Below, in pieces: positions 1 to 64,000 of a DNA stretch of 64,000 nt. The notes below the pieces were generated by a model. The model was not told the origin of the DNA, made no database searches, and was given only the letters and a program-made list of their open reading frames with translations. The DNA is from Lachnospiraceae bacterium (lineage in GTDB: Bacteria > Bacillota > Clostridia > Lachnospirales > Lachnospiraceae). The position numbers and the translations under genes are program-made. The stretch's first letter is position 1, and every line of letters starts with the position of its first letter. The DNA lies in assembly GCA_024692955.1 (NCBI GenBank), contig JAILLW010000044.1, positions 7,027-71,026 on the forward strand, given 5' to 3'.

Positions 1-371
1 GAGATCATATCTGCATTATATTTAGTGGCTATTCCTATAAGGTATTGATACATTTCGCGGTCTATCCAGTCATCTGCATCTATAAAACCAATGTATTCAC
101 CTTTTGCTATTACCGTACCTTCTCGTCGCGCTGAATATACACCACCATTCCGTTTATGGATTACGGTGACTCTTTTATCATTCATCGCATATTCGTCACA
201 GATTGATGGACTTCGATCCTCCGATCCATCATCCACCAAGATAACTTCGATGTTCTCATATGATTGATTAAGAATACTATCAACGCATGATGACAAGTAC
301 TTTTCACCATTAAACACCGGGACTATAATACTTATTAGCGGATTGATTAACTTGTTCACGACATTTCTCAT
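1..371 (-). CDS. Glycosyltransferase family 2, N-terminal part (gene continues beyond the left edge)
   Basis: Own reverse-strand translation from ATG at 371; it is absent from the ORF track because it runs off the edge. Reads MRNVVNKLINPLISIIVPVFNGEKYLSSCVDSILNQSYENIEVILVDDGSEDRS...GEYIGFIDADDW, which carries the GT2 signature (IIVPxxN, DDGS, DxD). Low-GC segment. Confidence 0.8.
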   Translation of the reverse strand, partial: MRNVVNKLINPLISIIVPVFNGEKYLSSCVDSILNQSYENIEVILVDDGSEDRSPSICDEYAMNDKRVTVIHKRNGGVYSARREGTVIAKGEYIGFIDADDWIDREMYQYLIGIATKYNADMI

Positions 372-383
372 ATTGCATCACTC

Positions 384-1337
384 TTATCGTTTAGATAAGA
401 CCCTATGCTTTCGAATAAAACTGTCAACATCGTCCAAAAGATCATCATAATACTCTATGATCTTATCATCATCCCAATCCCACCATTTAATCTTCTTCAA
501 TTCTCTAATTTGATCCGGACTATATCTAAATCGAATGATTCTTGCCGGATTCCCTACCGCAACAGCATAATCGGGAATCGGCTTGGTAACAACAGTTCCT
601 GCACCGATAATTACTCCATCTCCAATATTTGAATAGTTTGTTATGATTGTGTTCCTTCCTATCCAAACATCATTACCGATGGTTATTCTTTTTCTCGGAG
701 CGATTCCTTTCGGTACAATCCCGTCCATATGGTATTTTGCTTCCGTATCTTCTTCCCACGGCCTAAATCCTTTCCAATTATTAGTATTCTGTGCCGCAAT
801 AGGATGTGTAGTAATATAAGTCAAAGCATGATTGCCGACTGCACAGGAACCAGCTGCAAATGAACAAAAAGCCCCCACTCGCTCTACATACTGATCATCA
901 CACAAAGGACCGTAACTGTATTTTCCGCATATCGTTTTAGGAACGGGAGAAATCCATTTCCTCTTGGTTTTTCGTTTCCACTCATCATATTCTTCCCTAA
1001 ACACATCGACAATTCCGTTTTCACTCACTAAAGATCTCGCATCTTTCATAAGTTCTTCATGGATGAGATAATTCTTACAAACAAGTAAGAGGCAAGTGGC
1101 GGAATTTTGTTTCCCTGTCTCCTTGACAAGGTCTTCTATTGCATAAACCTCACGATTGTATTTGCTTATCGTATTGTCAATTAAGACATAATCTGTAATC
1201 CCATATTGTTCCTCAATTATTCTTCTTGTAAGACATCCCATATCTCCATATGGAAATATCATAAACTTCTTCATTCCATCATCAATCTGTTTTCGAATAG
1301 CACATGAGATTCTCTGAAATTCCGTCTGATAGCCCAT
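384..1337 (-). CDS. Hexapeptide-repeat (left-handed beta-helix, Vat/CatB/xenobiotic-type) O-acetyltransferase with an unassigned N-terminal domain
   Basis: 317-aa ORF. The C-terminal half reads ITIGNDVWIGRNTIITNYSNIGDGVIIGAGTVVTKPIPDYAVAVGNPARIIRFRY, typical of LbH_XAT acetyltransferases. Low GC. Confidence 0.75.
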   Translation of the reverse strand: MGYQTEFQRISCAIRKQIDDGMKKFMIFPYGDMGCLTRRIIEEQYGITDYVLIDNTISKYNREVYAIEDLVKETGKQNSATCLLLVCKNYLIHEELMKDARSLVSENGIVDVFREEYDEWKRKTKRKWISPVPKTICGKYSYGPLCDDQYVERVGAFCSFAAGSCAVGNHALTYITTHPIAAQNTNNWKGFRPWEEDTEAKYHMDGIVPKGIAPRKRITIGNDVWIGRNTIITNYSNIGDGVIIGAGTVVTKPIPDYAVAVGNPARIIRFRYSPDQIRELKKIKWWDWDDDKIIEYYDDLLDDVDSFIRKHRVLSKR

Positions 1338-1360
1338 CGTTGTTTTTACCCCGTTGTAAA

Positions 1361-2371
1361 TTAGAACCTACCTAAAATCTCCTCCGCCCACGGATCTAAC
1401 AAATCCGCTTCGGTCGTGATGTCATTAGCCGCCACGCATTCTTTGCAGGATGGGTGCATAAACCTTTTTCCCTCCAGTTGCATTTTAAGAAATGCTCTAT
1501 GCTTCTCTCCATTCCAAATGTCATAAAGCCGTTCTGTGGTAATGTCGCCATAGATAATATCATGAGGTGTATCGCAACACGCTGATGTAACTAAGCCATT
1601 TGCTGCAACTCTGACGCGGAAAAACGGTCTGTGACAGACCTTATGAATACAATAGGTTGCTACATTCTCGCGGCCGTTCATAACCGTATCTTTAATCCTC
1701 TCATCGATCTTGTCATAATCCACATCCCCATATAGTGGCAGGATGTGCTCTATAAAAATGCTGTCAGCCTTATCTCCAAACAATGATTCGAACTTTTCCT
1801 TGCCATTCTCGACCCCTTCAAGGGCAAGATCGGCAATTTTCATCCGTATACTGCACTTTCCTTTATGATCATAAAGATATTTCAGATTGCTGAGAAATCT
1901 TTCAAAATCGATTTTCACACCACATGTAGTATAGTATGTTTGAGCATCCAAGCCCTGTAATGAAATACGAATGATATCGATTCCCTCTGTTTCCATCAGC
2001 GCGTCGACCCGTTCTGGAGTCAAAAGCAATCCATTTGTGGTAAAAGTAATCCTGTCTACAACATCTTCGCTTTTTGCAAGCGATATCATTTTCGGCAATA
2101 GGGGATTACAAAGAGGTTCACCAAACATATATGTTTCCATTTGCTTCGGTTTTTCCGGAAACTGTTTCAGGTCATTTATCACCTTTTCAAATAATCCCAT
2201 CGACATATTTCCTTCCCAGACCCCATGATTGGGTTTCGAATGGGCGCAGTAGACGCATTTCGCATTGCATAAGGAAGAAACCTCAACTTTCACATTATAG
2301 GGAGTTTCAAGTGGCACCACATCCTTTAAATATGTTCTTTTTTCTTCTCGCCATTGCCTGTATTCCGCCAT
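1361..2371 (-). CDS. Radical SAM protein with Cys-rich SPASM/twitch-like C-terminal domain
   Basis: 336-aa ORF with a CX3CX2C motif (SSLCNAKCVYCAH). C-terminal Cys cluster: CHRPF...TSACCDTPHD...HPSCKECV. Its ATG lies 1 nt after the stop of the upstream PdxA-like gene. Confidence 0.8.
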   Translation of the reverse strand: MAEYRQWREEKRTYLKDVVPLETPYNVKVEVSSLCNAKCVYCAHSKPNHGVWEGNMSMGLFEKVINDLKQFPEKPKQMETYMFGEPLCNPLLPKMISLAKSEDVVDRITFTTNGLLLTPERVDALMETEGIDIIRISLQGLDAQTYYTTCGVKIDFERFLSNLKYLYDHKGKCSIRMKIADLALEGVENGKEKFESLFGDKADSIFIEHILPLYGDVDYDKIDERIKDTVMNGRENVATYCIHKVCHRPFFRVRVAANGLVTSACCDTPHDIIYGDITTERLYDIWNGEKHRAFLKMQLEGKRFMHPSCKECVAANDITTEADLLDPWAEEILGRF

Positions 2372-2372
2372 A

Positions 2373-3413
2373 TCAGATTCTCCATCTGTATTCCGCCATC
2401 TTTACGCCCGCGAAGATGGCATCAAGCATACTTTCCGCATTCGCTCTGCCTTCCCCGGCTTTCCCGAATGCCGTTCCGTGATCCACCGATGTTCTCACGA
2501 TGGGCAGCCCGATCGTGCAGTTGATCCCGCTGACAGCTTCGTACTTATCATGGATCAGATCATACTTGAATCCGCTTAACTTAAGGGGTATATGCCCCTG
2601 GTCATGATACATTGCCACCACGATATCGTATTGACCCGCCTGGCATTTTACGAATACCGTATCCGGAGATTCCGGCCCGGTGACATCAATTCCCTGTTTC
2701 TTCGCTTCTTCCACGGCAGGCCGGATCTCATTCTGTTCTTCCGTCCCGAAAAGACCGTTTTCCGAGCAGTGCGGATTTAAGCCTGCCACCGCGATACGCG
2801 GTTTCTCTATGCCCAGCTGTCTTACTCCTTCATCCGCCAGCTGAATGGTTTTGAGGATCCGTTCCTTTTTTACCCGGTCACAGGCCTCCCTTAAGGACAC
2901 ATGTGTTGACACATGGATTACCCGGATCGTTTTGCTCGCAAGCAGCATGGCGAAGTCCTTCGTTCCGGTGCATTCCGCCAGGATTTCGGTATGTCCGCTG
3001 TAATGATGACCGGCCATATTCAGGGATTCCTTGTTGATCGGCCCCGTTACGACGGCATTCACTTCTTTGTTCTTCGCAAGTTCGATTCCCCGGATGACAT
3101 ACTGATACGCCGCTTCGCCGCACAATACGCTGTTTTTCTTATACTCCCAGCCTCCCGGCTTCAGAAACCCCAGATTGATAAAGTCAATGGTACCGAACTC
3201 ACCTCTTGCTTCATCCGGCTTTCCGATTTCATTCAGTTCCATCGGAAGATTGCAGAATCTTAATGCATCCTTCAGTGCTTCCCGGTCCCCCACGACGATC
3301 GGTGTGCATTTCTGGTATACTCCCACCTGGCTCAGCGCCTTTACTATGACCTCGGCGCCGATCCCGGCGGGATCTCCCATTGTTATCGCCAGTTTCATCT
3401 TCATTCGGCTCAT
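2373..3413 (-). CDS. PdxA-family NAD-dependent 4-phospho-hydroxyacid dehydrogenase (4-hydroxythreonine-4-phosphate dehydrogenase-like)
   Basis: 346 aa. Family motifs present: MGDPAGIG, GHTEILAE, GLNPHCSENGLFG, AMYHDQGHIPLK, RTSVDHGTAFGKAG. The true start may be one of the internal Met codons at positions 4-6. Confidence 0.8.
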   Translation of the reverse strand: MSRMKMKLAITMGDPAGIGAEVIVKALSQVGVYQKCTPIVVGDREALKDALRFCNLPMELNEIGKPDEARGEFGTIDFINLGFLKPGGWEYKKNSVLCGEAAYQYVIRGIELAKNKEVNAVVTGPINKESLNMAGHHYSGHTEILAECTGTKDFAMLLASKTIRVIHVSTHVSLREACDRVKKERILKTIQLADEGVRQLGIEKPRIAVAGLNPHCSENGLFGTEEQNEIRPAVEEAKKQGIDVTGPESPDTVFVKCQAGQYDIVVAMYHDQGHIPLKLSGFKYDLIHDKYEAVSGINCTIGLPIVRTSVDHGTAFGKAGEGRANAESMLDAIFAGVKMAEYRWRI

Positions 3414-3839
3414 CTACCTTCCCAGTATTTTTTCTTTGATCTCGGTGGTTGAAATCCCTTTGGTGTACGGAACATAAACCACATCAACATTGATTTCTTT
3501 CAGGACCTCCTCAAAGCGGATCCATCGTTCCGTTCCTTTCCAGTCGTCCCCGATAAAAACCACATCAAAGTGATAAAGTTCCCACAATTTGATCTTGTCC
3601 CGAAACCTGTTGATCACGGCCCGGTCAACGCCCTTGATCGATTCCACGATCTTCTTACGGTCTTCCTCATTGATGATCGGGCGTCTGTGCTTGTATTCCT
3701 CGACCACATCGTCGCCGTGAACGCCCACGATCAGATATTCGCACCGCTTCTTTGCCTCGTTGATCATATTCAGGTGTCCGACATGAAAAAGATCATACAC
3801 ACCGTCAGTATATCCGACTTTATACTTCTTCTCCGTCAT
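3414..3839 (-). CDS. TagD/TarD-like cytidylyltransferase (glycerol-3-phosphate cytidylyltransferase family)
   Basis: 141 aa. HxGH motif (GVYDLFHVGHLNMI) and C-terminal YTKGISTTEIKEKI, resembling RTEGISTT of TagD. Abuts the PdxA-like start and overlaps LicD by 4 nt. Confidence 0.8.
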   Translation of the reverse strand: MTEKKYKVGYTDGVYDLFHVGHLNMINEAKKRCEYLIVGVHGDDVVEEYKHRRPIINEEDRKKIVESIKGVDRAVINRFRDKIKLWELYHFDVVFIGDDWKGTERWIRFEEVLKEINVDVVYVPYTKGISTTEIKEKILGR

Positions 3840-4663
3840 ATTTTCTCATCTCCCGGTAAAACCAGTTTTGAAACCGGATGGGTTTTTCGCTTCTCAACCG
3901 GTGGCAGTTCCATATAGTTCCCATACTTCACGGAAAGATATCCGTCATAGTCTTTCGCTCCCGGAAATCTCACTCCGGAAAAATCATATCGGCAAAGTTC
4001 CGTATACCATTTCCTCATATAACCGAAACAATGCTTCGGAGTCGGAAATGTCAGTATCCGGACAAGCCTGGTCTTTTTATGCCGCCCCCGCTGAATAAAA
4101 GCCTCGTATGCCTTCTTAACTCTATTCTCGGGAATATGAGACATTAATCTGTAGATCTGCCGGTAAACCGGATTCTCTTCTGTCTTTGCGCCCACTTTGG
4201 ACCAAAAGAGTTTCCTGAAAAGAAAACACTCCGCAAAATGCAATCTTCGTGAAATCCATCCGTCCGGAACATTATCAAAGGGCATCAGATCGATAAAGAC
4301 CCCCTGTTCATAGGGCATATACTCCTGATCCTGCCGGATAAAAGCCGTTCCCTTCCTCCGCAGTTTACCGTAGCCCCAGCGATAGCCTTTCGTGTCTCGA
4401 AAATCCTGCATATAAAAGCGATCATGGTCAAGTTCTGTCCGGCAGGCTTCCCGGAACTTCTCATACTCTTCCCGGAGAAACCCGATGTCCGCATCATCGT
4501 CCCAGGGGATCGGGCCCCGGTGCCGTATCGCGCCCAGCATCGTTCCACCGACCATGTTGTAGTGGATCCCGCACTTTCTGCAGATCCGGTCCACTTCCGA
4601 GATCAGTTCCAGCTCGACCGCCTGAAGTCTCTTTAGTTGCTCACCTTCAATCTTAACTGCCAA
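3836..4663 (-). CDS. LicD-family phosphotransferase (transfers phospho-alcohol from a CDP-activated donor to a glycan)
   Basis: 275 aa. Reads LQAVELELISEVDRICRKCGIHYNMVGGTMLGAIRHRGPIPWDDDADIG, the LicD nucleotidyltransferase-fold signature with a DxD. Confidence 0.8.
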   Translation of the reverse strand: MAVKIEGEQLKRLQAVELELISEVDRICRKCGIHYNMVGGTMLGAIRHRGPIPWDDDADIGFLREEYEKFREACRTELDHDRFYMQDFRDTKGYRWGYGKLRRKGTAFIRQDQEYMPYEQGVFIDLMPFDNVPDGWISRRLHFAECFLFRKLFWSKVGAKTEENPVYRQIYRLMSHIPENRVKKAYEAFIQRGRHKKTRLVRILTFPTPKHCFGYMRKWYTELCRYDFSGVRFPGAKDYDGYLSVKYGNYMELPPVEKRKTHPVSKLVLPGDEKI

Positions 4664-4689
4664 TTTTCAATCCCTGTCTCTTTTTGTTT

Positions 4690-4971
4690 TTATCTTCCGG
4701 AATAAAACCCGTTATTACTGTCTGTCTTCCACATCTCATACATTTCCAGATAATGATCCTTGATGAATCTCTGGATCACTTTGATCTCGCGGTCATTAAG
4801 CACTCCTCTTTTCTGCACTATTGTGCTCCCATCACCCCTGACGAAGAATTTTGCCGCCCCGCTCTCTGTCAGATTCGCATCGCTTGCATGTACATGCATA
4901 CATTCCACTATGCAAAATGAAGTATAGTAAAGGTAATATCCGCAGACCTTATGTTCATAATACTTTGGCAT
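4690..4971 (-). CDS. Small protein, DUF4160-like
   Basis: 93 aa. The pattern GYYLYYTS...ECMHVHASD...AKFFV...G...REIKVIQRFIKDH resembles the DUF4160 layout (Y/F-rich strand, E-x-x-HVH). Assigned by recollection only. Confidence 0.45.
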   Translation of the reverse strand: MPKYYEHKVCGYYLYYTSFCIVECMHVHASDANLTESGAAKFFVRGDGSTIVQKRGVLNDREIKVIQRFIKDHYLEMYEMWKTDSNNGFYSGR

Positions 4972-5200
4972 CGGCGCCCTCCATATACTGCGAATCCTGC
5001 TCCCAGATCCTTTTTACGATCACCTGCTGGATATCATCCATGTTCGTTTCAAGCATTACCCCTTCCGGTGTCATCATCATGGCCGACTCGCCATCGTTTA
5101 TATTAAATACCCGTATGAAATCTCCGTCTCTCTTAAACGCATAACCGCGTATGATCATATCAGCATCATCCGCGATCCTTTTCACTTTTTCATTTTCCAT
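4955..5200 (-). CDS. Small hypothetical protein
   Basis: 81-aa ORF co-directional with and overlapping both neighbours (17 nt and 11 nt). I recognise no family. Confidence 0.45.
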   Translation of the reverse strand: MENEKVKRIADDADMIIRGYAFKRDGDFIRVFNINDGESAMMMTPEGVMLETNMDDIQQVIVKRIWEQDSQYMEGADAKVL

Positions 5201-5471
5201 TTTCGATTCTCACCCCCTTAATGCCACGTAATTGTCTCTCCGGCTCCATATACAGATTCTCCATCAGGTGCTGCAGGTCAATATAGTCCTCATATTCCCC
5301 TTTTGCTTTTCCCTCACAATCGACAACAATATATCCGTTATCCCATACTTTAACCCTTAAATATCTGACCAGATCCTTGCCGTGCATAAACACGATCCTC
5401 TTCCCGTTATCATACGAAAAGGTAGTATACTTTCCATCACAACGCAATGTGGCGTACGTTTCGTTTTCCAT
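5190..5471 (-). CDS. Small hypothetical protein
   Basis: 93-aa ORF, 32 nt downstream of the TagF-like gene. I recognise no family. Confidence 0.45.
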   Translation of the reverse strand: MENETYATLRCDGKYTTFSYDNGKRIVFMHGKDLVRYLRVKVWDNGYIVVDCEGKAKGEYEDYIDLQHLMENLYMEPERQLRGIKGVRIENGK

Positions 5472-5503
5472 AACCTCATCCTCGTATATATGTCAACGCA
5501 CTT

Positions 5504-8122
5504 CTATTTCCCGGTCAGTTCCCGATATACCTTCTCCCCGCAGTCGCCGTCCGGACTCGCATTCACCGGCCGGTAAGCCTCAAGCTGGCTTTCCTTATCA
5601 AACCCTCCAATATTCCCCGAAAGAATATCCGGAAGGGTATTGAATACGCCCTCATAGCAGCAATAGGGCAGCCATTGCGAGACCTTCTGAAAACCGGGGG
5701 CAAGGTTTCTGATCTCCTCCCGGTCAAAAGTCACCGGAACTTCGCTGCAGGTCCCTTCCGAAAGATCGAACCGGTAGGTCTTATGCTCTGGATGGTAACT
5801 AAAGAAGGCTTCAAGACTCCATATATCCTGATAAAAAGCACCGATGGAAGTGTTGGGCCAATAATCATTCACCGGGTTCAGTGAATAGGGAAACGGAGGG
5901 ATCCATTCCCGGGCTTCATGGGTCTTCGTGTCGAGTTCCACAAATTTATTTCCCCAGTTGGGCGCGAGGATCAGCTTCCCGTTCACGAAAATCCCGTTGC
6001 TGAAATAAAATGTATTGCTCTCAACGCCCTGCGGCCTCTGGATCGAACTGAGGCCCTCAATCCCGGCATCCACCTTCTCGAAGCGGTCTTCGGATAATGT
6101 CCATTTCCCGAGAACGGTGCCTTCATAGGGCAGGAACCAGATAACATTAAGGTTCTCGCGATCTCGCAGAACACCGATGTAAAGACCGTTTAGGGGAACT
6201 GCCCTCTCCTCGACCCTTCCGTTATCCAGACTGATCACCCGGAGTCTCGTTCCCTCCGTATTCAAACAGAATATCCTTTTCCCCATCATTTTGATGCCGG
6301 GGATCCGGATTGCCTTCTCCGGAGTATCGATCACTTGAGGTTCATCCGAACTCCGGTCGAACATCTTCGTTCCAGGTATCCATCGCGCCGCGATCACGCG
6401 CCGCTCCTGTTCGTTGACATAAACCGAATATTCATCCGTAAATGCCTCGTCCCGGACATAGGAAACCTTTTCCGTATTCGCATCAAACCGCACCAATGCA
6501 GGATATCTGTTGGGATAGATCCACCAAATATGCGGATCTTCCAAAAGCAGATTTGTGAATCCTCCAAATGCCCCGCTCCGGTCAACCTCATGCCTGAGTT
6601 CGATCCTTCTTTTTTCCAGCGTTTCGGGATCCAGGATCAGGATATGCTCCGCATTCTGCGGAAAGACCACGATCTTTCCCTCTGCTTCGATGGCACGGGA
6701 GTAATACCCGCCCCTTGAATACTCTTCGGAAAGATTGCAGAGGTATTTATAATGATGATCCCCTTCGCGGTCTTCAAAAAGCCGGTTCCCGGCCGTGATA
6801 CAGTAGCGGTTATTCCGGTCTCCTCGCAGCCACTGTGCCACATTCACCTTCCAGTCATCCTCTCCGGGCGCCTCTGTCAGCCGGTTATTCAGAATATAGA
6901 TCGGTTTCCCGGCGACACCGAAAAGTGAAATGACACTGGTTCCGGAATCTCCGAGATAGGCGTCGCAGAGGGCAATGGTGGATTCGATCTCCGGAGTTTC
7001 ATCGAGAATGCCGATCTTCTGTTCGAGAAACAGTCTTTTCAGCTCCTGATAGGCTGCCTTCGCTTCCGGCCGCATGGATTCAATCGTCGATTCAAGAAGC
7101 GGATGCGGGCGCCAGATGAGACAGACATCATCCCTGCCCCGGAAGGACTCAAACACATACGCCATTTTCTTCAGGAACTGAGGGGCGTTATGAAGGAAGC
7201 CTCCGAGACTGGTATTGTAGAAAAAGACTCTCTTCCCTCTGATCCGGTCTTCCCATTCCACAGGCGGAGCCGGAGGATTCTCACAAAGGCGGATCACCTT
7301 GTCAAACTTCGGGGATCCGAGAGGCATGAATTTTTCTTTCGGGATCTGAGGATCGAAGAATCCGATCATGCTCTCGGACTGTATTACAATATGATCCGAA
7401 TGAACATAGGCCGGGAGCAACTCGTGTCCGGCCGCCATATTGCCGGAGGTCGCAAAGTAGGGGATATATACAAGACAGTCCGTATACTTCTTAAGACGGC
7501 TCGAATAGTAATCCGGGTGCACACTCGTCACATGATTCCATTCATCATAGGGATTATGGATAAAGATCATTTCCGGATGACGCGCCGTGATGTCATAGGT
7601 CCGGTAATCCACCACCGGTACATTCTCCGGATACAGTTCCGCTTCATAATGCTCCGTCTTGAAGGTGCCGTCCGGATTCCTGTCATAATACGGGATCGGA
7701 ATGACATAGGCGTCACAATTTGGATCCGTGTCCGCGGCCATCCATACGGACTCAAGAGAATCCCACATAGCGGCCTTATAGGGAAGGAAAACAGCCTCGA
7801 TCCGCTCGGAAAGCTGACTGATCTCCCCCCTGCATCCGTTGATACAGGAGTCCAGTTTATAGGTGGCTCTTTCCTCGCCGGTGGAAAAGCGGTAAAGAAG
7901 CTCACAATAGTCTTCGAGATATCCGACCGCCTTTGTCCCCTCTCCCTCGGAACCTTCTATGGAATTGCCCACGCTGATGGCGGCGTCCTGACAGTCCTGA
8001 AGAAGTGTGGCAAGGGCTGCTTCTCCCTTTTTTCCGGAGGTCAGGCACTGTTTGATGCTCCGGTCCGCTTTCAAAAGTGTATTCAGAAGCCCCAGTATTT
8101 CATTTTTCAGATATCGTCTCAT
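5504..8122 (-). CDS. TagB/TagF-like CDP-glycerol (polyol-phosphate) glycerophosphotransferase with a ~450-aa C-terminal extension
   Basis: 872 aa. The central region VIPIPYYDRNPDG...IFIHNPYDEWNHVTS...LIWRPHPLL...LCDAYLGDSGTSVISLFGVAGKPIYILN matches the TagF-type GT-B catalytic pattern (RPHP His, D-x-S-S block). The N-terminal helical region and the C-terminal half are unassigned. Confidence 0.6.
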   Translation of the reverse strand: MRRYLKNEILGLLNTLLKADRSIKQCLTSGKKGEAALATLLQDCQDAAISVGNSIEGSEGEGTKAVGYLEDYCELLYRFSTGEERATYKLDSCINGCRGEISQLSERIEAVFLPYKAAMWDSLESVWMAADTDPNCDAYVIPIPYYDRNPDGTFKTEHYEAELYPENVPVVDYRTYDITARHPEMIFIHNPYDEWNHVTSVHPDYYSSRLKKYTDCLVYIPYFATSGNMAAGHELLPAYVHSDHIVIQSESMIGFFDPQIPKEKFMPLGSPKFDKVIRLCENPPAPPVEWEDRIRGKRVFFYNTSLGGFLHNAPQFLKKMAYVFESFRGRDDVCLIWRPHPLLESTIESMRPEAKAAYQELKRLFLEQKIGILDETPEIESTIALCDAYLGDSGTSVISLFGVAGKPIYILNNRLTEAPGEDDWKVNVAQWLRGDRNNRYCITAGNRLFEDREGDHHYKYLCNLSEEYSRGGYYSRAIEAEGKIVVFPQNAEHILILDPETLEKRRIELRHEVDRSGAFGGFTNLLLEDPHIWWIYPNRYPALVRFDANTEKVSYVRDEAFTDEYSVYVNEQERRVIAARWIPGTKMFDRSSDEPQVIDTPEKAIRIPGIKMMGKRIFCLNTEGTRLRVISLDNGRVEERAVPLNGLYIGVLRDRENLNVIWFLPYEGTVLGKWTLSEDRFEKVDAGIEGLSSIQRPQGVESNTFYFSNGIFVNGKLILAPNWGNKFVELDTKTHEAREWIPPFPYSLNPVNDYWPNTSIGAFYQDIWSLEAFFSYHPEHKTYRFDLSEGTCSEVPVTFDREEIRNLAPGFQKVSQWLPYCCYEGVFNTLPDILSGNIGGFDKESQLEAYRPVNASPDGDCGEKVYRELTGK

Positions 8123-8218
8123 AATGACCTTTACGAACCGGCGACCCTTTCTTCAGGATCCGTGAATGTCGCGGGATTGTCACCGGAATCTCCCGCAACA
8201 ACAAGATATTGTGCCACA

Positions 8219-8248
8219 ATTATAATAATACCATACATTTATGGTATT
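8219..8248 (-). promoter_or_regulatory. Candidate promoter (-10 TATAAT at 8219-8224) overlapped by a perfect 9-bp inverted repeat AATACCATA-N4-TATGGTATT (8227-8248)
   Basis: Read directly. It lies between the terminator at 8339-8368 and the TagF-like start at 8122. I see no convincing -35. Confidence 0.3.
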
Positions 8249-8338
8249 GGACAGAGCAAAAGCCGTCACATGGCCCACAATTATATATCGGCAGATCCGT
8301 CCGGAATGATTACCCGGCCATGTCTTTTTTCGGAGCTC

Positions 8339-8368
8339 AAAAAAGCCCCGGAGAAACACTCTCCGGGG
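8339..8368 (-). terminator. Rho-independent terminator after the GDPD gene
   Basis: Minus-strand RNA reads CCCCGGAG-AGUGUUU-CUCCGGGG followed by CUUUUUUG. It starts 30 nt after the stop at 8398. Confidence 0.75.
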
Positions 8369-8397
8369 TAAATGGTTTTGGGTAAGCTGTTTTTTGA

Positions 8398-9126
8398 TCA
8401 AAGATACATCTCGGGCTCGTTCAGAAAGACATCCGTAATGCCCTTTTCTTCAAGAGCCGCAAGGTCCAGCTTTCCTCCGGTCGGCTTTTCCGGGTATAAA
8501 TGCCCGGTAAGCCATGCCCGGACCGGATATCCTTTAAACTTATCGGGCTCAAAGTCCATGCCCTGCCAGAATGGATGAAGCGCATCCGCGCCGATGCTTT
8601 TTGCCTTATAAAGGCAGTCGGACACTTTTTTATCGAGCATCCCGGTCCCCGCATCGGGTACAAGTTCCTTAATCCTTACTATCGACGCGGCATAAAAACT
8701 CGAATAGACAACCGACTTTTCAAGTCCGTATTCCGATATCAGTTTTACGATCTTCTCCTCCATCCCGGGATAGGGAAAAATACTGTTCTTAAGTTCAATA
8801 TTGAGCAGAAATCCCTTTTTCATCGCATCCGCAAGGAGATCCAGGACCTCTTTCATGGTCGGGATGCGTTCCGCTTCCCTTTTTCCGGTATGGATATGGA
8901 AAGATTTAAGTTCTTCGAGTGTATAATCTCTCACAAATCCGTATCCGTCGGTGGTCCGGTCGATCTTTTCATCATGAATGACGACCAGCTCTTTGTCCTT
9001 CGTCAGCTGAATATCAAGTTCGATCCCCGTAAGGCCCCTTCCAAAAAGCTCCAACGCTTTGGAGAAGGAAGTGATCGTGTTTTCCGGATACCTCTGTGAG
9101 CACCCCCGGTGCGCCCAGATCTTCAT
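8398..9126 (-). CDS. Glycerophosphodiester phosphodiesterase (GDPD/GlpQ/UgpQ family)
   Basis: 242 aa. Reads MKIWAHRGCSQRYPENT...GIELDIQLTKDKELVVIHDEKIDRTTDG, covering the HRG, ENT, E-x-D and HD catalytic motifs. Confidence 0.85.
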   Translation of the reverse strand: MKIWAHRGCSQRYPENTITSFSKALELFGRGLTGIELDIQLTKDKELVVIHDEKIDRTTDGYGFVRDYTLEELKSFHIHTGKREAERIPTMKEVLDLLADAMKKGFLLNIELKNSIFPYPGMEEKIVKLISEYGLEKSVVYSSFYAASIVRIKELVPDAGTGMLDKKVSDCLYKAKSIGADALHPFWQGMDFEPDKFKGYPVRAWLTGHLYPEKPTGGKLDLAALEEKGITDVFLNEPEMYL

Positions 9127-10205
9127 GCTCTTCCACCTGCCTTCAAATGTTTCTCCATAAGATCCGCCATACAGATCGAACGGTCCTTTGCCGCCTTCCG
9201 GTCTTCCTCATCCGGTCCGTCTGTGGCTTCTTCGCAAATCCCCTCGATCTGTCTTTGGAATTCCCCGATCTCGTACCGGAGTCCGTCCCCCTCGAAGGGG
9301 ATGTCGAAGCTCTGCATCTTCGACGGATCCTCGAAGTGGATCTCAAAATGTCTCGTCTTCCACCAGGGGGCGTCCGCCTTAATGAACCCCTTCGTTCCGC
9401 TTATAAGAAGCCGGCCCTCCGCCTTTACGCCGAGTCCGCAGACTGCGGAAGCCATCCTTCCGGGATAATCAAGATCCAGTTTCGTAAAGGTATCGATCCC
9501 GAGCCCGTTCCGGATCGACGAGAAGCGGACGGATTCATATCCGCTTCCGAAAAGATCAAGGATCGGGAGCAGCACATAGCTTCCGAGTTCCGTAAAACTG
9601 CCTCCGTATCCTCTGTCCGTAAGTTCCCGTCTGTCGGGACTTTCCAGCTTTGTAAAGCAGCTTTCGACGAATTTCACCTCACCGATGATCCCGTCCGATA
9701 CCGTCTGAAGCAGTTCCCGGTATCCGGGGCAATAGGCCGTTTTCAGCCCCTCCATCAGTATGAGACCCTTTTCTTCCGCAAACTGAAAGCATTCCGCCGC
9801 CTCTTTCGAAGAAAGGGTCATGGGCTTTTCGCAAAGGACATGCTTTCCCTGCCGAAGAGCCTTAAGGATATATTCATAATGTGTTTCATGGGGTGTCGCG
9901 ATATAGACAGCATCCGTGACGTTCCAGAAATCCTCCGGAATGCACGAAGTCCCCGGATCGACTCCGGATTCCCGGGAGCCTTCTTTCGCCGCGAATGCAT
10001 ATGCTTTCGGGACTGTGGCTTTATTATCCGCTATTCCTTCCGGGAGTTTTCCCGCCGCGGTGTCTCCCCATACCTCCCGCACGAACCGCTCCGCGCTTCC
10101 CGGGTGGGGATTATAGACCGCGGTGATCTCCGCTCCAGGAACGCACATTGCCTCCGGGACAAACCGCTTTGCGATCCTTCCTGTTCCGATGATCCCGATC
10201 TTCAT
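9123..10205 (-). CDS. Gfo/Idh/MocA-family NAD(P) oxidoreductase
   Basis: 360 aa. Motifs KIGIIGTGRIAKRF (Rossmann) and HVLCEKPM. Clear paralogue of the C-terminal part of the upstream fusion protein, with a ~50-aa insert. The two genes overlap by 4 nt. Confidence 0.8.
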   Translation of the reverse strand: MKIGIIGTGRIAKRFVPEAMCVPGAEITAVYNPHPGSAERFVREVWGDTAAGKLPEGIADNKATVPKAYAFAAKEGSRESGVDPGTSCIPEDFWNVTDAVYIATPHETHYEYILKALRQGKHVLCEKPMTLSSKEAAECFQFAEEKGLILMEGLKTAYCPGYRELLQTVSDGIIGEVKFVESCFTKLESPDRRELTDRGYGGSFTELGSYVLLPILDLFGSGYESVRFSSIRNGLGIDTFTKLDLDYPGRMASAVCGLGVKAEGRLLISGTKGFIKADAPWWKTRHFEIHFEDPSKMQSFDIPFEGDGLRYEIGEFQRQIEGICEEATDGPDEEDRKAAKDRSICMADLMEKHLKAGGRA

Positions 10206-11560
10206 GCAAGCGCCGCCTGATATGCCTTTCGTTTTTCCATGAATTTCTCCACCACATCCGCCATTGCGATGGATTCCCCGGCCGTCAGCTTGTAATCATT
10301 TCCGCCGGTCCCGTTTACCTTGGATATGAATTCCGCGATCTCGTACCGGAGACCGTCGTCTCCGAGAAAGCTGGATTCAAAATGATCGATCTTTCCCGGA
10401 TCCTCGTAGCGGACATCGAAGCCTCTCGTAAGCCACCAGGGGGATTTCACGAGGATATATCCCTTCGTCCCCGCGATGATCAGCTCACCTTCCGATTTTA
10501 CGCCCGCTCCCGCTTTCGCGGTGGCAAGTGCGTTCTTATAACGGAACTGAACTTTCGTAAAGGTGTCGATCCCCTTTTTCCCGTATACCGACTCGATGCG
10601 GACGTCCTCATAATCTTTTCCGAGCAGTTTGAAGATCGGGAGCATCCCGTAGCTTCCGTACTCCAGAAAAGCCCCGCTGTACTTTTCGTCCGTCATCTCT
10701 CTCGTGCCCGGAAGGCCGATCCTCGTAAACGTCGCCTCGATATCGCAGATCTCGCCGATGATCCCGCTCCTTGCCACGGAAAGCAGCTGAAGGAATCCGG
10801 GAAGATACGCCGTACGGATCCCCTCCATCAGTGTGACCCTGTTTTCTTTGGCAAGGTCATAGAGTTCCGCCGCTTCGTTATAGGTAAATGTCATCGGCTT
10901 TTCACAGAGCACGTGCTTTCCGGACAGAACGGACTTTCGGACATATTCGCTGTGGGTCTCATTCGGCGACGCCACATAGACGGCATCCACTTCTTCCAGA
11001 AAACTCTCGAAATGATCTGTCCAGGTCTTGATCTGATACTTCTCCTCAAAGGACCGTGCGCTCTCCTCCTCCGGGTTATAGGCATTTACTACCTCAATGC
11101 CGGATACAAAACTGGTCTCCTTCAGAAAACGCGGAGCGATACGCCCCGTACCGATGATGCCGATCCGGACGATCTTCTGCCGCTCATCCCGAAGCAGGCT
11201 CGAAGAGATCCCCGCCGTTCTCGGAAGATATATCACCTCACAGTATTTTTTCAGATAATCATAGCGTCCGGCCCAGTCGCTTCCCAGAGTAAAGACATCG
11301 ATTCCGTAGCGCTGGATGTCCTCCACCTTCTGCCCTTCATGATCCTCCACGATGATCTCATCGGCGAAGCCGGTATTCCAGACATTTTCCATCCGGACCC
11401 GGATCGGATCGACCAGGTTCAGTTTTCCGCGCATCAGATCATAGTGCTCGGTCGTAACCCCGACGATCAGATGATCGCCGAGCTCCTTTGCCCGTTTTAA
11501 AAGCTGGTAATGTCCCTCATGGAAAAGATCGAAGGATCCATACGTGATCACTTTTTTCAT
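10202..11560 (-). CDS. Fusion protein: TagD-like cytidylyltransferase (aa 1-130) plus Gfo/Idh/MocA oxidoreductase (aa ~131-452)
   Basis: N-terminus: YGSFDLFHEGHYQLLKRAKELGDHLIVGV...PRTAGISSSLLR. Then: VRIGIIGTGRIAPRF...HVLCEKPM. Confidence 0.8.
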   Translation of the reverse strand: MKKVITYGSFDLFHEGHYQLLKRAKELGDHLIVGVTTEHYDLMRGKLNLVDPIRVRMENVWNTGFADEIIVEDHEGQKVEDIQRYGIDVFTLGSDWAGRYDYLKKYCEVIYLPRTAGISSSLLRDERQKIVRIGIIGTGRIAPRFLKETSFVSGIEVVNAYNPEEESARSFEEKYQIKTWTDHFESFLEEVDAVYVASPNETHSEYVRKSVLSGKHVLCEKPMTFTYNEAAELYDLAKENRVTLMEGIRTAYLPGFLQLLSVARSGIIGEICDIEATFTRIGLPGTREMTDEKYSGAFLEYGSYGMLPIFKLLGKDYEDVRIESVYGKKGIDTFTKVQFRYKNALATAKAGAGVKSEGELIIAGTKGYILVKSPWWLTRGFDVRYEDPGKIDHFESSFLGDDGLRYEIAEFISKVNGTGGNDYKLTAGESIAMADVVEKFMEKRKAYQAALA

Positions 11561-11566
11561 AAAAAC

Positions 11567-11941
11567 TCAGATCTCCTTCACCCACAGCCCGTGCAGATTG
11601 CAGTATTCATAGGCCGCTACGGCAGCATCGCCGTCAGCAAGGACAAAGACCGCCTCGGGCTTCTCGCCGGGCTTTAAATATTTCGTCTGATAACCCTGCT
11701 TCGTTTCCAGTATGATCCACTGGATGTAATGCGCATCCAGCATGGGATGTTCCACATCCCCGACCTTTACGGACACTTTGTTTCCGTCGATGCTTACGGA
11801 CGGGATGTGCTTTTCATACGCGCCGTCCGAAGTCCCCGGAACGAGCTCCGTCATCGCTTTTCCGCAGCAGAACGCCGGTACGCCCGAATCGTTCAGCTTC
11901 GTAATGATGTTACCGCATGTTTCGCATTTGTAGAATTTCAT
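11567..11941 (-). CDS. dfx: Desulfoferrodoxin (class I superoxide reductase)
   Basis: 124 aa. N-terminal desulforedoxin-like Cys motif (KCETCGN...FCCGKAM). SOR centre II residues present (EKHIP, VEHPM, YCNLHGLW). Confidence 0.85.
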   Translation of the reverse strand: MKFYKCETCGNIITKLNDSGVPAFCCGKAMTELVPGTSDGAYEKHIPSVSIDGNKVSVKVGDVEHPMLDAHYIQWIILETKQGYQTKYLKPGEKPEAVFVLADGDAAVAAYEYCNLHGLWVKEI

Positions 11942-11973
11942 GATACAGCCCTCTCTTTCTTTTGCTTACTGCT

Positions 11974-13317
11974 TTAAACCACTTTTACAGCGCCTTCCTC
12001 CTCCACCGCCCGAAGCGCGGCTCCGATCACCTGATCCATATCGTAATACCGGTATTCTCCGAGGCGGCCGCCGAAGATGATGCGGGGTTTTCCGGGTTTT
12101 TCCCCTTCCCCGGCAGACTCCCCGCAGCTCGCCTCCCGCCGTTCATTCTCTTCCCCGGCAAGGCGCCGGTATTCCTCATACAGCTTCGTATTTCGCTCAT
12201 CATTCACCGGATAATAAGGTTCATCTCCCTTCTTCCACTCCGTGCTGTACTCTTTCGAGATCACGGTATGGGGAATGTCATTTCCCTCATCATCCTTTCC
12301 GAATTCGAACCATTTATGCTCGATGATCCGGGTATAGGGCGTATCTCCGTCCGTATAATTGATCACGGCATTGCCCTGATAGTTTTCAACCGGAAGATCC
12401 TCGGTCTCAAAGGTCACTCTCCGGTATTCCAAAGCACCGAGGGAATATCCGAAATACTCGTCAATGGAACCGGTATAGATCACGCATTTTGTGTTTTCAT
12501 CAAGCCGGCCGCGGTTTTCCGGATCCAGATAGTCCACGCCGAGAACCAGAGTGATACTTCCCGATCCGACTGAGACTTTTGTTCCCGTTCTCCCGGTTCC
12601 GGGGAGCGCCTCTGCGTGTCCGCCTTTCTTTTCCGGAATGCCCTCATCTCCCGGCGCCTTTTTCGGGTTTTCCCCCCTTATTCCGAGGATCCTTTCCACC
12701 ATCTTCGTATATCCCCCCATCGGGATCCCCTGATAGCGGGCATTGAAATAATTATTGTCATAGGTGAGCCTCACGGGAAGGCGGCGGATGATGGAAGGAG
12801 GAAGCTCCGTACAGGGCCGTCCCCACTGCTTTTCCGTATAATGCTTAATAAGTTTTTCGTAAATATCCGTGCCCACCAGACTGATGGCCTGCTCCTCGAG
12901 GTTTCGGGGTTCATATGTGTCCGCGGCACCGTCCCTTAAAGTCGCCAGTGCGCTTTTTCTCTGCTCCGCAATCTTTTTCTTTGCATCTTCCGGAGTCACC
13001 GCGCCCCACATCTTATTGAAGGTATACATGTTAAAAGGCAGGGAATACATCTCGCCTTTATAATTTGCCACAGGCGAATTCGTATAACGGTTAAACTCCG
13101 CAAAGCGGTTCACATATTCCCAGACCTTCCGGTCGTTCGTATGGAAAATGTGGGCGCCGTACTTATGTACCCGGATCCCGCCTTTTTCTTCCGTATAAGC
13201 ATTACCGGCGATATGGTTCCGCCGGTCGATCACAAGGATACTCCTTCCCTTTTCGGCAAGCTCCCGCGCCATTACGGCACCGTAGAGTCCCGCACCCACG
13301 ATCAGATAATCATACAT
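11974..13317 (-). CDS. glf: UDP-galactopyranose mutase carrying two low-complexity insertions
   Basis: 447 aa. Reads MYDYLIVGAGLYGAV...HKYGAHIFHTND...YTEKQWG...GALEYR...EPYYPVND...FGGRLGEYRYYDM. This is collinear with my recollection of E. coli Glf except at roughly aa 212-254 and aa 388-412. Confidence 0.85.
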   Translation of the reverse strand: MYDYLIVGAGLYGAVMARELAEKGRSILVIDRRNHIAGNAYTEEKGGIRVHKYGAHIFHTNDRKVWEYVNRFAEFNRYTNSPVANYKGEMYSLPFNMYTFNKMWGAVTPEDAKKKIAEQRKSALATLRDGAADTYEPRNLEEQAISLVGTDIYEKLIKHYTEKQWGRPCTELPPSIIRRLPVRLTYDNNYFNARYQGIPMGGYTKMVERILGIRGENPKKAPGDEGIPEKKGGHAEALPGTGRTGTKVSVGSGSITLVLGVDYLDPENRGRLDENTKCVIYTGSIDEYFGYSLGALEYRRVTFETEDLPVENYQGNAVINYTDGDTPYTRIIEHKWFEFGKDDEGNDIPHTVISKEYSTEWKKGDEPYYPVNDERNTKLYEEYRRLAGEENERREASCGESAGEGEKPGKPRIIFGGRLGEYRYYDMDQVIGAALRAVEEEGAVKVV

Positions 13318-14341
13318 GAGATTCCTCCTCGATATCCGTGACCATAAGGATCACATCCCCGTCGTGAAGGACGGTATTGTCATCCGGCACAAAGGTCCTG
13401 CTGCCGCGCCGGATAAACAGGAACAGATCCTCCGGGGAAAGCTCCGGGTGACGCACTCTCTTTTCCCGGAATGCCTCGTCTTCTTCGATCACATCGCTCA
13501 CAAGGCGGCGGTTCCAGGAATGTCCCCGGGTGACCTTCACGGTCTCGAACCTCACCTCATCCTCCATGGCCCGGTATGCCTTCAGTTTGGAATACTGCTC
13601 CACGAATCCCGCGCTTAAGATACCGGTGGGGATCGCCACCATCAGAACTCCCAGAAATGAGATGATGATCGCGCAGACCCGCCCCGCGATGGTAACGGGA
13701 TAGATATCCCCGTATCCGATGGTAAGCAGGGTCGAGACCGACCACCAGATTCCGGAGAAGGCATTCGAGAAATTCTCCGGCTGGGCGTCGTGCTCCAGAC
13801 CGTACATACAAAGGGATGCGGCAAGCATAAAGATAAAGACCATGGCCACCGAGGAAAGAAGCTGATTTTTCTTTTCACTGAGAACGTCGATGATCACATT
13901 GAACGCGTCATAGCGGGTATTGATACGGAAAAGGCGGAAGATCCGGAAGACCCGGAAGATCCGAAGCGCCACCGCTCCCACCGGAAAGATCATCGGAAGG
14001 AAGAAGGGAAGGATCGTAAGAAGATCGATGAGTCCCAGCAGGGAAAAGGCAAAGGAAAGCCTCGCCTTCGCCCGGCTCCTGTCCGGATAAAGGAGATCCG
14101 CGGTCCAGAGGCGGAGGAGATATTCGATGGTAAAAATAACTATCGTTATTGTTTCAATCGCATGGAGGATCTCATACCGGGATTTCAGTCCGTCAAAAGT
14201 CAGAAGAAATGTAACGGCCAGATTGATCAGGATCACGGCCACAATGAAAAAATCGAACGAACGGCTGGTCACGTCCGAGTTCTTCCCGATGTTGATGATG
14301 TCATAGACCCGCTTTTTCAGAGCCTTTTTGTCCATTCGCAT
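13310..14341 (-). CDS. Voltage-gated-type K+ channel with a C-terminal RCK/TrkA-C-like domain
   Basis: 343 aa. S4-like segment RIFRVFRIFRLFRI, selectivity filter TLLTIGYGD and multiple hydrophobic helices. Confidence 0.8.
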   Translation of the reverse strand: MRMDKKALKKRVYDIINIGKNSDVTSRSFDFFIVAVILINLAVTFLLTFDGLKSRYEILHAIETITIVIFTIEYLLRLWTADLLYPDRSRAKARLSFAFSLLGLIDLLTILPFFLPMIFPVGAVALRIFRVFRIFRLFRINTRYDAFNVIIDVLSEKKNQLLSSVAMVFIFMLAASLCMYGLEHDAQPENFSNAFSGIWWSVSTLLTIGYGDIYPVTIAGRVCAIIISFLGVLMVAIPTGILSAGFVEQYSKLKAYRAMEDEVRFETVKVTRGHSWNRRLVSDVIEEDEAFREKRVRHPELSPEDLFLFIRRGSRTFVPDDNTVLHDGDVILMVTDIEEESHV

Positions 14342-14351
14342 ATCCGCTTTG

Positions 14352-15224
14352 TCAGTTCGCGCTCACGCGCGCTCCCTTCGGTACCGATTCCGTAATAAAG
14401 GCACTTCCGCCGATCACGGCGCCTTCGCCGATCACGGTCTGTCCGCCGAGGATCGACGCATTGGAATAGATCGTCACATTGTCCTCTATGGTCGGATGGC
14501 GTCGTACGTTCTTCAGCTTCTGCCCGCCCTTGGTGGAAAGCGCCCCCAGAGTCACGCCCTGATAAACCTTCACATGATCTCCGATCACGGTGGTCTCGCC
14601 GACCACGATGCCGGTTCCGTGGTCCATAAAGAAGTAACGTCCGATGGTTGCTCCCGGATGGATATCAATCCCGGTCAGGGAATGGGCATGCTCGGTCATG
14701 ATCCTGGGGATCATCGGAACCTTAAGCATAAAGAGTTCATGTGCCAGCCGGTATACGGATACGGCATAAAAGCCGGGGTAGGAAAGAATGATCTCCGCCC
14801 GTGAGCTGGCCGCCGGATCTCCCTCAAAAAACGCTTCCACATCATATTCGAGCATCTCCCGGATCATCGGGATCTTCTCCATAAAGTCAAGGGAAAGTTT
14901 CTCCACAAATCCATCGAACTGTTCCTCGGAATAGAAGACATAATCGCTGCTGTACTGAAGGACGGTCCTGATCTGCTTGTTCAGATGATAGATCACATCC
15001 TCGATGGCGGCGGCCATATTGTTCTTCAGGCTGTAGATCTTGTAGACCCTGTCGGAATAGTAGCCGGGAAACAGGATCTTCATCAGCTTGTCCACGATCC
15101 CGATGATCGCCTGTTTATCCGGCTGATTCTGAATATCCAGCCTGTTGATCACCCGTTCGGAAGTATAATCCTCCAGGATCGACTGCACGATCCCCTCAAT
15201 ACGTTCTTCATCCGCTCTGGCCAT
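14352..15224 (-). CDS. cysE: Serine O-acetyltransferase (long, ~290-aa form)
   Basis: Reads GIDIHPGATIGRYFFMDHGTGIVVGETTVIGDHVKVYQGVTLG...RRHPTIEDNVTIYSNASILGG, the CysE-type hexapeptide core. It has an extended N-terminal helical domain. Confidence 0.7.
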   Translation of the reverse strand: MARADEERIEGIVQSILEDYTSERVINRLDIQNQPDKQAIIGIVDKLMKILFPGYYSDRVYKIYSLKNNMAAAIEDVIYHLNKQIRTVLQYSSDYVFYSEEQFDGFVEKLSLDFMEKIPMIREMLEYDVEAFFEGDPAASSRAEIILSYPGFYAVSVYRLAHELFMLKVPMIPRIMTEHAHSLTGIDIHPGATIGRYFFMDHGTGIVVGETTVIGDHVKVYQGVTLGALSTKGGQKLKNVRRHPTIEDNVTIYSNASILGGQTVIGEGAVIGGSAFITESVPKGARVSAN

Positions 15225-15265
15225 TCTGTTTCCTCTCCCGTTTTCCGCTGCCGCGTCCTCCCCTC

Positions 15266-15295
15266 ATTTTAAGTCATACCGCCGCATGCCGTCAA
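15266..15295 (-). promoter_or_regulatory. Candidate sigma-A promoter TTGACG-18-TAAAAT for the cysE-to-GDPD operon
   Basis: Read on the minus strand: -35 at 15295-15290 and -10 at 15271-15266, about 40 nt upstream of the ATG at 15224. Confidence 0.4.
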
Positions 15296-15324
15296 GGATA
15301 CGGTGCTTTTCCGGCATATGACAC

Positions 15325-15353
15325 GGGCGCCGGAGGATTCACCCCCGGCGCCC
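15325..15353 (-). terminator. GC-rich hairpin (GGGCGCCGG / CCGGCGCCC) downstream of the 15403 stop; possible terminator without a clear U-tract
   Basis: 9-bp perfect stem with an 11-nt loop, read directly. The flank on the minus strand is not U-rich. Confidence 0.35.
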
Positions 15354-15402
15354 CGCGCCTTCATTCCGATGTGTTGTTTTGAATGCCTGTCAGAACCGAT
15401 CA

Positions 15403-16242
15403 TCAGCCTCTGAAATCAATGTTCCCGCCGATGGCTTTTTCTTCCTCGGTCATCACGCTGTCCGCCCGCCTGTCGAATTCATAGGCTTCGATCTTTTTGA
15501 GCAGCTCGTCCACGGAAGATGCGGAAAGGATCACGTCCCCCTCATTGAGGGTGATCCCGGTCTCATCCCAGTCCGGCTGTGCCGCCTCGGCGCCCTGTGC
15601 CTTTTCTTCCGCCTTTTCTGCCGCCTTTTCTTCGGCTTTCTTTGCCGCTTCCTTCTTTTCCGCGGCTTTTTCGGCCTCCTTCTTCTCGGCTGCCTTCTTC
15701 TCGATCCTTGCCTTCTGGGCCTTCGAAGAATCCTTCAGTACCGCGAAGAACGAAGCGGTCCCTCCGTCATTGACCTGCATCCCGTAGCCCTTGACGTTGG
15801 AGTTGTTCGCCGTCTGTGTCTTCAGCCGGGAAAGTCCGCTCTTTGCCTGGGAGATGATCCCTTCATACTGATTCCGGAAGCTTTCATCCTCCGCCATCTT
15901 CTCGATCTTGTCCTCGTCGATGAGGACCACCATCCGGTTCGGATTCGCGAAAGTCCCCGCCTGCTGTTTCGCGGCTTCTTTCATGTCCCTGCTCACGAGT
16001 ACGAAATCCATGTCGCCGAATTTCTTCTTCAGATCTTCGTAATAGGCGGCCGCTTTTTCGGAAAGTTCCGGTTTGCCGATGGTCTTCCCGTAATTTCCCG
16101 TGCTCTTTGCTGTTTTCGTTTCGGAAACTGCCGATGCGGCTCCTGATGCCCCTGATTCTTCGGGCTTCTTTGCGGCCAATGCGTTGTTCGTGTAGGCTGC
16201 GCTGTTCGCATATGCCGCGGTTGCTTGACTGATCAGACTCAT
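15403..16242 (-). CDS. Uncharacterised Lys/Ala/Glu-rich protein under flagellar-type control signals
   Basis: ORF 15403..16248. I prefer the ATG at 16242 because it sits 8 nt after GGAGG, whereas the ATG at 16248 sits 2 nt after it. No TM helix or signal peptide. The N-terminus is Ala/Ser/Asn-rich, with an (A/E/K)n repeat at about aa 175-215. I recognise no family. Confidence 0.7.
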   Translation of the reverse strand: MSLISQATAAYANSAAYTNNALAAKKPEESGASGAASAVSETKTAKSTGNYGKTIGKPELSEKAAAYYEDLKKKFGDMDFVLVSRDMKEAAKQQAGTFANPNRMVVLIDEDKIEKMAEDESFRNQYEGIISQAKSGLSRLKTQTANNSNVKGYGMQVNDGGTASFFAVLKDSSKAQKARIEKKAAEKKEAEKAAEKKEAAKKAEEKAAEKAEEKAQGAEAAQPDWDETGITLNEGDVILSASSVDELLKKIEAYEFDRRADSVMTEEEKAIGGNIDFRG

Positions 16243-16248
16243 ATTCAT

Positions 16249-16299
16249 CGCCTCCTTGCTTTTCCTCCCGCGTCCGGGAGACTTCGAAACATCCTTGTT
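16249..16299 (-). promoter_or_regulatory. Two candidate CsrA-binding sites in the leader: AACAAGGAUGUU hairpin (16288-16299) and GCAAGGAGGCG over the SD (16249-16259)
   Basis: Read directly. The first site matches the CsrA SELEX consensus RUACARGGAUGU at 11 of 12 positions, and AACA/UGUU can pair to present AGGA in a loop. The second site contains the Shine-Dalgarno sequence. Confidence 0.5.
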
Positions 16300-16331
16300 T
16301 CTGTATACCCACAGGTAGTCCTACGGAGTAT

Positions 16332-16358
16332 ATATCGGCATCGTTTTATGATTTCTTA
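16332..16358 (-). promoter_or_regulatory. Sigma-D/sigma-28-type promoter TAAG-N15-GCCGATAT
   Basis: The minus strand reads TTAAGAAATCATAAAACGATGCCGATAT. The -10 is identical to the B. subtilis sigma-D consensus GCCGATAT. About 90 nt upstream of the ATG at 16242. Confidence 0.55.
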
Positions 16359-16370
16359 ACCTTCTTTATC

Positions 16371-16446
16371 AAAAAAACGAAAAAAATTCATCACAGTGGA
16401 AAAACCCGCGAAAAAACTGAAAAAAAGTTGAAAAAACCACGAAAAA
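16371..16446. repeat. Array of phased A-tracts (A5-A7, starts near 16371, 16380, 16400, 16411, 16420, 16431, 16442) in the divergent flagellar intergenic region
   Basis: Read directly: aaaaaaacgaaaaaaattcatcacagtggaaaaacccgcgaaaaaactgaaaaaaagttgaaaaaaccacgaaaaagg. The last five tracts are spaced 9-11 bp apart. Confidence 0.7.
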
Positions 16447-16454
16447 GGCTTGAT

Positions 16455-16480
16455 TTAATTGACATAACGTGTTACGATAA
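16455..16480 (+). promoter_or_regulatory. Weak candidate sigma-D-like promoter TTAA-N15-ACGATAA (a TTGACA hexamer also sits at 16459-16464)
   Basis: Read directly, about 135 nt upstream of the ATG at 16614. The match is imperfect and no good sigma-A -10 follows the TTGACA. Confidence 0.3.
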
Positions 16481-16613
16481 CCCTAACTAACTAGGCTCAT
16501 TTTGCCCCATGCGTCGGTCGGACCGCATAAAAGCGGGATCAGAAACGATCAGGCCGGCCGCGGAAACGGATTTTCCGCGGAATGCATGTATCAAGGAAGA
16601 AAGGAGGGGCTCT

Positions 16614-17927
16614 ATGGCAGCATATAATTCTAAAGTAGACACGATCTACAATCATTATCTGACATCGTATGCACCGAAGGGTGCGGTATCCAAGTACGAT
16701 TCTCACAAAAAAGACGAGCTTCGGGGCGTATATCGCTCTATGCTTAAACTGAACAAAGACGCGCCCCTCTATATCCTGGATTCCAGTAAAGAATCCAGGA
16801 GCTTCGTGGTTAATCTGAAAGAAAACGCGCGGAGTCTGAGGAATACCATCGCCGAACTCGGCGGTGTCGATGATGACCGCATGTTCAGCAAGAAATCGGC
16901 CTATTCCACCGATGAGAATATGGTCTCCGCTTCCTTCATCGGAGAGATCGAAGACGGAGACAGCGCTCCCACCTATGATCTGGAAGTAAGAAAACTCGCT
17001 TCCAATCAGGAGAATCTGGGACACGCCTTAAGATCCGACGACAAAGCGGCCCTTCAGCCGGGCACCTATTCCTTTGATATCGGGATCAATGATGTCAGTT
17101 ACGAATTCCAGTTCAACATCCGTGAAGATGATACGAACCGGGATATTCAGGAGCGGCTGGCACGTCTGGTATCCAAGGCGGATATCGGGATCCATGCCGA
17201 TGTGCTCGACGGCGAGAACGGACGGTCCGCTCTCCGCTTATCCTCCGCGGAATCCGGTCTGAAAAAGGGCGGCGAACTGATCTTCACCATATCCGAGGAT
17301 CGTTCCTCGATGGCTTCCGGTACCGTGGAGTATCTCGGTCTCAATTATGTATCGAAAACGCCTTCCAACGCGGAATTCCTCCTGAACGGAGAAGAGCGCA
17401 GCGCGTCCTCGAACCACTTTACCATCGACAGTACCTATGAAGTGACCCTGAACAATCCGGCCCCGGCCGGTGGCAGAAGCGCCAGGATCGGTGTCAAGAC
17501 GGATCTCGATTCCATTACGGAAAACGTGGGGAATCTGCTCGGAAAATACAATCAGTTCATCCGTGCCGCCGCGGAATACCGCGAAGCACATCCGATGAGC
17601 ACGAAGCTCATGAACGATATGGACCGGATGGTCTCCTATTATTCCGAGAACTTCAAAAATCTCGGTATCAGCGCCGAAAAGGACGGTACCTTAAGTCTGG
17701 ATGAGCGGGGATTCAAATCCGCACTGGCCGGTGATGAGGATTTCTCCTCCTTGAAATCGGTCAAGGGCTTTGCTTCCTCCATCCTTAACAAATCCAATCA
17801 GATCTCTTTGAACCCCATGGAATATGTGGACAAAAAGATCGCTGCTTATAAAAACCCCGGGCACAATTTCGTGGCCCCTTACGCGAGCAGCACCTACGCC
17901 GGTATGTTCTTTAACGGCTACGGCTAG
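16614..17927 (+). CDS. Divergent FliD-like protein (putative flagellar filament cap / HAP2); only plus-strand gene
   Basis: The ATG at 16614 is preceded by AAAGGAGG. The central region reads TYDLEVRKLASNQENLG...YSFDIGINDVSYEFQFNIREDDTNRDIQERLARLVSKADIGIHADVLDGENGRSALRLSSAESG. This follows the FliD pattern (V-x-x-LA, single-sample series, DTL-x-D-I-x-x-IN, GV-x-A, L-x-L-t-S). The termini are atypical. Confidence 0.45.
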   Translation: MAAYNSKVDTIYNHYLTSYAPKGAVSKYDSHKKDELRGVYRSMLKLNKDAPLYILDSSKESRSFVVNLKENARSLRNTIAELGGVDDDRMFSKKSAYSTDENMVSASFIGEIEDGDSAPTYDLEVRKLASNQENLGHALRSDDKAALQPGTYSFDIGINDVSYEFQFNIREDDTNRDIQERLARLVSKADIGIHADVLDGENGRSALRLSSAESGLKKGGELIFTISEDRSSMASGTVEYLGLNYVSKTPSNAEFLLNGEERSASSNHFTIDSTYEVTLNNPAPAGGRSARIGVKTDLDSITENVGNLLGKYNQFIRAAAEYREAHPMSTKLMNDMDRMVSYYSENFKNLGISAEKDGTLSLDERGFKSALAGDEDFSSLKSVKGFASSILNKSNQISLNPMEYVDKKIAAYKNPGHNFVAPYASSTYAGMFFNGYG

Positions 17928-18261
17928 GATCCGCCTGATACTTTTCGAGCATCGCGTAATCATCCATCAGTTCAAGGATCTTCCTTCGCCCGTCTTTGTT
18001 AAGGCGGGCGAAGCTGCTTATCAGTTTTCTTTCATAAAGCTTCCGATTCGCTCCGGAAAGCTCCTCGATCCCCGAAAAATCCGCCGGCGAGAGATTCAGT
18101 CTCTCGCACATCCGAAGGACCGTTCCGTAGGCCATCCCCTCGATCCCGCGGTCGAGTGCGGTCACAAGCGTACTGTAGGGAATGCCCGTTTCGTTGCAGA
18201 AAGCCCGTATGCTTTTGTACTGCTCAAGGATCGCGTCCTTTAAGATCTCGGATTTCGTCAT
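17911..18261 (-). CDS. XRE-family helix-turn-helix transcriptional regulator
   Basis: 116 aa. Reads SIRAFCNETGIPYSTLVTALDRGIEGMAYGTVLRMCERLNLSPADF, an HTH_XRE pattern. It starts 22 nt after csrA, and its 3' end overlaps the convergent FliD-like gene by 17 nt. Confidence 0.65.
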   Translation of the reverse strand: MTKSEILKDAILEQYKSIRAFCNETGIPYSTLVTALDRGIEGMAYGTVLRMCERLNLSPADFSGIEELSGANRKLYERKLISSFARLNKDGRRKILELMDDYAMLEKYQADPSRSR

Positions 18262-18283
18262 TTTCAGTCCCCGGTCTCCGTTC

Positions 18284-18505
18284 CTACTTCAGAAGATCCT
18301 TCAGTGCTTCCATACCCTGCGTATCCGCATTGGCTGCCTGGTTCGCTTCCTGGATCTGAACATATACCTCTTTACGGTATACGGGTACCTCCTTGGGTGC
18401 CGTGATGCCGAGCTTTACCTGCTCGCCCTTGATCTCCAGAACGGTGACTTCGATATTGTTGTTGAGTATCAGTGCTTCATTCTTTTTTCTCGATAATGCC
18501 AGCAT
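18284..18505 (-). CDS. csrA: Carbon storage regulator CsrA
   Basis: Reads MLALSRKKNEALILNNNIEVTVLEIKGEQVKLGITAPKEVPVYRKEVY, the canonical CsrA sequence. I chose the start at the MLxLSRK Met; the ORF track begins 4 codons earlier. Confidence 0.9.
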   Translation of the reverse strand: MLALSRKKNEALILNNNIEVTVLEIKGEQVKLGITAPKEVPVYRKEVYVQIQEANQAANADTQGMEALKDLLK

Positions 18506-18506
18506 G

Positions 18507-18962
18507 TTACTCACCACCCTTCTTCGCTTTCAGGATCTCATAGATCGGGAACCTTACCTGAAGGCTGTTATCTTCGATGATCACCTGGGCGGCCTTTTTG
18601 GTCAGCGCATTGATGATAATGGGACCTCTTAAGTTTACGGTCATTTTGGTCAGATCGGACGGTACCGTTACCGTTACCATGACCAGTGTCTCTTCCGGAT
18701 TCAATTCGCCGAGAGGCTTTAAGATCTCATCATCCACCTCGGGATTGTAGTCTTCCTTCACGGTCAGAGGATCCATAACCGGCATCGCAAACGCCGGCTC
18801 CTGCATGGACTGCAGCCAGTGAATGCCTCCGACGCCCTTGTCCGCGTCATGGAGGAGGGCAAAATCCGTCAGATCCGGGAATCCGATGATACCGGACGGG
18901 AATTTGATGATCTTGTCATCCTCAATCGTAATTTCTCCGAAATTTTTCGTTGTAACAGTCAT
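18507..18962 (-). CDS. fliW: Flagellar assembly factor FliW
   Basis: Reads MTVTTKNFGEITIEDDKIIKFPSGIIGFPDLTDFALL...WLQS...FAMPVMDP...NLRGPIIIN. The ATG at 18962 is preceded by AAGGAGAG. The upstream ORF extension is unlikely to be translated. Confidence 0.85.
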   Translation of the reverse strand: MTVTTKNFGEITIEDDKIIKFPSGIIGFPDLTDFALLHDADKGVGGIHWLQSMQEPAFAMPVMDPLTVKEDYNPEVDDEILKPLGELNPEETLVMVTVTVPSDLTKMTVNLRGPIIINALTKKAAQVIIEDNSLQVRFPIYEILKAKKGGE

Positions 18963-19108
18963 AGTTACACTCTCCTTTCCGCGCTCCGCGCTCGTGGGGT
19001 TATAGCATAAAACAAGACTACGAATCGTTCCGTGCTTCGCACTCTCACGATTCTCCAAAAGATTCGGAATTCGCGGGGCCCCTGCCCCGCTGCTCCCTCA
19101 TCTTTTGA

Positions 19109-19132
19109 CGGGGCATAAGGTCTTTTGCCCCG
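19109..19132 (-). terminator. Hairpin CGGGGCA-N10-UGCCCCG just after the flgL stop (possible weak terminator or processing element)
   Basis: Read directly. There is no strong U-tract. A second GC hairpin (GCGGGGC/GCCCCGC) sits at 19073-19090. Confidence 0.25.
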
Positions 19133-19138
19133 GTCTTG

Positions 19139-20806
19139 TTAGATGTAGTTCATTAACGTCGTCTGCATGATCTTGCTGGTTGCCATCAGGGAGGACTCAT
19201 AGGTCAGCTCCGCGGATTTCAGTTCGATGGCCACCTCGGCTATGTCCACACCTTCGTTCTTGTCCTGAAGTTCACGGAAGGAGGTCTTCTGCTCCACCAG
19301 ACGGTTCTTGATGAGAGCCAGTCTGGATGACCTCGTACCGTTATCCGTCACCGCCACATTGACATCCGCCTGATACTCCTGGGTCTTGGAGATCATATGC
19401 TCAAAGGCGGTGTGAATGTTCTCGCGGATATAATCGTAAGCCTTGTTGGCAGCGTCCATCTGCTTCACCGTGTCCGCGTAATCCGCATCGGACTCTTCCA
19501 TATCCCGGAGGGCATCCTTAAGATCCGTCCGGATCGCGTAGATGTCCTTCATCTTTGTCATAATGTTCTGAAGATCGTCCAGGTCCCTCTTAAGGTCGTG
19601 GGGGAAGATCTCCTGAGCCGTGGAATTTACTTCGATGATCTGATTGTATCCCACGTCATAGCTGATGGTCTGGCGCTTTATTCCTATCTCGGCATCCGTG
19701 TATTCGCTGTTGTAGTCAATGGTATTTTCCGTTCCGGAGGCATCCTTCGCCGTGGCGGAACACTTGAAATAATGCTCCGGGCGGAGATCTCCGTTATTCC
19801 AGTGATCCTTCGTATAGGTCACGCGGATCTCCATATTCTCCTCGCCGACACCCGGAGTCCCGGCGATCGGCGGATCCACCGTATCATCGCCTTCCGTCCC
19901 CTGGGCAGCGGCCTGATAGGTATCATTGAGGGTTTTGAAGGCTCCGTCCGAAAAGAGGATCTCTCCCGTTTCCGGAACATAGATCACCAGGTTTCCTCCC
20001 GGGTTGGAATCCAGGATCTGCTTATAGGGATCATTCCCGAGGGATACCGCAGTGGCCGTTACGGAATGCAGAGCCGGATCCGAATACGTAAGCGGCGATC
20101 CGCTCTTCGAATAGAGCTCGACCTTCAGTGTCTGGCCGTCCTTGATATCGTCATAGGCAAGCCGGAGCCGCTTGATGTCACCGTTTTCGATCTTCTGTTC
20201 CGTGGTGTCATGGGTACCGTCGGTATAGTTGTTGGGATTCAGCCCCTCGAGCTTGTCGATATAGGTATAATTCATGGTATCGAAGGCATCGATCTTCGTC
20301 TGCTCCGTGATCTCGTAGCTCGGGAAATTATCATCCTCCGTCATCTTCGATACATCCGCCGTGGTAAAAGTCATGGGCGTATCGGTCCGGTATCCCGTAA
20401 AGAGATACCGCCCGGCATAATCGGAGTTTCCGGTGGAATAGAACTCATCCATATAGGACTTTACCTGAGTAAGGATGATGTCCAGTTCGTTCGGAGTAAG
20501 GTCCTTGTTCGCCGCCTTGTTGGATTCCTTCATCATATCGGTCAGGATATCGTTCATCACGGCCAGACCGTCGGAGGTCACCTTCAGCCAGTTGTCCGCG
20601 TCCGCGGCGTTCTTATCATTATACTGGGTAAGTTCGGAAACGCTGCTCCGAAGACGCAGAGCCCTGATCGCCACCACCGGATCATCCGACGGACGGGTCA
20701 GTTTTTTCTGAGTTGACATCTGGGTGCTGAGTTTATCCTGAAGGACCTTGTTCTGGTTAATGTTATACAGAGAATTATTCTGCATGATCTTATTGGTCAT
20801 ACGCAT
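19139..20806 (-). CDS. flgL: Flagellar hook-associated protein 3 FlgL
   Basis: Reads MRMTNKIMQNNSLYNINQNKVLQDKLSTQMSTQKKLTRPSDDPVVAIRAL, with a C-terminal flagellin-like helix DIAEVAIELKSAELTYESSLMATSKIMQTTLMNYI. The track ORF starts at a GTG 3 codons upstream. Confidence 0.85.
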   Translation of the reverse strand: MRMTNKIMQNNSLYNINQNKVLQDKLSTQMSTQKKLTRPSDDPVVAIRALRLRSSVSELTQYNDKNAADADNWLKVTSDGLAVMNDILTDMMKESNKAANKDLTPNELDIILTQVKSYMDEFYSTGNSDYAGRYLFTGYRTDTPMTFTTADVSKMTEDDNFPSYEITEQTKIDAFDTMNYTYIDKLEGLNPNNYTDGTHDTTEQKIENGDIKRLRLAYDDIKDGQTLKVELYSKSGSPLTYSDPALHSVTATAVSLGNDPYKQILDSNPGGNLVIYVPETGEILFSDGAFKTLNDTYQAAAQGTEGDDTVDPPIAGTPGVGEENMEIRVTYTKDHWNNGDLRPEHYFKCSATAKDASGTENTIDYNSEYTDAEIGIKRQTISYDVGYNQIIEVNSTAQEIFPHDLKRDLDDLQNIMTKMKDIYAIRTDLKDALRDMEESDADYADTVKQMDAANKAYDYIRENIHTAFEHMISKTQEYQADVNVAVTDNGTRSSRLALIKNRLVEQKTSFRELQDKNEGVDIAEVAIELKSAELTYESSLMATSKIMQTTLMNYI

Positions 20807-20856
20807 AGCATTCACCGTCTTTCCGCAGTCGAATAAAAGACTGCTCCGTATTCATG

Positions 20857-20889
20857 GCATCCTTGCGGGGAAAAAGTCGACATCCTTGT
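20857..20889 (-). promoter_or_regulatory. Two CsrA-consensus motifs in the flgL leader: GACAAGGAUGUC (hairpin GACA/UGUC) and GCAAGGAUGC
   Basis: Read on the minus strand: agACAAGGATGTcgactttttccccGCAAGGATGCc, with the GGA triplets 23 nt apart. The sites are 50-85 nt upstream of the flgL ATG. Confidence 0.45.
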
Positions 20890-20913
20890 CTTGAAATATG
20901 AGATTCGATATAT

Positions 20914-20941
20914 ATATCGGACTGTTCTTCAGGAATATTTA
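20914..20941 (-). promoter_or_regulatory. Sigma-D/sigma-28-type promoter TAAA-N16-TCCGATAT upstream of flgL
   Basis: The minus strand reads CTAAATATTCCTGAAGAACAGTCCGATATATATATCG. It follows the terminator at 20973-21002. Confidence 0.45.
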
Positions 20942-20972
20942 GTTATATCTTACACTATTTTTCGTTTTTCAT

Positions 20973-21002
20973 AAAGAAAAAACCGACCACTTCCGGCCGG
21001 TT
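20973..21002 (-). terminator. Rho-independent terminator after the second flgK
   Basis: Minus-strand RNA reads AACCGGCC-GGAAGU-GGUCGGUU followed by UUUUCUUUAU. It starts 26 nt after the stop at 21028. Confidence 0.7.
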
Positions 21003-21027
21003 TTCTCTTCCTTTTCCATCATCCGGA

Positions 21028-22956
21028 TCAGACGCCCGTATTCAGGATCAGCTGGTCATAGATCTCCGTGAGAGTCTGGATCATCTTGGAAGCCAGCGTG
21101 TAATTATTCTGGTATTTCACGAGACTCACAGCCTCTTCGTCCTCATCCACGCCGGAGATGGAAGTCCTCTGGTTGTCGATGGAATTCTTCAGCCCTTCGT
21201 AGGTGGTCTTATAGACATCCGCGTTGGATTTGTTGAGGGCCACATCCGAGATCAGGATCTCCAGCATCTGGTTCGCGGGAGCGTTCCGGAAACTGAACTT
21301 GCTCTTCGTGGTCAGGGTGTCGATGACTTCCTTGATCTGCTCACACTCTTCCACACCCACATGCGGGTTGGACCGGGAGCCGAGAAGATCCGCGTCGTTA
21401 AGGAGGGCATCCGTTACGCTGACGGTTCCGGCAGTCATATAATAGTATCCGTACTTATCCGTCTCCAGCTCCTTATAGCTCACTTCCTCGCCGATCTTCC
21501 GGCAGGCGAACAGGTTCGTTCCGGGGTCTCCGTAGGCGTTGGTAGCCACTACCGGTGCTCCGTCGACGGCCTTTCCGGTGGAAGGATCCTGCCCGGCCGT
21601 CAGAATGCCGTTGATCTTGTCCGTGAAGGAGCGGAGGAACGCGCTCATCTGGGTCATATAATAAGGGATACCCTGATAAGCCAGCGCTTCCTGGGTCTTG
21701 ACCTGATCGTTCACCGTGATCTCTCTCGAGGAGCCCTTCTCCGGATCCAGGGTGAATTTGTAGGCTTCCACGACTCTCTGGCCGTTTTCGTCAAGCACAT
21801 AATCCGAACCGTCCATCTCATAGACCGGCTCCCACTCATCATAGTAATATACCGCATTGCCGATGGTGATCTCGCCCTGGGAGGGAAGGTTGCAGTCAAT
21901 GAGCGCCTTCAGATAATCATCGCTCACGCCCACCGTGACCGTCTGCTTCGTCACGGCGTCCGCTCCGTCACCTACGGTAACACTTCCTTTCTCCCTGACC
22001 TTTCCGTTGAAGTTCTGGCCGTTGTTTCCGTCCCGAAGATCCACGAGGCCGCGGAGCTTTCCGTTCAGGGCGGCATTGTTCAGATTAAACTCGTTTCCGT
22101 TGCCCCACTTGATCTTGTAAAGGCCGTCCACGTCGGTCTGGTTCAGACCTTCGTCATTCGCCCTTGCCACGCAGGAGAGCTCATCATAATCGTTTCCGTC
22201 AACCAGGAGCTGTCCGCCCGCGATCTTGACCACATAGCGGGTTCCGCCGGTCTCTCTCGTCGGATCGTTCGTATCGTAGATCGGGGTCTCCCGGATCTCC
22301 ACGTCCACATATTCGGAAAGGCGGTCGATCAGAAGATCCCGCTGGTCCCGGAGGTCGTTGGCGATCCCGCCGGAAAGCTCGATGACGTTGATCTGCTTGC
22401 TCAGGGTAGCCACCTGCGAGGAAATGGAATTGATCTGGTCCACGCACTGCTTGATCTCGAGGTTGATATCCTTCTGGACCTCCTGAAGATTGCCGTACAT
22501 GCTGTTGAAATAATCGGTGAGAGCCTGCACGGAGGCAACGAAATTCGCCTTCGTGGAGGTCGTGCTGGCGTCCTTCGTAACCTCCTGAAGGGCATCCCGC
22601 ATCTTATTGAAGATCGTTACGAAACCGCTGGTTCCGTCATCATTGAAATAATCCTCGATCTCACGGTCGTAATAGTCCTTGATATTGTACTGACCGTAAT
22701 TTGCGTGGTTATCCCAGAATTTCACGTCATAAAAGCTGTCGCGCACACGCTCGATGGAAAGGGTCTCGACTCCGGCGCCGGCGCAGCCGTAGGTCGCGAA
22801 TACACGAAGGGCGTCCGCCGCCTGGGAATCCACTTTCTGGCGGGAATACCCGTCGGTCTGCACGTTCGAGATGTTGTTTGCCGTCGTATTCAGGGCCGCA
22901 TTCGCGTTCCGAAGTCCGCTGCCCGCTATGGATAATCCGAAAAACTGTGAAGGCAT
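21028..22956 (-). CDS. flgK: Flagellar hook-associated protein 1 FlgK (paralogue 2)
   Basis: 642 aa. N-terminus FGLSIAGSGLRNANAALNTTANNISNVQTDGYSRQ. C-terminus ISGVDEDEEAVSLVKYQNNYTLASKMIQTLTEIYDQLI. Confidence 0.85.
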   Translation of the reverse strand: MPSQFFGLSIAGSGLRNANAALNTTANNISNVQTDGYSRQKVDSQAADALRVFATYGCAGAGVETLSIERVRDSFYDVKFWDNHANYGQYNIKDYYDREIEDYFNDDGTSGFVTIFNKMRDALQEVTKDASTTSTKANFVASVQALTDYFNSMYGNLQEVQKDINLEIKQCVDQINSISSQVATLSKQINVIELSGGIANDLRDQRDLLIDRLSEYVDVEIRETPIYDTNDPTRETGGTRYVVKIAGGQLLVDGNDYDELSCVARANDEGLNQTDVDGLYKIKWGNGNEFNLNNAALNGKLRGLVDLRDGNNGQNFNGKVREKGSVTVGDGADAVTKQTVTVGVSDDYLKALIDCNLPSQGEITIGNAVYYYDEWEPVYEMDGSDYVLDENGQRVVEAYKFTLDPEKGSSREITVNDQVKTQEALAYQGIPYYMTQMSAFLRSFTDKINGILTAGQDPSTGKAVDGAPVVATNAYGDPGTNLFACRKIGEEVSYKELETDKYGYYYMTAGTVSVTDALLNDADLLGSRSNPHVGVEECEQIKEVIDTLTTKSKFSFRNAPANQMLEILISDVALNKSNADVYKTTYEGLKNSIDNQRTSISGVDEDEEAVSLVKYQNNYTLASKMIQTLTEIYDQLILNTGV

Positions 22957-22967
22957 AGGGTCTCTCC

Positions 22968-24764
22968 TTATCTTCCGAGGGTGGTGAGGATGTGCTCGAT
23001 CATCTCGTTAATGGCATTTACATATCTGCTGGATGCGTTAAACGCGTTCTGGAACTGGATCATGTTCGAAAGCTCCTCATCCGAGGATACTCCGAGGATC
23101 TCCTCCCGGGCGCTTCGGATATTGGTCACCGTAATGGTCTGGTTCGCGGAGATCCCGCGCATCACATAGCCGGTATTGGACACCTGGGAGATCAGGTTAT
23201 TGTAATAGTTCGTAAGGTTCGTCGTGGTCCGTACATCCGGATTCAGGGTATAGATCTCGCTTGCGAAAACGGACTTTAAGGCATCGCCTATGAACTCGTG
23301 ATCCGCCTTGCCGTCCGGACGGATGAAGCCCAGCAACGAGGGGGCCTTTCTCAGAGTCTCGTTGATCTTCACATTCGTTGTCGTAAAGCCCGGGCCGTCT
23401 GCCGAATCGTCCGTCATATTGAACATGGTATAAGGCTTTCCCGTGGCGGGGTCCACCAGATAGCCGTCGGCGTCAAAGGAAGGCTCGTTTCCGCCGCCGT
23501 CCAGCCATTTCCCGGTATCGGGATCCTTCGTATAGGTCGCGGAACCGTCTTTGCTCCTTATCTGATAGGTTCCGTCGGGAAGATCTTCCTTTATGCAGCC
23601 GTTTCCGAAAAGGGCCGCCTCGTAGAGGACGCTGTTGATCCCCGTGGTCACCTGATTCACAAGCTTGTCGAATTCGGCCATAACATTCATCACGACGGAA
23701 TCCTTGATCTTCGCATAGGCCTTCGCATCCAGCGCATCCTTCTCGGCCTGTGTCGCTCCCGGAGGATAATCCGAAGGATCCGCCTTCATATCCGCGAAGG
23801 TCGTCCGCCTGTCACCTCTTGCGAGCAGAAGCCCCTTCAGGGAACCGATATCCGTATTCATGTCGCTGGAGATCTCGCGGTCCATATTGAAGACACGCCC
23901 GATGATGTTTCCGTTGGCATCCGCCGTCGGATTACCGTCCGCGTCGTATTTTGCCAGCATCTTCCAGTAGGGCGTGTAGAAACCGGTCACGGGATCGGTA
24001 TAGATCTCCAGTTCCTTGACGCTTCCCACGTTCACGAAATCAACGCCTTCGATCTGGATCAGATAATTGCCGTCTACGTCCGTATCGAGCGTGATGTTCG
24101 CGATCTCGGAAAGCTCGTCAACCAGACGGTTTCTCTCATCGTTAAGGTCATTCGCGTGCTCGACCTCGCCGGCCTCGATCTTCAGGATCGCCTGGTTCAC
24201 CTCGTCGATGCGCCTTCCGATCTCGTTGATGCGGTCCGTCTTCTGTTTTACGTCGAAATTCAGATCGTCCTGATAGGTCGCCAGATCATCATAGACCAGC
24301 CGGGAACGGTTGATGAACTCGTTGCAGCGCTGTACCAGAACGCCCTGGTTTACCGTATTGGAAGGATCCTTCGCGATCTCCTCCACGGATTCCCAGATGT
24401 TCTTCAGCGTATCTGCGAACGCTTCCCCGTCCAGCTCCTGAAAGATCTCCTCCACCTCTTCGATGGCATCGCAGGAGATATTGTAGAAACCTTCCCTGCC
24501 GTGCTCCCGGCGGTAGGATTTGTCCAAAAAATAATCCCGAACCTGCGCCACCTCGGCGAATTTCACGCCGAGCCCCACCTGCTGATAAGCATTGGCGGAC
24601 GCCGATTTCGAGATCGTATTGTAAAACCGGGTCGACTGCCTTACCTGCTGACGTGTGTAGCCTTCGGTGTCCACGTTCGTCATATTGTGCGCCACGGTGT
24701 TCAGCGCGTTCTGTGATGTCTGTAAGCCGCTGGCTCCTACATAAAGGCTGCCGAAAATACCCAT
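22968..24764 (-). CDS. flgK: Flagellar hook-associated protein 1 FlgK (paralogue 1)
   Basis: 598 aa. N-terminus LYVGASGLQTSQNALNTVAHNMTNVDTEGYTRQ. C-terminus GVSSDEELSNMIQFQNAFNASSRYVNAINEMIEHIL. Confidence 0.85.
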   Translation of the reverse strand: MGIFGSLYVGASGLQTSQNALNTVAHNMTNVDTEGYTRQQVRQSTRFYNTISKSASANAYQQVGLGVKFAEVAQVRDYFLDKSYRREHGREGFYNISCDAIEEVEEIFQELDGEAFADTLKNIWESVEEIAKDPSNTVNQGVLVQRCNEFINRSRLVYDDLATYQDDLNFDVKQKTDRINEIGRRIDEVNQAILKIEAGEVEHANDLNDERNRLVDELSEIANITLDTDVDGNYLIQIEGVDFVNVGSVKELEIYTDPVTGFYTPYWKMLAKYDADGNPTADANGNIIGRVFNMDREISSDMNTDIGSLKGLLLARGDRRTTFADMKADPSDYPPGATQAEKDALDAKAYAKIKDSVVMNVMAEFDKLVNQVTTGINSVLYEAALFGNGCIKEDLPDGTYQIRSKDGSATYTKDPDTGKWLDGGGNEPSFDADGYLVDPATGKPYTMFNMTDDSADGPGFTTTNVKINETLRKAPSLLGFIRPDGKADHEFIGDALKSVFASEIYTLNPDVRTTTNLTNYYNNLISQVSNTGYVMRGISANQTITVTNIRSAREEILGVSSDEELSNMIQFQNAFNASSRYVNAINEMIEHILTTLGR

Positions 24765-24788
24765 ATTTTTTATCCTCTTACAGGGACC

Positions 24789-25307
24789 CTACTGTTTTGC
24801 ATCGAAACCGCTGGGCGGGATGCCCATCTGCATTCCGGCGGAATACGCTCCTTTATCGTAATTTGCGGTCTCCGGCCCGGTCTTCATGGTCTTCAGCATA
24901 TTCATTTCGAATTCGACCATCTCCATGGCGTTCGCAAGAAGGATCCTGTTCTGTTCGTTTGCCCGTTTCACCGCGTACACCACGGCACGCAGCCGATCGT
25001 GAACCCTGGCAAGTTTCTGCTGCTCCTCGGGCCGCTGGCCGAGCATATCGACCAGGTCCGAGAGCATCAGGGTCTTTACGTCCCTGTTGATCACATTGGC
25101 GATGTCGCGAAAAGTTTCCTGCCGCTGTTTATCATAGCGGCCGATCCGCCCCACGACTTCCTGTTCTTCATCCGTAATGCGGGATAATTCACTCAAGTCG
25201 CCCTTCACGATCACGGGCGACTTGGCTTCGGACAGCTTAAGCAAGTTCTCGTATTCCTGACTCTCGTTGCCGAGAATATCGATCAGGTTTTCCATCAAAC
25301 TTGCCAT
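24789..25307 (-). CDS. flgN: FlgN-family flagellar export chaperone
   Basis: 172-aa helical protein (LIDILGNESQEYENLLKLSEAK...). It occupies the canonical position between flgM and flgK. Confidence 0.65.
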   Translation of the reverse strand: MASLMENLIDILGNESQEYENLLKLSEAKSPVIVKGDLSELSRITDEEQEVVGRIGRYDKQRQETFRDIANVINRDVKTLMLSDLVDMLGQRPEEQQKLARVHDRLRAVVYAVKRANEQNRILLANAMEMVEFEMNMLKTMKTGPETANYDKGAYSAGMQMGIPPSGFDAKQ

Positions 25308-25311
25308 AAGC

Positions 25312-25599
25312 TTATCCTAATGCCTGAAAGTTCGAATAGAGCTTGTCCGCGAAACTGTCTACATCCACGCTGTAGGTTCCGTTCTTGATCTGCTCCTTGA
25401 TGGAGTTCACAAGATCCGTTCTGATATCGGGTGCCTTGTTAACGGCAGCTTTCGCTGTCTGGATGTCTTTTCCTGCACTGCTCAGCTGAAGCTGGTCGGA
25501 AAAGCTCGGCCTGGCCGATGCCGCCTGCTGCGGACGGGATGCGTTCTTCGCGCTTGTGAGTTTTTGAACCTGCATCTGGGTATATGCATCGATTCTCAT
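25312..25599 (-). CDS. flgM: Anti-sigma-28 factor FlgM
   Basis: 95 aa. Disordered N-terminus, then the C-terminal stretch IRTDLVNSIKEQIKNGTYSVDVDSFADKL, typical of FlgM. Confidence 0.8.
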   Translation of the reverse strand: MRIDAYTQMQVQKLTSAKNASRPQQAASARPSFSDQLQLSSAGKDIQTAKAAVNKAPDIRTDLVNSIKEQIKNGTYSVDVDSFADKLYSNFQALG

Positions 25600-25652
25600 A
25601 ATTACTCCTTCCCGGGGATATAATATCCCTTCTTATGCATTTTCTGTATTAT

Positions 25653-25678
25653 TTATCGGAGTATTTTCCCGATACTTA
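25653..25678 (-). promoter_or_regulatory. Sigma-D/sigma-28-type promoter TAAG-N14-TCCGATAA upstream of flgM
   Basis: The minus strand reads GTTAAGTATCGGGAAAATACTCCGATAAAT, about 55 nt upstream of the flgM ATG. Confidence 0.45.
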
Positions 25679-25704
25679 ACCCCTGCAGGAAAAAAAACGA
25701 ATTT

Positions 25705-27333
25705 TTATTGCGGGGCCGCCTGAAGTACCACTTCGATGGTCTTTTTCTGATATCCTACGGGTGTTCCCTGCATGATCTGCAGCTGCACCGTCTGTCCGGC
25801 GGAGAAATAACTGAGCTCGTTCTTCAGATCGTCCATGCAGGAAATGTCTTCACCGTTCATCCCGGTGATGATATCACCCTTCATAAGTCCCGCGGCATCC
25901 GCTCCGGAACCTTCGTTCACGGAAGAAATGTAGACACCCATCGGGATCCCGTAACTCAGGGAAAGATCCGCGTCCACATCCACACCGGTGATGCCGAGGA
26001 CACCCTTGCTGCCTTCATCCACCCTTGTGCGGGTCTGCTTGTTGATCATATTCTCAATGATGGGCTTCGCGCTGGAGATCGGGATCGCGTATCCCATCCC
26101 TTCCACTACGGAGCCGCCGATCTTGTTGGAATTGATCCCGATCACTTCACCGCTGATATTAAGGAGCGCGCCGCCGGAATTGCCCGGATTGATGGCCGCG
26201 TCCGTCTGGATAAAGGTCGCGATCTCCTTGTCACCGTATTCCTCATCCGACAGAGCAGCCGCGATGGGCCGGTTGAGGGCCGATACGACACCGGTGGTAA
26301 CGGACTGTCCGTAGCCGAGGGAATTGCCGATGGCGATCACGGGCTCGCCCACTGTCAGTGTATCCGAGTCGCCCAGTTTCGCTACGGAAATCGCGTTCTT
26401 TGTATCGGCAGAGATCAGTGCCGTCTGAACGGAAATCACCGCCAGATCCTTATCCGCGTCCTTCCCTTCCAGTTTTGCTTCCGCCTCCGAATTGTCGTCA
26501 AAGGTGACCGTAAGCTCCTTGGCATCCTTTACCACATGATAGTTCGTCACGATCAGCAGCTGATCGTCGTTCTGTCCGACGATGATCCCGCTTCCCGCGC
26601 CTTCCGCGTCCTGGTAGTAGGTCTGCCCGAAGTAATTGAGCATTTCCGTATATTTATTGTTCACGGAAACCAGCGCCGGCATCGTATTCTTAACGACCTC
26701 CGTCACATCCGTCACCGTCGTGGTCACGACATTCTGTATGGGATCCCCCGTCGAAGAAGCTGCCGGAGCAGCGGTCGTCTGATTGTCCGGAAGGAGGGTC
26801 TCAACGGGATCCGTTGTCGTTGCCGCCGCAGTGCTCTGCGATGCGGCAACCGTATCGATGGCTGCCTGATCCTGTTTATCCGAAGAGGTTTCGATCGAAG
26901 GGATCCTTTCCTTTACGAAATTGCCGGCAGCCGATACCGCGAGGAATCCGCCTCCCGCAAATACACCGAATACTACTCCGATGAGAGCCCCCGCAAGGAC
27001 CTTCTTCATGATGCCGCCCTTTTTCCGCGGCGCTGCCGCCTTCGGTGCAGGAGAAGGTACCGATGCTCTCGCGGTCTGCGGTCCCGACGCGGAAGCCGTG
27101 CCCTGTGAATATCCGCTCTGCGTATAGCTGCTCTGCGTATAGCCGTTCTGCGTATATCCGCCCTGCGTATAGCCGCTTCCGGTATAGCCGCTCCGGCTGT
27201 AGGTGTCCTGGGAATAGGCGCGCTGCGTATAACCGTTTCGGTTCAGAGAGCTTTCCGAAGCCCCCCGGCCCGTTCCGCTGCTGCTGTGATAATAATCGTT
27301 CAAACCGTTTCTGTAGCCCTGATTGCCATCCAT
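25705..27333 (-). CDS. htrA: HtrA/DegP-type S1C serine protease with one PDZ domain and a repetitive Gly/Tyr/Thr/Gln N-terminal tail
   Basis: 542 aa. Catalytic context TNYHVV, DLAVI, GNSGGALL. C-terminal PDZ (GVYISSVNEGSGADAAGLMKGDIITGMNG). One TM helix follows the repeat region. Confidence 0.85.
   Translation of the reverse strand: MDGNQGYRNGLNDYYHSSSGTGRGASESSLNRNGYTQRAYSQDTYSRSGYTGSGYTQGGYTQNGYTQSSYTQSGYSQGTASASGPQTARASVPSPAPKAAAPRKKGGIMKKVLAGALIGVVFGVFAGGGFLAVSAAGNFVKERIPSIETSSDKQDQAAIDTVAASQSTAAATTTDPVETLLPDNQTTAAPAASSTGDPIQNVVTTTVTDVTEVVKNTMPALVSVNNKYTEMLNYFGQTYYQDAEGAGSGIIVGQNDDQLLIVTNYHVVKDAKELTVTFDDNSEAEAKLEGKDADKDLAVISVQTALISADTKNAISVAKLGDSDTLTVGEPVIAIGNSLGYGQSVTTGVVSALNRPIAAALSDEEYGDKEIATFIQTDAAINPGNSGGALLNISGEVIGINSNKIGGSVVEGMGYAIPISSAKPIIENMINKQTRTRVDEGSKGVLGITGVDVDADLSLSYGIPMGVYISSVNEGSGADAAGLMKGDIITGMNGEDISCMDDLKNELSYFSAGQTVQLQIMQGTPVGYQKKTIEVVLQAAPQ
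27118..27192 (-). repeat. About 5 tandem copies of a 15-bp unit (ctgcgtatagccgyt) encoding the (S/G)GYTQ-type pentapeptide repeats of HtrA
   Basis: Read directly. The in-frame units start at 27118, 27133, 27148, 27163 and 27178. Confidence 0.75.
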
Positions 27334-27493
27334 TTTGTCATTCCTCCTTTATTTCCTGCGGATCGTCTTTCCTATGTATCCATACGGAAAGCCGCTTCTT
27401 TTTGTTCCTTCAGAAATAAAGTCTAATCTCCCTTTGTGTCAGTATTGTGAAAAAACGCTGAGCAATCTGTGTTCTTTCTTAAAAAAATCTAAA

Positions 27494-29320
27494 CTACTCA
27501 ACCGTGACGGACTTCGCGAGGTTTCTCGGCTTGTCCACATCATTTCCCTTGCCCACCGATACATAATAGGCAAAGAGATGAAGCGGGATGATGGCGAGAG
27601 AATTCGTGAAATACCGGTTCGTCAGCGGGATATAGATCACATAATCGGCGACCTTCTCGATATCCGGATGCCCGGCGTTCGTAAGAGCCAGAACGAAGGC
27701 TCCCCTGGATTTCACCTCCACGATGTTGCTTACCGTCTTCGCATAGAGATCCTCCTGGGTCAGTGCCGCCATTACGAGCGTCCCCTCCTCGATGAGCGAG
27801 ATCGGTCCGTGTTTCAGTTCGCCGGCCGCATAGGCCTCGGAATGAAGGTAGGAAATCTCCTTCAGTTTCAGAGAACCCTCCATGGAAAGCGAGTAATCGA
27901 GCCCGCGTCCGATGAAAAAGATGCTCTTCGCCGCCAGATAACGGTTCGCAAAGCGCTGGATCCTCTCCTTGTTCGAAAGCAGCATCTCGATCTGCTCGGG
28001 AAGCTTTTTAAGATCCCTGAGAAGCTGCTGGTATTCCTTCCCGTCGATGGTGCCTCTTATATCCGAAAAATACATTGCGATGAGATACAGGGCGATAAGC
28101 TGGGCGGAATAGGCCTTGGTCGATGCCACCGCGATCTCGGGGCCCGCCCAGGTATACATGACGCTGTCCGCCTCGCGGGCGATGGAAGATCCGACCACGT
28201 TCACGATCGCAAGCACCGTTGCCCCCTTCTCCCTGGAATTCCGGAGCGCCTGCAGGGTATCCGCGGTCTCCCCGGACTGCGAGATCACGATCACGAGCTC
28301 ACCTTTCTCGATGATCGGGTTCCGATAGCGGAATTCGGATGCCATATCGACTTCCACCCGAAGCCTTGCCATCCGTTCGATAATGTATTTGGCCGCGACT
28401 CCGGCGTGGTAGGCCGTGCCGCAGGCAACAATGTGAATCCTCTTCAGATCCCGGATCTCTTCTTCGGAGAGCTTCAGTTCATCGAGCACGATCCGGTCTC
28501 CGCAAAGATGCTTTTCATAGGTCTCCCGGACGGCTTTCGGCTGTTCGTGCATCTCCTTCATCATGAAATGCTCGTAGCCGCCCTTCTGCACCGCCTCGAC
28601 GTCCCAGTCGATATGCGTGGATTCCTTCGGGATCTCTTCCTCATCCACGTTGTAGAACGTCAGCCGGTCCTCTTTCAGCATGACCACTTCCTGGTTCTCG
28701 ATGAAGTAGACATCCCGCGTATATTTCAGGATTGCCGGCACATCCGAGGCAATGAAGCACCCTTCGTCATTCTGTCCGACGACGAGCGGGCTGTCCTTCC
28801 TTACCGCATAGAGCGTATCCGGATGATCCGAGAAAAGGATCCCCAGTGCATACGAGCCTTCCACGCGGTGCATGACCTTTGTGATCGCCTCGAGCGGGTT
28901 TCCCTTATAATAATAATCCGTCAGATGGGCAAGCACCTCCGTATCCGTTTCGGAGCGGAATTCATATCCCTTCCTGACCAGCTTTTCCTTGATCTTCCGG
29001 TAGTTTTCGATGATCCCGTTGTGTACGACGGCGATCGTTTCATCCTTATTGAAATGAGGATGGGCGTTGATGTCCGTGGGCTGCCCGTGCGTGGCCCAGC
29101 GTGTATGTCCGATCCCGGAGGTCCCGGGCACTGTCTGTCCGTCGTGGGTAAGCTCCTCCAGCGCCTTCAGCCGCCCCGCCGTCTTTACGATATTGATCCT
29201 TGTTCCGTCAAAGACCGCCAGTCCGGCGGAGTCATACCCCCGGTATTCCAGCTTGTCCAGCCCGTCCAGAAGGATCGGCGCCGCCTGACGTTTTCCTATA
29301 TATCCGACAATTCCGCACAT
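27494..29320 (-). CDS. glmS: Glutamine--fructose-6-phosphate aminotransferase
   Basis: 608 aa. Reads MCGIVGYIG (N-terminal nucleophile Cys), has two SIS domains and ends ...NLAKSVTVE. Confidence 0.95.
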   Translation of the reverse strand: MCGIVGYIGKRQAAPILLDGLDKLEYRGYDSAGLAVFDGTRINIVKTAGRLKALEELTHDGQTVPGTSGIGHTRWATHGQPTDINAHPHFNKDETIAVVHNGIIENYRKIKEKLVRKGYEFRSETDTEVLAHLTDYYYKGNPLEAITKVMHRVEGSYALGILFSDHPDTLYAVRKDSPLVVGQNDEGCFIASDVPAILKYTRDVYFIENQEVVMLKEDRLTFYNVDEEEIPKESTHIDWDVEAVQKGGYEHFMMKEMHEQPKAVRETYEKHLCGDRIVLDELKLSEEEIRDLKRIHIVACGTAYHAGVAAKYIIERMARLRVEVDMASEFRYRNPIIEKGELVIVISQSGETADTLQALRNSREKGATVLAIVNVVGSSIAREADSVMYTWAGPEIAVASTKAYSAQLIALYLIAMYFSDIRGTIDGKEYQQLLRDLKKLPEQIEMLLSNKERIQRFANRYLAAKSIFFIGRGLDYSLSMEGSLKLKEISYLHSEAYAAGELKHGPISLIEEGTLVMAALTQEDLYAKTVSNIVEVKSRGAFVLALTNAGHPDIEKVADYVIYIPLTNRYFTNSLAIIPLHLFAYYVSVGKGNDVDKPRNLAKSVTVE

Positions 29321-29334
29321 GGTATCTTTCCTCC

Positions 29335-30279
29335 TTAGCCTTCATCCCCTTTTTCCGGGTGAAGGAGTCTTCCCCTGATCCACAGGGGTAGTTTATCATA
29401 TCTTTCCCCCAAAGTGTAGCCCGCGTATTTGCAGGCGCTCTGCCAGATGAGTGGTATGAGCATGAATATCAGTCCTTTTTTGCAAAGCCGCTCCGCCGTC
29501 TTTTTCACAAGCCGCATCCCTTCACCGGAAGCCTTCACATCCGAAAAGGTCTCCGGATGGTCCGCATGGGAAACTCCGTTCTGAAAGTTCCGTCGGAACT
29601 GCTGCGCTCCCGTATAGCTGTGAGAGTGAAATACCTTCGCCTCCGCACGGTAGGCGATCAGCTTTTTGTCATTGATCAGCTTTCGCGCGTAGATCATATC
29701 CTCATTAAAGGAAACGTGAGCCGGGAAGCCTCCGAGTTCGTCAAAGAAGGACCTCCGGTACATACAGCATACATTGGAGGCAAAAAAGGCTTTGATCCCG
29801 AGACGTTCAAGATCCCCGGCACCTTTTTTCAAAGAGACGGGCGGATAGTTGAAGTGCCTCGTATATTTTTCGATAACACCCGCTCTTTTATTGGCGATCT
29901 GCCTTGCGTAGGCCATCCCCACCTCCGGGTCCTCAAAGGCTTCAAGAAGATTTCCGATAAGATCCGGATCCGCCGGCACCGCGTCATCCGTCATGAGAAG
30001 AAAGAAAGGGCTCTTCGAGAGCGAAACGCCGAAATTCCTGGTCCCGCCGTGGTCAAAGTCTTCCTTTTCGATATGATGAACCTCCAGAAACGGATAACGG
30101 GCGCAGACATCATAGGAGGAAAAAAACTTCTCCCAATGCTCGCGCCCTGTATTGATCACGATGACCCTGCCTGCCGGAACCTTTGAGCGTTCCAGCATAA
30201 GCAGGGTCGTCAGCAGCTTTTCTGTTGGTCTGTATACCGGGATGATCACATCCACCGGTTCCGGATGGGTCTTCGTCAT
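29335..30279 (-). CDS. Glycosyltransferase family 2
   Basis: 314 aa. Reads VDVIIPVYRPTEKLLTTLLMLERS...VIVINTG...LLMTDDAVP. It ends 14 nt before the glmS start. Confidence 0.75.
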   Translation of the reverse strand: MTKTHPEPVDVIIPVYRPTEKLLTTLLMLERSKVPAGRVIVINTGREHWEKFFSSYDVCARYPFLEVHHIEKEDFDHGGTRNFGVSLSKSPFFLLMTDDAVPADPDLIGNLLEAFEDPEVGMAYARQIANKRAGVIEKYTRHFNYPPVSLKKGAGDLERLGIKAFFASNVCCMYRRSFFDELGGFPAHVSFNEDMIYARKLINDKKLIAYRAEAKVFHSHSYTGAQQFRRNFQNGVSHADHPETFSDVKASGEGMRLVKKTAERLCKKGLIFMLIPLIWQSACKYAGYTLGERYDKLPLWIRGRLLHPEKGDEG

Positions 30280-31637
30280 TTCACATATTGCGAGGTCTCG
30301 GACCTGATCTTGTCGCTGTAGGCTTTGACCGAACTCGAAGGCTCATAGGTGGGATCCTCGAACATGAATTCATGGAGCCATACCACATTTTCATAAAGAT
30401 CGGCAGGCACCACACAGGAGCCTTTCTTTCCGATGGTTCCGGTCTTCAGAAGGTCCTCTCTCGGGAAGCCGGTTTCTCCCACGACTTCGTACTTGCTGAT
30501 ATTTCCCAGCACTTCGATGATGTCCTCAAGATCCAGGGAGGTGTAGGTCTTTTCAAAGACCTTTGTCGCGATCTCGGAAAGCTTCGCGGGAGATGCTTTC
30601 TTCGCCTTGTCCAGGCAGGCAAGGAGTACGTCCCTCTGCCTCTGGGTCCTTTCAAAATCGCTCCCCACATAGCGGATCCGGCAGTAGGCCGTGGCCTGCA
30701 GACCGTTCAGGGTCTGAAGTCCCGCGCTCTTTACCGGGATGTAATCGGAGCCCTCGTTGGCGGTGAAATGCTCACCGTCGCTGGATTTACCCACCATACT
30801 GATCTGGTAGTTGTTAAGATGTATGATCTCGCTTTCCTTTACATTGATCTCCACGCCGCCCAGAGCGTCGATCGTCTCCCTTAAGCCCTCAAAGCCCACG
30901 GTGATGAAATCCGTGACATTGAGATCCAGGTTCATGTTCAGCATATTAATCGCCTGCTTCGGGCCTCCCTTGGCATAGGCGGCATTGCACTTGTTGTAGC
31001 TGTCGTTGCTGAGGTTCAGGAAGGTGTCGCGGTATACGGAAACCAGTCTGCATTCCCCGGTATCCATATTTATGGATGCGATCATGATCGTATCGGATCT
31101 TGTATTTTTCGTCAGAGCACCCTCACGGGAGTCCACACCGAAAAGCGCGATATTCCGGTAGCCCTTCATCGCGGATACGCTCTCCGCTCCGTCACCGCTT
31201 GTAGCGGTCAGTTTCTCTTTCAGCTCCTCGTTGATCACGATATCGTCCACGTCCAGTTCGACCTTGCCGACCTTCTCCGTTTTCAGAACGGACCAGAGGA
31301 AAACTCCCATCGCCACAAGGGCCGCGATCTCAACCACGAAAAGAATGATCTTTCCGGGAGTGATCTTTTTCTTTGCGGACGCGGGGCGGGGTCTTTTTCC
31401 GCCGGACGCGGGCCGTCCCTGAGGGCGGGGTCTTGCGCCCGAGCCTCCGGATGATCCTTCACGGGCACGGGCCGAAGCGGCCGCGGCACGACGCTCTTCC
31501 GGTCCGGGGGCTTTTCTTCTTTCTTCCGCTCCCTGCGGACGGGGTCTTGCTCCCTGAGGACGCCTTGCGCCGGATACCCCTTTTTGAAGCTGTCCCCGGG
31601 AAGATCCGCCCGGGCTTCTTCTGTTCTCCTGATCCAT
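30276..31637 (-). CDS. LytR-CpsA-Psr (LCP) family glycopolymer-to-peptidoglycan ligase with an Arg/Pro/Gly-rich cytoplasmic tail
   Basis: 453 aa. Reads NIALFGVDSREG...RSDTIMIASINMDTGECRLVSVYRDT. The N-terminal ~95 aa are low complexity (GARPRPQG appears twice), followed by one TM helix. Confidence 0.85.
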   Translation of the reverse strand: MDQENRRSPGGSSRGQLQKGVSGARRPQGARPRPQGAEERRKAPGPEERRAAAASARAREGSSGGSGARPRPQGRPASGGKRPRPASAKKKITPGKIILFVVEIAALVAMGVFLWSVLKTEKVGKVELDVDDIVINEELKEKLTATSGDGAESVSAMKGYRNIALFGVDSREGALTKNTRSDTIMIASINMDTGECRLVSVYRDTFLNLSNDSYNKCNAAYAKGGPKQAINMLNMNLDLNVTDFITVGFEGLRETIDALGGVEINVKESEIIHLNNYQISMVGKSSDGEHFTANEGSDYIPVKSAGLQTLNGLQATAYCRIRYVGSDFERTQRQRDVLLACLDKAKKASPAKLSEIATKVFEKTYTSLDLEDIIEVLGNISKYEVVGETGFPREDLLKTGTIGKKGSCVVPADLYENVVWLHEFMFEDPTYEPSSSVKAYSDKIRSETSQYVK

Positions 31638-31669
31638 TTGTTTCCGTCTCCTTAAAGTTTATTCCCGTT

Positions 31670-33016
31670 TCAGGCCAGATGCCCCTGCGCACTGATCACA
31701 TCGATCACGCTGTCGACATAATTTTCGCAGATCTCATCGCTTCCGGCTTCGACCATGACCCGGATCACCGGTTCGGTACCGCTCTCGCGCACCAGGATCC
31801 TTCCTTCGTCGCCGAGCGCTTCCGCCACGGCCGCCACGGCCTTCTGAACCTCGGGATCGTTCTGCGCCTCAGGCTTGCTCTTCACACGGACATTCTTCAG
31901 CACCTGGGGATAGAATACCACGGGAGCAGCCAGTTCGCTCATCGGCTTTTCCTTCGCAAGCATGACTTCCATCAGCTTCAGCGAGGTCAGGATCCCGTCT
32001 CCGGTGGTCTCGTATTTCGAAAAGATGATATGGCCGCTCTGCTCGCCGCCGATCCGGTTGCCCGTCTGAACCATGTTCTCATAAACATACTTGTCGCCGA
32101 CTTTGGTCTTCTCATATTCGATCCCGACTTTGTCGAGGGCCTTGTAGAGGCCGAAATTGCTCATTACCGTCGTAACAACCTTATTGTTCAGAAGCTTGCC
32201 TCTTTCTTTCATATACAGGCCGTAGATATAAAGGATGTGATCCCCCGTCACCACATTGCCCTTTTCATCGACCGCAAGACAGCGGTCCGCATCTCCGTCA
32301 TAGGCAAAGCCGATATCCAGGCCCTTTTCCGTGACGAATTTCTGAAGATGCTCAATGTGGGTGGAGCCGCAGTCCGTATTGATATTGTAGCCGTCGGGGC
32401 TGTCGTTCATTACGTAAGTCTTGGCACCGAGCGCGTCAAAAACGCCCTTTGCGATCTGCCAGGCCGCGCCGTTCGCGACATCCAGGCCAACCTTTACGTC
32501 CTTGAAGCTGTACTTGGACATGGAGATGAGGTAGCCGATATAGCGGTTCCGGCCTGCCACATAGTCCACCGTGCGGCCGATCTTATCCCGTTCCGCCACC
32601 GGAATCTCAGTCTTTCCGTCGATATAATCCTCGATCTTCAGGATCGTCTCCTCGTCCATCTTCTCGCCGCTTCCGTTCAGAAGTTTGATCCCGTTGTCAT
32701 AATAGGGATTGTGGGACGCGGAAATCATGATGCCGCAGTCAAAATCATCCACGCGCGTGATATAGGAAACGGAAGGCGTCGTCGTAACGTGCATGATATA
32801 CGCATCCGCACCGGAAGCCATAAGCCCCGTGCAGAGCGCGTACTCGAACATATAGCTTGAGCGCCTTGTGTCCTTTCCGATCACGATCTTCGCGTTCTTT
32901 CCTTCCCTTGCCCCGTAATACCAGCCGAGATACCGGCCGATTTTGATCGCGTGTTCAAATGTCAGATTCCTGTTTGCTTCGCCGCGGAAGCCGTCTGTTC
33001 CGAAATATTTACCCAT
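31670..33016 (-). CDS. glmM: Phosphoglucosamine mutase
   Basis: 448 aa. Motifs YFGTDGFRG, SASHNPYYDNGIK, AYDGDADR and GGEQSGH. Confidence 0.9.
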   Translation of the reverse strand: MGKYFGTDGFRGEANRNLTFEHAIKIGRYLGWYYGAREGKNAKIVIGKDTRRSSYMFEYALCTGLMASGADAYIMHVTTTPSVSYITRVDDFDCGIMISASHNPYYDNGIKLLNGSGEKMDEETILKIEDYIDGKTEIPVAERDKIGRTVDYVAGRNRYIGYLISMSKYSFKDVKVGLDVANGAAWQIAKGVFDALGAKTYVMNDSPDGYNINTDCGSTHIEHLQKFVTEKGLDIGFAYDGDADRCLAVDEKGNVVTGDHILYIYGLYMKERGKLLNNKVVTTVMSNFGLYKALDKVGIEYEKTKVGDKYVYENMVQTGNRIGGEQSGHIIFSKYETTGDGILTSLKLMEVMLAKEKPMSELAAPVVFYPQVLKNVRVKSKPEAQNDPEVQKAVAAVAEALGDEGRILVRESGTEPVIRVMVEAGSDEICENYVDSVIDVISAQGHLA

Positions 33017-33674
33017 TCTCTCTTTTCCTCACTGTTTCTCCGTTGTTCTTGTAGATGGAATCCGCCGGTACCACACCCCGCACGCAGGACGTGGGATAGA
33101 TGTTGGAATTTCTCCCCACTACGGTTCCGGGATTGCAGACGGAATTGCAGCCGACCTCCACATGATCTCCGAGCATTGCGCCGAATTTCTTAATGCCGGT
33201 CTCCACTTCTTCCGTTCCGTTATGCACGACTACGAGCTGCTTGTCCGATTTCACATTGGATGTGATGGAGCCGGCTCCCATGTGCGAATAATATCCGAGG
33301 ATCGAGTCCCCGACATAGTTGTAATGCGGTGTCTGAACATGATCGAAGAGGATCACATTCTTAAGCTCCACGGAATTCCCGACCACGCAGTTTGCGCCGA
33401 CGAGAGCCGAGCCGCGGATGAACGCGCAGTGCCGTACTTCCGTCTCGGGCCCGATGATGCAGGGTGCGCCGAGGTAGGCCGAGTCAAATACCTTTGCGGT
33501 CTTGTGGACCCAGACATGCTCCGAGCGCTCCTCATAGTCGTCTCCGAGGGTGGGTCCGAGCGCAAGGATCAGGTCCTTGATCCCCTTCAGCGCCTCCCAG
33601 GGATAGGTAAACTGCAAAAGATAATCTTTTGCCAGAGTATGATCGAGATCATACAGATCTTTTATCGTATACAT
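33009..33674 (-). CDS. Left-handed beta-helix protein resembling the acetyltransferase (C-terminal) half of GlmU
   Basis: 221 aa. Hexapeptide turns (IGPETEVRHCAFIRGSALVGANCVVGNSVELKNVIL...GDHVEVGCNSVCNPGTVVG). There is no nucleotidyltransferase domain. It sits between nagB and glmM. Confidence 0.6.
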   Translation of the reverse strand: MYTIKDLYDLDHTLAKDYLLQFTYPWEALKGIKDLILALGPTLGDDYEERSEHVWVHKTAKVFDSAYLGAPCIIGPETEVRHCAFIRGSALVGANCVVGNSVELKNVILFDHVQTPHYNYVGDSILGYYSHMGAGSITSNVKSDKQLVVVHNGTEEVETGIKKFGAMLGDHVEVGCNSVCNPGTVVGRNSNIYPTSCVRGVVPADSIYKNNGETVRKRENG

Positions 33675-33675
33675 C

Positions 33676-34467
33676 CTAAAGCCTCTCTTTCTTTTCGATA
33701 TCCAGGAAGTATTTGTAGGTATCCACGGTCAGCTCGCCGCAGGCCTCCTCATCGCAGGCGATGATGGCGCCGTTGTGCATCTGGAGCGCGGAACAGGTCC
33801 ACTTCTGGCTGACAGCACCCTCTACGGTCGCCGCAAGGGCTCTTGCCTTGTTGTGCCCGGAAATGAGGACCAGTACCTCTCTGGAATCCGTGACGGTCCC
33901 GATCCCTACGGAAAGTGCCTTCGCGGGAACCTTCTCCGGGTCGTTTCCGAAAAACCGGCTGTTGACGATCCTGGTATCCGTGGTAAGATCACGTACTCCG
34001 GTGCGCGAGGAAAGGCTCGTGTACGGCTCGTTAAACGCCAGATGACCGTCCACGCCGATGCCGCCCATGAAGAGATCGATGCCGCCGTAGGAAGCGATCT
34101 TCTCCTCATATCTTCTGCACTCGCCCTCCGGATCGTCCGTCATGCCGTTCAGAATGTTGATGTTTTCCGGCTTCATGTCCGTCAGATGATCGAAAAGATT
34201 GTCATGCATGAAATACCAGTAGCTCTGGTCGTGCTCTCTGGGGAGCCCGAGATATTCATCCATGTTAAAGGTCACTACATCAGCAAAAGAAAGCTCGCCC
34301 GCCTTATTCATGCGGACAAGCTCTTTATACACTCCGATGGGCGATGAACCGGTGGGAAGTCCCAGAACGAACGGACGGTCTTCCCTGTGTCCGTTGATCT
34401 TTCCGGCGATATAGGCTGCCGCCCATTTGCACATTTTGTCGTAGTTGTCCTGTATCACAACTCTCAT
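33676..34467 (-). CDS. nagB: Glucosamine-6-phosphate deaminase/isomerase
   Basis: 263 aa. Motifs LGLPTGSSPIGVY, FNMDEY and GIGVDGHLAFNEP. Confidence 0.9.
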   Translation of the reverse strand: MRVVIQDNYDKMCKWAAAYIAGKINGHREDRPFVLGLPTGSSPIGVYKELVRMNKAGELSFADVVTFNMDEYLGLPREHDQSYWYFMHDNLFDHLTDMKPENINILNGMTDDPEGECRRYEEKIASYGGIDLFMGGIGVDGHLAFNEPYTSLSSRTGVRDLTTDTRIVNSRFFGNDPEKVPAKALSVGIGTVTDSREVLVLISGHNKARALAATVEGAVSQKWTCSALQMHNGAIIACDEEACGELTVDTYKYFLDIEKKERL

Positions 34468-34504
34468 GATCGTGTCTCCTTTTCATGTGATAATGATCCG
34501 CAGA

Positions 34505-34640
34505 AACGGAAGAAGCTTTGTTACAGTGTCGATTCTGCTTTTTGCCTTCTTCCTCACGACCTCTGCCTTGGCCGCAGCAGCATCCGCCGAGTCTTTCGAT
34601 CGCTGCTGTCCTCGTCAACCGGTTCCGGTCCAGGCGCTAA
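34505..34640 (-). ncRNA. glmS ribozyme: glmS ribozyme (GlcN6P-dependent self-cleaving riboswitch)
   Basis: The minus strand reads UUA|GCGCCUGGACCGGAACCGGUUGACGAGGACAGCAGCGAUCGAAAGACUCGGCGGAUGCUGCUG...GGAAGAAGGCAAAAAGCAGAAUCGACACUGUAACAAAGCUUCUUCC. All elements I recall as conserved are present: the A|GCGCC cleavage site, a P1 hairpin, GACGAGGA, AUCGAA, CGGCGGAUGC and a P4 stem with AACAAAG. The boundaries are approximate. Confidence 0.85.
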
Positions 34641-34688
34641 CATGGCCCCTTTGTCCTCCTTTGCGGGAATCATGTTTTACAGGACAGA

Positions 34689-34717
34689 ATGATACAATAA
34701 TAATTGTTATTTTGCAA
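34689..34717 (-). promoter_or_regulatory. Candidate sigma-A promoter TTGCAA-17-TATCAT driving the ribozyme-led operon
   Basis: Read on the minus strand: -35 at 34717-34712 and -10 at 34694-34689, with TG just upstream of the -10. About 45 nt upstream of the ribozyme cleavage site. Confidence 0.5.
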
Positions 34718-34722
34718 GTGCT

Positions 34723-36132
34723 TCAGTATGCGTTCTTGTTGATGAACCCGCGGAAGAAAGTCAGAAACATGATCTTCAGATCCCATGCATAATTCCAGTT
34801 TTCGATATAGTAAAGATCATACTCCACCCTTTTACGGATCGAAGTATTTCCGCGGTAGCCGTTGATCTGCGCCCATCCGGTGAGTCCGGGGCGGACAAGA
34901 TGCTTGATGTTGTAGCGCGGGATCTCTTCCTTGAATTCCTCAACGAACTGCGGTCTCTCCGGGCGCGGCCCCACCAGAGACATCTCGCCGATGAGGATAT
35001 TGAAAAGCTGGGGAAGCTCATCCAGTGAGGTCTTTCGCATAAAACGTCCGGCTTTCGTCACCCGGGGATCGTCCTTCGTGGTCCAGGCCTTTTCCTCCTC
35101 GGCCGACTTCTGGATCTTCATTGTCCGGAACTTATACATCATAAAGGGCTTGTTGTGGAGCCCGATCCGCTCCTGTTTGAAGATCACGGGGCCTTCGCTG
35201 GAAGCCTTGACCGCGATGGCACAGGCCAGCATGATGGGGGATGTGATGATGATCCCCGCAAGGGCGCCGATGATATCCGTCATCCGCTTCATGAACAGGT
35301 TCACCGCGTTGTTCAGAGGAACATAGCGGATATTGATGACCGGGAGCCCGAGCACGTCCTCCGTATAGGGACGGGAGGGCACGAGGGAGCTGTAGTCCGG
35401 AATGAATTTCGTATGCACACCGAACTTTTCGCAAAGATCCACGATCCCTTCCAGTTTGTCATAATCCTTAAGGGCCAGAGTGATGGCCACCTCGTCCAGT
35501 TTGTTTTCCGGCAATATATAACGCACGTTATCTATGCTGCCTACCACCTTGACGCCCTTATAGACAGTGCCCCGGGGGATTGTATCGTCCAGGATCCCGC
35601 GGACGGAATAGCCCCACTGGGGATTCTGATTGATCCTCGTGATATATTCCTCCGCCGCCCTCGAATAGCCGATGAGCAACACATGCTTGACATTGTAGCC
35701 CTTTCTGCGGATGAACTGGAGCATATTCCGGATCACGGTGCGTACCAGCGTGGTCAGCAGGATATTGATGATAAAGAAGATCCCCAGCATGGGACGGGAC
35801 ATATCGTCCAGCTTGATGATGTAGAGTACCACGAAGACAAGGAGCAGCCCCACCGTGTTCGCCTTCAGGATCGCGAAGATTTCGTAGCGGCGCATGGTGG
35901 CACGCTTCGCGGCGTACATATTGAACATGTAATAGAGGATGATATAGGCGGGAACAAGGAACCAGAGCGCCCTGAAATAGATCTCCCTCTCAAGCACGCC
36001 CACTACGGAGCCTTTGGTATAAAGCCCCGTTCCGAACCAGACATACCACGCAAGAAGATAGGACACCACGATCACGATGGCGTCCAGTACCAGATGCAGA
36101 CGGTTCAGGATCTTCTGATTATCCTTGATCAT
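34723..36132 (-). CDS. Polyprenyl-phosphate glycosyl-1-phosphate transferase (WcaJ/EpsL-type priming sugar transferase)
   Basis: 469 aa. N-terminal TM helices, then PVIFKQERIGLHNKPFMMYKFRTMK...DDPRVTKAGRFMRKTSLDELPQLFNILIGEMSLVGPRPERP. Confidence 0.9.
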   Translation of the reverse strand: MIKDNQKILNRLHLVLDAIVIVVSYLLAWYVWFGTGLYTKGSVVGVLEREIYFRALWFLVPAYIILYYMFNMYAAKRATMRRYEIFAILKANTVGLLLVFVVLYIIKLDDMSRPMLGIFFIINILLTTLVRTVIRNMLQFIRRKGYNVKHVLLIGYSRAAEEYITRINQNPQWGYSVRGILDDTIPRGTVYKGVKVVGSIDNVRYILPENKLDEVAITLALKDYDKLEGIVDLCEKFGVHTKFIPDYSSLVPSRPYTEDVLGLPVINIRYVPLNNAVNLFMKRMTDIIGALAGIIITSPIMLACAIAVKASSEGPVIFKQERIGLHNKPFMMYKFRTMKIQKSAEEEKAWTTKDDPRVTKAGRFMRKTSLDELPQLFNILIGEMSLVGPRPERPQFVEEFKEEIPRYNIKHLVRPGLTGWAQINGYRGNTSIRKRVEYDLYYIENWNYAWDLKIMFLTFFRGFINKNAY

Positions 36133-36159
36133 TCGCTGTCCCAGCCTTAAGTATCAGTG

Positions 36160-37137
36160 TCAAGCCGCAAGGAACCGGATCAGGTTCAGATACAGCATAA
36201 GCTGGATCGCGGCATAGGTTTTCAGTCTTTCTTTTCTGAATCTTATTTTATGTCTGCGCCCGCCTTTTGTAAAGCAGAGGGCGAAGCCTTCCCTCAGTCC
36301 TTTCAGATAGCTTCCGCCCAGTCCTTTCCTTATAAAAAAGAACGTCTTAATAAGGAAACCGGGGATCAGGAAGGGGAGGTTCAGGAGGATCTGGAACGCC
36401 GGCATGTTCTTGTAGATAAGATAGATATTGTTTCTCGCGGAAAGACGCACCTTGAAATCATTGTAACGTGAACCGGAGGATGCGCTTCCTTCATGGAGCA
36501 CGACGGCATCCTTGATCACATAGTTCTCATAGCCGCGGATCCTGGCCCGGTAGCCGATATCCACGTCCTCAAGATATGCAAAATGTCCTTCATCGAACCA
36601 GCCGATCTCATCCAGGATCTTTCTGCTGTAAAGAGCAGCTCCGGCGCAGGAGGAAAAGATCCTTCTCCTTGAGGTATAGCGTTCAAAGTCAGCGGCATCC
36701 CGGTCCTTTCCGAGCGCAAACGCCCAGCCGGCCGCGCAGTAGAAATCTCCTGCGGAATCCACTCGCTTTTCATCCGACATCCGGAGCATCAGTGCCTGAC
36801 AGGAAAAGGTCCGGGGATTCTTCCTCATTTCCTTAAGGAGCCTCCTTATGGTATCGGGGCGGACCAGAGTGTCATTGTTAAGAAGAAAGATATAGGGTGC
36901 CTCCGAAAGCGCGATCCCCGCGTTTACCGCGGCGGAAAAGCCTTTGTTTTCCGGAAAGCAGACCAGTTTCACCGAGGGAAATTCCTTCCGGACGAGTTCT
37001 TCCGAGCCGTCCGTGGAGCCGTTGTCGACCACAATGATCTCCGCCTCCGTATCGGAAGCGAGCACACTCTTCAGACAGTTTTCAAGATAGCGGATCCCGT
37101 TCCAGTTCGGGATCACCACGGTTACGGCTTTCTGCAT
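36160..37137 (-). CDS. Glycosyltransferase family 2
   Basis: 325 aa. Reads VTVVIPNWNGIRYLENCL...IIVVDNGSTDGS...LLNNDTLV. Confidence 0.85.
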   Translation of the reverse strand: MQKAVTVVIPNWNGIRYLENCLKSVLASDTEAEIIVVDNGSTDGSEELVRKEFPSVKLVCFPENKGFSAAVNAGIALSEAPYIFLLNNDTLVRPDTIRRLLKEMRKNPRTFSCQALMLRMSDEKRVDSAGDFYCAAGWAFALGKDRDAADFERYTSRRRIFSSCAGAALYSRKILDEIGWFDEGHFAYLEDVDIGYRARIRGYENYVIKDAVVLHEGSASSGSRYNDFKVRLSARNNIYLIYKNMPAFQILLNLPFLIPGFLIKTFFFIRKGLGGSYLKGLREGFALCFTKGGRRHKIRFRKERLKTYAAIQLMLYLNLIRFLAA

Positions 37138-38555
37138 AGGATCATCTCCGGATCATAAATAAAATGACAGCCTTTTTCTCTCATTATATCACAAAAGCGA
37201 AAGCTTAAGAGCCTCCGGTCAAGAGGAGCGCACGAGCGGGAATTCTCCTCTTTCAGGGTCTTCAGGATCTTCGCCGCCTGATGAATATCCTTCCCCTCTT
37301 CCGGAAAGCACATGCATTCGGTATCCAGGTAAGGAACCTCCATCTTGCAGGCTGCCCGGTGGAGATAGCCTCCGGAATGGCGTTCATCAAGTCCTTCAAA
37401 GAGCAGCTTTTTGTTTTCATTATAGGCGCCGCCGGCAACCTTCCCGTCCCGGTCAAGGATCCTTCCGCCCACTGCGCAGATATCGGACCGGTAGGTAAAG
37501 ACGTCCGGCCGGTATTCCACATCGAAGAAACCCATATGCGGAGTTCTCCGGACAATGATCGCGGGAGTGCATCCGGCAGGGGTCTTCCTTCCGGTTTCCG
37601 TGATCACCTCCGCACCCTTCGCGAAAGTGGTCCGGATAAAATCCGCTACGGCTTCCTGCCCCCTGTCGTAGGCATAGGACTTGCTCTTCGGATTCGCTGC
37701 AGTGGAGGCGTCATGGCATCTCCAGTGATAGAGGACCTTTCCGATATGAAAGATCTCTTTTTCATACCCTGCCCCGGAACGTTCCATCAGGGTATGCACC
37801 GTCCTCAGGATCAGATCATGATCCTGGGCTCCGTCAAACTCCTTTCGAAGCTTCATTTCCTTCAGAAGTCCCGTCTCCAGCACCAGAAAATGACAGATGT
37901 AATTATTCGACAAAATTAAATCGAGATTGAATTTCGGCTTTTCGTTGATTTCGAAGAAATCCTTATTTTCCGAGTCTGTTTTGTCTTCGTCGGAGTATAA
38001 CGCCTGTAATTTTATACCCTCGTTCTTCGCTTTTTCGATGGCCTTTGCCATCTCGTAAAGGGCATCCACCGTCAGCAGGTCGTCATGATCGAGAAGACCC
38101 GTATAATCGCCGGTGCAAAAGGCAAGTCCTCCGTTGGTATTCTCCGAGATCCCCCCGTTTTCCGGAAGTTTCACATAGCGGATCCGGATGTCATCATAGG
38201 ATCCGGCAATATTCTTGACCGTATCGGTCAAAGACGCGTCCGCAATGATAAGCTCCCACTTCGGATAGGTCTGTTCCCGTACGGAATCGATCATCTCCCG
38301 CAGATAGGTCTCCGGAGTTTCAAAGGCGGGCACAAGGATACTGAAGGCGGTGTGAAAGGAAAGCCCGTCCTCAAGCTGACGGAGCCGCTCCTCCTCCGAT
38401 ACGGGCACATAGGTATAAGGGGGAAGTTTTTTCTTCTCCCAAAGTCTTTCCCGGATGGCATAAAATGTCTCGACCGGTCCGTTTCTTTTCAGATAGTTCA
38501 GTGTTTTTCCTATGTTCCCGTTCATATCAGGATCCTGTCTCTTTCCGGTTTGCAC
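37122..38555 (-). CDS. Glycosyltransferase family 2 (long form)
   Basis: 477 aa. Reads FSILVPAFETPETYLREMIDSVREQTYPKWELIIADAS...GLLDHDDLL. Confidence 0.8.
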   Translation of the reverse strand: MQTGKRQDPDMNGNIGKTLNYLKRNGPVETFYAIRERLWEKKKLPPYTYVPVSEEERLRQLEDGLSFHTAFSILVPAFETPETYLREMIDSVREQTYPKWELIIADASLTDTVKNIAGSYDDIRIRYVKLPENGGISENTNGGLAFCTGDYTGLLDHDDLLTVDALYEMAKAIEKAKNEGIKLQALYSDEDKTDSENKDFFEINEKPKFNLDLILSNNYICHFLVLETGLLKEMKLRKEFDGAQDHDLILRTVHTLMERSGAGYEKEIFHIGKVLYHWRCHDASTAANPKSKSYAYDRGQEAVADFIRTTFAKGAEVITETGRKTPAGCTPAIIVRRTPHMGFFDVEYRPDVFTYRSDICAVGGRILDRDGKVAGGAYNENKKLLFEGLDERHSGGYLHRAACKMEVPYLDTECMCFPEEGKDIHQAAKILKTLKEENSRSCAPLDRRLLSFRFCDIMREKGCHFIYDPEMILCRKP

Positions 38556-38587
38556 CCCGGGCTGTTTATCCTGAAGCAGACCTCCGG

Positions 38588-40309
38588 TCAGGCTATCTTC
38601 TTTACCGCTTCCGTCAGATTCTCCAGTCTTTTTTCGCCGTCTTCAAGGGAAGTTCCCCGGACACCCATATAAAACTTGATCTTCGGTTCCGTTCCGGAAG
38701 GCCGGACGCAGCACCAGGCATCCTCTTCAAGGTCAAAATAGAGCACGTTCGATACCGGAAGATCCGTATCCTTTTCACTGCCGTCCGAAAGATCCAGGAT
38801 CTTTCCCGTCTGATAATCCCGGAGAGAGAGCACCTTCAGGCCCCCGATCGTCCTGGGCGGATCCTTCCGGAGCTTTTCGAGGATCCCGCGGATCTTTTCC
38901 GCCCCGTCGATCCCCTTCAGGGTGATGGTATACTGGCCTTCCCGGTAGTAACCGTACTTTTCATACAGCGCGATCATCCGGTCCCAGAGGGTTTTCCCCT
39001 CTGCCTTCGCATGGCAGGCCGCCTCGCAAAGGCACATCACCGCGACCACGGCATCCTTGTCCCTCGCGTGGGTCCCCGCCAGGCATCCGTAGGATTCCTC
39101 AAGGCCGAAGACGTAATGATAAGTATCCTGCTCTTCGAAGAATTTGATCTGCTCCCCGATGTACTTAAAGCCCGTCAGCACTTCGATAAAGGTAAGCCCG
39201 TAGTCCTTCGCGACGGCCCTTGCCATATTCGTGGTAACGATGGTGGTAACAAGAGCCGGTGCCTCCGGCATGGTCTTTGTAAGAGTGCGCTCCCTCAGGA
39301 TATAGTCCGCGATGACCATCCCGGACATATTGCCGGTAAAAGGCATATATTCACCCGTATTCCGGTCAAGGGCGTAGATCCCCAGCCGGTCCGCGTCCGG
39401 ATCCGTGGCGAGCACAAGGTCCGCTCCCTTTTCCCGGGCCAGCTCAAGCGCAAGGGTAAAAGCCTTCGGATCCTCCGGATTCGGATAGGCAAGCGTCGTG
39501 AAATCCGGATCGGGCTCTTCCTGCTCAGGTACCACATACACCTTCGTGAACCCGAGTTCCGAAAGGATTCTTCGAACCGGCATGTTTCCGGCCCCGTGGA
39601 AGGGCGAATAGACGATCTTCAGTTCCTTCGCCTCTTTTTCGATCACTTCCGGATGGATGATCTGCTTTTTGAGTTCCTCCATATACCGGTCGTCGATCTC
39701 TTTTCCGATCACCAGATAAAGGCCTTTTCGGACCGCCTCGTCCCTGTCCATGGTCTTTGCGGCCTCGAAGCCGTCCACCGCCTTCACTTCCCGGATGATC
39801 TCGTCCGCGGTGGGAGAGGTCACCTGCGCGCCGTCCTCCCAGTAGACCTTGTAGCCGTTGTATTCCGGCGGATTATGGGAAGCCGTGATAACGATCCCCG
39901 CGGCCGCGTGAAGTTCTCTTAAGGCGAAAGAAAGCTCAGGTGTGGGGCGAAGGGCATCAAATACATAAGCCTTTATCCCGTTGGCATTGAGGCAAAGGGC
40001 CGCCACATCCGCGAATTCCGGGCTCATTCGCCGAGAATCAAAGGCGATCGCCACGCCTCTTCCTTCCATTCCCTTCTTCCTGATATACTCCGCAAGTCCC
40101 TGGGTGGCTTTTCTCACGGTATAGATATTCATCCGGTTCGTTCCGGCGCCCAGCACGCCGCGGAGGCCTCCCGTCCCGAATTCCAGTTCCCGGTAGAAAC
40201 GGTCTTCGATCTCCCTTTCATCTCCCTCGATGGATCTTAATTCCGCTTTGGTATCTTCATCAAAAAGGGGAGACGAAAGCCAGTGTTCATAGTTTTCACG
40301 ATAATTCAT
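38588..40309 (-). CDS. Phospho-sugar mutase (phosphoglucomutase/phosphomannomutase, PgcA-like)
   Basis: I chose the start at MNYRENYEHWL (ATG 40309), which shares one nucleotide with the TGA of the upstream gene (TGATG). Motifs ITASHNPPEYNGYK, ATDPDADR and GLEESYG. Confidence 0.85.
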   Translation of the reverse strand: MNYRENYEHWLSSPLFDEDTKAELRSIEGDEREIEDRFYRELEFGTGGLRGVLGAGTNRMNIYTVRKATQGLAEYIRKKGMEGRGVAIAFDSRRMSPEFADVAALCLNANGIKAYVFDALRPTPELSFALRELHAAAGIVITASHNPPEYNGYKVYWEDGAQVTSPTADEIIREVKAVDGFEAAKTMDRDEAVRKGLYLVIGKEIDDRYMEELKKQIIHPEVIEKEAKELKIVYSPFHGAGNMPVRRILSELGFTKVYVVPEQEEPDPDFTTLAYPNPEDPKAFTLALELAREKGADLVLATDPDADRLGIYALDRNTGEYMPFTGNMSGMVIADYILRERTLTKTMPEAPALVTTIVTTNMARAVAKDYGLTFIEVLTGFKYIGEQIKFFEEQDTYHYVFGLEESYGCLAGTHARDKDAVVAVMCLCEAACHAKAEGKTLWDRMIALYEKYGYYREGQYTITLKGIDGAEKIRGILEKLRKDPPRTIGGLKVLSLRDYQTGKILDLSDGSEKDTDLPVSNVLYFDLEEDAWCCVRPSGTEPKIKFYMGVRGTSLEDGEKRLENLTEAVKKIA

Positions 40310-42321
40310 CAGATTTCTCCTTCCTCGGGCAGTTTCAGCGAAAAGTCGCTCCTGTCCAGCGAAAAATTCGGATTGTAATACGGATCGCCCGCATCGAGCA
40401 CTGCCTTCCATTTCTTCCGGAAATACTCCGATTCCCGGTTATATCGCTCCGCGTTTTCCCCGGAAAGATCCGTCCCCCGGGATGCCGATTCATAATGATA
40501 AAGCTCCGCGAATGGCGTAAATACGTTCAGATATCCGAGTTCCCGGAGCCGCAGGCAGAAATCCACATCATTGAGCGAGACCGCGAAGTCCTCCCCGAGA
40601 CCGCCCGCCTCTTCGAAAAGGCTTCGTTTCACCATCAGGCAGGCGCCCGTCACTGCGGATACGTCCTGGGCATAGCAGAGCCGCCCCATATAGCCCAGGT
40701 TTTCCCTGTGCTGGCGGTAATGGGAATGTCCCGCCGTCCTGTGTGCTCCGAGTCCCAGTACCACGCCCGCATGCTGGATCGTCTTGTCCGGATAATATAA
40801 CTTCGCGCCGACACAGGCCACATCCTTTCTTTGGGCATACATCAGCATTTCCTCGATCCAGTTGACCGTGATGACCTCCGTATCGTTGTTAAGGAGGAGC
40901 AGATACTCCCCTGTGGCGGCCTTTGCCCCGAAATTGTTCACCTTCGAATAGTTAAAGGGTTCCTTCTTTCCGGAAGATCCGTCTTCTTCCGGCTTATAGG
41001 TAACGATCGTTATTTTATCATTTTCCGAAAGCTGCTTATAGTACTCAAAAATCTTTTCCTCTCTGCTGTTGTTCTCCACGATGACGATCTCGAAATTGTC
41101 ATAGGTGGACTTCTCCAGGATTGACGTAACGCAGCGGGAAAGATCCTCGAAATGATCCCGGTTCGGGATGATGATCGAGACCTTCGGGTTCCCTTCGATC
41201 TCATAGCGGATCTTGAAGATCGTCTCAAATGCCCTTGTGGATGTGATCCTGAAATGCTTATAGCCGTGCCTTCGAAGATGGTCCGCCACGGCACCCCTTG
41301 CCGCCTCGATGGCATAGGGCTTCGCCTCGATGTTGGAGGCCGTGCTCCCTTCATGGCAGCGCCAGTAGTACATAAGCCGCGGGATATGCACGATCTTTTT
41401 TGCCCGGTCCGTAAGACGCAGGATCATATCATGGTCCTGGCTCCCGTCAAACTGCGGGCGGAAGAGCTCGGTTCCGTCAAGGAGTTCCTTTTTAAAGACA
41501 CTGAAATGGCAGATATAATTGTTCGCCCTCAGATTGTCGATGGCATAATCCGGCTTGAAATGCATGGTCAGCATCCGGTTGATATCCCCGGAGCGGAAGG
41601 TGGTCTCGTCACAGTAAAGATAATCCGCCCCCTGCTCGTTGATCGCCTTTACATACTCATAGAGCACGGAAGGATGCAGCACATCATCATGGTCAAAGAG
41701 TCCGATGTATTCGCCGGTCGCAAGGGTCAGACACTCGTTCGTATTCCCCGAGATCCCGCGGTTTTCCGCAAGCTTCTTGTATACGATGCGGGAAGCGCCC
41801 CGCTTTGCTTCTTCCTTTTCGATATATTCCCGGACGATCCTTCCCACTTCGGGATGGGCATCGTCCGAGCCGTCCGCGAGGCAGAGTTCCCAGTTTCCGT
41901 AGGTCTGGGCAAGAACGGAGTCCGTCATCTCCCGCAAAAAGGGCTCCGGTGTATTATAAAGGGGAACCAGGATGCTGATCTTCGGCATGACCGGAAATAC
42001 GGCTTTGCTCTCGATCTTCCTTTGCTCCTCATCCGGGAAGCTTTCGGTCCCGAAATGCGCCATCGCCTTCTTTTCCCTCTTTTTCTGAGCGATCTTCCGG
42101 AAAACGCCGCCGACGGAGCCCTGGTTCCGGATCCGGTTCACCTGACGGATGCAGAAATGCATCGTGACGCGCAAAGGCTTCGAGGCCTTCCAGAGCGGAT
42201 TGTTCCTGATCCTGTCAAGGCGGAACTTAAGATCATCCGTTTCCGCCTCAAGCTCCGCGACCCGCCCCGCGAGATCCGCGCACTTTAAATGTTCTTCCTC
42301 ATACAGTTCCCGATAATCCAT
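40309..42321 (-). CDS. Dual-domain glycosyltransferase (two GT2 modules) with an N-terminal coiled coil
   Basis: 670 aa. First module ISILVPLYNTPEPFLREMTDSVLAQTYGNWELCLADGSD...FDHDDVL. Second module VSIIIPNRDHFEDLSRCV...IVIVENNS...LLNNDTEV. Confidence 0.8.
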   Translation of the reverse strand: MDYRELYEEEHLKCADLAGRVAELEAETDDLKFRLDRIRNNPLWKASKPLRVTMHFCIRQVNRIRNQGSVGGVFRKIAQKKREKKAMAHFGTESFPDEEQRKIESKAVFPVMPKISILVPLYNTPEPFLREMTDSVLAQTYGNWELCLADGSDDAHPEVGRIVREYIEKEEAKRGASRIVYKKLAENRGISGNTNECLTLATGEYIGLFDHDDVLHPSVLYEYVKAINEQGADYLYCDETTFRSGDINRMLTMHFKPDYAIDNLRANNYICHFSVFKKELLDGTELFRPQFDGSQDHDMILRLTDRAKKIVHIPRLMYYWRCHEGSTASNIEAKPYAIEAARGAVADHLRRHGYKHFRITSTRAFETIFKIRYEIEGNPKVSIIIPNRDHFEDLSRCVTSILEKSTYDNFEIVIVENNSREEKIFEYYKQLSENDKITIVTYKPEEDGSSGKKEPFNYSKVNNFGAKAATGEYLLLLNNDTEVITVNWIEEMLMYAQRKDVACVGAKLYYPDKTIQHAGVVLGLGAHRTAGHSHYRQHRENLGYMGRLCYAQDVSAVTGACLMVKRSLFEEAGGLGEDFAVSLNDVDFCLRLRELGYLNVFTPFAELYHYESASRGTDLSGENAERYNRESEYFRKKWKAVLDAGDPYYNPNFSLDRSDFSLKLPEEGEI

Positions 42322-44575
42322 TCGGTACTACCTCCAGTGTCCAGCTGCTCCGGTTATAGAGCCGCTGTTTCGAAGTCCGGTCCTTCATATACATTCCGAA
42401 ACGGTAGGTCCCCGGGGGCACCGCATCCGGCTTCATCTTTGCCGTGAATCCGGCAAGTTCCGCGTTCACCTGATCCGGAATGTTCTTCGCGATGTCGGGA
42501 CGGTATCCCGATTCCGTCTCAACCCCGTAAAACCGCCCCGTTTCAAGGTTTTCCAGGAAAAGTGTCTTTTCGTAGCAGGCGTTATCTGATCCCGTCACAA
42601 AGGTGTACCCCTGGAAATAATACCCTAAATCCTGATTTAGTGCTTCGGAATCCTCTCCGCGGTATTTTTCTCTCGTCACTCCGTATTTCCATTTGAAAAG
42701 ATCCATTGCGCCTTCCATTCCGACCCTGACGCACTTATCATAACGTGCGCTATTTATTTTCGCCGTTATGTCGGAAACCCGCGCCCAGGGCGCATCCAGC
42801 CGTATCCGGTAGTGATCGGCCGGCAGATATTCCGTCTCCAGCATATCGGTGGTGAGGTTCGGATTGTAGAAAGGATCCCTTCCGTATAACGACTGATGTT
42901 TCTCGTATAAAAGATCCTTCTCCCGGTTTAATCTGGATTGTTTTGCCGTATCCTCGGAATCGTTCCCCCTGCTCAGGGATTCATGGTGGAAAAGGGTCAC
43001 ATCGTTCCTCTGGATATTGTAATAGCCGGCTTCATAGATCCGGAAGCAAAGGTCCACATCATTGAAAGCCACGGCCAGCGCTTCATCAAAGCCGCCCGCT
43101 TCCCGAAAGACGCTCCTTCGGACCATAAGACAGGCACCGGTCACTCCCATCATATCGTGTACGAAACGGTTCCTTCCGTAATAATGATCCTCGGAATCCG
43201 AAAGAAACTGCAGCTTGTGGGCGGGGCCGATCCTGAGGTTCGTGATCCCCGCATGCTGGATCCTGTCGGAATCCGGATAAAGGAGCTTTGCCCCCACCGC
43301 GCCCGCATAGGGGAGGGAGGCTTTCCGGAGGAGTTTTTCCAGCCAGTCCTTTTCCAGGATCTCCATGTCGTCATTCAGAAAAAGAAAGTAATCTCCCTTT
43401 GCCTCTTCGGCTCCCCGGTTGCACATCCGGGAGAAGTTGAATTCCGTTTCTTCATATATATAGGAAGTCCAGGGAAAGGTTTCAAGGATCATTTCGTATT
43501 TTTTCCGGTTATCTTCAGTGCTCCCGTTGTCGACGAGGATGACCTCCATATTGCACCCGGGCGGAATCCTCGTGTTCAGGCGCAAAGTCTTAAGGCATCT
43601 TGAAAAGATCTCCGGATGGTCCTTTGAGGGAATGATCACGGAGATACCGCCGGGAGAAAGGGGGTCCTTCCGGTTCCGGAAGATCCCGAGATCCCTGATC
43701 TTCGGATATCCTTCCTCTGCGGAATGGAAAAGGATCTCCGGAATATGCCTTACAACGGGGCAGGGTCTGTCGATCCCCTTATGCTTTCCGAAGGCTCCCG
43801 AAGTCCGGAGGATCCAGCCGGTAAGCATGTAAAGGATCCGGATGCCCTCTTCTTCTTTTGAAACCGCCGGGCCGCTTTCGGAAGAGCCAGGGCCGGATGA
43901 ATCCTTCAAAGAGGTGCCGGCGTCCTGTTCCTTCATCTCCGGGATCAGGGGCTCAAGCTCCGTAAATGCTTCAAGCAGGGCATCCGTGCGGATGGCGCAA
44001 AGGGCACCGAAATAGAAGCAGGAAAGAAAATCCTCCGGGGCCCAGTCAGGCTTAAACCAGGGTTTTTTTCTGACACCCCCGTTATCCATAACATCTTCAT
44101 CCCCGTAAATCAGGATTAAATCATCCTCATCCATAAAGGCCGAATGGATCTTCCGAAGAGCCGTTTCGCTCAGATCGCCCTCATAATTGACAACGATCAG
44201 CGCCCCGGGTGCCTCCGCTCCGTCCCGGATGGCGGAAAGAACTTTTGTGAGCAGATTTGCGCTGCATACAAGATATTGTGTCTGACAGTTTTTCGGATCA
44301 ATATCTGTGATTATCTCAAATAATTTACATAACGATTCCGTTTTTGCAAGTTCGCCGTCATTTTTATTTCCAGAGGTTGCATATGATAAAAAAGGGGACT
44401 CATTTGTCAGACTTTTCACTTCAGTTCGAAAGTGATCACTTTGCAATTTCCGTTCCGATTCCAAGTTGCGGATCCATATGTTGTAGTCCGTTTTCTTGGA
44501 CTCTAACTCAAAACGGTACTTTTTGACCGCATTTCCAACCAGTAGTTGTTTAATTTTCTTTTTCAGGGAAGTCAC
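42299..44575 (-). CDS. Large glycosyltransferase (GT2 module at aa ~310-560) with unassigned N- and C-terminal domains
   Basis: 758 aa. Reads ISVIIPSKDHPEIFSRCLKTL...VILVDNGS...FLNDDMEI...AFNDVDLCFR. Confidence 0.75.
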   Translation of the reverse strand: MTSLKKKIKQLLVGNAVKKYRFELESKKTDYNIWIRNLESERKLQSDHFRTEVKSLTNESPFLSYATSGNKNDGELAKTESLCKLFEIITDIDPKNCQTQYLVCSANLLTKVLSAIRDGAEAPGALIVVNYEGDLSETALRKIHSAFMDEDDLILIYGDEDVMDNGGVRKKPWFKPDWAPEDFLSCFYFGALCAIRTDALLEAFTELEPLIPEMKEQDAGTSLKDSSGPGSSESGPAVSKEEEGIRILYMLTGWILRTSGAFGKHKGIDRPCPVVRHIPEILFHSAEEGYPKIRDLGIFRNRKDPLSPGGISVIIPSKDHPEIFSRCLKTLRLNTRIPPGCNMEVILVDNGSTEDNRKKYEMILETFPWTSYIYEETEFNFSRMCNRGAEEAKGDYFLFLNDDMEILEKDWLEKLLRKASLPYAGAVGAKLLYPDSDRIQHAGITNLRIGPAHKLQFLSDSEDHYYGRNRFVHDMMGVTGACLMVRRSVFREAGGFDEALAVAFNDVDLCFRIYEAGYYNIQRNDVTLFHHESLSRGNDSEDTAKQSRLNREKDLLYEKHQSLYGRDPFYNPNLTTDMLETEYLPADHYRIRLDAPWARVSDITAKINSARYDKCVRVGMEGAMDLFKWKYGVTREKYRGEDSEALNQDLGYYFQGYTFVTGSDNACYEKTLFLENLETGRFYGVETESGYRPDIAKNIPDQVNAELAGFTAKMKPDAVPPGTYRFGMYMKDRTSKQRLYNRSSWTLEVVPNGLSGTV

Positions 44576-44624
44576 CTTCGTTTTCCTCGAAATGAAAAGT
44601 TAAATCGAAAATATAGGTTTCCGC

Positions 44625-46733
44625 TTATCGGAAAAACCGTTTCCCGGAACCGGAAAGTTCACGGGCGGTCTCTGCCGACAGAGGATAGAGCTCCAGCTTC
44701 AGCACAAGTTCGTTTTCGCCTTTTACGGGCAGTCCCTTGAGGTCGATCCCGATATTCGGATCCTCCGTATCAAAAACAAGAAGGTCCTGTCCGATCCTTA
44801 CCCCGTTTATCGAAAGGTTCCGCTTCAGTCCGCGGATATCCTGACCGTTCAGCATAAGCTCCGTGATACGCACAAGGCATCTTCGGTCCGCGGGATCGAT
44901 CCTTAAGGCGCGCACGTTTCCGTCAAAGGCGATCTTCGTGTCGATCCTCACATCATCCGAATAAACATCCGGAAGATAGCGGGAATTCTCCTCCGAGAAT
45001 CCGGTGCCTTCGTCATAATAGAGCTGGATCCTCTGATCGAGGATCTTCGTCAGCCGTTCCCGGAAGAGTTCCTTCACGTCGATGGCATAGGTGCCCATAT
45101 CGGAAAGAAGTTCCCCGAGAGCTTTATGATGGGATGTCACTTCATGCTGGAATTCCAGTTCCCTTTCCCGGTATTCCTCCGCTTCCTTCGGGCTGATCCC
45201 GATCCCGGAAAGAAGGTCCTCCGCATCCAGGGCATTCCTTTTCTCATCGGCAAGGAGATAGCAGTAGAGTCCCCGGAACGCCACCTGTTTCGGGTCGATC
45301 CTCTCATCCATCACCCATTCGTAGTCGATGATGGTCCATTCATCCCCCCGGATCAGGATATTCGAAAAGATCAGATCGTAATCCGTGATCTTCGGGCCCT
45401 TTTCCCCGCAGCCGTATGATACAAGTTCGAAATACCGCCGGAAATACTCCCGGAAACGCTCTTTATCGCCTCTTTTCAGGCAGTCGTCCAGGATCTCCTC
45501 AAGGGTAATGCCGGGAACGTATTCGAGCACCGCCTCCGGAATTCCGTCCTTCTCCTCGATCCTGCAGGCATTTACCCGGAAGGGGCTGCCTTCGTATTTT
45601 TCGGTAAGCCGGGCGCAGTAGTCCGAAATCTCGCGGATATGGCTTCCGGCTTCCGGACAGGAAGGAGTCTTTCTCACCTCTTTTTCGCCGTTACGAAGCT
45701 CTATGGTCGTCCGGATCGCCCGTTCTCTTCTCCTGTCATTGGAATATTTCGCGTAGATCACGGGGATCTCTTCACCCGTTATCACAAGATAGGAATTGGA
45801 AAAAAGCGGAAAGGCACCCTCTTCCAGAACCTCGTCAAAGACCAGATCCTCGCGGAAGGTCAGCATCCGGTTCCGGTCGAAATTCCGGATATTCTCCGTA
45901 AGTTCTCCCTTCCCCGGGAGACGGTCGTCCGAAAAGACAAGATGGGGTAATTTGTAATCCGGATAGGGATAGTAAAAGCGGTACCGGTCGATCCCGGCGC
46001 TCTTAAGGAGCTTCTCAAGCCCGTTCCTTGTAAAGGTGCGGGCGCTCCCTCCCTCCGGATAGCCCTCTATGGATGAATAAAAGGTTCCGACGTGGTCTTC
46101 CGCCGCTCCGGCGAAGTATTTCAGCCCGAACCTGTTCTCGATCGCAACGACAAGATGCCCGTCTTTCGCAAGATGGCGTTTGATGATCTTAAGGAAATCC
46201 TCATAGGGCCTCTCGCTTCCGATATAGCTCGAGGCGTACTCGAACACCCCGATGAGGCAGATCCAGTCAAAATCCGCCGGAAGATCCGGCTCGATCTCAC
46301 TGAAATTACCCACATGGATCTCGATATTGTCCCGGTCCTGATTGCGGTAGGCATTGATCCTGCTCCTTTTTTCGGAAAGATCCACACAGGTCACGCTTCC
46401 GCCCATTTCCGAGAGCTTATCCGTGATGGCACCGCAGCCGGAGCCGATCTCAAGAACCCGGTCCGTTTTCCTGATCGGAAGAAAATCCACGATGTTTGCG
46501 CGGAGTTCCGAAAGATGATAGAGGATGGGCCAGCTCTTTGCCTCATCGATCACCGAGGGAAATTCCACCCGGGACTTGTTTTTTACGATGGAAAGGAGTT
46601 CATCCTCAATGGTCCCGTCGGAATAAAGGTCTTTTCCGCCGTAGTGCCGGTAGGAAAGCTTCACCTTCCCGATCTCGGGCTCAAGGCGGTTTATAAGTTC
46701 CTCTTCCGTTAAGTGAATCGGTGTATAATTCAT
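44625..46733 (-). CDS. WbdD-like bifunctional SAM-methyltransferase / kinase-fold protein (candidate glycan chain terminator)
   Basis: 702 aa. Class I MTase motif VLEIGSGCGAITDKL...CVDLS. Later kinase-like elements: EVRKT, LEYVPGITLEE, DYDLIFSNILIRGDEWTIIDYEW (D-x4-N catalytic loop and an IDxE). About 180 aa of C-terminal extension follow. Confidence 0.65.
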   Translation of the reverse strand: MNYTPIHLTEEELINRLEPEIGKVKLSYRHYGGKDLYSDGTIEDELLSIVKNKSRVEFPSVIDEAKSWPILYHLSELRANIVDFLPIRKTDRVLEIGSGCGAITDKLSEMGGSVTCVDLSEKRSRINAYRNQDRDNIEIHVGNFSEIEPDLPADFDWICLIGVFEYASSYIGSERPYEDFLKIIKRHLAKDGHLVVAIENRFGLKYFAGAAEDHVGTFYSSIEGYPEGGSARTFTRNGLEKLLKSAGIDRYRFYYPYPDYKLPHLVFSDDRLPGKGELTENIRNFDRNRMLTFREDLVFDEVLEEGAFPLFSNSYLVITGEEIPVIYAKYSNDRRRERAIRTTIELRNGEKEVRKTPSCPEAGSHIREISDYCARLTEKYEGSPFRVNACRIEEKDGIPEAVLEYVPGITLEEILDDCLKRGDKERFREYFRRYFELVSYGCGEKGPKITDYDLIFSNILIRGDEWTIIDYEWVMDERIDPKQVAFRGLYCYLLADEKRNALDAEDLLSGIGISPKEAEEYRERELEFQHEVTSHHKALGELLSDMGTYAIDVKELFRERLTKILDQRIQLYYDEGTGFSEENSRYLPDVYSDDVRIDTKIAFDGNVRALRIDPADRRCLVRITELMLNGQDIRGLKRNLSINGVRIGQDLLVFDTEDPNIGIDLKGLPVKGENELVLKLELYPLSAETARELSGSGKRFFR

Positions 46734-48049
46734 AGATCCTCCACCAGAATCTTCGCGTTCAGGTCATAGTAGCCGATGGGATTCTTATCCGAGATCACGG
46801 TCATGTTCATCACATCATACAGACGGTGATATACGGTGAATTCCTCATTTTCATAGCCGGTGACGCCCAGAGAGATCAGATAGTCTCCTCCGTGAAGATC
46901 GATCTTCTGCTCAAATACGATATGCTTCTTCTCCCCCTTATTCACGCTCTTTAAGAAGGACTTTTCGAACATCGTATTCGTGCCCGTGATCTCCACGCCC
47001 TTCACGTTCTTGATGGACATCGCGAAGATCGGGGAGGCGATGTCTTCCCTGAATTCCACCGTCATATGGATCCGGCAGCTGTCGCCTTTTATAATGGCGC
47101 TCACCCGGTTTCCCTTGAGATCCTCCATATAGCAGTCCGTGATCAGGGCCTTTTTCGTCCCGTACTCCAGAAGCTCCGGATTCACCGCGTTCGCGTTCAC
47201 GCTGCCCGGGGTGTCCGCGCTTCCCGTTCCCGTGGACAGCGAAGATACGGATGAGATATCCACGTCATTCACGCCGCTGTCGATCTCGGGTAGCGGATAC
47301 TGGCCCACAAGCACGCGCTTGTAGGCATCGATCATCTCTTTCGGACTCCCCTCACCCAGTTTGATCCCCTGATTAAGGAGCACCACCCGGTCACAGTATT
47401 TGCTGATGCTTGAAAGGTCATGGCTCACAAAGACGATCGTCTTTCCCATTTCCTTGAATTCTTCGAATTTATGATAGCATTTGGCCTGAAAGAACACATC
47501 ACCCACGGAAAGAGCCTCATCTACGATCAGGATTTCGGGGTCGATGTTGATGGCCACCGCGAAGGCGAGCCGGACGAACATTCCGGAGGAATAGGTCTTT
47601 ACCGGCTGGTTCACATACTCCCCGATATCCGCGAATTCCAGGATCGCCGGGAGCCGTTCCGCGATCTCCTTCTGGGAAAAGCCCATCATCGTCCCGTTGA
47701 GATAGACATTCTCGATGCCGTTGTATTCCATATTAAAGCCGGCGCCCAGTTCAAGGAGGGCCGAGATCCGGCCGTCCACCGTCACTTCGCCAGAAGTCGG
47801 ATTGAGAACCCCCGTGATGATCTTCAGGATCGTGGATTTCCCGGATCCGTTGGTCCCGATGATTCCCACGGTCTCTCCGCGGCAGATCGTAAGATCCACG
47901 CCCTTTAAAGCACTGTGCTCCTTGTAGCGCTTTTTTCCGCGGCCGAAACCGAGAGCCTCCTTCAGCCGGTCCTTCGGCCGGTCGTAGAGGCGGTAGGTCT
48001 TTACCAGATTCTTCACTTGGATCGCGATCTCACGTTCCTTCATAATCAC
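46730..48049 (-). CDS. Polysaccharide ABC-exporter ATPase (Wzt/TagH-type) with a C-terminal glycan-binding (Wzt_C-like) domain
   Basis: 439 aa. Walker A GTNGSGKST, signature YSSGM and Walker B ILIVDEAL. The ~150-aa C-terminal beta-rich domain (RIHMTVEFREDIASPIFAMSIKNVKGVEITGTN...) follows a Ser/Thr/Gly linker. Confidence 0.8.
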   Translation of the reverse strand: MIMKEREIAIQVKNLVKTYRLYDRPKDRLKEALGFGRGKKRYKEHSALKGVDLTICRGETVGIIGTNGSGKSTILKIITGVLNPTSGEVTVDGRISALLELGAGFNMEYNGIENVYLNGTMMGFSQKEIAERLPAILEFADIGEYVNQPVKTYSSGMFVRLAFAVAINIDPEILIVDEALSVGDVFFQAKCYHKFEEFKEMGKTIVFVSHDLSSISKYCDRVVLLNQGIKLGEGSPKEMIDAYKRVLVGQYPLPEIDSGVNDVDISSVSSLSTGTGSADTPGSVNANAVNPELLEYGTKKALITDCYMEDLKGNRVSAIIKGDSCRIHMTVEFREDIASPIFAMSIKNVKGVEITGTNTMFEKSFLKSVNKGEKKHIVFEQKIDLHGGDYLISLGVTGYENEEFTVYHRLYDVMNMTVISDKNPIGYYDLNAKILVEDL

Positions 48050-49077
48050 AACACATCCGCAAAATGTACTTTCAGCCGCTTAAAGATCAGAGTCCCCACG
48101 AGGAACAGTGTCACCGTAAAGATCCAGAAATAGGTGGAGCTGTAAAAATGCTGGAAAAACCAGTGATCCCCGTAGATCGCGTCCCGGTAGCCGTTCACGA
48201 TATAGACCAGCGGATTCAGCTTGAAGAGCGTGATCAGTCTGTCATCATGAATAAAGCCCAGGTCCCAGAGGATGGGCGTGGCCCACATTCCCACCTGAAG
48301 CACGATCCCGATGATCTGCCCCAGATCCCGGAAAAAGACTACGATGGCACAGGTACTGTAGCTTAAGGCCAGCACCAGGACAAAGGTACAGAAACTGTAA
48401 TAAACGATCTGGATCGTATAAACCGTAGGAAGGAAGTCGTAAAAAGAGGCCAGGACGAGAAGGACCAGGACGAAAAAGGCATGGATGAAGGTGGCCGCGA
48501 TCAGCTTGATGATCGGAAGAATACTGATCTTGAATACCACCTTTTTCACAAGGTAGCTGTATTCCAGAAGCGCGTTCGTCCCGTTCGTAAGCGCTTCCGA
48601 GAAATAGAACCAGGGAACCAGTCCGGCCGTCAGATGGAGAACATAGGGAATGCTCGCGCCTTCGTTCCCCATCCTTGACTGGGCATCAAAGACCAGATCA
48701 AAGACGATGAAATACATGAGAACGGTGATGACCGGCTGAATGAGCGCCCAGAGGAAGCCGAGATAGGAACCGGCGTAACGCTTTTTGAAATCATTCTTCG
48801 CAAGCTTCCAGATGAGCTCCCTGGACTGAAAAAGCTCCCGGGGGATGATGAAGATCCGGTCGTAAAAGAAGCCGAAGATCAGGCAGGCCACGCCAAGCAG
48901 CAGGCAGGCGCAGATCTTCTTCAGCCGCTCCGTCGCTGGATCCGAAGCCAGCGGGTTCCTGTGAAACACAAGGGCGCAGGCCACCGCGGCACAGAATACA
49001 TAGAAAAGCACGATCACGACCGCTTTCCTGCTGATCCGGTGTTTGTTCTTTTCCGTCTCCTTTGTTTTCTCCATCAA
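48046..49077 (-). CDS. ABC-2-type polysaccharide exporter permease (Wzm/TagG-type)
   Basis: 343 aa. Reads KNDFKKRYAGSYLGFLWALIQP, the ABC-2 motif, followed by 6 hydrophobic helices. There is an N-terminal extension with extra helices. Confidence 0.8.
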   Translation of the reverse strand: MMEKTKETEKNKHRISRKAVVIVLFYVFCAAVACALVFHRNPLASDPATERLKKICACLLLGVACLIFGFFYDRIFIIPRELFQSRELIWKLAKNDFKKRYAGSYLGFLWALIQPVITVLMYFIVFDLVFDAQSRMGNEGASIPYVLHLTAGLVPWFYFSEALTNGTNALLEYSYLVKKVVFKISILPIIKLIAATFIHAFFVLVLLVLASFYDFLPTVYTIQIVYYSFCTFVLVLALSYSTCAIVVFFRDLGQIIGIVLQVGMWATPILWDLGFIHDDRLITLFKLNPLVYIVNGYRDAIYGDHWFFQHFYSSTYFWIFTVTLFLVGTLIFKRLKVHFADVL

Positions 49078-49112
49078 TCCTCTGAAATACGTTTCTGAAA
49101 TTATATCTTAAT

Positions 49113-51617
49113 TTAATATCCGAGGTAGCTTATGTTCATGTCCACCCGTCCGCCGATACCGCTTACGGAACCGTTCGACGAATACTGCCACATATCATAG
49201 CGTGTCCTTGTATAGGTGGGAACCGCCGCATACTGGGCCAGCCAGAGCTTGAACCCGGTAAGGCTCGGCGTATTGATGTTGTTGCTGAACCAGCTTTTGT
49301 TCGCGTATACCCCGGCTTTGTAGCCCGAATTCTGGATCGTCTTGCAGAAAGCCTGGCATACGGCGGTACGTGTGTCCACGGATACACTGTCTCCCCGGCC
49401 GCCGCTTCCTTCCACGTCAAGATAGACGGGATAGGAGATGTTGTAGCCGCCAATCAGCGAAAGCACCATGGAAGCCTCCTCTACCGCCTCAACTTCGTTG
49501 ACTGCCTGGGAGAAGAAGTAGATCCCGACCTTCAGTCCGGCGTCCTGCGCCCCCTTGATGTTCGTATGGAACATAGGATCCACGACAAGTGCACCGGTCT
49601 TGGAGCCCCGGTAGCCGCAGCGGATGATCACGAAGGATACCCCGCTGTTCTTTACCGCACCCCAGTCGATGGAGCCGTTCCATTTGGAAACGTCGATCCC
49701 CAGCACGCCCGAACTGCTGCTCAGGCGTCCGTCGGCATCAAAGACATATTTCGCTCCCTGAATGACCTGTTCGCCGGTCACGGGTTTCCCTTCCTTATTG
49801 AAATAGTAGCGGTAGCCGTCCAGTACCTGCCAGCCGGTATAGCGGTATTCACCGCTCGTTATCTTTTTAAAGAACTTCAGTGTCTTGTCATAATAATCCG
49901 CGTAGACCGCCTTCCGGTAGCCGGCATCGTCCTTTACATAGAGTTCCGCCCCGTCCGTGGTCTTGAGGATGCTTGTTCTGTCCTCCTTCGCCTTCGCCGC
50001 GCCGCTTTTCGCCGTAGGTGTCACGGTAGGTGTCACGGTAGGTGTCACGGAGGGAGTTACGGAAGGGGTCACGGTGGGAGTCGCCTCCGTGTCCTTCGGT
50101 GTCTCCGTGGGCTCCGAAGTGGGTGTCTTCGTCGGGGTCGCGTCCTCCGTGATCGGATCGTCCGGCTCGGCGGTAGGGGTCTTCGTCGGAATACCCTCCG
50201 GAGTCGGTTCGTCATCCGGCTCGTCGGTAGGCTCAGGAGCCGGAGTCTCCGTTGCTTCGGGGGTGGGATCCGGTTCGTCTTCCGGAGTGGGCGTTGCCGT
50301 TGCCTCGGGAGTCGGATCCGGTTCCGGATCGTCCGCGGGGTCATCGCCGGGATCGTCCGGATCGTCCGGATCATCCGGGTCATGTTTTTTCCCCAGGAGT
50401 TTCATGCCCAGAAATGCAGTTTTCCCCGGATCGGCGATCTTGTCCCTCGGGACCTCCTGATATTCCTCCCGTTCGGTGCCCTCCACGATGGTCTTCGTGG
50501 ATTCCACATATTCCACGGTATCCTGAAGTTCGGATTCCGTTTCCGTCTTCTGCTGGGTATCCTCTACCGCGGCATTGATCTCCTTTTCGGTCTTGATCTC
50601 GTCCTTGATCTCCACCTTTTTATACTCGATCGTCCCTTTGACATTGATGGAAATCGCGTCTTTCGAAAAACTGTAATCTCCGTCTTCGGGCCCCTTCAGG
50701 GCCACCTGGTACTTGCCGGCGGCAAGATCCGTCAGATAGATGATCCCGTCCAGATCATTGTCCGTTTTCGCGGAAGCTTTTCCGTTCGGATCCGTGATCT
50801 CCACCTCGAACTCGATCCCGCTGATCAGCTTTCCGAGTTCATTGTCCACGATCTTGATCTTCAGATCCTTCTGGATCGAGGTCAGGTTCATTACGGCGAC
50901 CTTTTTGCGGTTTTCGTCCACGATCACCTTTTCGTCCGTCTCTTCCGCTTCCCGTATCTCCTCTTCCACGACTTCGGCCACCATGCTCTTTTTCGTTTCG
51001 GCCATGGCAAGCAGCCCGCTTTCGCCGATCACGTTCATCTGCGCCATATCGGTGCCCACATCCGCCATCAGCTCATACTGCTTCTGCTTCCCCATTTTTC
51101 CGAAGAAAAAGATCAGGAGCACGACGAAAAGCCCCGCCGCCAGGATCCCTCCGAAAAGGATCGCGTAATCGGCGGGTGTCCTCCGGGACATCCAGTCCGA
51201 AAAGCCTGCGGATCCTCTGCGGGAAGAGGCATACTCCTCGTAGTCATCCTCTTCGTCGTCCGCGAAGGTCTCATCGTCCTCATAATCGTCAAAGTCGTCG
51301 AAATCATCGGAAGCCTTTTCCGCTATCGTAAGATTCCCGATGTATTCCTCATCCGGGGCGTCGTCATACTCATCATCGTCGTACTCTTCATCATCGTACC
51401 CGTCGTCGTACTCTTCATCATCGTACTCGTCGTCGTGCACGTCGTCGTCGTACTCTTCATCATCGTACTCGTCGTCGTACCGATCCACTCCGTAGAGTTC
51501 ATCGTCATCCTCCTCATCAAAGGGGGCGCCGTCCTCATCGTCGTAGAATCTTAAGGTATCCCATCCGGCGGTATCCCGGAGCTTTTTCTCTTCTTCCTTT
51601 CGGTTCCTTTTCATCAT
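49113..51617 (-). CDS. Membrane-anchored GH25 muramidase with a polyacidic N-terminal tail, Ig-like domain, Pro/Thr/Glu/Asp linker and choline-binding-type repeat
   Basis: 834 aa. The C-terminus reads GIDVSKWNGSIDWGAVKNSGVSFVIIRCGYRG...GIYFFSQA...VYLDVE (GH25). Also YRYYFNKEGKPVTGEQVIQGAKYVFDADG (cell-wall-binding repeat). One TM helix near aa 165-185. Confidence 0.8.
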   Translation of the reverse strand: MMKRNRKEEEKKLRDTAGWDTLRFYDDEDGAPFDEEDDDELYGVDRYDDEYDDEEYDDDVHDDEYDDEEYDDGYDDEEYDDDEYDDAPDEEYIGNLTIAEKASDDFDDFDDYEDDETFADDEEDDYEEYASSRRGSAGFSDWMSRRTPADYAILFGGILAAGLFVVLLIFFFGKMGKQKQYELMADVGTDMAQMNVIGESGLLAMAETKKSMVAEVVEEEIREAEETDEKVIVDENRKKVAVMNLTSIQKDLKIKIVDNELGKLISGIEFEVEITDPNGKASAKTDNDLDGIIYLTDLAAGKYQVALKGPEDGDYSFSKDAISINVKGTIEYKKVEIKDEIKTEKEINAAVEDTQQKTETESELQDTVEYVESTKTIVEGTEREEYQEVPRDKIADPGKTAFLGMKLLGKKHDPDDPDDPDDPGDDPADDPEPDPTPEATATPTPEDEPDPTPEATETPAPEPTDEPDDEPTPEGIPTKTPTAEPDDPITEDATPTKTPTSEPTETPKDTEATPTVTPSVTPSVTPTVTPTVTPTAKSGAAKAKEDRTSILKTTDGAELYVKDDAGYRKAVYADYYDKTLKFFKKITSGEYRYTGWQVLDGYRYYFNKEGKPVTGEQVIQGAKYVFDADGRLSSSSGVLGIDVSKWNGSIDWGAVKNSGVSFVIIRCGYRGSKTGALVVDPMFHTNIKGAQDAGLKVGIYFFSQAVNEVEAVEEASMVLSLIGGYNISYPVYLDVEGSGGRGDSVSVDTRTAVCQAFCKTIQNSGYKAGVYANKSWFSNNINTPSLTGFKLWLAQYAAVPTYTRTRYDMWQYSSNGSVSGIGGRVDMNISYLGY
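50017..50076 (-). repeat. Five tandem 12-bp units (ggtgtcacggta and variants) encoding (T/S)VTP repeats in the GH25 linker
   Basis: Read directly. The protein reads TPTVTPSVTPSVTPTVTPTVTPT. Confidence 0.7.
51341..51512 (-). repeat. Low-complexity repetitive DNA encoding the D/E/Y-rich tail (DDEYDDEEYDD...) of the GH25 protein
   Basis: Reiterated gtcgtcgtactcttcatcatcgtac-like units, read directly. Confidence 0.6.
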
Positions 51618-51664
51618 AACTCTTCCGGTTTCCTTATGCGGTCATTCGTTCTGTAAACGGTTTA

Positions 51665-52006
51665 TTATACCATAGAATAAACGATTATGCCACCGATGAT
51701 GAGGGCAATGCCGAGGCCCTTCCTCGCGGTGATGCTTTCCTTGAAAAAGATCCTCGAAAGCAGCATCACGATGATATACCCCATGGATTCCAGCACCGGA
51801 ACCGCCGCAAAATTCTCGAAGCCCTTATAGGCGATCATGGTAAGAAAGAGGGAGATGAACATCATCCCGTATCCCACGATCACCAGAACATTGAGATATT
51901 CCCGGATCCTGTTCGGATATTCCTTTTCGGAGCTCTTTTTAAGGAGGATCTGGGAGAAGGAGGCTATGAACTGGGAAAGGATCATCAAAAGGATATAGGG
52001 GTTCAT
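51665..52006 (-). CDS. Small EamA/SMR-like 4-TM membrane protein (ArnE/ArnF-like lipid-linked sugar flippase subunit)
   Basis: 113 aa with four hydrophobic helices. Overlaps its paralogous upstream partner by 4 nt. Confidence 0.55.
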   Translation of the reverse strand: MNPYILLMILSQFIASFSQILLKKSSEKEYPNRIREYLNVLVIVGYGMMFISLFLTMIAYKGFENFAAVPVLESMGYIIVMLLSRIFFKESITARKGLGIALIIGGIIVYSMV

Positions 52007-52425
52007 GCGTTCACCTCCCCATCTTCCGTCTCCGGGGCACTGCCGTCATCTTTAAGAGCCGGCCCGTCCCCGTCCTTCTTTCCTCCGGAATTCAGCACAT
52101 AGATTCCGGCCATCACGATGGCGATCCCGATCACGTGATTCGGCTTTATCCTGTCGTGAAAGAGCACCAGGGACCAGATGAGAGCCCAGAGCAGGCAGAC
52201 CGCCTTGTTCGCGTAGGCTACGGTAAGTTCAAAATGCTTGATGACCTGCTGCCAGAGAAGGGCATAGATCCCGAGCACCACAACGATCAGCCCGTAGAAA
52301 AGGAGAAATCTTACGCTCAGGGGATCGCTCGCGGAGGAGTATTTACTCAAAACGCTGGTAAGGCTGTAGAGGAAAAATACGAATTCCAGCATCAGCCAGG
52401 CCTTCAGATCTGCTTTCTTTTTCAT
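52003..52425 (-). CDS. Small EamA/SMR-like 4-TM membrane protein (second flippase subunit) with a charged C-terminal tail
   Basis: 140 aa with four hydrophobic helices, arranged as a tandem pair like ArnE/ArnF. Confidence 0.55.
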   Translation of the reverse strand: MKKKADLKAWLMLEFVFFLYSLTSVLSKYSSASDPLSVRFLLFYGLIVVVLGIYALLWQQVIKHFELTVAYANKAVCLLWALIWSLVLFHDRIKPNHVIGIAIVMAGIYVLNSGGKKDGDGPALKDDGSAPETEDGEVNA

Positions 52426-52502
52426 ATGAGGTTCCTTTCCTTATTTGTTCGAAGCGGCCGTGTATTCTGCCGGCCGTACAGTTCCCGCCGGCCGAAGCCC
52501 GG

Positions 52503-53621
52503 TCAGCCGCCGTGGTATTCCCTTAGTTTTTCGTTCAGCGTATCAAAATCATATTCCGCGATCATTCCCCGTAGTTTTTCGATGTATCCTTTCATATCCG
52601 TCCCGTCATCCGGAGCCCTCCCGGAGCCGCTCTTTCCGATCACATCCGTACCGTCAGAGAAGCACTCTGCCATATAGCGGTTATAGCGGGGATGATAATG
52701 GGTATAATCCGCGTAATTGTTGAGATCCGTAACGATCTTCTCCTCTGCCGGGAAAAAGTACATGGTCACATTCTCATATCCGTTCAGCTTCCTTTCCGCC
52801 GTTTCATAGGCGCGGATCGTGGCTTCCAGATGGTTTTCCGTAAGAACATTGTCCCAGAAGAGGATGCTGTAGGGCGGGAAAAAGATCACGAATTCCGTCT
52901 CCGGATGGGCTTCTATAAAGGGGATAATGTTCACATCCAGATTTTTCTCAATGGGAAGGACAAATTCCTCCGGGTCCATTTTGGTCTCGTTGGCGGCAGG
53001 CATCTCGTGCCCCTTAAGCACCCATTCTTCCGAATAATACTCATCCGTCCACCAGCTTGCGTACACATGGGAAAGGTTCGTGGGCTCGGGGTCCGCGACG
53101 GGTCTTAACACATAATCAAGAAGCACGTCCTTATTAAGAAGGTAGCTGACATCGTTGAAGGGATTCCGGTCATAAAGGTACTCCGGAAGAGGATATTTCG
53201 TCTCCTCAACGTCTCCGGAATAAGTCACTATGTCGAGACCGAGAAAGACCTTTTTTATCCTTCGTTCCTGCCCGTCCTTCCGGGAGGCGAAGATCTTTTC
53301 CATGATATTCGAAATATCCTTCGGATAAGCGCTGGAATAGGAAAGTTTCAGGGTCTTCAGCCCCATCAGATCCCGGAAATCATCCGTTTCGAAGTTCACG
53401 GTCATGGAGGAACCGAGGATCACGCTGTCATAGTCCATATGTTCCGCCATTCCCGGGTTCTGGGTCAGCTGATTATCCACGATGTAGGGAAAATTCTCAA
53501 GCGGCCCGTGGTAATGAAAAAAGGGATCCACATACGCAATAACGGCGGCGCAGAGAACAAACGCGGTAAGGCAGGCCGCAAAGGATATCAGTATGCAGTT
53601 CCGGATCTTTTTTTCATTCAT
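52503..53621 (-). CDS. Membrane-anchored DltD/SGNH-like protein, partner of the upstream MBOAT
   Basis: 372 aa with an N-terminal TM anchor. It has a GSS block (SVILGSSMTV) and a C-terminal DxxH block (YADYTHYHP), like DltD/SGNH acyl-esterases/transferases. It starts 13 nt after the MBOAT gene. Confidence 0.5.
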   Translation of the reverse strand: MNEKKIRNCILISFAACLTAFVLCAAVIAYVDPFFHYHGPLENFPYIVDNQLTQNPGMAEHMDYDSVILGSSMTVNFETDDFRDLMGLKTLKLSYSSAYPKDISNIMEKIFASRKDGQERRIKKVFLGLDIVTYSGDVEETKYPLPEYLYDRNPFNDVSYLLNKDVLLDYVLRPVADPEPTNLSHVYASWWTDEYYSEEWVLKGHEMPAANETKMDPEEFVLPIEKNLDVNIIPFIEAHPETEFVIFFPPYSILFWDNVLTENHLEATIRAYETAERKLNGYENVTMYFFPAEEKIVTDLNNYADYTHYHPRYNRYMAECFSDGTDVIGKSGSGRAPDDGTDMKGYIEKLRGMIAEYDFDTLNEKLREYHGG

Positions 53622-53634
53622 TCGGACACCCCGG

Positions 53635-55146
53635 TCAGAAGTTTACATACAGATAAGTCTGCACACCGGTCATCGAAAGCACTCCCCAGATCATCAGCAG
53701 GGTCATAAGGAAGGTATTTCCGGCACCGATCCTGCAGGTCTTCGCGTAGTCGTCCGCGGTCTTTTTCCGGAAAACGAGGATCGTCATAAAAAGAAGCAGC
53801 AGTGCCATCGGGACATACTGCCCGAAGGAAAGCCGGTCGATCCTAAGAAGCTTCAGGGCATACCAGAGTTCCGGGATCTGAAAACATTTTGCCAGGTTAT
53901 AATTAAACCGCGGGAACCAGAACTGTCCCATATCCGAGAAAAGATGAAGGGCATCCTTCGCGGAAGGCGCCCGGAAAAAGACCCAGGCCGCGTTCACATA
54001 GAGGAAGGTAAATGCGGTCTTTATGATCGTTCCGGCGCCAGGGAGGCCTTCCTCCTCCGGAAGCTTTCCGCTTCTTTCCGGACTCTTCTCCTTTTTCTTC
54101 GGATTTCCGAATCCGATAAGCCGGAGAAGGGCGAAGGCTATGCCGTGCATCATTCCCCAGATCAGGAAATTCCACCCGCTCCCGTGCCAGAGTCCGCTCA
54201 GGAAAAAGATGATCAGGATATTGAGGATGGTCCTCCCCTTTCCCTTTCTGCTCCCGCCCAGAGGGATATATACATATTTTGTAAAGAAGCCCGTGAGCGT
54301 GATGTGCCAGCGCTTCCAGAAATCGATGATGTTCCGTGCACGGTAGGGGGAGCGGAAATTAAGGGGAAGGGAGAATCCGAAGACCGCCGCCGCGGCGGAG
54401 GCCATGTCGCAGTATCCGGAAAAGTCAAAATAGAGCTGCAGCGTATAGGAAAGCATTACTATGAGCGCTTCTCCGGTATGCAGCGCGTTAAGATTCGTAA
54501 AACCGAAATCCACGGCAGCCCCCAGGGTATCCGCGAGGATCACCTTTTTAAAGAGCCCGAAGGAAAAGAGAAGAAGGCTGCGGTACAGCGTTTCAAAGGA
54601 AAGAGAGCTCCCGCCCTCTTTTTGCGAAAGCATCTCATAAGGCGCCGCGATGGGACCCTGAAGGAGCTTCGGAAAGAAGGTCATATAAAGGAGGTGCTCC
54701 CTGAGGGACAGCGCCTTTATCCCCTCCTTTTCCGGCATCCCTCCTTCGCGGAAGCATTCCGTAAGGAGCATGATCCCGCAGAAGGTGTAAAAGCTGATCC
54801 CGGGAGCCTCTATCTTAAATCCTGATATAATAAACAGACGTCCGAAATACTTAAAAAGGATCAGAATAAGAAGCTCCGTCACAATCCCGGCCGTCAGAAT
54901 GGCGCCGGCCGCTTTCCTGTTGTTTTCGCGGTTTTTCAGGATCCCGGCAGCAAAAAGCCGGTTAAGGAAGAGTTCGAAAAGGAAGACCGCAAGCCCCGTA
55001 AGAGAGACCGATCCGTAAAAGATCAGGGAAGCAAAGATCAGAAACCATAAGGATGCTCCCGTATGTCCCTTCTTCCGGAGTTTCCAATAAATAACGGCCG
55101 TTACCGGCATGAATATGAACAGAAACAGGTAGGAATTAAAAGTCAT
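53635..55146 (-). CDS. MBOAT-family membrane O-acyltransferase (AlgI/DltB/PatA-like)
   Basis: 503 aa. Reads FWKRWHITLTGFFTKYVYIPLGGSRKG...FFLSGLWHG, which contains the conserved MBOAT His. Confidence 0.85.
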   Translation of the reverse strand: MTFNSYLFLFIFMPVTAVIYWKLRKKGHTGASLWFLIFASLIFYGSVSLTGLAVFLFELFLNRLFAAGILKNRENNRKAAGAILTAGIVTELLILILFKYFGRLFIISGFKIEAPGISFYTFCGIMLLTECFREGGMPEKEGIKALSLREHLLYMTFFPKLLQGPIAAPYEMLSQKEGGSSLSFETLYRSLLLFSFGLFKKVILADTLGAAVDFGFTNLNALHTGEALIVMLSYTLQLYFDFSGYCDMASAAAAVFGFSLPLNFRSPYRARNIIDFWKRWHITLTGFFTKYVYIPLGGSRKGKGRTILNILIIFFLSGLWHGSGWNFLIWGMMHGIAFALLRLIGFGNPKKKEKSPERSGKLPEEEGLPGAGTIIKTAFTFLYVNAAWVFFRAPSAKDALHLFSDMGQFWFPRFNYNLAKCFQIPELWYALKLLRIDRLSFGQYVPMALLLLFMTILVFRKKTADDYAKTCRIGAGNTFLMTLLMIWGVLSMTGVQTYLYVNF

Positions 55147-55951
55147 TTTCGTAATACCTGTCGATCTCTTTTATTTTCTCCGTGATCACCGGATCCCGAT
55201 AGATCTTATGATCATCGATGGTCGTAAGATAAATGAGCCCCGCCTCCTCCGGATCCCTGTCCGTAAGCTTCGCGGCATAGAGCAGAATATATTCCACATC
55301 GAATTCCCGCGAAACCTTCAGCAGTTCGTCCACATCGATCACGGGGGCCTTTTCGAAGGCCTCATAGACCGGATGATAATAGTTCAGCGCCGGATTGAAC
55401 ATATCCCGCCCGTAGGGCATAAGGATGTTCGCGTCATACTGACGGATCGAGGTGACCGTCGTGGAGGAGGGAAGCACCGTGATCCGCTTATGGCCGTCGA
55501 TGCTCCTCAAATAATCCACGATCTTAACGGTGGTCTGCGGAAGCCCGTAGATGTTCTCCGACGGGTAAAGGACCGGCGAAGATCCGATAAAGCGGCCGGA
55601 AAGAACGATCAGGGCGACCGATATAATAACAACTGCTATTTTAAGTTTCGCCCCTCCCTCTCCGGCAAGCTTCGCCATGGCGTAGGCGGCAAGGATCCCG
55701 AAGGGAATGATCCAGAGGATCCGGTAATAGATCGAGGTGTCGAGTCCGGCCTTTCCGTAGGCATAAAGCGTCAGCGGACAGAGAAACAAAAGCCCCGCAG
55801 CCACCGGGAAGGCCAGGAAAAGAAGCCGCTTTGCCGGGTCCTTTTCCATCCGGAAAAGGACGAGAAAGGCCGCCGCGGAGAGCCCGAAAAAGGGCTTCAT
55901 CCCCGAATAGGCTTTCAGCGCTTTTAAAATGTCGATCATCAGTTCCTTCAT
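55136..55951 (-). CDS. Membrane protein of unknown function (3-4 N-terminal helices plus a soluble C-terminal domain)
   Basis: 271-aa ORF, co-directional and overlapping the MBOAT gene by 11 nt. Confidence 0.55.
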   Translation of the reverse strand: MKELMIDILKALKAYSGMKPFFGLSAAAFLVLFRMEKDPAKRLLFLAFPVAAGLLFLCPLTLYAYGKAGLDTSIYYRILWIIPFGILAAYAMAKLAGEGGAKLKIAVVIISVALIVLSGRFIGSSPVLYPSENIYGLPQTTVKIVDYLRSIDGHKRITVLPSSTTVTSIRQYDANILMPYGRDMFNPALNYYHPVYEAFEKAPVIDVDELLKVSREFDVEYILLYAAKLTDRDPEEAGLIYLTTIDDHKIYRDPVITEKIKEIDRYYENDF

Positions 55952-55963
55952 ATCATTTCCGGT

Positions 55964-57109
55964 TCAGTTCACAAGGTAGATCATCACATAAAGGAGTCCG
56001 GGCACGCAGCTTGAAAGGAAGATCATAAACTCCCGGATCCTTTTCCTCCATATCGCAAAGAGGGCTCCCGCGATCATGACGGCCATCATGGAAAGAAGTA
56101 CCGCCAGGGAGCTTGCCGCTCCGGAAGCCAGCACAAGGAGCGAAAGAAAGACATGTCCGGCCGCTTTTTTCTCCGATGCCTCCCGGTTCCGGTACAGCCA
56201 GAGGAATATCCACAGGATCGCGGGAAAAATGAAATTCCCCGCGAAGGACTTGCCCTGCCAGGTCCTGGTATAGAAGAATGTCTCCGACGTATAGAGGGAC
56301 ACATGTCCGAAGAGCCGCCAGAGGTTCATAAAAAGCAGGAAGAGGAGCCTCTGTTCCCGGTTTTCCGGAAAAAGCAGAAGCGAGATCTCATAAAGGAGCA
56401 TATAGGAAAGAGGGATCAGGATGAGCGGCACGACCCTGTGGGCGATGATCACGGAATGGATCCCGGAAACGGTGGAGATCACAGCCTCCCATATGGGAAA
56501 GAGCGCCATCCCGTGCCGCATGTCCACCGGCACGGTACGTCCGGTACCCGCATCGATCCGATAAAGCGTTCCGAATTCCTGGGCGGAAAGCGCCTGGGCA
56601 TTGTAATAAAAGTCATCCACATCATTGGAGGAAAAATAAAAGCTCATGAAAAGCTGAAAGCCGATGAGGAGCAGAAGCAGAAGAAGCAGGAGCTTCTCAC
56701 CGCCGGAAAACTTCAAAAATGCGGCCTTCCCCCTTGCGGGGAGCTTTTTCGGAAGAAGTCCCGAGAACCCGAAGGACGGATCTTTCGCGGAAAGCCCCGC
56801 ACTCCTTTCATGCCCCGCCTCCGAAAAGGCACCGAGGATCCCGGCCGCTCCCGCCGCAAAGGCCGCCGTCCCGAAGAAGAGGGCCAGGATCGTGTACCCG
56901 TCATAGACAAAGGTGAGCACACAGGGGATCCCCGTGACTTCAAGCAGTGAGAATACGAGGACATAGCCCAGGATCATCACCGCGGAAGGTCTGAAAAGAT
57001 CCTTCACCGATGCTTCCTTCTTCCGGAAAAGGAAGAGCAGAAACAGTCCCGCGCCGTAGGGCAGGACAAGAAGCATCAGGATGAGCAGTACCACCTTAAG
57101 AATGATCAT
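55964..57109 (-). CDS. Polytopic membrane protein of unknown function (possible GT-C/polymerase-like)
   Basis: 381 aa with at least 9 hydrophobic helices. I recognise no soluble domain or motif. Confidence 0.55.
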   Translation of the reverse strand: MIILKVVLLILMLLVLPYGAGLFLLFLFRKKEASVKDLFRPSAVMILGYVLVFSLLEVTGIPCVLTFVYDGYTILALFFGTAAFAAGAAGILGAFSEAGHERSAGLSAKDPSFGFSGLLPKKLPARGKAAFLKFSGGEKLLLLLLLLLIGFQLFMSFYFSSNDVDDFYYNAQALSAQEFGTLYRIDAGTGRTVPVDMRHGMALFPIWEAVISTVSGIHSVIIAHRVVPLILIPLSYMLLYEISLLLFPENREQRLLFLLFMNLWRLFGHVSLYTSETFFYTRTWQGKSFAGNFIFPAILWIFLWLYRNREASEKKAAGHVFLSLLVLASGAASSLAVLLSMMAVMIAGALFAIWRKRIREFMIFLSSCVPGLLYVMIYLVN

Positions 57110-57154
57110 GTTAAAGAGTATAACACAGACCGTTAAAAAATAACACCCATAATT

Positions 57155-58129
57155 TTAATATCCGATCTCCTTCAGGATCATGTCGAGAACGGCGGCATCC
57201 CGGATGGAAAAGTCGGACGTAACATACGGCTTTTCGCCGTCTTCGATGCAGCGCCCGAGCTGTTCGACCTCAAGGGAGTAATTCTGTCTTGCGCTCACCC
57301 TGCGTACGGTCGCCCCCTCGTCCGTCACGACCGTATAGGAGAGTTCTCCCGCCTGATTGTACTCAACGTCGGAGCGGATATAGCCCTTCGTTCCGTGAAC
57401 GTAGAGCCGGTCCATTCTTCCGTAATGCCCCTGATCAAAGATCATCCCCACCTCAAAGGAGGCTCTTTTTCCTCCGGGGAATTTCAGAAGCGCCGAGGTA
57501 AAAAGATCCACATCAAGTTCACTGAATTCCGCCTTCGCGATGACCTTTTCCGGCATCATGTCATAAAGAGAAAGGATCATGGAGGTACAGTAGCAGCCGA
57601 GGTCATACACGGCTCCGCCGCCCATTTCCTTATGAAGGCGGATATCATCCCTTACATATCCCTGACCGACAAATGCCGTGCCGATATAATCCACCTCTCC
57701 GATGATCCCGCTTTGGATCTCTTTCTTCAGGGAGGGAACATAAGGGCTGTGAAGATAGGCGAAGGCCTCCATCAGATGCACGCCGTTTTTCTTCGCGGCA
57801 TCGAACATTTCCCTCGCGTCCTCTTCGTTGAGGGCAAGAGGCTTTTCGCAAAGAACGTTTTTCCCGGCCGCTAAGGCCTTAAGCACCCACTCCTTATGAA
57901 GATGGTTCGGAAGGGGAATGTATACGGCCTGAACCTCCGGATCTTCGAGAAGCTTTTCATAGCCCGTATAGTACTTTTCAAAGCCGAACTCATCCCGGAA
58001 GCTTTTCGCCTTTTCCTCACTTCTTCCGGCCACCGCGTAAAGTACGCAGTTGTCCGCAAGCTTCATCCCGGGGATCGTGCATCCCCTCGCGATTCCCGCA
58101 GTTCCCAAAACACCCCATTTAACCGACAT
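57155..58129 (-). CDS. Gfo/Idh/MocA-family oxidoreductase
   Basis: I chose the start at MSVKWGVLGTAGIARG (Rossmann). The motif NVLCEKPL is present. The 41-codon upstream extension in the track overlaps the AT3 gene and is unlikely to be translated. Confidence 0.8.
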   Translation of the reverse strand: MSVKWGVLGTAGIARGCTIPGMKLADNCVLYAVAGRSEEKAKSFRDEFGFEKYYTGYEKLLEDPEVQAVYIPLPNHLHKEWVLKALAAGKNVLCEKPLALNEEDAREMFDAAKKNGVHLMEAFAYLHSPYVPSLKKEIQSGIIGEVDYIGTAFVGQGYVRDDIRLHKEMGGGAVYDLGCYCTSMILSLYDMMPEKVIAKAEFSELDVDLFTSALLKFPGGKRASFEVGMIFDQGHYGRMDRLYVHGTKGYIRSDVEYNQAGELSYTVVTDEGATVRRVSARQNYSLEVEQLGRCIEDGEKPYVTSDFSIRDAAVLDMILKEIGY

Positions 58130-60716
58130 AAGTCTCTCCTTTCCCGCGCTTTTTAAAAGCCGTAAACACAGCCGCCGCCCCGGAGGGAACCGCAAGGCAG
58201 AAGAAAAGATCGATCCACTTTGTAAACTGCTCTCCCGCGAAGGGCGCGACATAATTAAGATCCGTCATATATTTTCCCCTGTCGAAGCCGGGGCAGAAGC
58301 CCGTTTTCAGAAACAGGAAAAAGATCAGTGAGTTGATTAGAAAGAGCACGAAGATATGGTGCGTCATTACGGAAAAGGAATGCCTCCCCGTCGTAAGGAC
58401 TCCTTCAAGGATCCCGCGGAGCGCCCCGGCGGCGAAATGAACACCCGGTGTATGCTCATCTTCCTCCTCCCGGATCCTCTTTACATATTCAAAAGCCTTC
58501 TCCATGAGAACGGCCACCTCCAGCCAGAAGGCGATCCCCGTGATTACGGTAAGGAACGGGATCACGGGCCCGTTGGCAAAGCTCGTTACCCAGACCGTAC
58601 TGAAGGCAAGGCCGGCGCAGAAATGCCGGATGACAAGCTGGATAAGAAGTACCGCGGCAGAAAAGATCACATGGAAAAGGATCCCGTCCCTGCGGTATCT
58701 TTCCAGTTTCCTCCGGTAGATCCTTCCGAAGGAGATGCCGGGAAGCATGATAAGGATCCGTCCGATATCCCTGTAATACCCCCAGACATGCCCCCCGATC
58801 GCAAGAAATACCGTAAGGATGCCGAGGGCAAGGGTGAACACGAGCATCAGATAGTCAATAACAGTTGTTATCCTTTCTTCGGTGCCGGATCCCGAAGCCT
58901 CTTTCTTACCGGTTCCATCCGCGGCTTTCCTGCGGAAAAGCGGAGCGATCAGAAAACCCAGACAGGTCTCACCCAGCGCGTAGGCCATCTCGGTAAGGAA
59001 GAGGGCCGGCACGAACCAGGCGGGAAAATTGAACATGAACTGATGCCCTCCGAGGAAGGGCGCCGCGAAAAGATTAAAGAAGGAAAGCTTTCCGCCGGCG
59101 GTGATCCCCTGCGCGTTCATGACCGTGGAGAAGATCCCGTAAAAAAGATTCCATAAGAAATAGGGAAGAAGGAGCTTTTCCGCCTTGCGGCAAAGGAAGG
59201 AGGACGGCTTTTCCTTTCCCCTTCCGCGGTAAAAGTATCCGGCGATAAAGAGGAAGATATAGACGTGGAACGAATAATAGGGAAAGAGACCGCCCGCGTC
59301 AAAGGCATTCAGGTTAAGATGTCCCGCCACGATGAAGATGATCCCGATCGCGGATAAAAAGCGCATGGTAAGGTTTTCCCTCCGGATGCTTCCGGATATG
59401 CCCTCCGATGGAGCCTTTGCCGCTTCCGGACGGCCTCCCGCCCCCGGATTCCCGCCTTTTTGCCCCGTATTCTTCTTTCCGGTAAGGAAGGGCGCATACC
59501 GCTTTATGAGGAAGATCACGGGCACCTCGAGAAGGAGCGTGATAAGGAGGATGTTAAAAAGGAACACATAGCTCTTTGCTCTCGTCACAAAGCGGTCGAT
59601 CTGCCACGCGCCGAGTATCCCTGCGTAGAGAAGGTAGAAATTCAGATGGGTGCAGAGGATGATCAGCGAGTTTCTTCCGAAGAAGAGAAGAGGGCGAAAC
59701 AGGGGTTTCCCGTATGCCGGACAGATCCCTTTGCATAAGAGGATCAGTCCGAAGGTACCCGTCATCGAGGATATCAGAAAAAGAAGCGGATTTCCGAAAT
59801 AAAGGCGGTTGAAATCGATGGCCCCGTTTTTAAGGGAGACCGGTATCGTAAGAAGAAGAAGCACGATGCCGGAGCCCGCCGCAATGAGCCGGCTCCTCGC
59901 AGATCTCCTTCCGGAGCGATTCCCGTTGCCGTCCGCTTCGCCGTCCCCGCCGCCGTGCGGATAAGCCCCCCTCTCTGTGAGGCGATCAACCGCCCCCGCC
60001 GCGAAATATCCCGCGGCAAGGAAGAAGGCCGAAAGCAGGTTTCTCGATACAAGAAGGAAAAGGACCGAAAGCGCATAAGGAAGAAGCACGCCTGCCCCGT
60101 CACCCGGAAGAAGTCTTGTGCCGATCAGGGTCTCTCTTCCGAAGCGGTTGAAAAGAAGCACTGCCGCCGCTGCCGCGATAAAAGTAACCGGAAGTACGAA
60201 AAGGCACGGTCTTGATCCCTTTTCTCCTTCCCCGGAAGTCGCTTCCCCTGAGGAATCTTTTGCGGAGCGCCGAAAAACTGAAAGGAGGAGGAAAAAGATC
60301 ACCTCTCCGAAAAAGAGAGCCGGAAGGAACCAGAGGGCGCCTCCCGCGTTAAAAAGCAGAACATCGATAAGATCGGGGAAAAATACCTTTTTTTCGACGG
60401 TCCCGCAAAGGAGCCGGACGATCTCCTCAATCAGAAGGATCGCGGAAAACCAGGCATAGGGAACAAGCAGAGCCCCCGCCTTTTTCCGGATGAGCGCCCC
60501 CGGCGAAGATGCGCCCTCAGCCTCCTTCCGGATGCGCGAAAGCATCCCCGAGAGGATGAAGAATACACTCATATAGAAAGAAGTCGTAAAGGCGGACATC
60601 CTCTCCCCGGAAAAGTCCGAATGCACCATAAGGACGAGGATCATTCCGATCCCCCTTGCAAGGTCCATATAGTTAAGGCGTTTCACCCCGGTCTTAATAT
60701 CCGTTCCTTCGCTCAT
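58119..60716 (-). CDS. Tandem fusion of two acyltransferase-3 (OafA/OatA-type) membrane domains
   Basis: 865 aa. Module 1 starts RLNYMDLARGIGMILVLMVHS. Module 2 starts near aa 445 with RFLSAIGIIFIVAGHLN. Each is followed by about 9-10 hydrophobic helices. A Gly/Pro/Lys-rich linker joins them. Confidence 0.7.
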   Translation of the reverse strand: MSEGTDIKTGVKRLNYMDLARGIGMILVLMVHSDFSGERMSAFTTSFYMSVFFILSGMLSRIRKEAEGASSPGALIRKKAGALLVPYAWFSAILLIEEIVRLLCGTVEKKVFFPDLIDVLLFNAGGALWFLPALFFGEVIFFLLLSVFRRSAKDSSGEATSGEGEKGSRPCLFVLPVTFIAAAAAVLLFNRFGRETLIGTRLLPGDGAGVLLPYALSVLFLLVSRNLLSAFFLAAGYFAAGAVDRLTERGAYPHGGGDGEADGNGNRSGRRSARSRLIAAGSGIVLLLLTIPVSLKNGAIDFNRLYFGNPLLFLISSMTGTFGLILLCKGICPAYGKPLFRPLLFFGRNSLIILCTHLNFYLLYAGILGAWQIDRFVTRAKSYVFLFNILLITLLLEVPVIFLIKRYAPFLTGKKNTGQKGGNPGAGGRPEAAKAPSEGISGSIRRENLTMRFLSAIGIIFIVAGHLNLNAFDAGGLFPYYSFHVYIFLFIAGYFYRGRGKEKPSSFLCRKAEKLLLPYFLWNLFYGIFSTVMNAQGITAGGKLSFFNLFAAPFLGGHQFMFNFPAWFVPALFLTEMAYALGETCLGFLIAPLFRRKAADGTGKKEASGSGTEERITTVIDYLMLVFTLALGILTVFLAIGGHVWGYYRDIGRILIMLPGISFGRIYRRKLERYRRDGILFHVIFSAAVLLIQLVIRHFCAGLAFSTVWVTSFANGPVIPFLTVITGIAFWLEVAVLMEKAFEYVKRIREEEDEHTPGVHFAAGALRGILEGVLTTGRHSFSVMTHHIFVLFLINSLIFFLFLKTGFCPGFDRGKYMTDLNYVAPFAGEQFTKWIDLFFCLAVPSGAAAVFTAFKKRGKGETYVG

Positions 60717-60755
60717 TTTCCGAAGCTTTCGATGCTTTCCTTTCTTCGGATGCTC

Positions 60756-62453
60756 TTATTCTCTCTTAAGGAAGACCTCATAGGAACCGGCCGTTCCGAG
60801 AAGCTCATATCGGTCCCCGATCGTTTCATAGTCAAGATCCGCCCTGCCGTAAAGCACGGGCCAGCCGGGCGCGGCTTCGCCATCGTCTGCCTGAAGGTCA
60901 TTTCCCGCTCCCGGATCCGGCATGGAAAGTTCCTCCGGAAGAAGCATAAGCTTCGCCTCTCCGGGCACTTTTTCTTCCGGCTCTTCTCCATGGTAGAATT
61001 TTATCACATACTTCTGGTAATCGTCCGTATAAAAAATGCTGTCGATCCTGTCATATTTTGCGTAATACAGCTGAAGTGCTTCTTCGACCCCGTTTTCCCT
61101 GCCGGCAAGCGGCGCGCGGTAAGCGGGGGTCAGAACAACGAGCACGGAAGCCAGGACCACAAGCGGCATAAGCCACTTTCGAAACCGATACCAGTGGGGT
61201 GTCCCATCCGTCTCCGATCCTTTCGTTTTTTCTTTCAGGTTTCCGATATCGGAGCCGGCTTTACCGCTCCTTTTTTTCCTGGAAAACCCGGCGATGCGTA
61301 AAACCACATAAACCGCCGCCAGCGCCGCCGGTGCGCCGAACCAGGAAGAGACCCGAAGATAGGGATGCACACTCTGAATGAGAAACAGGATCGGAAGAAG
61401 CGGGATCGTACAGAGGAAATAACAGCCCGCAATGTCCCGCCGGTCCTTAAAGAAGGCAAATCCTCCGAGGATCAGGGCCGCAAGCAGGATCAGGATGACC
61501 ACGATTCCTCCGTGAGGATAGAACTGATCAAAGAGGCCCTTTAGATAGGCAGGCATTCCGGTGAATGCTTCCTTCCGGTCGATGCTCTGGATATAAGGCG
61601 TTGCGAGCATATATTCCGCTCCGCGGCGAAGCGCCGCAAAGGGTGCCGCCTTAATGATCGAAAGCTGATAGATCCCGGTAAAGCCCGAGCCTTCTTCTTT
61701 GCTTAAGAGGTTCGATCCGATCGCAAGCCAGACCGTTCCGTAAAGGATGAGCGTAAAGATCGCGCCGGTCGCCGCGGAAAGGATCAGCTTCCGAAGCTTT
61801 TTGAATTCCAGGTTACAAAGGAGGAAGATCCCTCCAAACACACAGACGGAAACCACCCAGTAGGTCGAGCTCATGACCGTATAAAGACCGAGCGGAAGGG
61901 ATATGGCAAAGAGGATATAGGGGGTGTGCTTTCGGAAACCGCTCCGGTTTTTTTTCGTGGCGCCTTCAATGAGGCCGCGATCATCCTCCTGCTTTTTGAT
62001 GATCGTGAGCAGGCTTAAAAGCGCGGTCAGATAGCAGGTTGTCGCAAGGGTATAGCCCCGCCCCTGAACGGACAGGCCGTGCACGAGAAAGTTTGCAGCA
62101 CAGAGAGCGGCGCAGATGCTCCCCGCCCCGCTTATCAGTCGGTCCGAGATCTTCGCGATCAGGATGAGATTTGCCACCGCGCACAGGAAAGAAACTCCGC
62201 GCAACGCGATCGTCGGATTACCGAGATAATTCAAAAATCCGGAGAGCGCCGAATAACCGAGATGATTGTTCGGAAGCGGCCAGTGGATCGCGGCATAAAC
62301 GGGGCCTTTGCTGATAAAGGAATAGTAGGTATAGAGCTCGTCATACCAGGGATGATTCCGAAACATCCGCACCGCGTAGATGACCGTGAACGCGGTAATG
62401 AGAATGCAAAGAGCGGGGTCTTTTCTGATCATGGCTCGTATACGCTTAATCAA
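60756..62453 (-). CDS. GT-C-fold (ArnT/PMT-like, GT39/GT83-type) membrane glycosyltransferase
   Basis: More than 10 hydrophobic helices. A D-E pair sits in the first predicted outer loop (NHPWYDELYTYY). The ~170-aa C-terminal domain is soluble. The start is uncertain: TTG at 62453 lies 9 nt after AAGGAG, ATG at 62432 is an alternative, and the track ORF starts at 62501. Confidence 0.55.
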   Translation of the reverse strand: MIKRIRAMIRKDPALCILITAFTVIYAVRMFRNHPWYDELYTYYSFISKGPVYAAIHWPLPNNHLGYSALSGFLNYLGNPTIALRGVSFLCAVANLILIAKISDRLISGAGSICAALCAANFLVHGLSVQGRGYTLATTCYLTALLSLLTIIKKQEDDRGLIEGATKKNRSGFRKHTPYILFAISLPLGLYTVMSSTYWVVSVCVFGGIFLLCNLEFKKLRKLILSAATGAIFTLILYGTVWLAIGSNLLSKEEGSGFTGIYQLSIIKAAPFAALRRGAEYMLATPYIQSIDRKEAFTGMPAYLKGLFDQFYPHGGIVVILILLAALILGGFAFFKDRRDIAGCYFLCTIPLLPILFLIQSVHPYLRVSSWFGAPAALAAVYVVLRIAGFSRKKRSGKAGSDIGNLKEKTKGSETDGTPHWYRFRKWLMPLVVLASVLVVLTPAYRAPLAGRENGVEEALQLYYAKYDRIDSIFYTDDYQKYVIKFYHGEEPEEKVPGEAKLMLLPEELSMPDPGAGNDLQADDGEAAPGWPVLYGRADLDYETIGDRYELLGTAGSYEVFLKRE

Positions 62454-62487
62454 ATCTCCCCGCTCCTTTGAACATGTACTTATTTTA

Positions 62488-62538
62488 TTTAAAGATAGCA
62501 CAGATTACGTGGTTTTACAATGAAGGGGGATTTACTCA
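62488..62538 (-). repeat. Direct repeat copy 1 (~50 bp), containing candidate promoter TTGTAA-17-(TGc)TATCTT
   Basis: TTTAAAGATAGCACAGATTACGTGGTTTTACAATGAAGGGGGATTTACTCA aligns at about 80% identity with 63929-63978. On the minus strand the -35 is at 62520-62515 and the -10 at 62497-62492. Confidence 0.6.
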
Positions 62539-62888
62539 CGCTCCGATCCGCAGCTTCGCGAGGAATTCTCCGAGACCCTTCGGCAGGATCTTGAATTTCG
62601 CGGTCTTCGAGCCGACGGCGGCGCCGCCTTTTCCGGTAACGAAGATGACCGCTCTGCCCGTCTTCACATTGTTGGCATAGGATACGCTGTAGTAGGAAGG
62701 ATCAACGAGAACCCACTTCTTCTTTGCGCTGCCGGAGTCGCGATCTTTGATGTACCAAGGCAGGTATTGTCCTGATTCTTTGCATCTTCCTCATCAGCAA
62801 AAACGGAACATTCCACCCCCGCAAACCCGCTCAGCGCCATAATGATACTGAGTATCACGCATATGCTCTTCCTGAATCCTGCTGTCAT
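62536..62888 (-). pseudogene. Frameshifted small secreted protein gene (signal peptide plus Ig-like-repeat-type segment)
   Basis: The track ORF 62664..62888 encodes a signal peptide (MTAGFRKSICVILSIIMALSGFAGVECSVFA). A second frame, open from about 62795, reads ...YLPWYIKDRDSGSAKKKWVLVDPSYYSVSYANNVKTGRAVIFVTGKGGAAVGSKTAKFKILPKGL... to the TGA at 62536. This is either a frameshift or a sequencing error near 62760-62795. Confidence 0.4.
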
Positions 62889-63313
62889 TTATACCCCCCG
62901 TCTCCATATCTCTTATTTGCATCCGCTATGATATAATTCCACCCTTGAGTATGATAGAAGCCGAACAGATCATTAAACCTGTCCAGGGGCAGTATCTTCC
63001 AGATATCCTGCGGCTTTTTGTTTTCTTTGTTTACCCAATGCTTGACAAGATAACCGTACATCCACATGACATAAGGATCATATGTATGTCCCTGTTTCAG
63101 ATTCAGGTTCCTCTTTGATCTTGAATACATATAGGGTACGGAATTATATTCCTTCAGCCTGTCCTCCATGAGAACATCACTTCCCCATTCACTGTTGAGA
63201 AATTCGCCGGTATAACTCACAGAATCAAGATTATCCCTGATAGACAGTTCAAAACATTTGCCAATCGTATCTGCAAACCAGTGCTCAATTTCTTTATTGA
63301 AATCATTCTTCAT
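62885..63313 (-). CDS. DUF3791-like protein (extended form)
   Basis: 142 aa. The C-terminal segment ...ILPLDRFNDLFGFYHTQGWNYIIADANKRY resembles the DUF3791 ending (LHTQG-x-x-YI-x-x-DI). Overlaps the upstream DUF3990-like gene by 4 nt. Confidence 0.45.
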   Translation of the reverse strand: MKNDFNKEIEHWFADTIGKCFELSIRDNLDSVSYTGEFLNSEWGSDVLMEDRLKEYNSVPYMYSRSKRNLNLKQGHTYDPYVMWMYGYLVKHWVNKENKKPQDIWKILPLDRFNDLFGFYHTQGWNYIIADANKRYGDGGYK

Positions 63314-63720
63314 CTGTATTCCTCTAATAATTCGTCCAGGTACAGGCCCTCCCGCCTGAATTTCGTTTCGATTTCGGAAACAATATCCTGCGATCTTCCG
63401 ATTCTTACCCGTCTGTCGTGAGCGATCCGGAAATACCTGTCTCCCGTGATCTGTTCTTCATGCATTATCTCCAAATGGTCACAAGCCTTCACGGTTCTAA
63501 ACACATATTGGTATCCCAGATTGAAAAACTTAATGCATTCTTTCAGGCAGACATTTGTCGTTGCCTTATCCAGAAATCTCCCAAACGCATACGCTGATCT
63601 GTCATCTGAAACCAAGCCGCTTATGACATCAAATGACATAAGATCATCGATCATCTTTTTGAGCCTCGAATAGGAATCGATATCTTCAATATATCCTCTG
63701 TTATATGCCGTAAACAGCAT
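63310..63720 (-). CDS. DUF3990-like protein, apparently truncated at the 5' end
   Basis: The ATG-defined ORF is 136 aa (FDVISGLVSDDRSAYAF...YQYVFRTVKACDHLEI). The same frame stays open upstream to 63897 and there encodes ICDFGVGFYTASIEE..., the DFGxGFY block of DUF3990. It has no start codon and lacks the usual N-terminal ~25 aa. Confidence 0.45.
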   Translation of the reverse strand: MLFTAYNRGYIEDIDSYSRLKKMIDDLMSFDVISGLVSDDRSAYAFGRFLDKATTNVCLKECIKFFNLGYQYVFRTVKACDHLEIMHEEQITGDRYFRIAHDRRVRIGRSQDIVSEIETKFRREGLYLDELLEEYR

Positions 63721-63928
63721 CCAGAAATCAAGATCATAATCAAAAGAAAAAACCTTCAGCGGTTCAAAATCCGCCCGTATGGTATAGAAGAATCCCGATC
63801 CCTCTTTCTCGTTTTCAACAATATTGCTTAAACCATATTCCTCAATGCTTGCCGTATAGAATCCAACACCAAAATCACAGATATTCTCACCTCGTGTTCA
63901 ATGTCCAAAAACCCCGTGATCCATGCCC

Positions 63929-63978
63929 TTTAAAGATAGCACAGAACACGGGGTTTATCAACGAAAGCGGATTACTGA
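63929..63978 (-). repeat. Direct repeat copy 2, containing candidate promoter TTGATA-17-(TGc)TATCTT
   Basis: TTTAAAGATAGCACAGAACACGGGGTTTATCAACGAAAGCGGATTACTGA. Its CACGGGGTTT segment can also pair with AAACCCCGTG at 63909-63918, followed by a U-run on the minus strand. That would be a long-loop terminator for a gene beyond the right edge. Confidence 0.5.
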
Positions 63979-64000
63979 AACCTCGGAGAAACAGGAGTCG

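Follow-up and report, generated by a model that had tools for sequence, protein, structure and literature searches.

The ribozyme and the genes behind it

The stretch of Lachnospiraceae DNA analysed here (64 kb, referred to as the window) carries on its minus strand a string of six tightly packed genes of about 7 kb, which is headed by a glmS ribozyme. The ribozyme was detected by Rfam search as a match to RF00234 at 34649-34498 (-), scoring 71.2 bits (gathering score, 37) with an E value of 2.3e-14; the alignment covers model positions 1-167 of 167, and it is the only match to this family in the window. Cleavage is predicted between A34638 and G34637. The sequence blocks A|GCGCC, GACGAGGA, AUCGAA, CGGCGGAUGC and AACAAAG can be recognised, and the catalytic core, examined on A|GCGCC, GACGAGG, AUCGAA and CGGCGGAUG, is present, with helices backed by covariation. 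The core blocks AGCGCC, GACGAGG, TCGAA and TCGGCGG do not vary among 30 related copies, in which compensatory double changes were found at 16 of 32 predicted pairs. Ribozymes from 18 related loci, re-scored with Rfam, reached 40–88 bits, all 18 of them above the gathering score. The window RNA is a bona fide member of the glmS ribozyme family. A position ahead of glmS is a contextual habit of this family and not a structural criterion; thus, membership in RF00234 stands, and it is the regulon which differs. Self-cleavage of the window ribozyme would presumably depend on GlcN6P.

The first gene 3' of the ribozyme is nagB (33676..34467 (-), 263 aa), whose ATG has the Shine-Dalgarno sequence AAGGAG 8 nt in front of it; the product is a glucosamine-6-phosphate deaminase/isomerase of the E. 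coli type (TIGR00502, 373 bits; cutoff, 237). It is followed by the gene for a stand-alone LbH (left-handed beta-helix) acetyltransferase (33009..33674 (-), 221 aa), which aligns to the C-terminal half of GlmU of the archaeal type (Arch_glmU positions 212-393, 140 bits, under the full-length cutoff) and, as best PDB match, the C-terminal domain of S. tokodaii ST0452 (5z09/2ggo, residues 237-391, 78 bits). The N-terminal uridylyltransferase domain is absent from this protein and all full-length GlmU models stay below their cutoffs; the predicted function is that of a GlcN-1-P N-acetyltransferase resembling the C-terminal domain of GlmU. Overlapping the LbH gene by 8 nt is glmM, for phosphoglucosamine mutase (31670..33016 (-), 448 aa; TIGR01455, 545 bits; cutoff, 448). 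Then come genes for an LCP (LytR-CpsA-Psr) glycopolymer-peptidoglycan ligase (30276..31637 (-), 453 aa; PF03816) and a family 2 glycosyltransferase (GT2; 29335..30279 (-), 314 aa). The last gene is glmS, for glutamine-fructose-6-phosphate aminotransferase (27494..29320 (-), 608 aa; TIGR01135, 794 bits), with the N-terminal MCGIVG intact; it begins 14 nt after GT2 and 5.2 kb downstream of the window ribozyme, and has no ribozyme of its own. A large Wzm/Wzt glycopolymer cluster is located directly upstream, with which the LCP and GT2 genes would fit.

Before the ribozyme a promoter-like site, TTGCAA-17-TATCAT, was found at 34689..34717 (-), a consensus match only (9 of 12 positions), whose -10 element ends 51 nt 5' of the cleavage site. 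In 36 of 61 related loci a similar site lies in the 130 nt before the cleavage site, versus 8.4 expected from shuffles. Counted from the ribozyme, the successive gaps are 32, 1, -8, 32, -4 and 14 nt. No terminator-like matches were found on the minus strand in the intergenic spacers of the nagB-glmS string; those present are weak and within coding sequence (33313-33295, 30022-30010, 29968-29953). One transcript probably runs from the ribozyme as far as glmS. A weak promoter-like site inside GT2 (30136-30109 (-), 9 of 12 matches) could provide a separate start ahead of glmS and so uncouple it from the ribozyme. Behind glmS, a gap of 160 nt separates its end from htrA, in which no convincing intrinsic terminator was found.

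A previous, sequence-only reading of this DNA had placed the ribozyme core at about 34640-34505 (-), with the promoter before it, and had given the gene order as nagB, GlmU-C-like acetyltransferase, glmM, LCP, GT2 and glmS, with gaps of at most 32 nt or overlaps, no terminator hairpins between the genes and no separate ribozyme for glmS. The Rfam search, the profile matches and the spacings bear out all of these points, the promoter as a consensus match. Of the features that would separate glmS from the ribozyme, a terminator was not found in the spacers, and the weak site in GT2 is a candidate promoter.

Linkage of ribozyme and nagB in related genomes

For comparison, 80 species-level genomes were used whose NagB is at least 89% identical to that of the window. 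The ribozyme is situated directly 5' of a nagB-containing cluster in 61 of them; together with the window, 62 operons were available. Directly behind the ribozyme stands nagB in 43 operons, LbH in 18 and glmM in one. Downstream of the ribozyme, nagB is present in all 62 operons, glmM in 43 and LbH in 42, and every other family in at most four. A GT2-glmS tail is found in four operons (the window, L002, L004 and L005), GT2 occurs in this position only in these, and the LCP gene is restricted to the window. No glmS is contained in the operon in 58 of the 61 related ribozyme-nagB loci; in L006, L007, L019 and L026 it lies upstream of the ribozyme and outside its control (re-checked for L006). A gene for YvcK/GlmR follows nagB in three loci, and an LbH homologue sits after glmS in L104. 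These frequencies identify nagB, LbH and glmM as the conserved regulon. In this rumen and gut clade of Clostridia, the ribozyme has nagB-LbH-glmM, and not glmS, as its conserved target; glmS, LCP and GT2 are lineage-specific passengers of the operon. The order of nagB, LbH and glmM is permuted among loci and the ribozyme is kept, so that the linkage itself appears to be under selection.

The anatomy given in the sequence-only reading, a ribozyme at the head of a nagB-to-glmS string, is correct, but the comparison does not support a paradoxical co-repression of GlmS and NagB as a general principle, nor wall-polymer attachment under metabolite control, with LCP in one of 62 operons. Synteny in the relatives upheld the link between ribozyme and nagB and not that between ribozyme and a glmS-containing operon.

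A gene-blind metagenome sample of 120 ribozymes contained 86 which precede glmS and 23 which precede nagB, LbH or glmM. Among those closest to the clade type, 23 stand before nagB, LbH or glmM and only 3 before glmS. Canonical placement before glmS was seen in L116, L171 and L185, the ribozymes of which are closely related to the clade type.

In 19 loci no nhmmer match to the ribozyme was obtained. The presence of a divergent ribozyme was rejected for 16 of these, where Rfam finds none and the upstream gaps are mostly 29–146 nt; the other three end too near a contig edge for its absence to be judged. About 16 of the 80 loci possess the same NagB and no ribozyme, so that control by the ribozyme is not obligatory. 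No second ribozyme was found ahead of the adjacent glmS in L006, L007, L016, L017, L019, L026 and L033, and scans at the Rfam gathering threshold of L006, L016, L017 and L033 agree. glmS was present in at least 12 of 81 genomes examined, often adjoining the nagB cluster; NagB is thus not the sole possible GlcN6P synthase.

Identity to the window nagB is 0.92, 0.94 and 0.51 at codon positions 1, 2 and 3, and glmM and LbH show the same pattern; by these values, purifying selection on nagB is as strong as on glmM. In the same loci NagB is 89–96% identical, versus 56–69% for GlmS and 54–56% for HtrA. That this high NagB identity results from a cassette spread recently by horizontal transfer was ruled out, since third codon positions are at 42–60% and the gene order is permuted. 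The NagB relatives obtained in a homologue search were 85–92% identical among the 120 matches listed.

NagB and the direction of its reaction

Window NagB is 56% identical to E. coli NagB and keeps the catalytic residues D72, D141, H143 and E148 (E. coli numbering). The GlcNAc6P allosteric site is formed by Tyr121, Asp141, Glu148, Ser151, Arg158, Lys160 and Tyr254 (PMC4281351). Measured against this list, the site of window NagB is not intact: Arg158 is replaced by Gly and Lys160 by Arg in 80 of 80 sequences, and Ser151 by Thr in every sequence examined (all motif variants read EP[YF]TSL); Tyr121, Asp141, Glu148 and Tyr254 are retained in the window. Thr161 is also an allosteric-site position of E. 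coli NagB. No nagA was found within 10 kb of the conserved nagB in 80 loci, nor in the 64-kb window; the positive control was L106, in which the same probe detected nagA next to a nagB of only 42% identity. A catabolic context, i.e., nagA or amino-sugar uptake genes, was not found for NagB.

These data favour NagB as an ammonium-dependent GlcN6P synthase, with the ribozyme exerting ordinary feedback repression of a biosynthetic operon; a probability of roughly 0.58 is given to this interpretation. The aminating direction, which the sequence-only reading had offered as a fallback, is suggested by gene context and sequence. Transcription from a putative sigma-70-type promoter at about 34717-34689 would yield an mRNA with the ribozyme as its 5' leader. 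When GlcN6P is abundant, the ribozyme would cleave itself at the predicted site, and the downstream fragment with its 5'-OH end would presumably be degraded, as in Bacillus subtilis. The decay should reduce the output of nagB, LbH and glmM, and in the window genome also that of LCP, GT2 and glmS. NagB would convert Fru6P and NH4+ to GlcN6P, a reaction that would spare ATP, be independent of glutamine and be suited to an ammonia-rich habitat. GlmM would next make GlcN1P, and the LbH protein, if its putative substrate is correct, GlcNAc1P, en route to UDP-GlcNAc. The window operon would additionally supply the glutamine-dependent synthase GlmS and two wall-glycopolymer gene products.

If NagB is biosynthetic, the paradox of co-repression of GlmS and NagB disappears. 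The operon partners are enzymes of the UDP-GlcNAc pathway, which is in keeping with an anabolic NagB, and repressive logic can be expected in the clade because the close ribozymes of L116, L171 and L185 precede glmS in the canonical way. A precedent exists in Giardia and Entamoeba, both without GlmS, where NagB is the anabolic source of GlcN6P (PMC4281351). As counterpoints, characterised NagB enzymes have a high Km for Fru6P and NH4+, and the NagB of Akkermansia is unable to support GlcN6P synthesis under physiological conditions (PMC5902328). Also, GlmM and LbH consume GlcN6P, and repression of both at high GlcN6P is not obviously homeostatic alone. The wider proposal, that throughout the clade the ribozyme was reassigned from glmS to nagB and that NagB, having lost its allosteric site, may be the main housekeeping GlcN6P synthase on free ammonium, is put forward tentatively, at slightly less than even odds.

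Rather unlikely, in our estimation, is a role of NagB as a reversible buffer, which would equilibrate GlcN6P with Fru6P and NH4+ as a condition-dependent valve expressed together with the pathway and leave committed synthesis to GlmS, encoded in the operon or at another place in the genome. The reaction is reversible and its direction varies among organisms (PMC5902328, PMC4281351), and the presence of glmS in at least 12 of 81 genomes, often next to the cluster, would agree with such a division of labour. However, with GlmS and NagB on one mRNA, net deamination would set up a futile glutaminase cycle. The 23 to 3 placement of clade-type ribozymes and the four genomes with glmS outside ribozyme control point to a sensor dedicated to the nagB cluster and not to glmS, and within the same loci GlmS is conserved much less well than NagB.

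Still less probable is a feed-forward circuit with a catabolic NagB, in which cleavage would stabilise or activate the mRNA, so that high GlcN6P would induce NagB, GlmM and LbH as removers, NagB towards Fru6P and the other two towards UDP-GlcNAc. All three gene products use GlcN6P or its direct product, and the fate of the 5'-OH product depends on host RNases; Collins et al. reportedly found in 2007 that RNase J1 degrades this product in B. subtilis and that it is stable in E. coli. Against this circuit, close ribozymes precede glmS in three relatives, and glmS is within the operon in the window, L002, L004 and L005; behind such ribozymes, activation by GlcN6P would drive the synthase into runaway positive feedback. 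Moreover, nagA or transporters would be expected near a catabolic nagB, and none were found within 10 kb in the 80 loci; all 80 sequences also have a degraded site for GlcNAc6P, the catabolic signal. An accidental juxtaposition, by which nagB, LbH, glmM, LCP and GT2 were inserted between the ribozyme and the glmS to which it belongs, so that control of nagB would be non-adaptive, is hardly credible: although glmS ends the window string and canonical ribozyme-glmS units exist in relatives, the comparative data already contradict it, with linkage in most genomes, nearly always without glmS in the operon, which outlasts several permutations of gene order and synonymous-site divergence to about 50% identity.

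Comparison with known systems

With the canonical glmS ribozyme of Bacillus subtilis and other Firmicutes, the window RNA shares the RNA family, the full model, the invariant core and covarying stems, and the location in the 5' leader, with a promoter of its own; GlcN6P as the ligand and repression through cleavage and decay are presumed to be common to both. The canonical ribozyme precedes glmS, whereas here and in 61 relatives nagB, LbH or glmM follows, and glmS is usually absent or upstream. A published description of the ribozyme-nagB arrangement was not found in literature on the glmS ribozyme with nagB or glmM, or on nagB with glmS in the rumen. According to McCown et al. in 2011, all but two of 463 glmS ribozymes were reportedly in glmS mRNAs. 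In a 2019 review the RNA was stated to be found only in the 5' UTR of glmS mRNA (PMC6765202). The linkage in the 61 relatives contradicts this textbook view.

E. coli NagB, a hexameric, GlcNAc6P-activated catabolic deaminase encoded in nagBACD, has the same catalytic residues and is of the same length class as window NagB, the part aligned with the C-terminal helix included. In contrast, the clade has R158G, K160R and S151T throughout, its nagB is never next to nagA, and the operon partners are biosynthetic (glmM, the GlmU-C-like acetyltransferase, sometimes GlmR). The anabolic NagB of Giardia lamblia and Entamoeba is likewise a NagB-fold, ammonium-dependent source of GlcN6P, there for wall polysaccharide, an anabolic role which is proposed here as well. 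Giardia NagB is not activated by GlcNAc6P, which the authors explain by the fact that not all allosteric residues of the E. coli enzyme are conserved (PMC4281351). These organisms are eukaryotes without GlmS, with the enzyme under transcriptional control during encystation, whereas here the NagB is bacterial, at least some genomes keep glmS, and control would be exerted by a metabolite-sensing ribozyme.

The glmS ribozyme is the textbook example of a ribozyme with a metabolite cofactor, and a nagB-glmM-LbH regulon mostly without glmS shows that the sensor is portable within its pathway. Many genomes from gut and rumen will be mislabelled where the gene behind a ribozyme is annotated as glmS from context. 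The arrangement is a concrete candidate for ammonium-dependent GlcN6P synthesis in bacteria; such a route would parallel the choice of GDH versus GS-GOGAT in nitrogen assimilation and would fit energy-limited anaerobes in ammonia-rich guts. If the proposal is true, this would be the first anabolic NagB in bacteria and the first natural glmS-ribozyme regulon without glmS, in a large and abundant clade. GlcN6P-mimic antibacterials aimed at glmS ribozymes would shut off a different, larger gene set in these commensals.

Another self-cleaving RNA before a non-glmS gene of UDP-GlcNAc synthesis is present in the gut Clostridium Faecalibacterium prausnitzii, where an HDV-like ribozyme precedes glmM and was suggested to be metabolite-responsive (PMC6765202). 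It belongs to the HDV-like class and has a different first gene behind it, whereas the window RNA belongs to RF00234.

Ribozyme and operon in the window

A scan of the whole window with Rfam yielded one glmS ribozyme, at 34649-34498 on the minus strand, which covers model positions 1-167 of 167 of RF00234 with 71.2 bits (E 2.3e-14; gathering score 37). A near-textbook ribozyme core on this strand had been claimed by a sequence-only reading, with a search by this family model as the proposed check; the claim held. The cleavage site A|GCGCC corresponds to A34638|G34637. Also readable in the sequence are GACGAGGA, AUCGAA, CGGCGGAUGC and AACAAAG. The TTGCAA-17-TATCAT promoter described by the same reading is present as a promoter-like site at 34717-34689 (minus strand), matching 9 of 12 consensus positions, with 51 nt between the end of its -10 element and the cleavage site; a Shine-Dalgarno sequence, AAGGAG, was found 8 nt 5' of the nagB ATG (34467). 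When 30 copies were aligned, the core blocks showed no variation, and compensatory double changes occurred at 16 of 32 predicted pairs (stems P1, P2.1, P3 and P4). The invariant core and the compensatory pair changes indicate, at the level of sequence, that the ribozyme is under selection in its nagB-type context. The RNA is a normal member of the glmS ribozyme family.

Six minus-strand genes follow, and family-model matches confirmed their proposed identities: nagB (33676-34467; TIGR00502, 373 bits vs 237), a stand-alone left-handed beta-helix acetyltransferase of 221 aa (LbH; 33009-33674; match to archaeal-type GlmU in the C-terminal half only), glmM (31670-33016; TIGR01455, 545 bits), an LCP ligase (30276-31637; PF03816), a GT2 glycosyltransferase (29335-30279; PF00535) and glmS (27494-29320; TIGR01135, 794 bits; N-terminal MCGIVG intact). 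From the ribozyme to glmS the spacers are 32, 1, -8, 32, -4 and 14 nt, in agreement with the claimed packing by overlaps or gaps of at most 32 nt. Terminator-like matches on the minus strand were few, weak and all within coding sequence, as expected from the claim that no terminator hairpins separate the genes. Since a weak promoter-like site occurs within GT2 (30136-30109, minus strand), an internal start ahead of glmS is possible. After glmS there is a gap of 160 nt, in which a convincing terminator was not found, and then htrA.

Upstream, on the same strand, a Wzm/Wzt-type glycopolymer cluster (34723-51617) contains genes for a GH25 muramidase with choline-binding repeat, an ABC-2 permease, a Wzt ATPase, a methyltransferase, four GT2 glycosyltransferases, a PGM/PMM-family mutase and a WcaJ-like priming transferase, the last gene ending 73 nt ahead of the ribozyme. 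By function, this cluster is probably also where the LCP ligase and GT2 of the ribozyme operon belong. A second structured RNA in the window, a Clostridiales-1 RNA (RF01699; 19012-19139, minus strand; 92 bits, gathering score 48), directly adjoins a gene encoding a flagellin N-terminal domain (19139-20815), with two tandem FlgK-like genes (21028-22956 and 22968-24764) upstream.

Ribozyme and nagB in related genomes

The comparison was anchored on NagB, with one genome per species. Relatives of the protein are encoded in at least 570 stretches; the best 80 of these are 89-96% identical to it and come from records titled as rumen or gut Clostridia (among them MAGs under the names Lachnospiraceae, Oscillospiraceae or Saccharofermentans, as well as the isolates P7, YRB3002 and G41), the taxonomy of this clade being taken from MAG record titles. 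With a profile built from ribozymes, one copy was detected in 61 of the 80 loci, in every case just upstream of the nagB-containing cluster; three loci end too near a contig edge for a call. Of the 61 loci, 36 have a promoter-like site no more than 130 nt 5' of the cleavage site, vs 8.4 expected by chance. Upon re-examination with Rfam, 18 of 18 related ribozymes (8 from NagB loci, 10 from the metagenome sample) scored above the gathering score, with 40-88 bits. Four related loci (L021, L050, L076, L079) have about 45-60 nt inserted in the P3 loop; in L050 and L076 this pulls the score to about 40 bits, barely over the gathering score, and routine annotation could miss similar copies.

Following the genes downstream gave 62 ribozyme-led chains, window included. 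All 62 contain nagB; glmM is present in 43 and LbH in 42, and each other gene family in at most four. The first gene is nagB in 43 chains, LbH in 18 and glmM in one, and the orders vary (nagB-LbH-glmM, LbH-nagB-glmM, LbH-glmM-nagB, glmM-nagB, nagB alone). The synteny comparison which the sequence-only reading had suggested thus gave a different picture from its glmS-containing string, which is not general: the GT2-glmS tail occurs in 4 of 62 chains (the window, L002, L004 and L005), and the LCP gene in the window only. In four loci (L006, L007, L019, L026) glmS is located directly upstream of the ribozyme, and therefore outside its control, with LbH-nagB-glmM downstream (e.g., L006, 7138-12171); after glmM, L006, L007 and L026 have a gene for a class IV adenylate cyclase (CyaB) together with two more conserved genes. 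In L006, glmS comes with a separate promoter-like site, and a ribozyme of its own was not found for it; a TTGCAA-17-TATAAT site lies between this gene and the ribozyme.

No glmS ribozyme was found in 16 of the 80 loci, which encode the same NagB (about 90% identity, Gly158): L017, L031, L033, L034, L040, L048, L051, L053, L054, L058, L061, L068, L069, L072, L074 and L080. Their upstream gaps are mostly short (29-146 nt in 12), and in L017 and L033 the cluster is headed by glmS, without ribozyme. Other Rfam elements in the flanks, namely a raiA RNA (L080, 3825-3987), a T-box leader (L054, 19617-19859) and TPP riboswitches (L031, 14647-14739; L034, 12731-12819), are unrelated to the association of ribozyme and nagB.

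Properties of NagB and direction of control

The NagB of the window is 56% identical to that of E. coli, the alignment extending through the region of the E. coli C-terminal helix, and the catalytic residues D72, D141, H143 and E148 (E. coli numbering) are kept. The GlcNAc6P activator is bound by seven residues, Tyr121, Asp141, Glu148, Ser151, Arg158, Lys160 and Tyr254 (PMC4281351). In 80 of 80 clade sequences Arg158 is replaced by Gly and Lys160 by Arg; Ser151 is replaced by Thr. The position after Lys160, which we take to be Thr161 in E. coli, is variable in the clade; the motif SRTRIKT is retained in all five closest solved structures.

At codon positions 1, 2 and 3, nagB is 0.92, 0.94 and 0.51 identical to the window gene, and LbH and glmM show the same pattern; other proteins of these loci are less similar (GlmS 56-69%, HtrA 54-56%, GT2 44-46% identical). 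Since third positions have diverged and positions 1 and 2 are kept, deep divergence under very strong purifying selection is indicated, rather than recent transfer. A NagA homologue was not found within 10 kb of any of the 80 nagB genes, nor in the window. Among 201 sequences the NagA probe was positive in L106 only, where nagA lies near a nagB of 42% identity, together with a canonical ribozyme-glmS unit; this is a conventional catabolic neighbourhood, in contrast to the clade nagB. YvcK/GlmR, a UDP-GlcNAc-binding regulator (TIGR01826, 268 bits), directly follows nagB in three ribozyme-led operons (L009, 5794-6738; L030; L043), and the best structural relative of LbH is the GlcN-1-P acetyltransferase domain of S. 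tokodaii ST0452.

As elsewhere in the family, GlcN6P would trigger cleavage and the downstream RNA would then be lost; the difference would lie in the cargo, i.e., nagB, glmM, the GlmU-C-like acetyltransferase and sometimes GlmR. The most likely mechanism, with a probability of about 0.58, is repression by the ribozyme of a biosynthetic operon, in which NagB would aminate Fru6P with free ammonium; it is suggested by the absence of nagA, the loss of the activator site, the housekeeping-level conservation and the conserved cargo. Ammonia is millimolar in the rumen and is favoured as nitrogen source by many rumen bacteria; its direct use would save ATP otherwise spent on glutamine synthesis. Precedents for an anabolic NagB are Giardia and Entamoeba (PMC4281351), although the NagB of Akkermansia, incapable of GlcN6P synthesis under physiological conditions (PMC5902328), calls for caution.

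It is rather unlikely that NagB serves as a reversible buffer beside GlmS as primary synthase, since production of both from one mRNA would make a futile cycle, and the sensor following nagB instead of glmS would be left without explanation. If cleavage activated expression and NagB were catabolic, GlcN6P consumers would be induced by feed-forward; this reading would be coherent for nagB, glmM and LbH, but it conflicts with glmS in the same operon in the window and with near-identical ribozymes before glmS in relatives, and appears improbable. Accidental insertion of genes between ribozyme and glmS is contradicted by the comparative data and hardly credible.

In the window the operon includes two wall-glycopolymer genes and glmS, for the glutamine-dependent synthase. 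With an aminating NagB, one sensor would therefore scale both GlcN6P routes and the next two pathway steps, as well as part of the polymer pathway, a probable consumer of the product. The distal genes are probably less tightly controlled, since they lie far from the 5' end and may have an internal promoter.

Gene-blind sample and previous descriptions

Reportedly, a census of 2011 located all but two of 463 glmS ribozymes in glmS mRNAs. The ribozyme was described as regulating glmS in a survey of 2017 (PMC5473149). A regulon led by nagB, glmM or LbH was not found in the literature searched; the closest comparable case, from Faecalibacterium, is a ribozyme of HDV-like type that precedes glmM (PMC6765202).

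When metagenome contigs were searched for ribozymes with the core GACGAGG-N9-12-TCGAAAGAYTCGGCGG, 120 were obtained. The first downstream gene was glmS in 86, nagB in 12, LbH in 10, glmM in one and another gene in three; for eight the sequence was too short. By these counts the glmS arrangement is dominant overall and the nagB-type regulon is a sizeable, coherent minority. Ribozymes nearest the clade profile were nearly all of nagB/LbH/glmM type; the canonical position before glmS was found in three near relatives (L116, L171, L185). A clade-type ribozyme in L153 (11061-11210; 63.7 bits), with no ORF above about 130 aa on its strand within 3.5 kb downstream, could be either an orphan or the product of misassembly.

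Other non-canonical operons were obtained. In L088 (6016-10195) and L166 a gene for a type III glutamine synthetase (698 aa; GSIII_N 222 bits) stands between the ribozyme (60.7 bits) and glmS, which would place nitrogen-donor supply under GlcN6P control. In L098, LbH and glmM come after the ribozyme. In L104 (2268-4851) the order is ribozyme, glmS and a 213-aa homologue of LbH (46% identity with the window protein), so that in an unrelated lineage, too, the stand-alone acetyltransferase is tied to the GlcN6P pathway.
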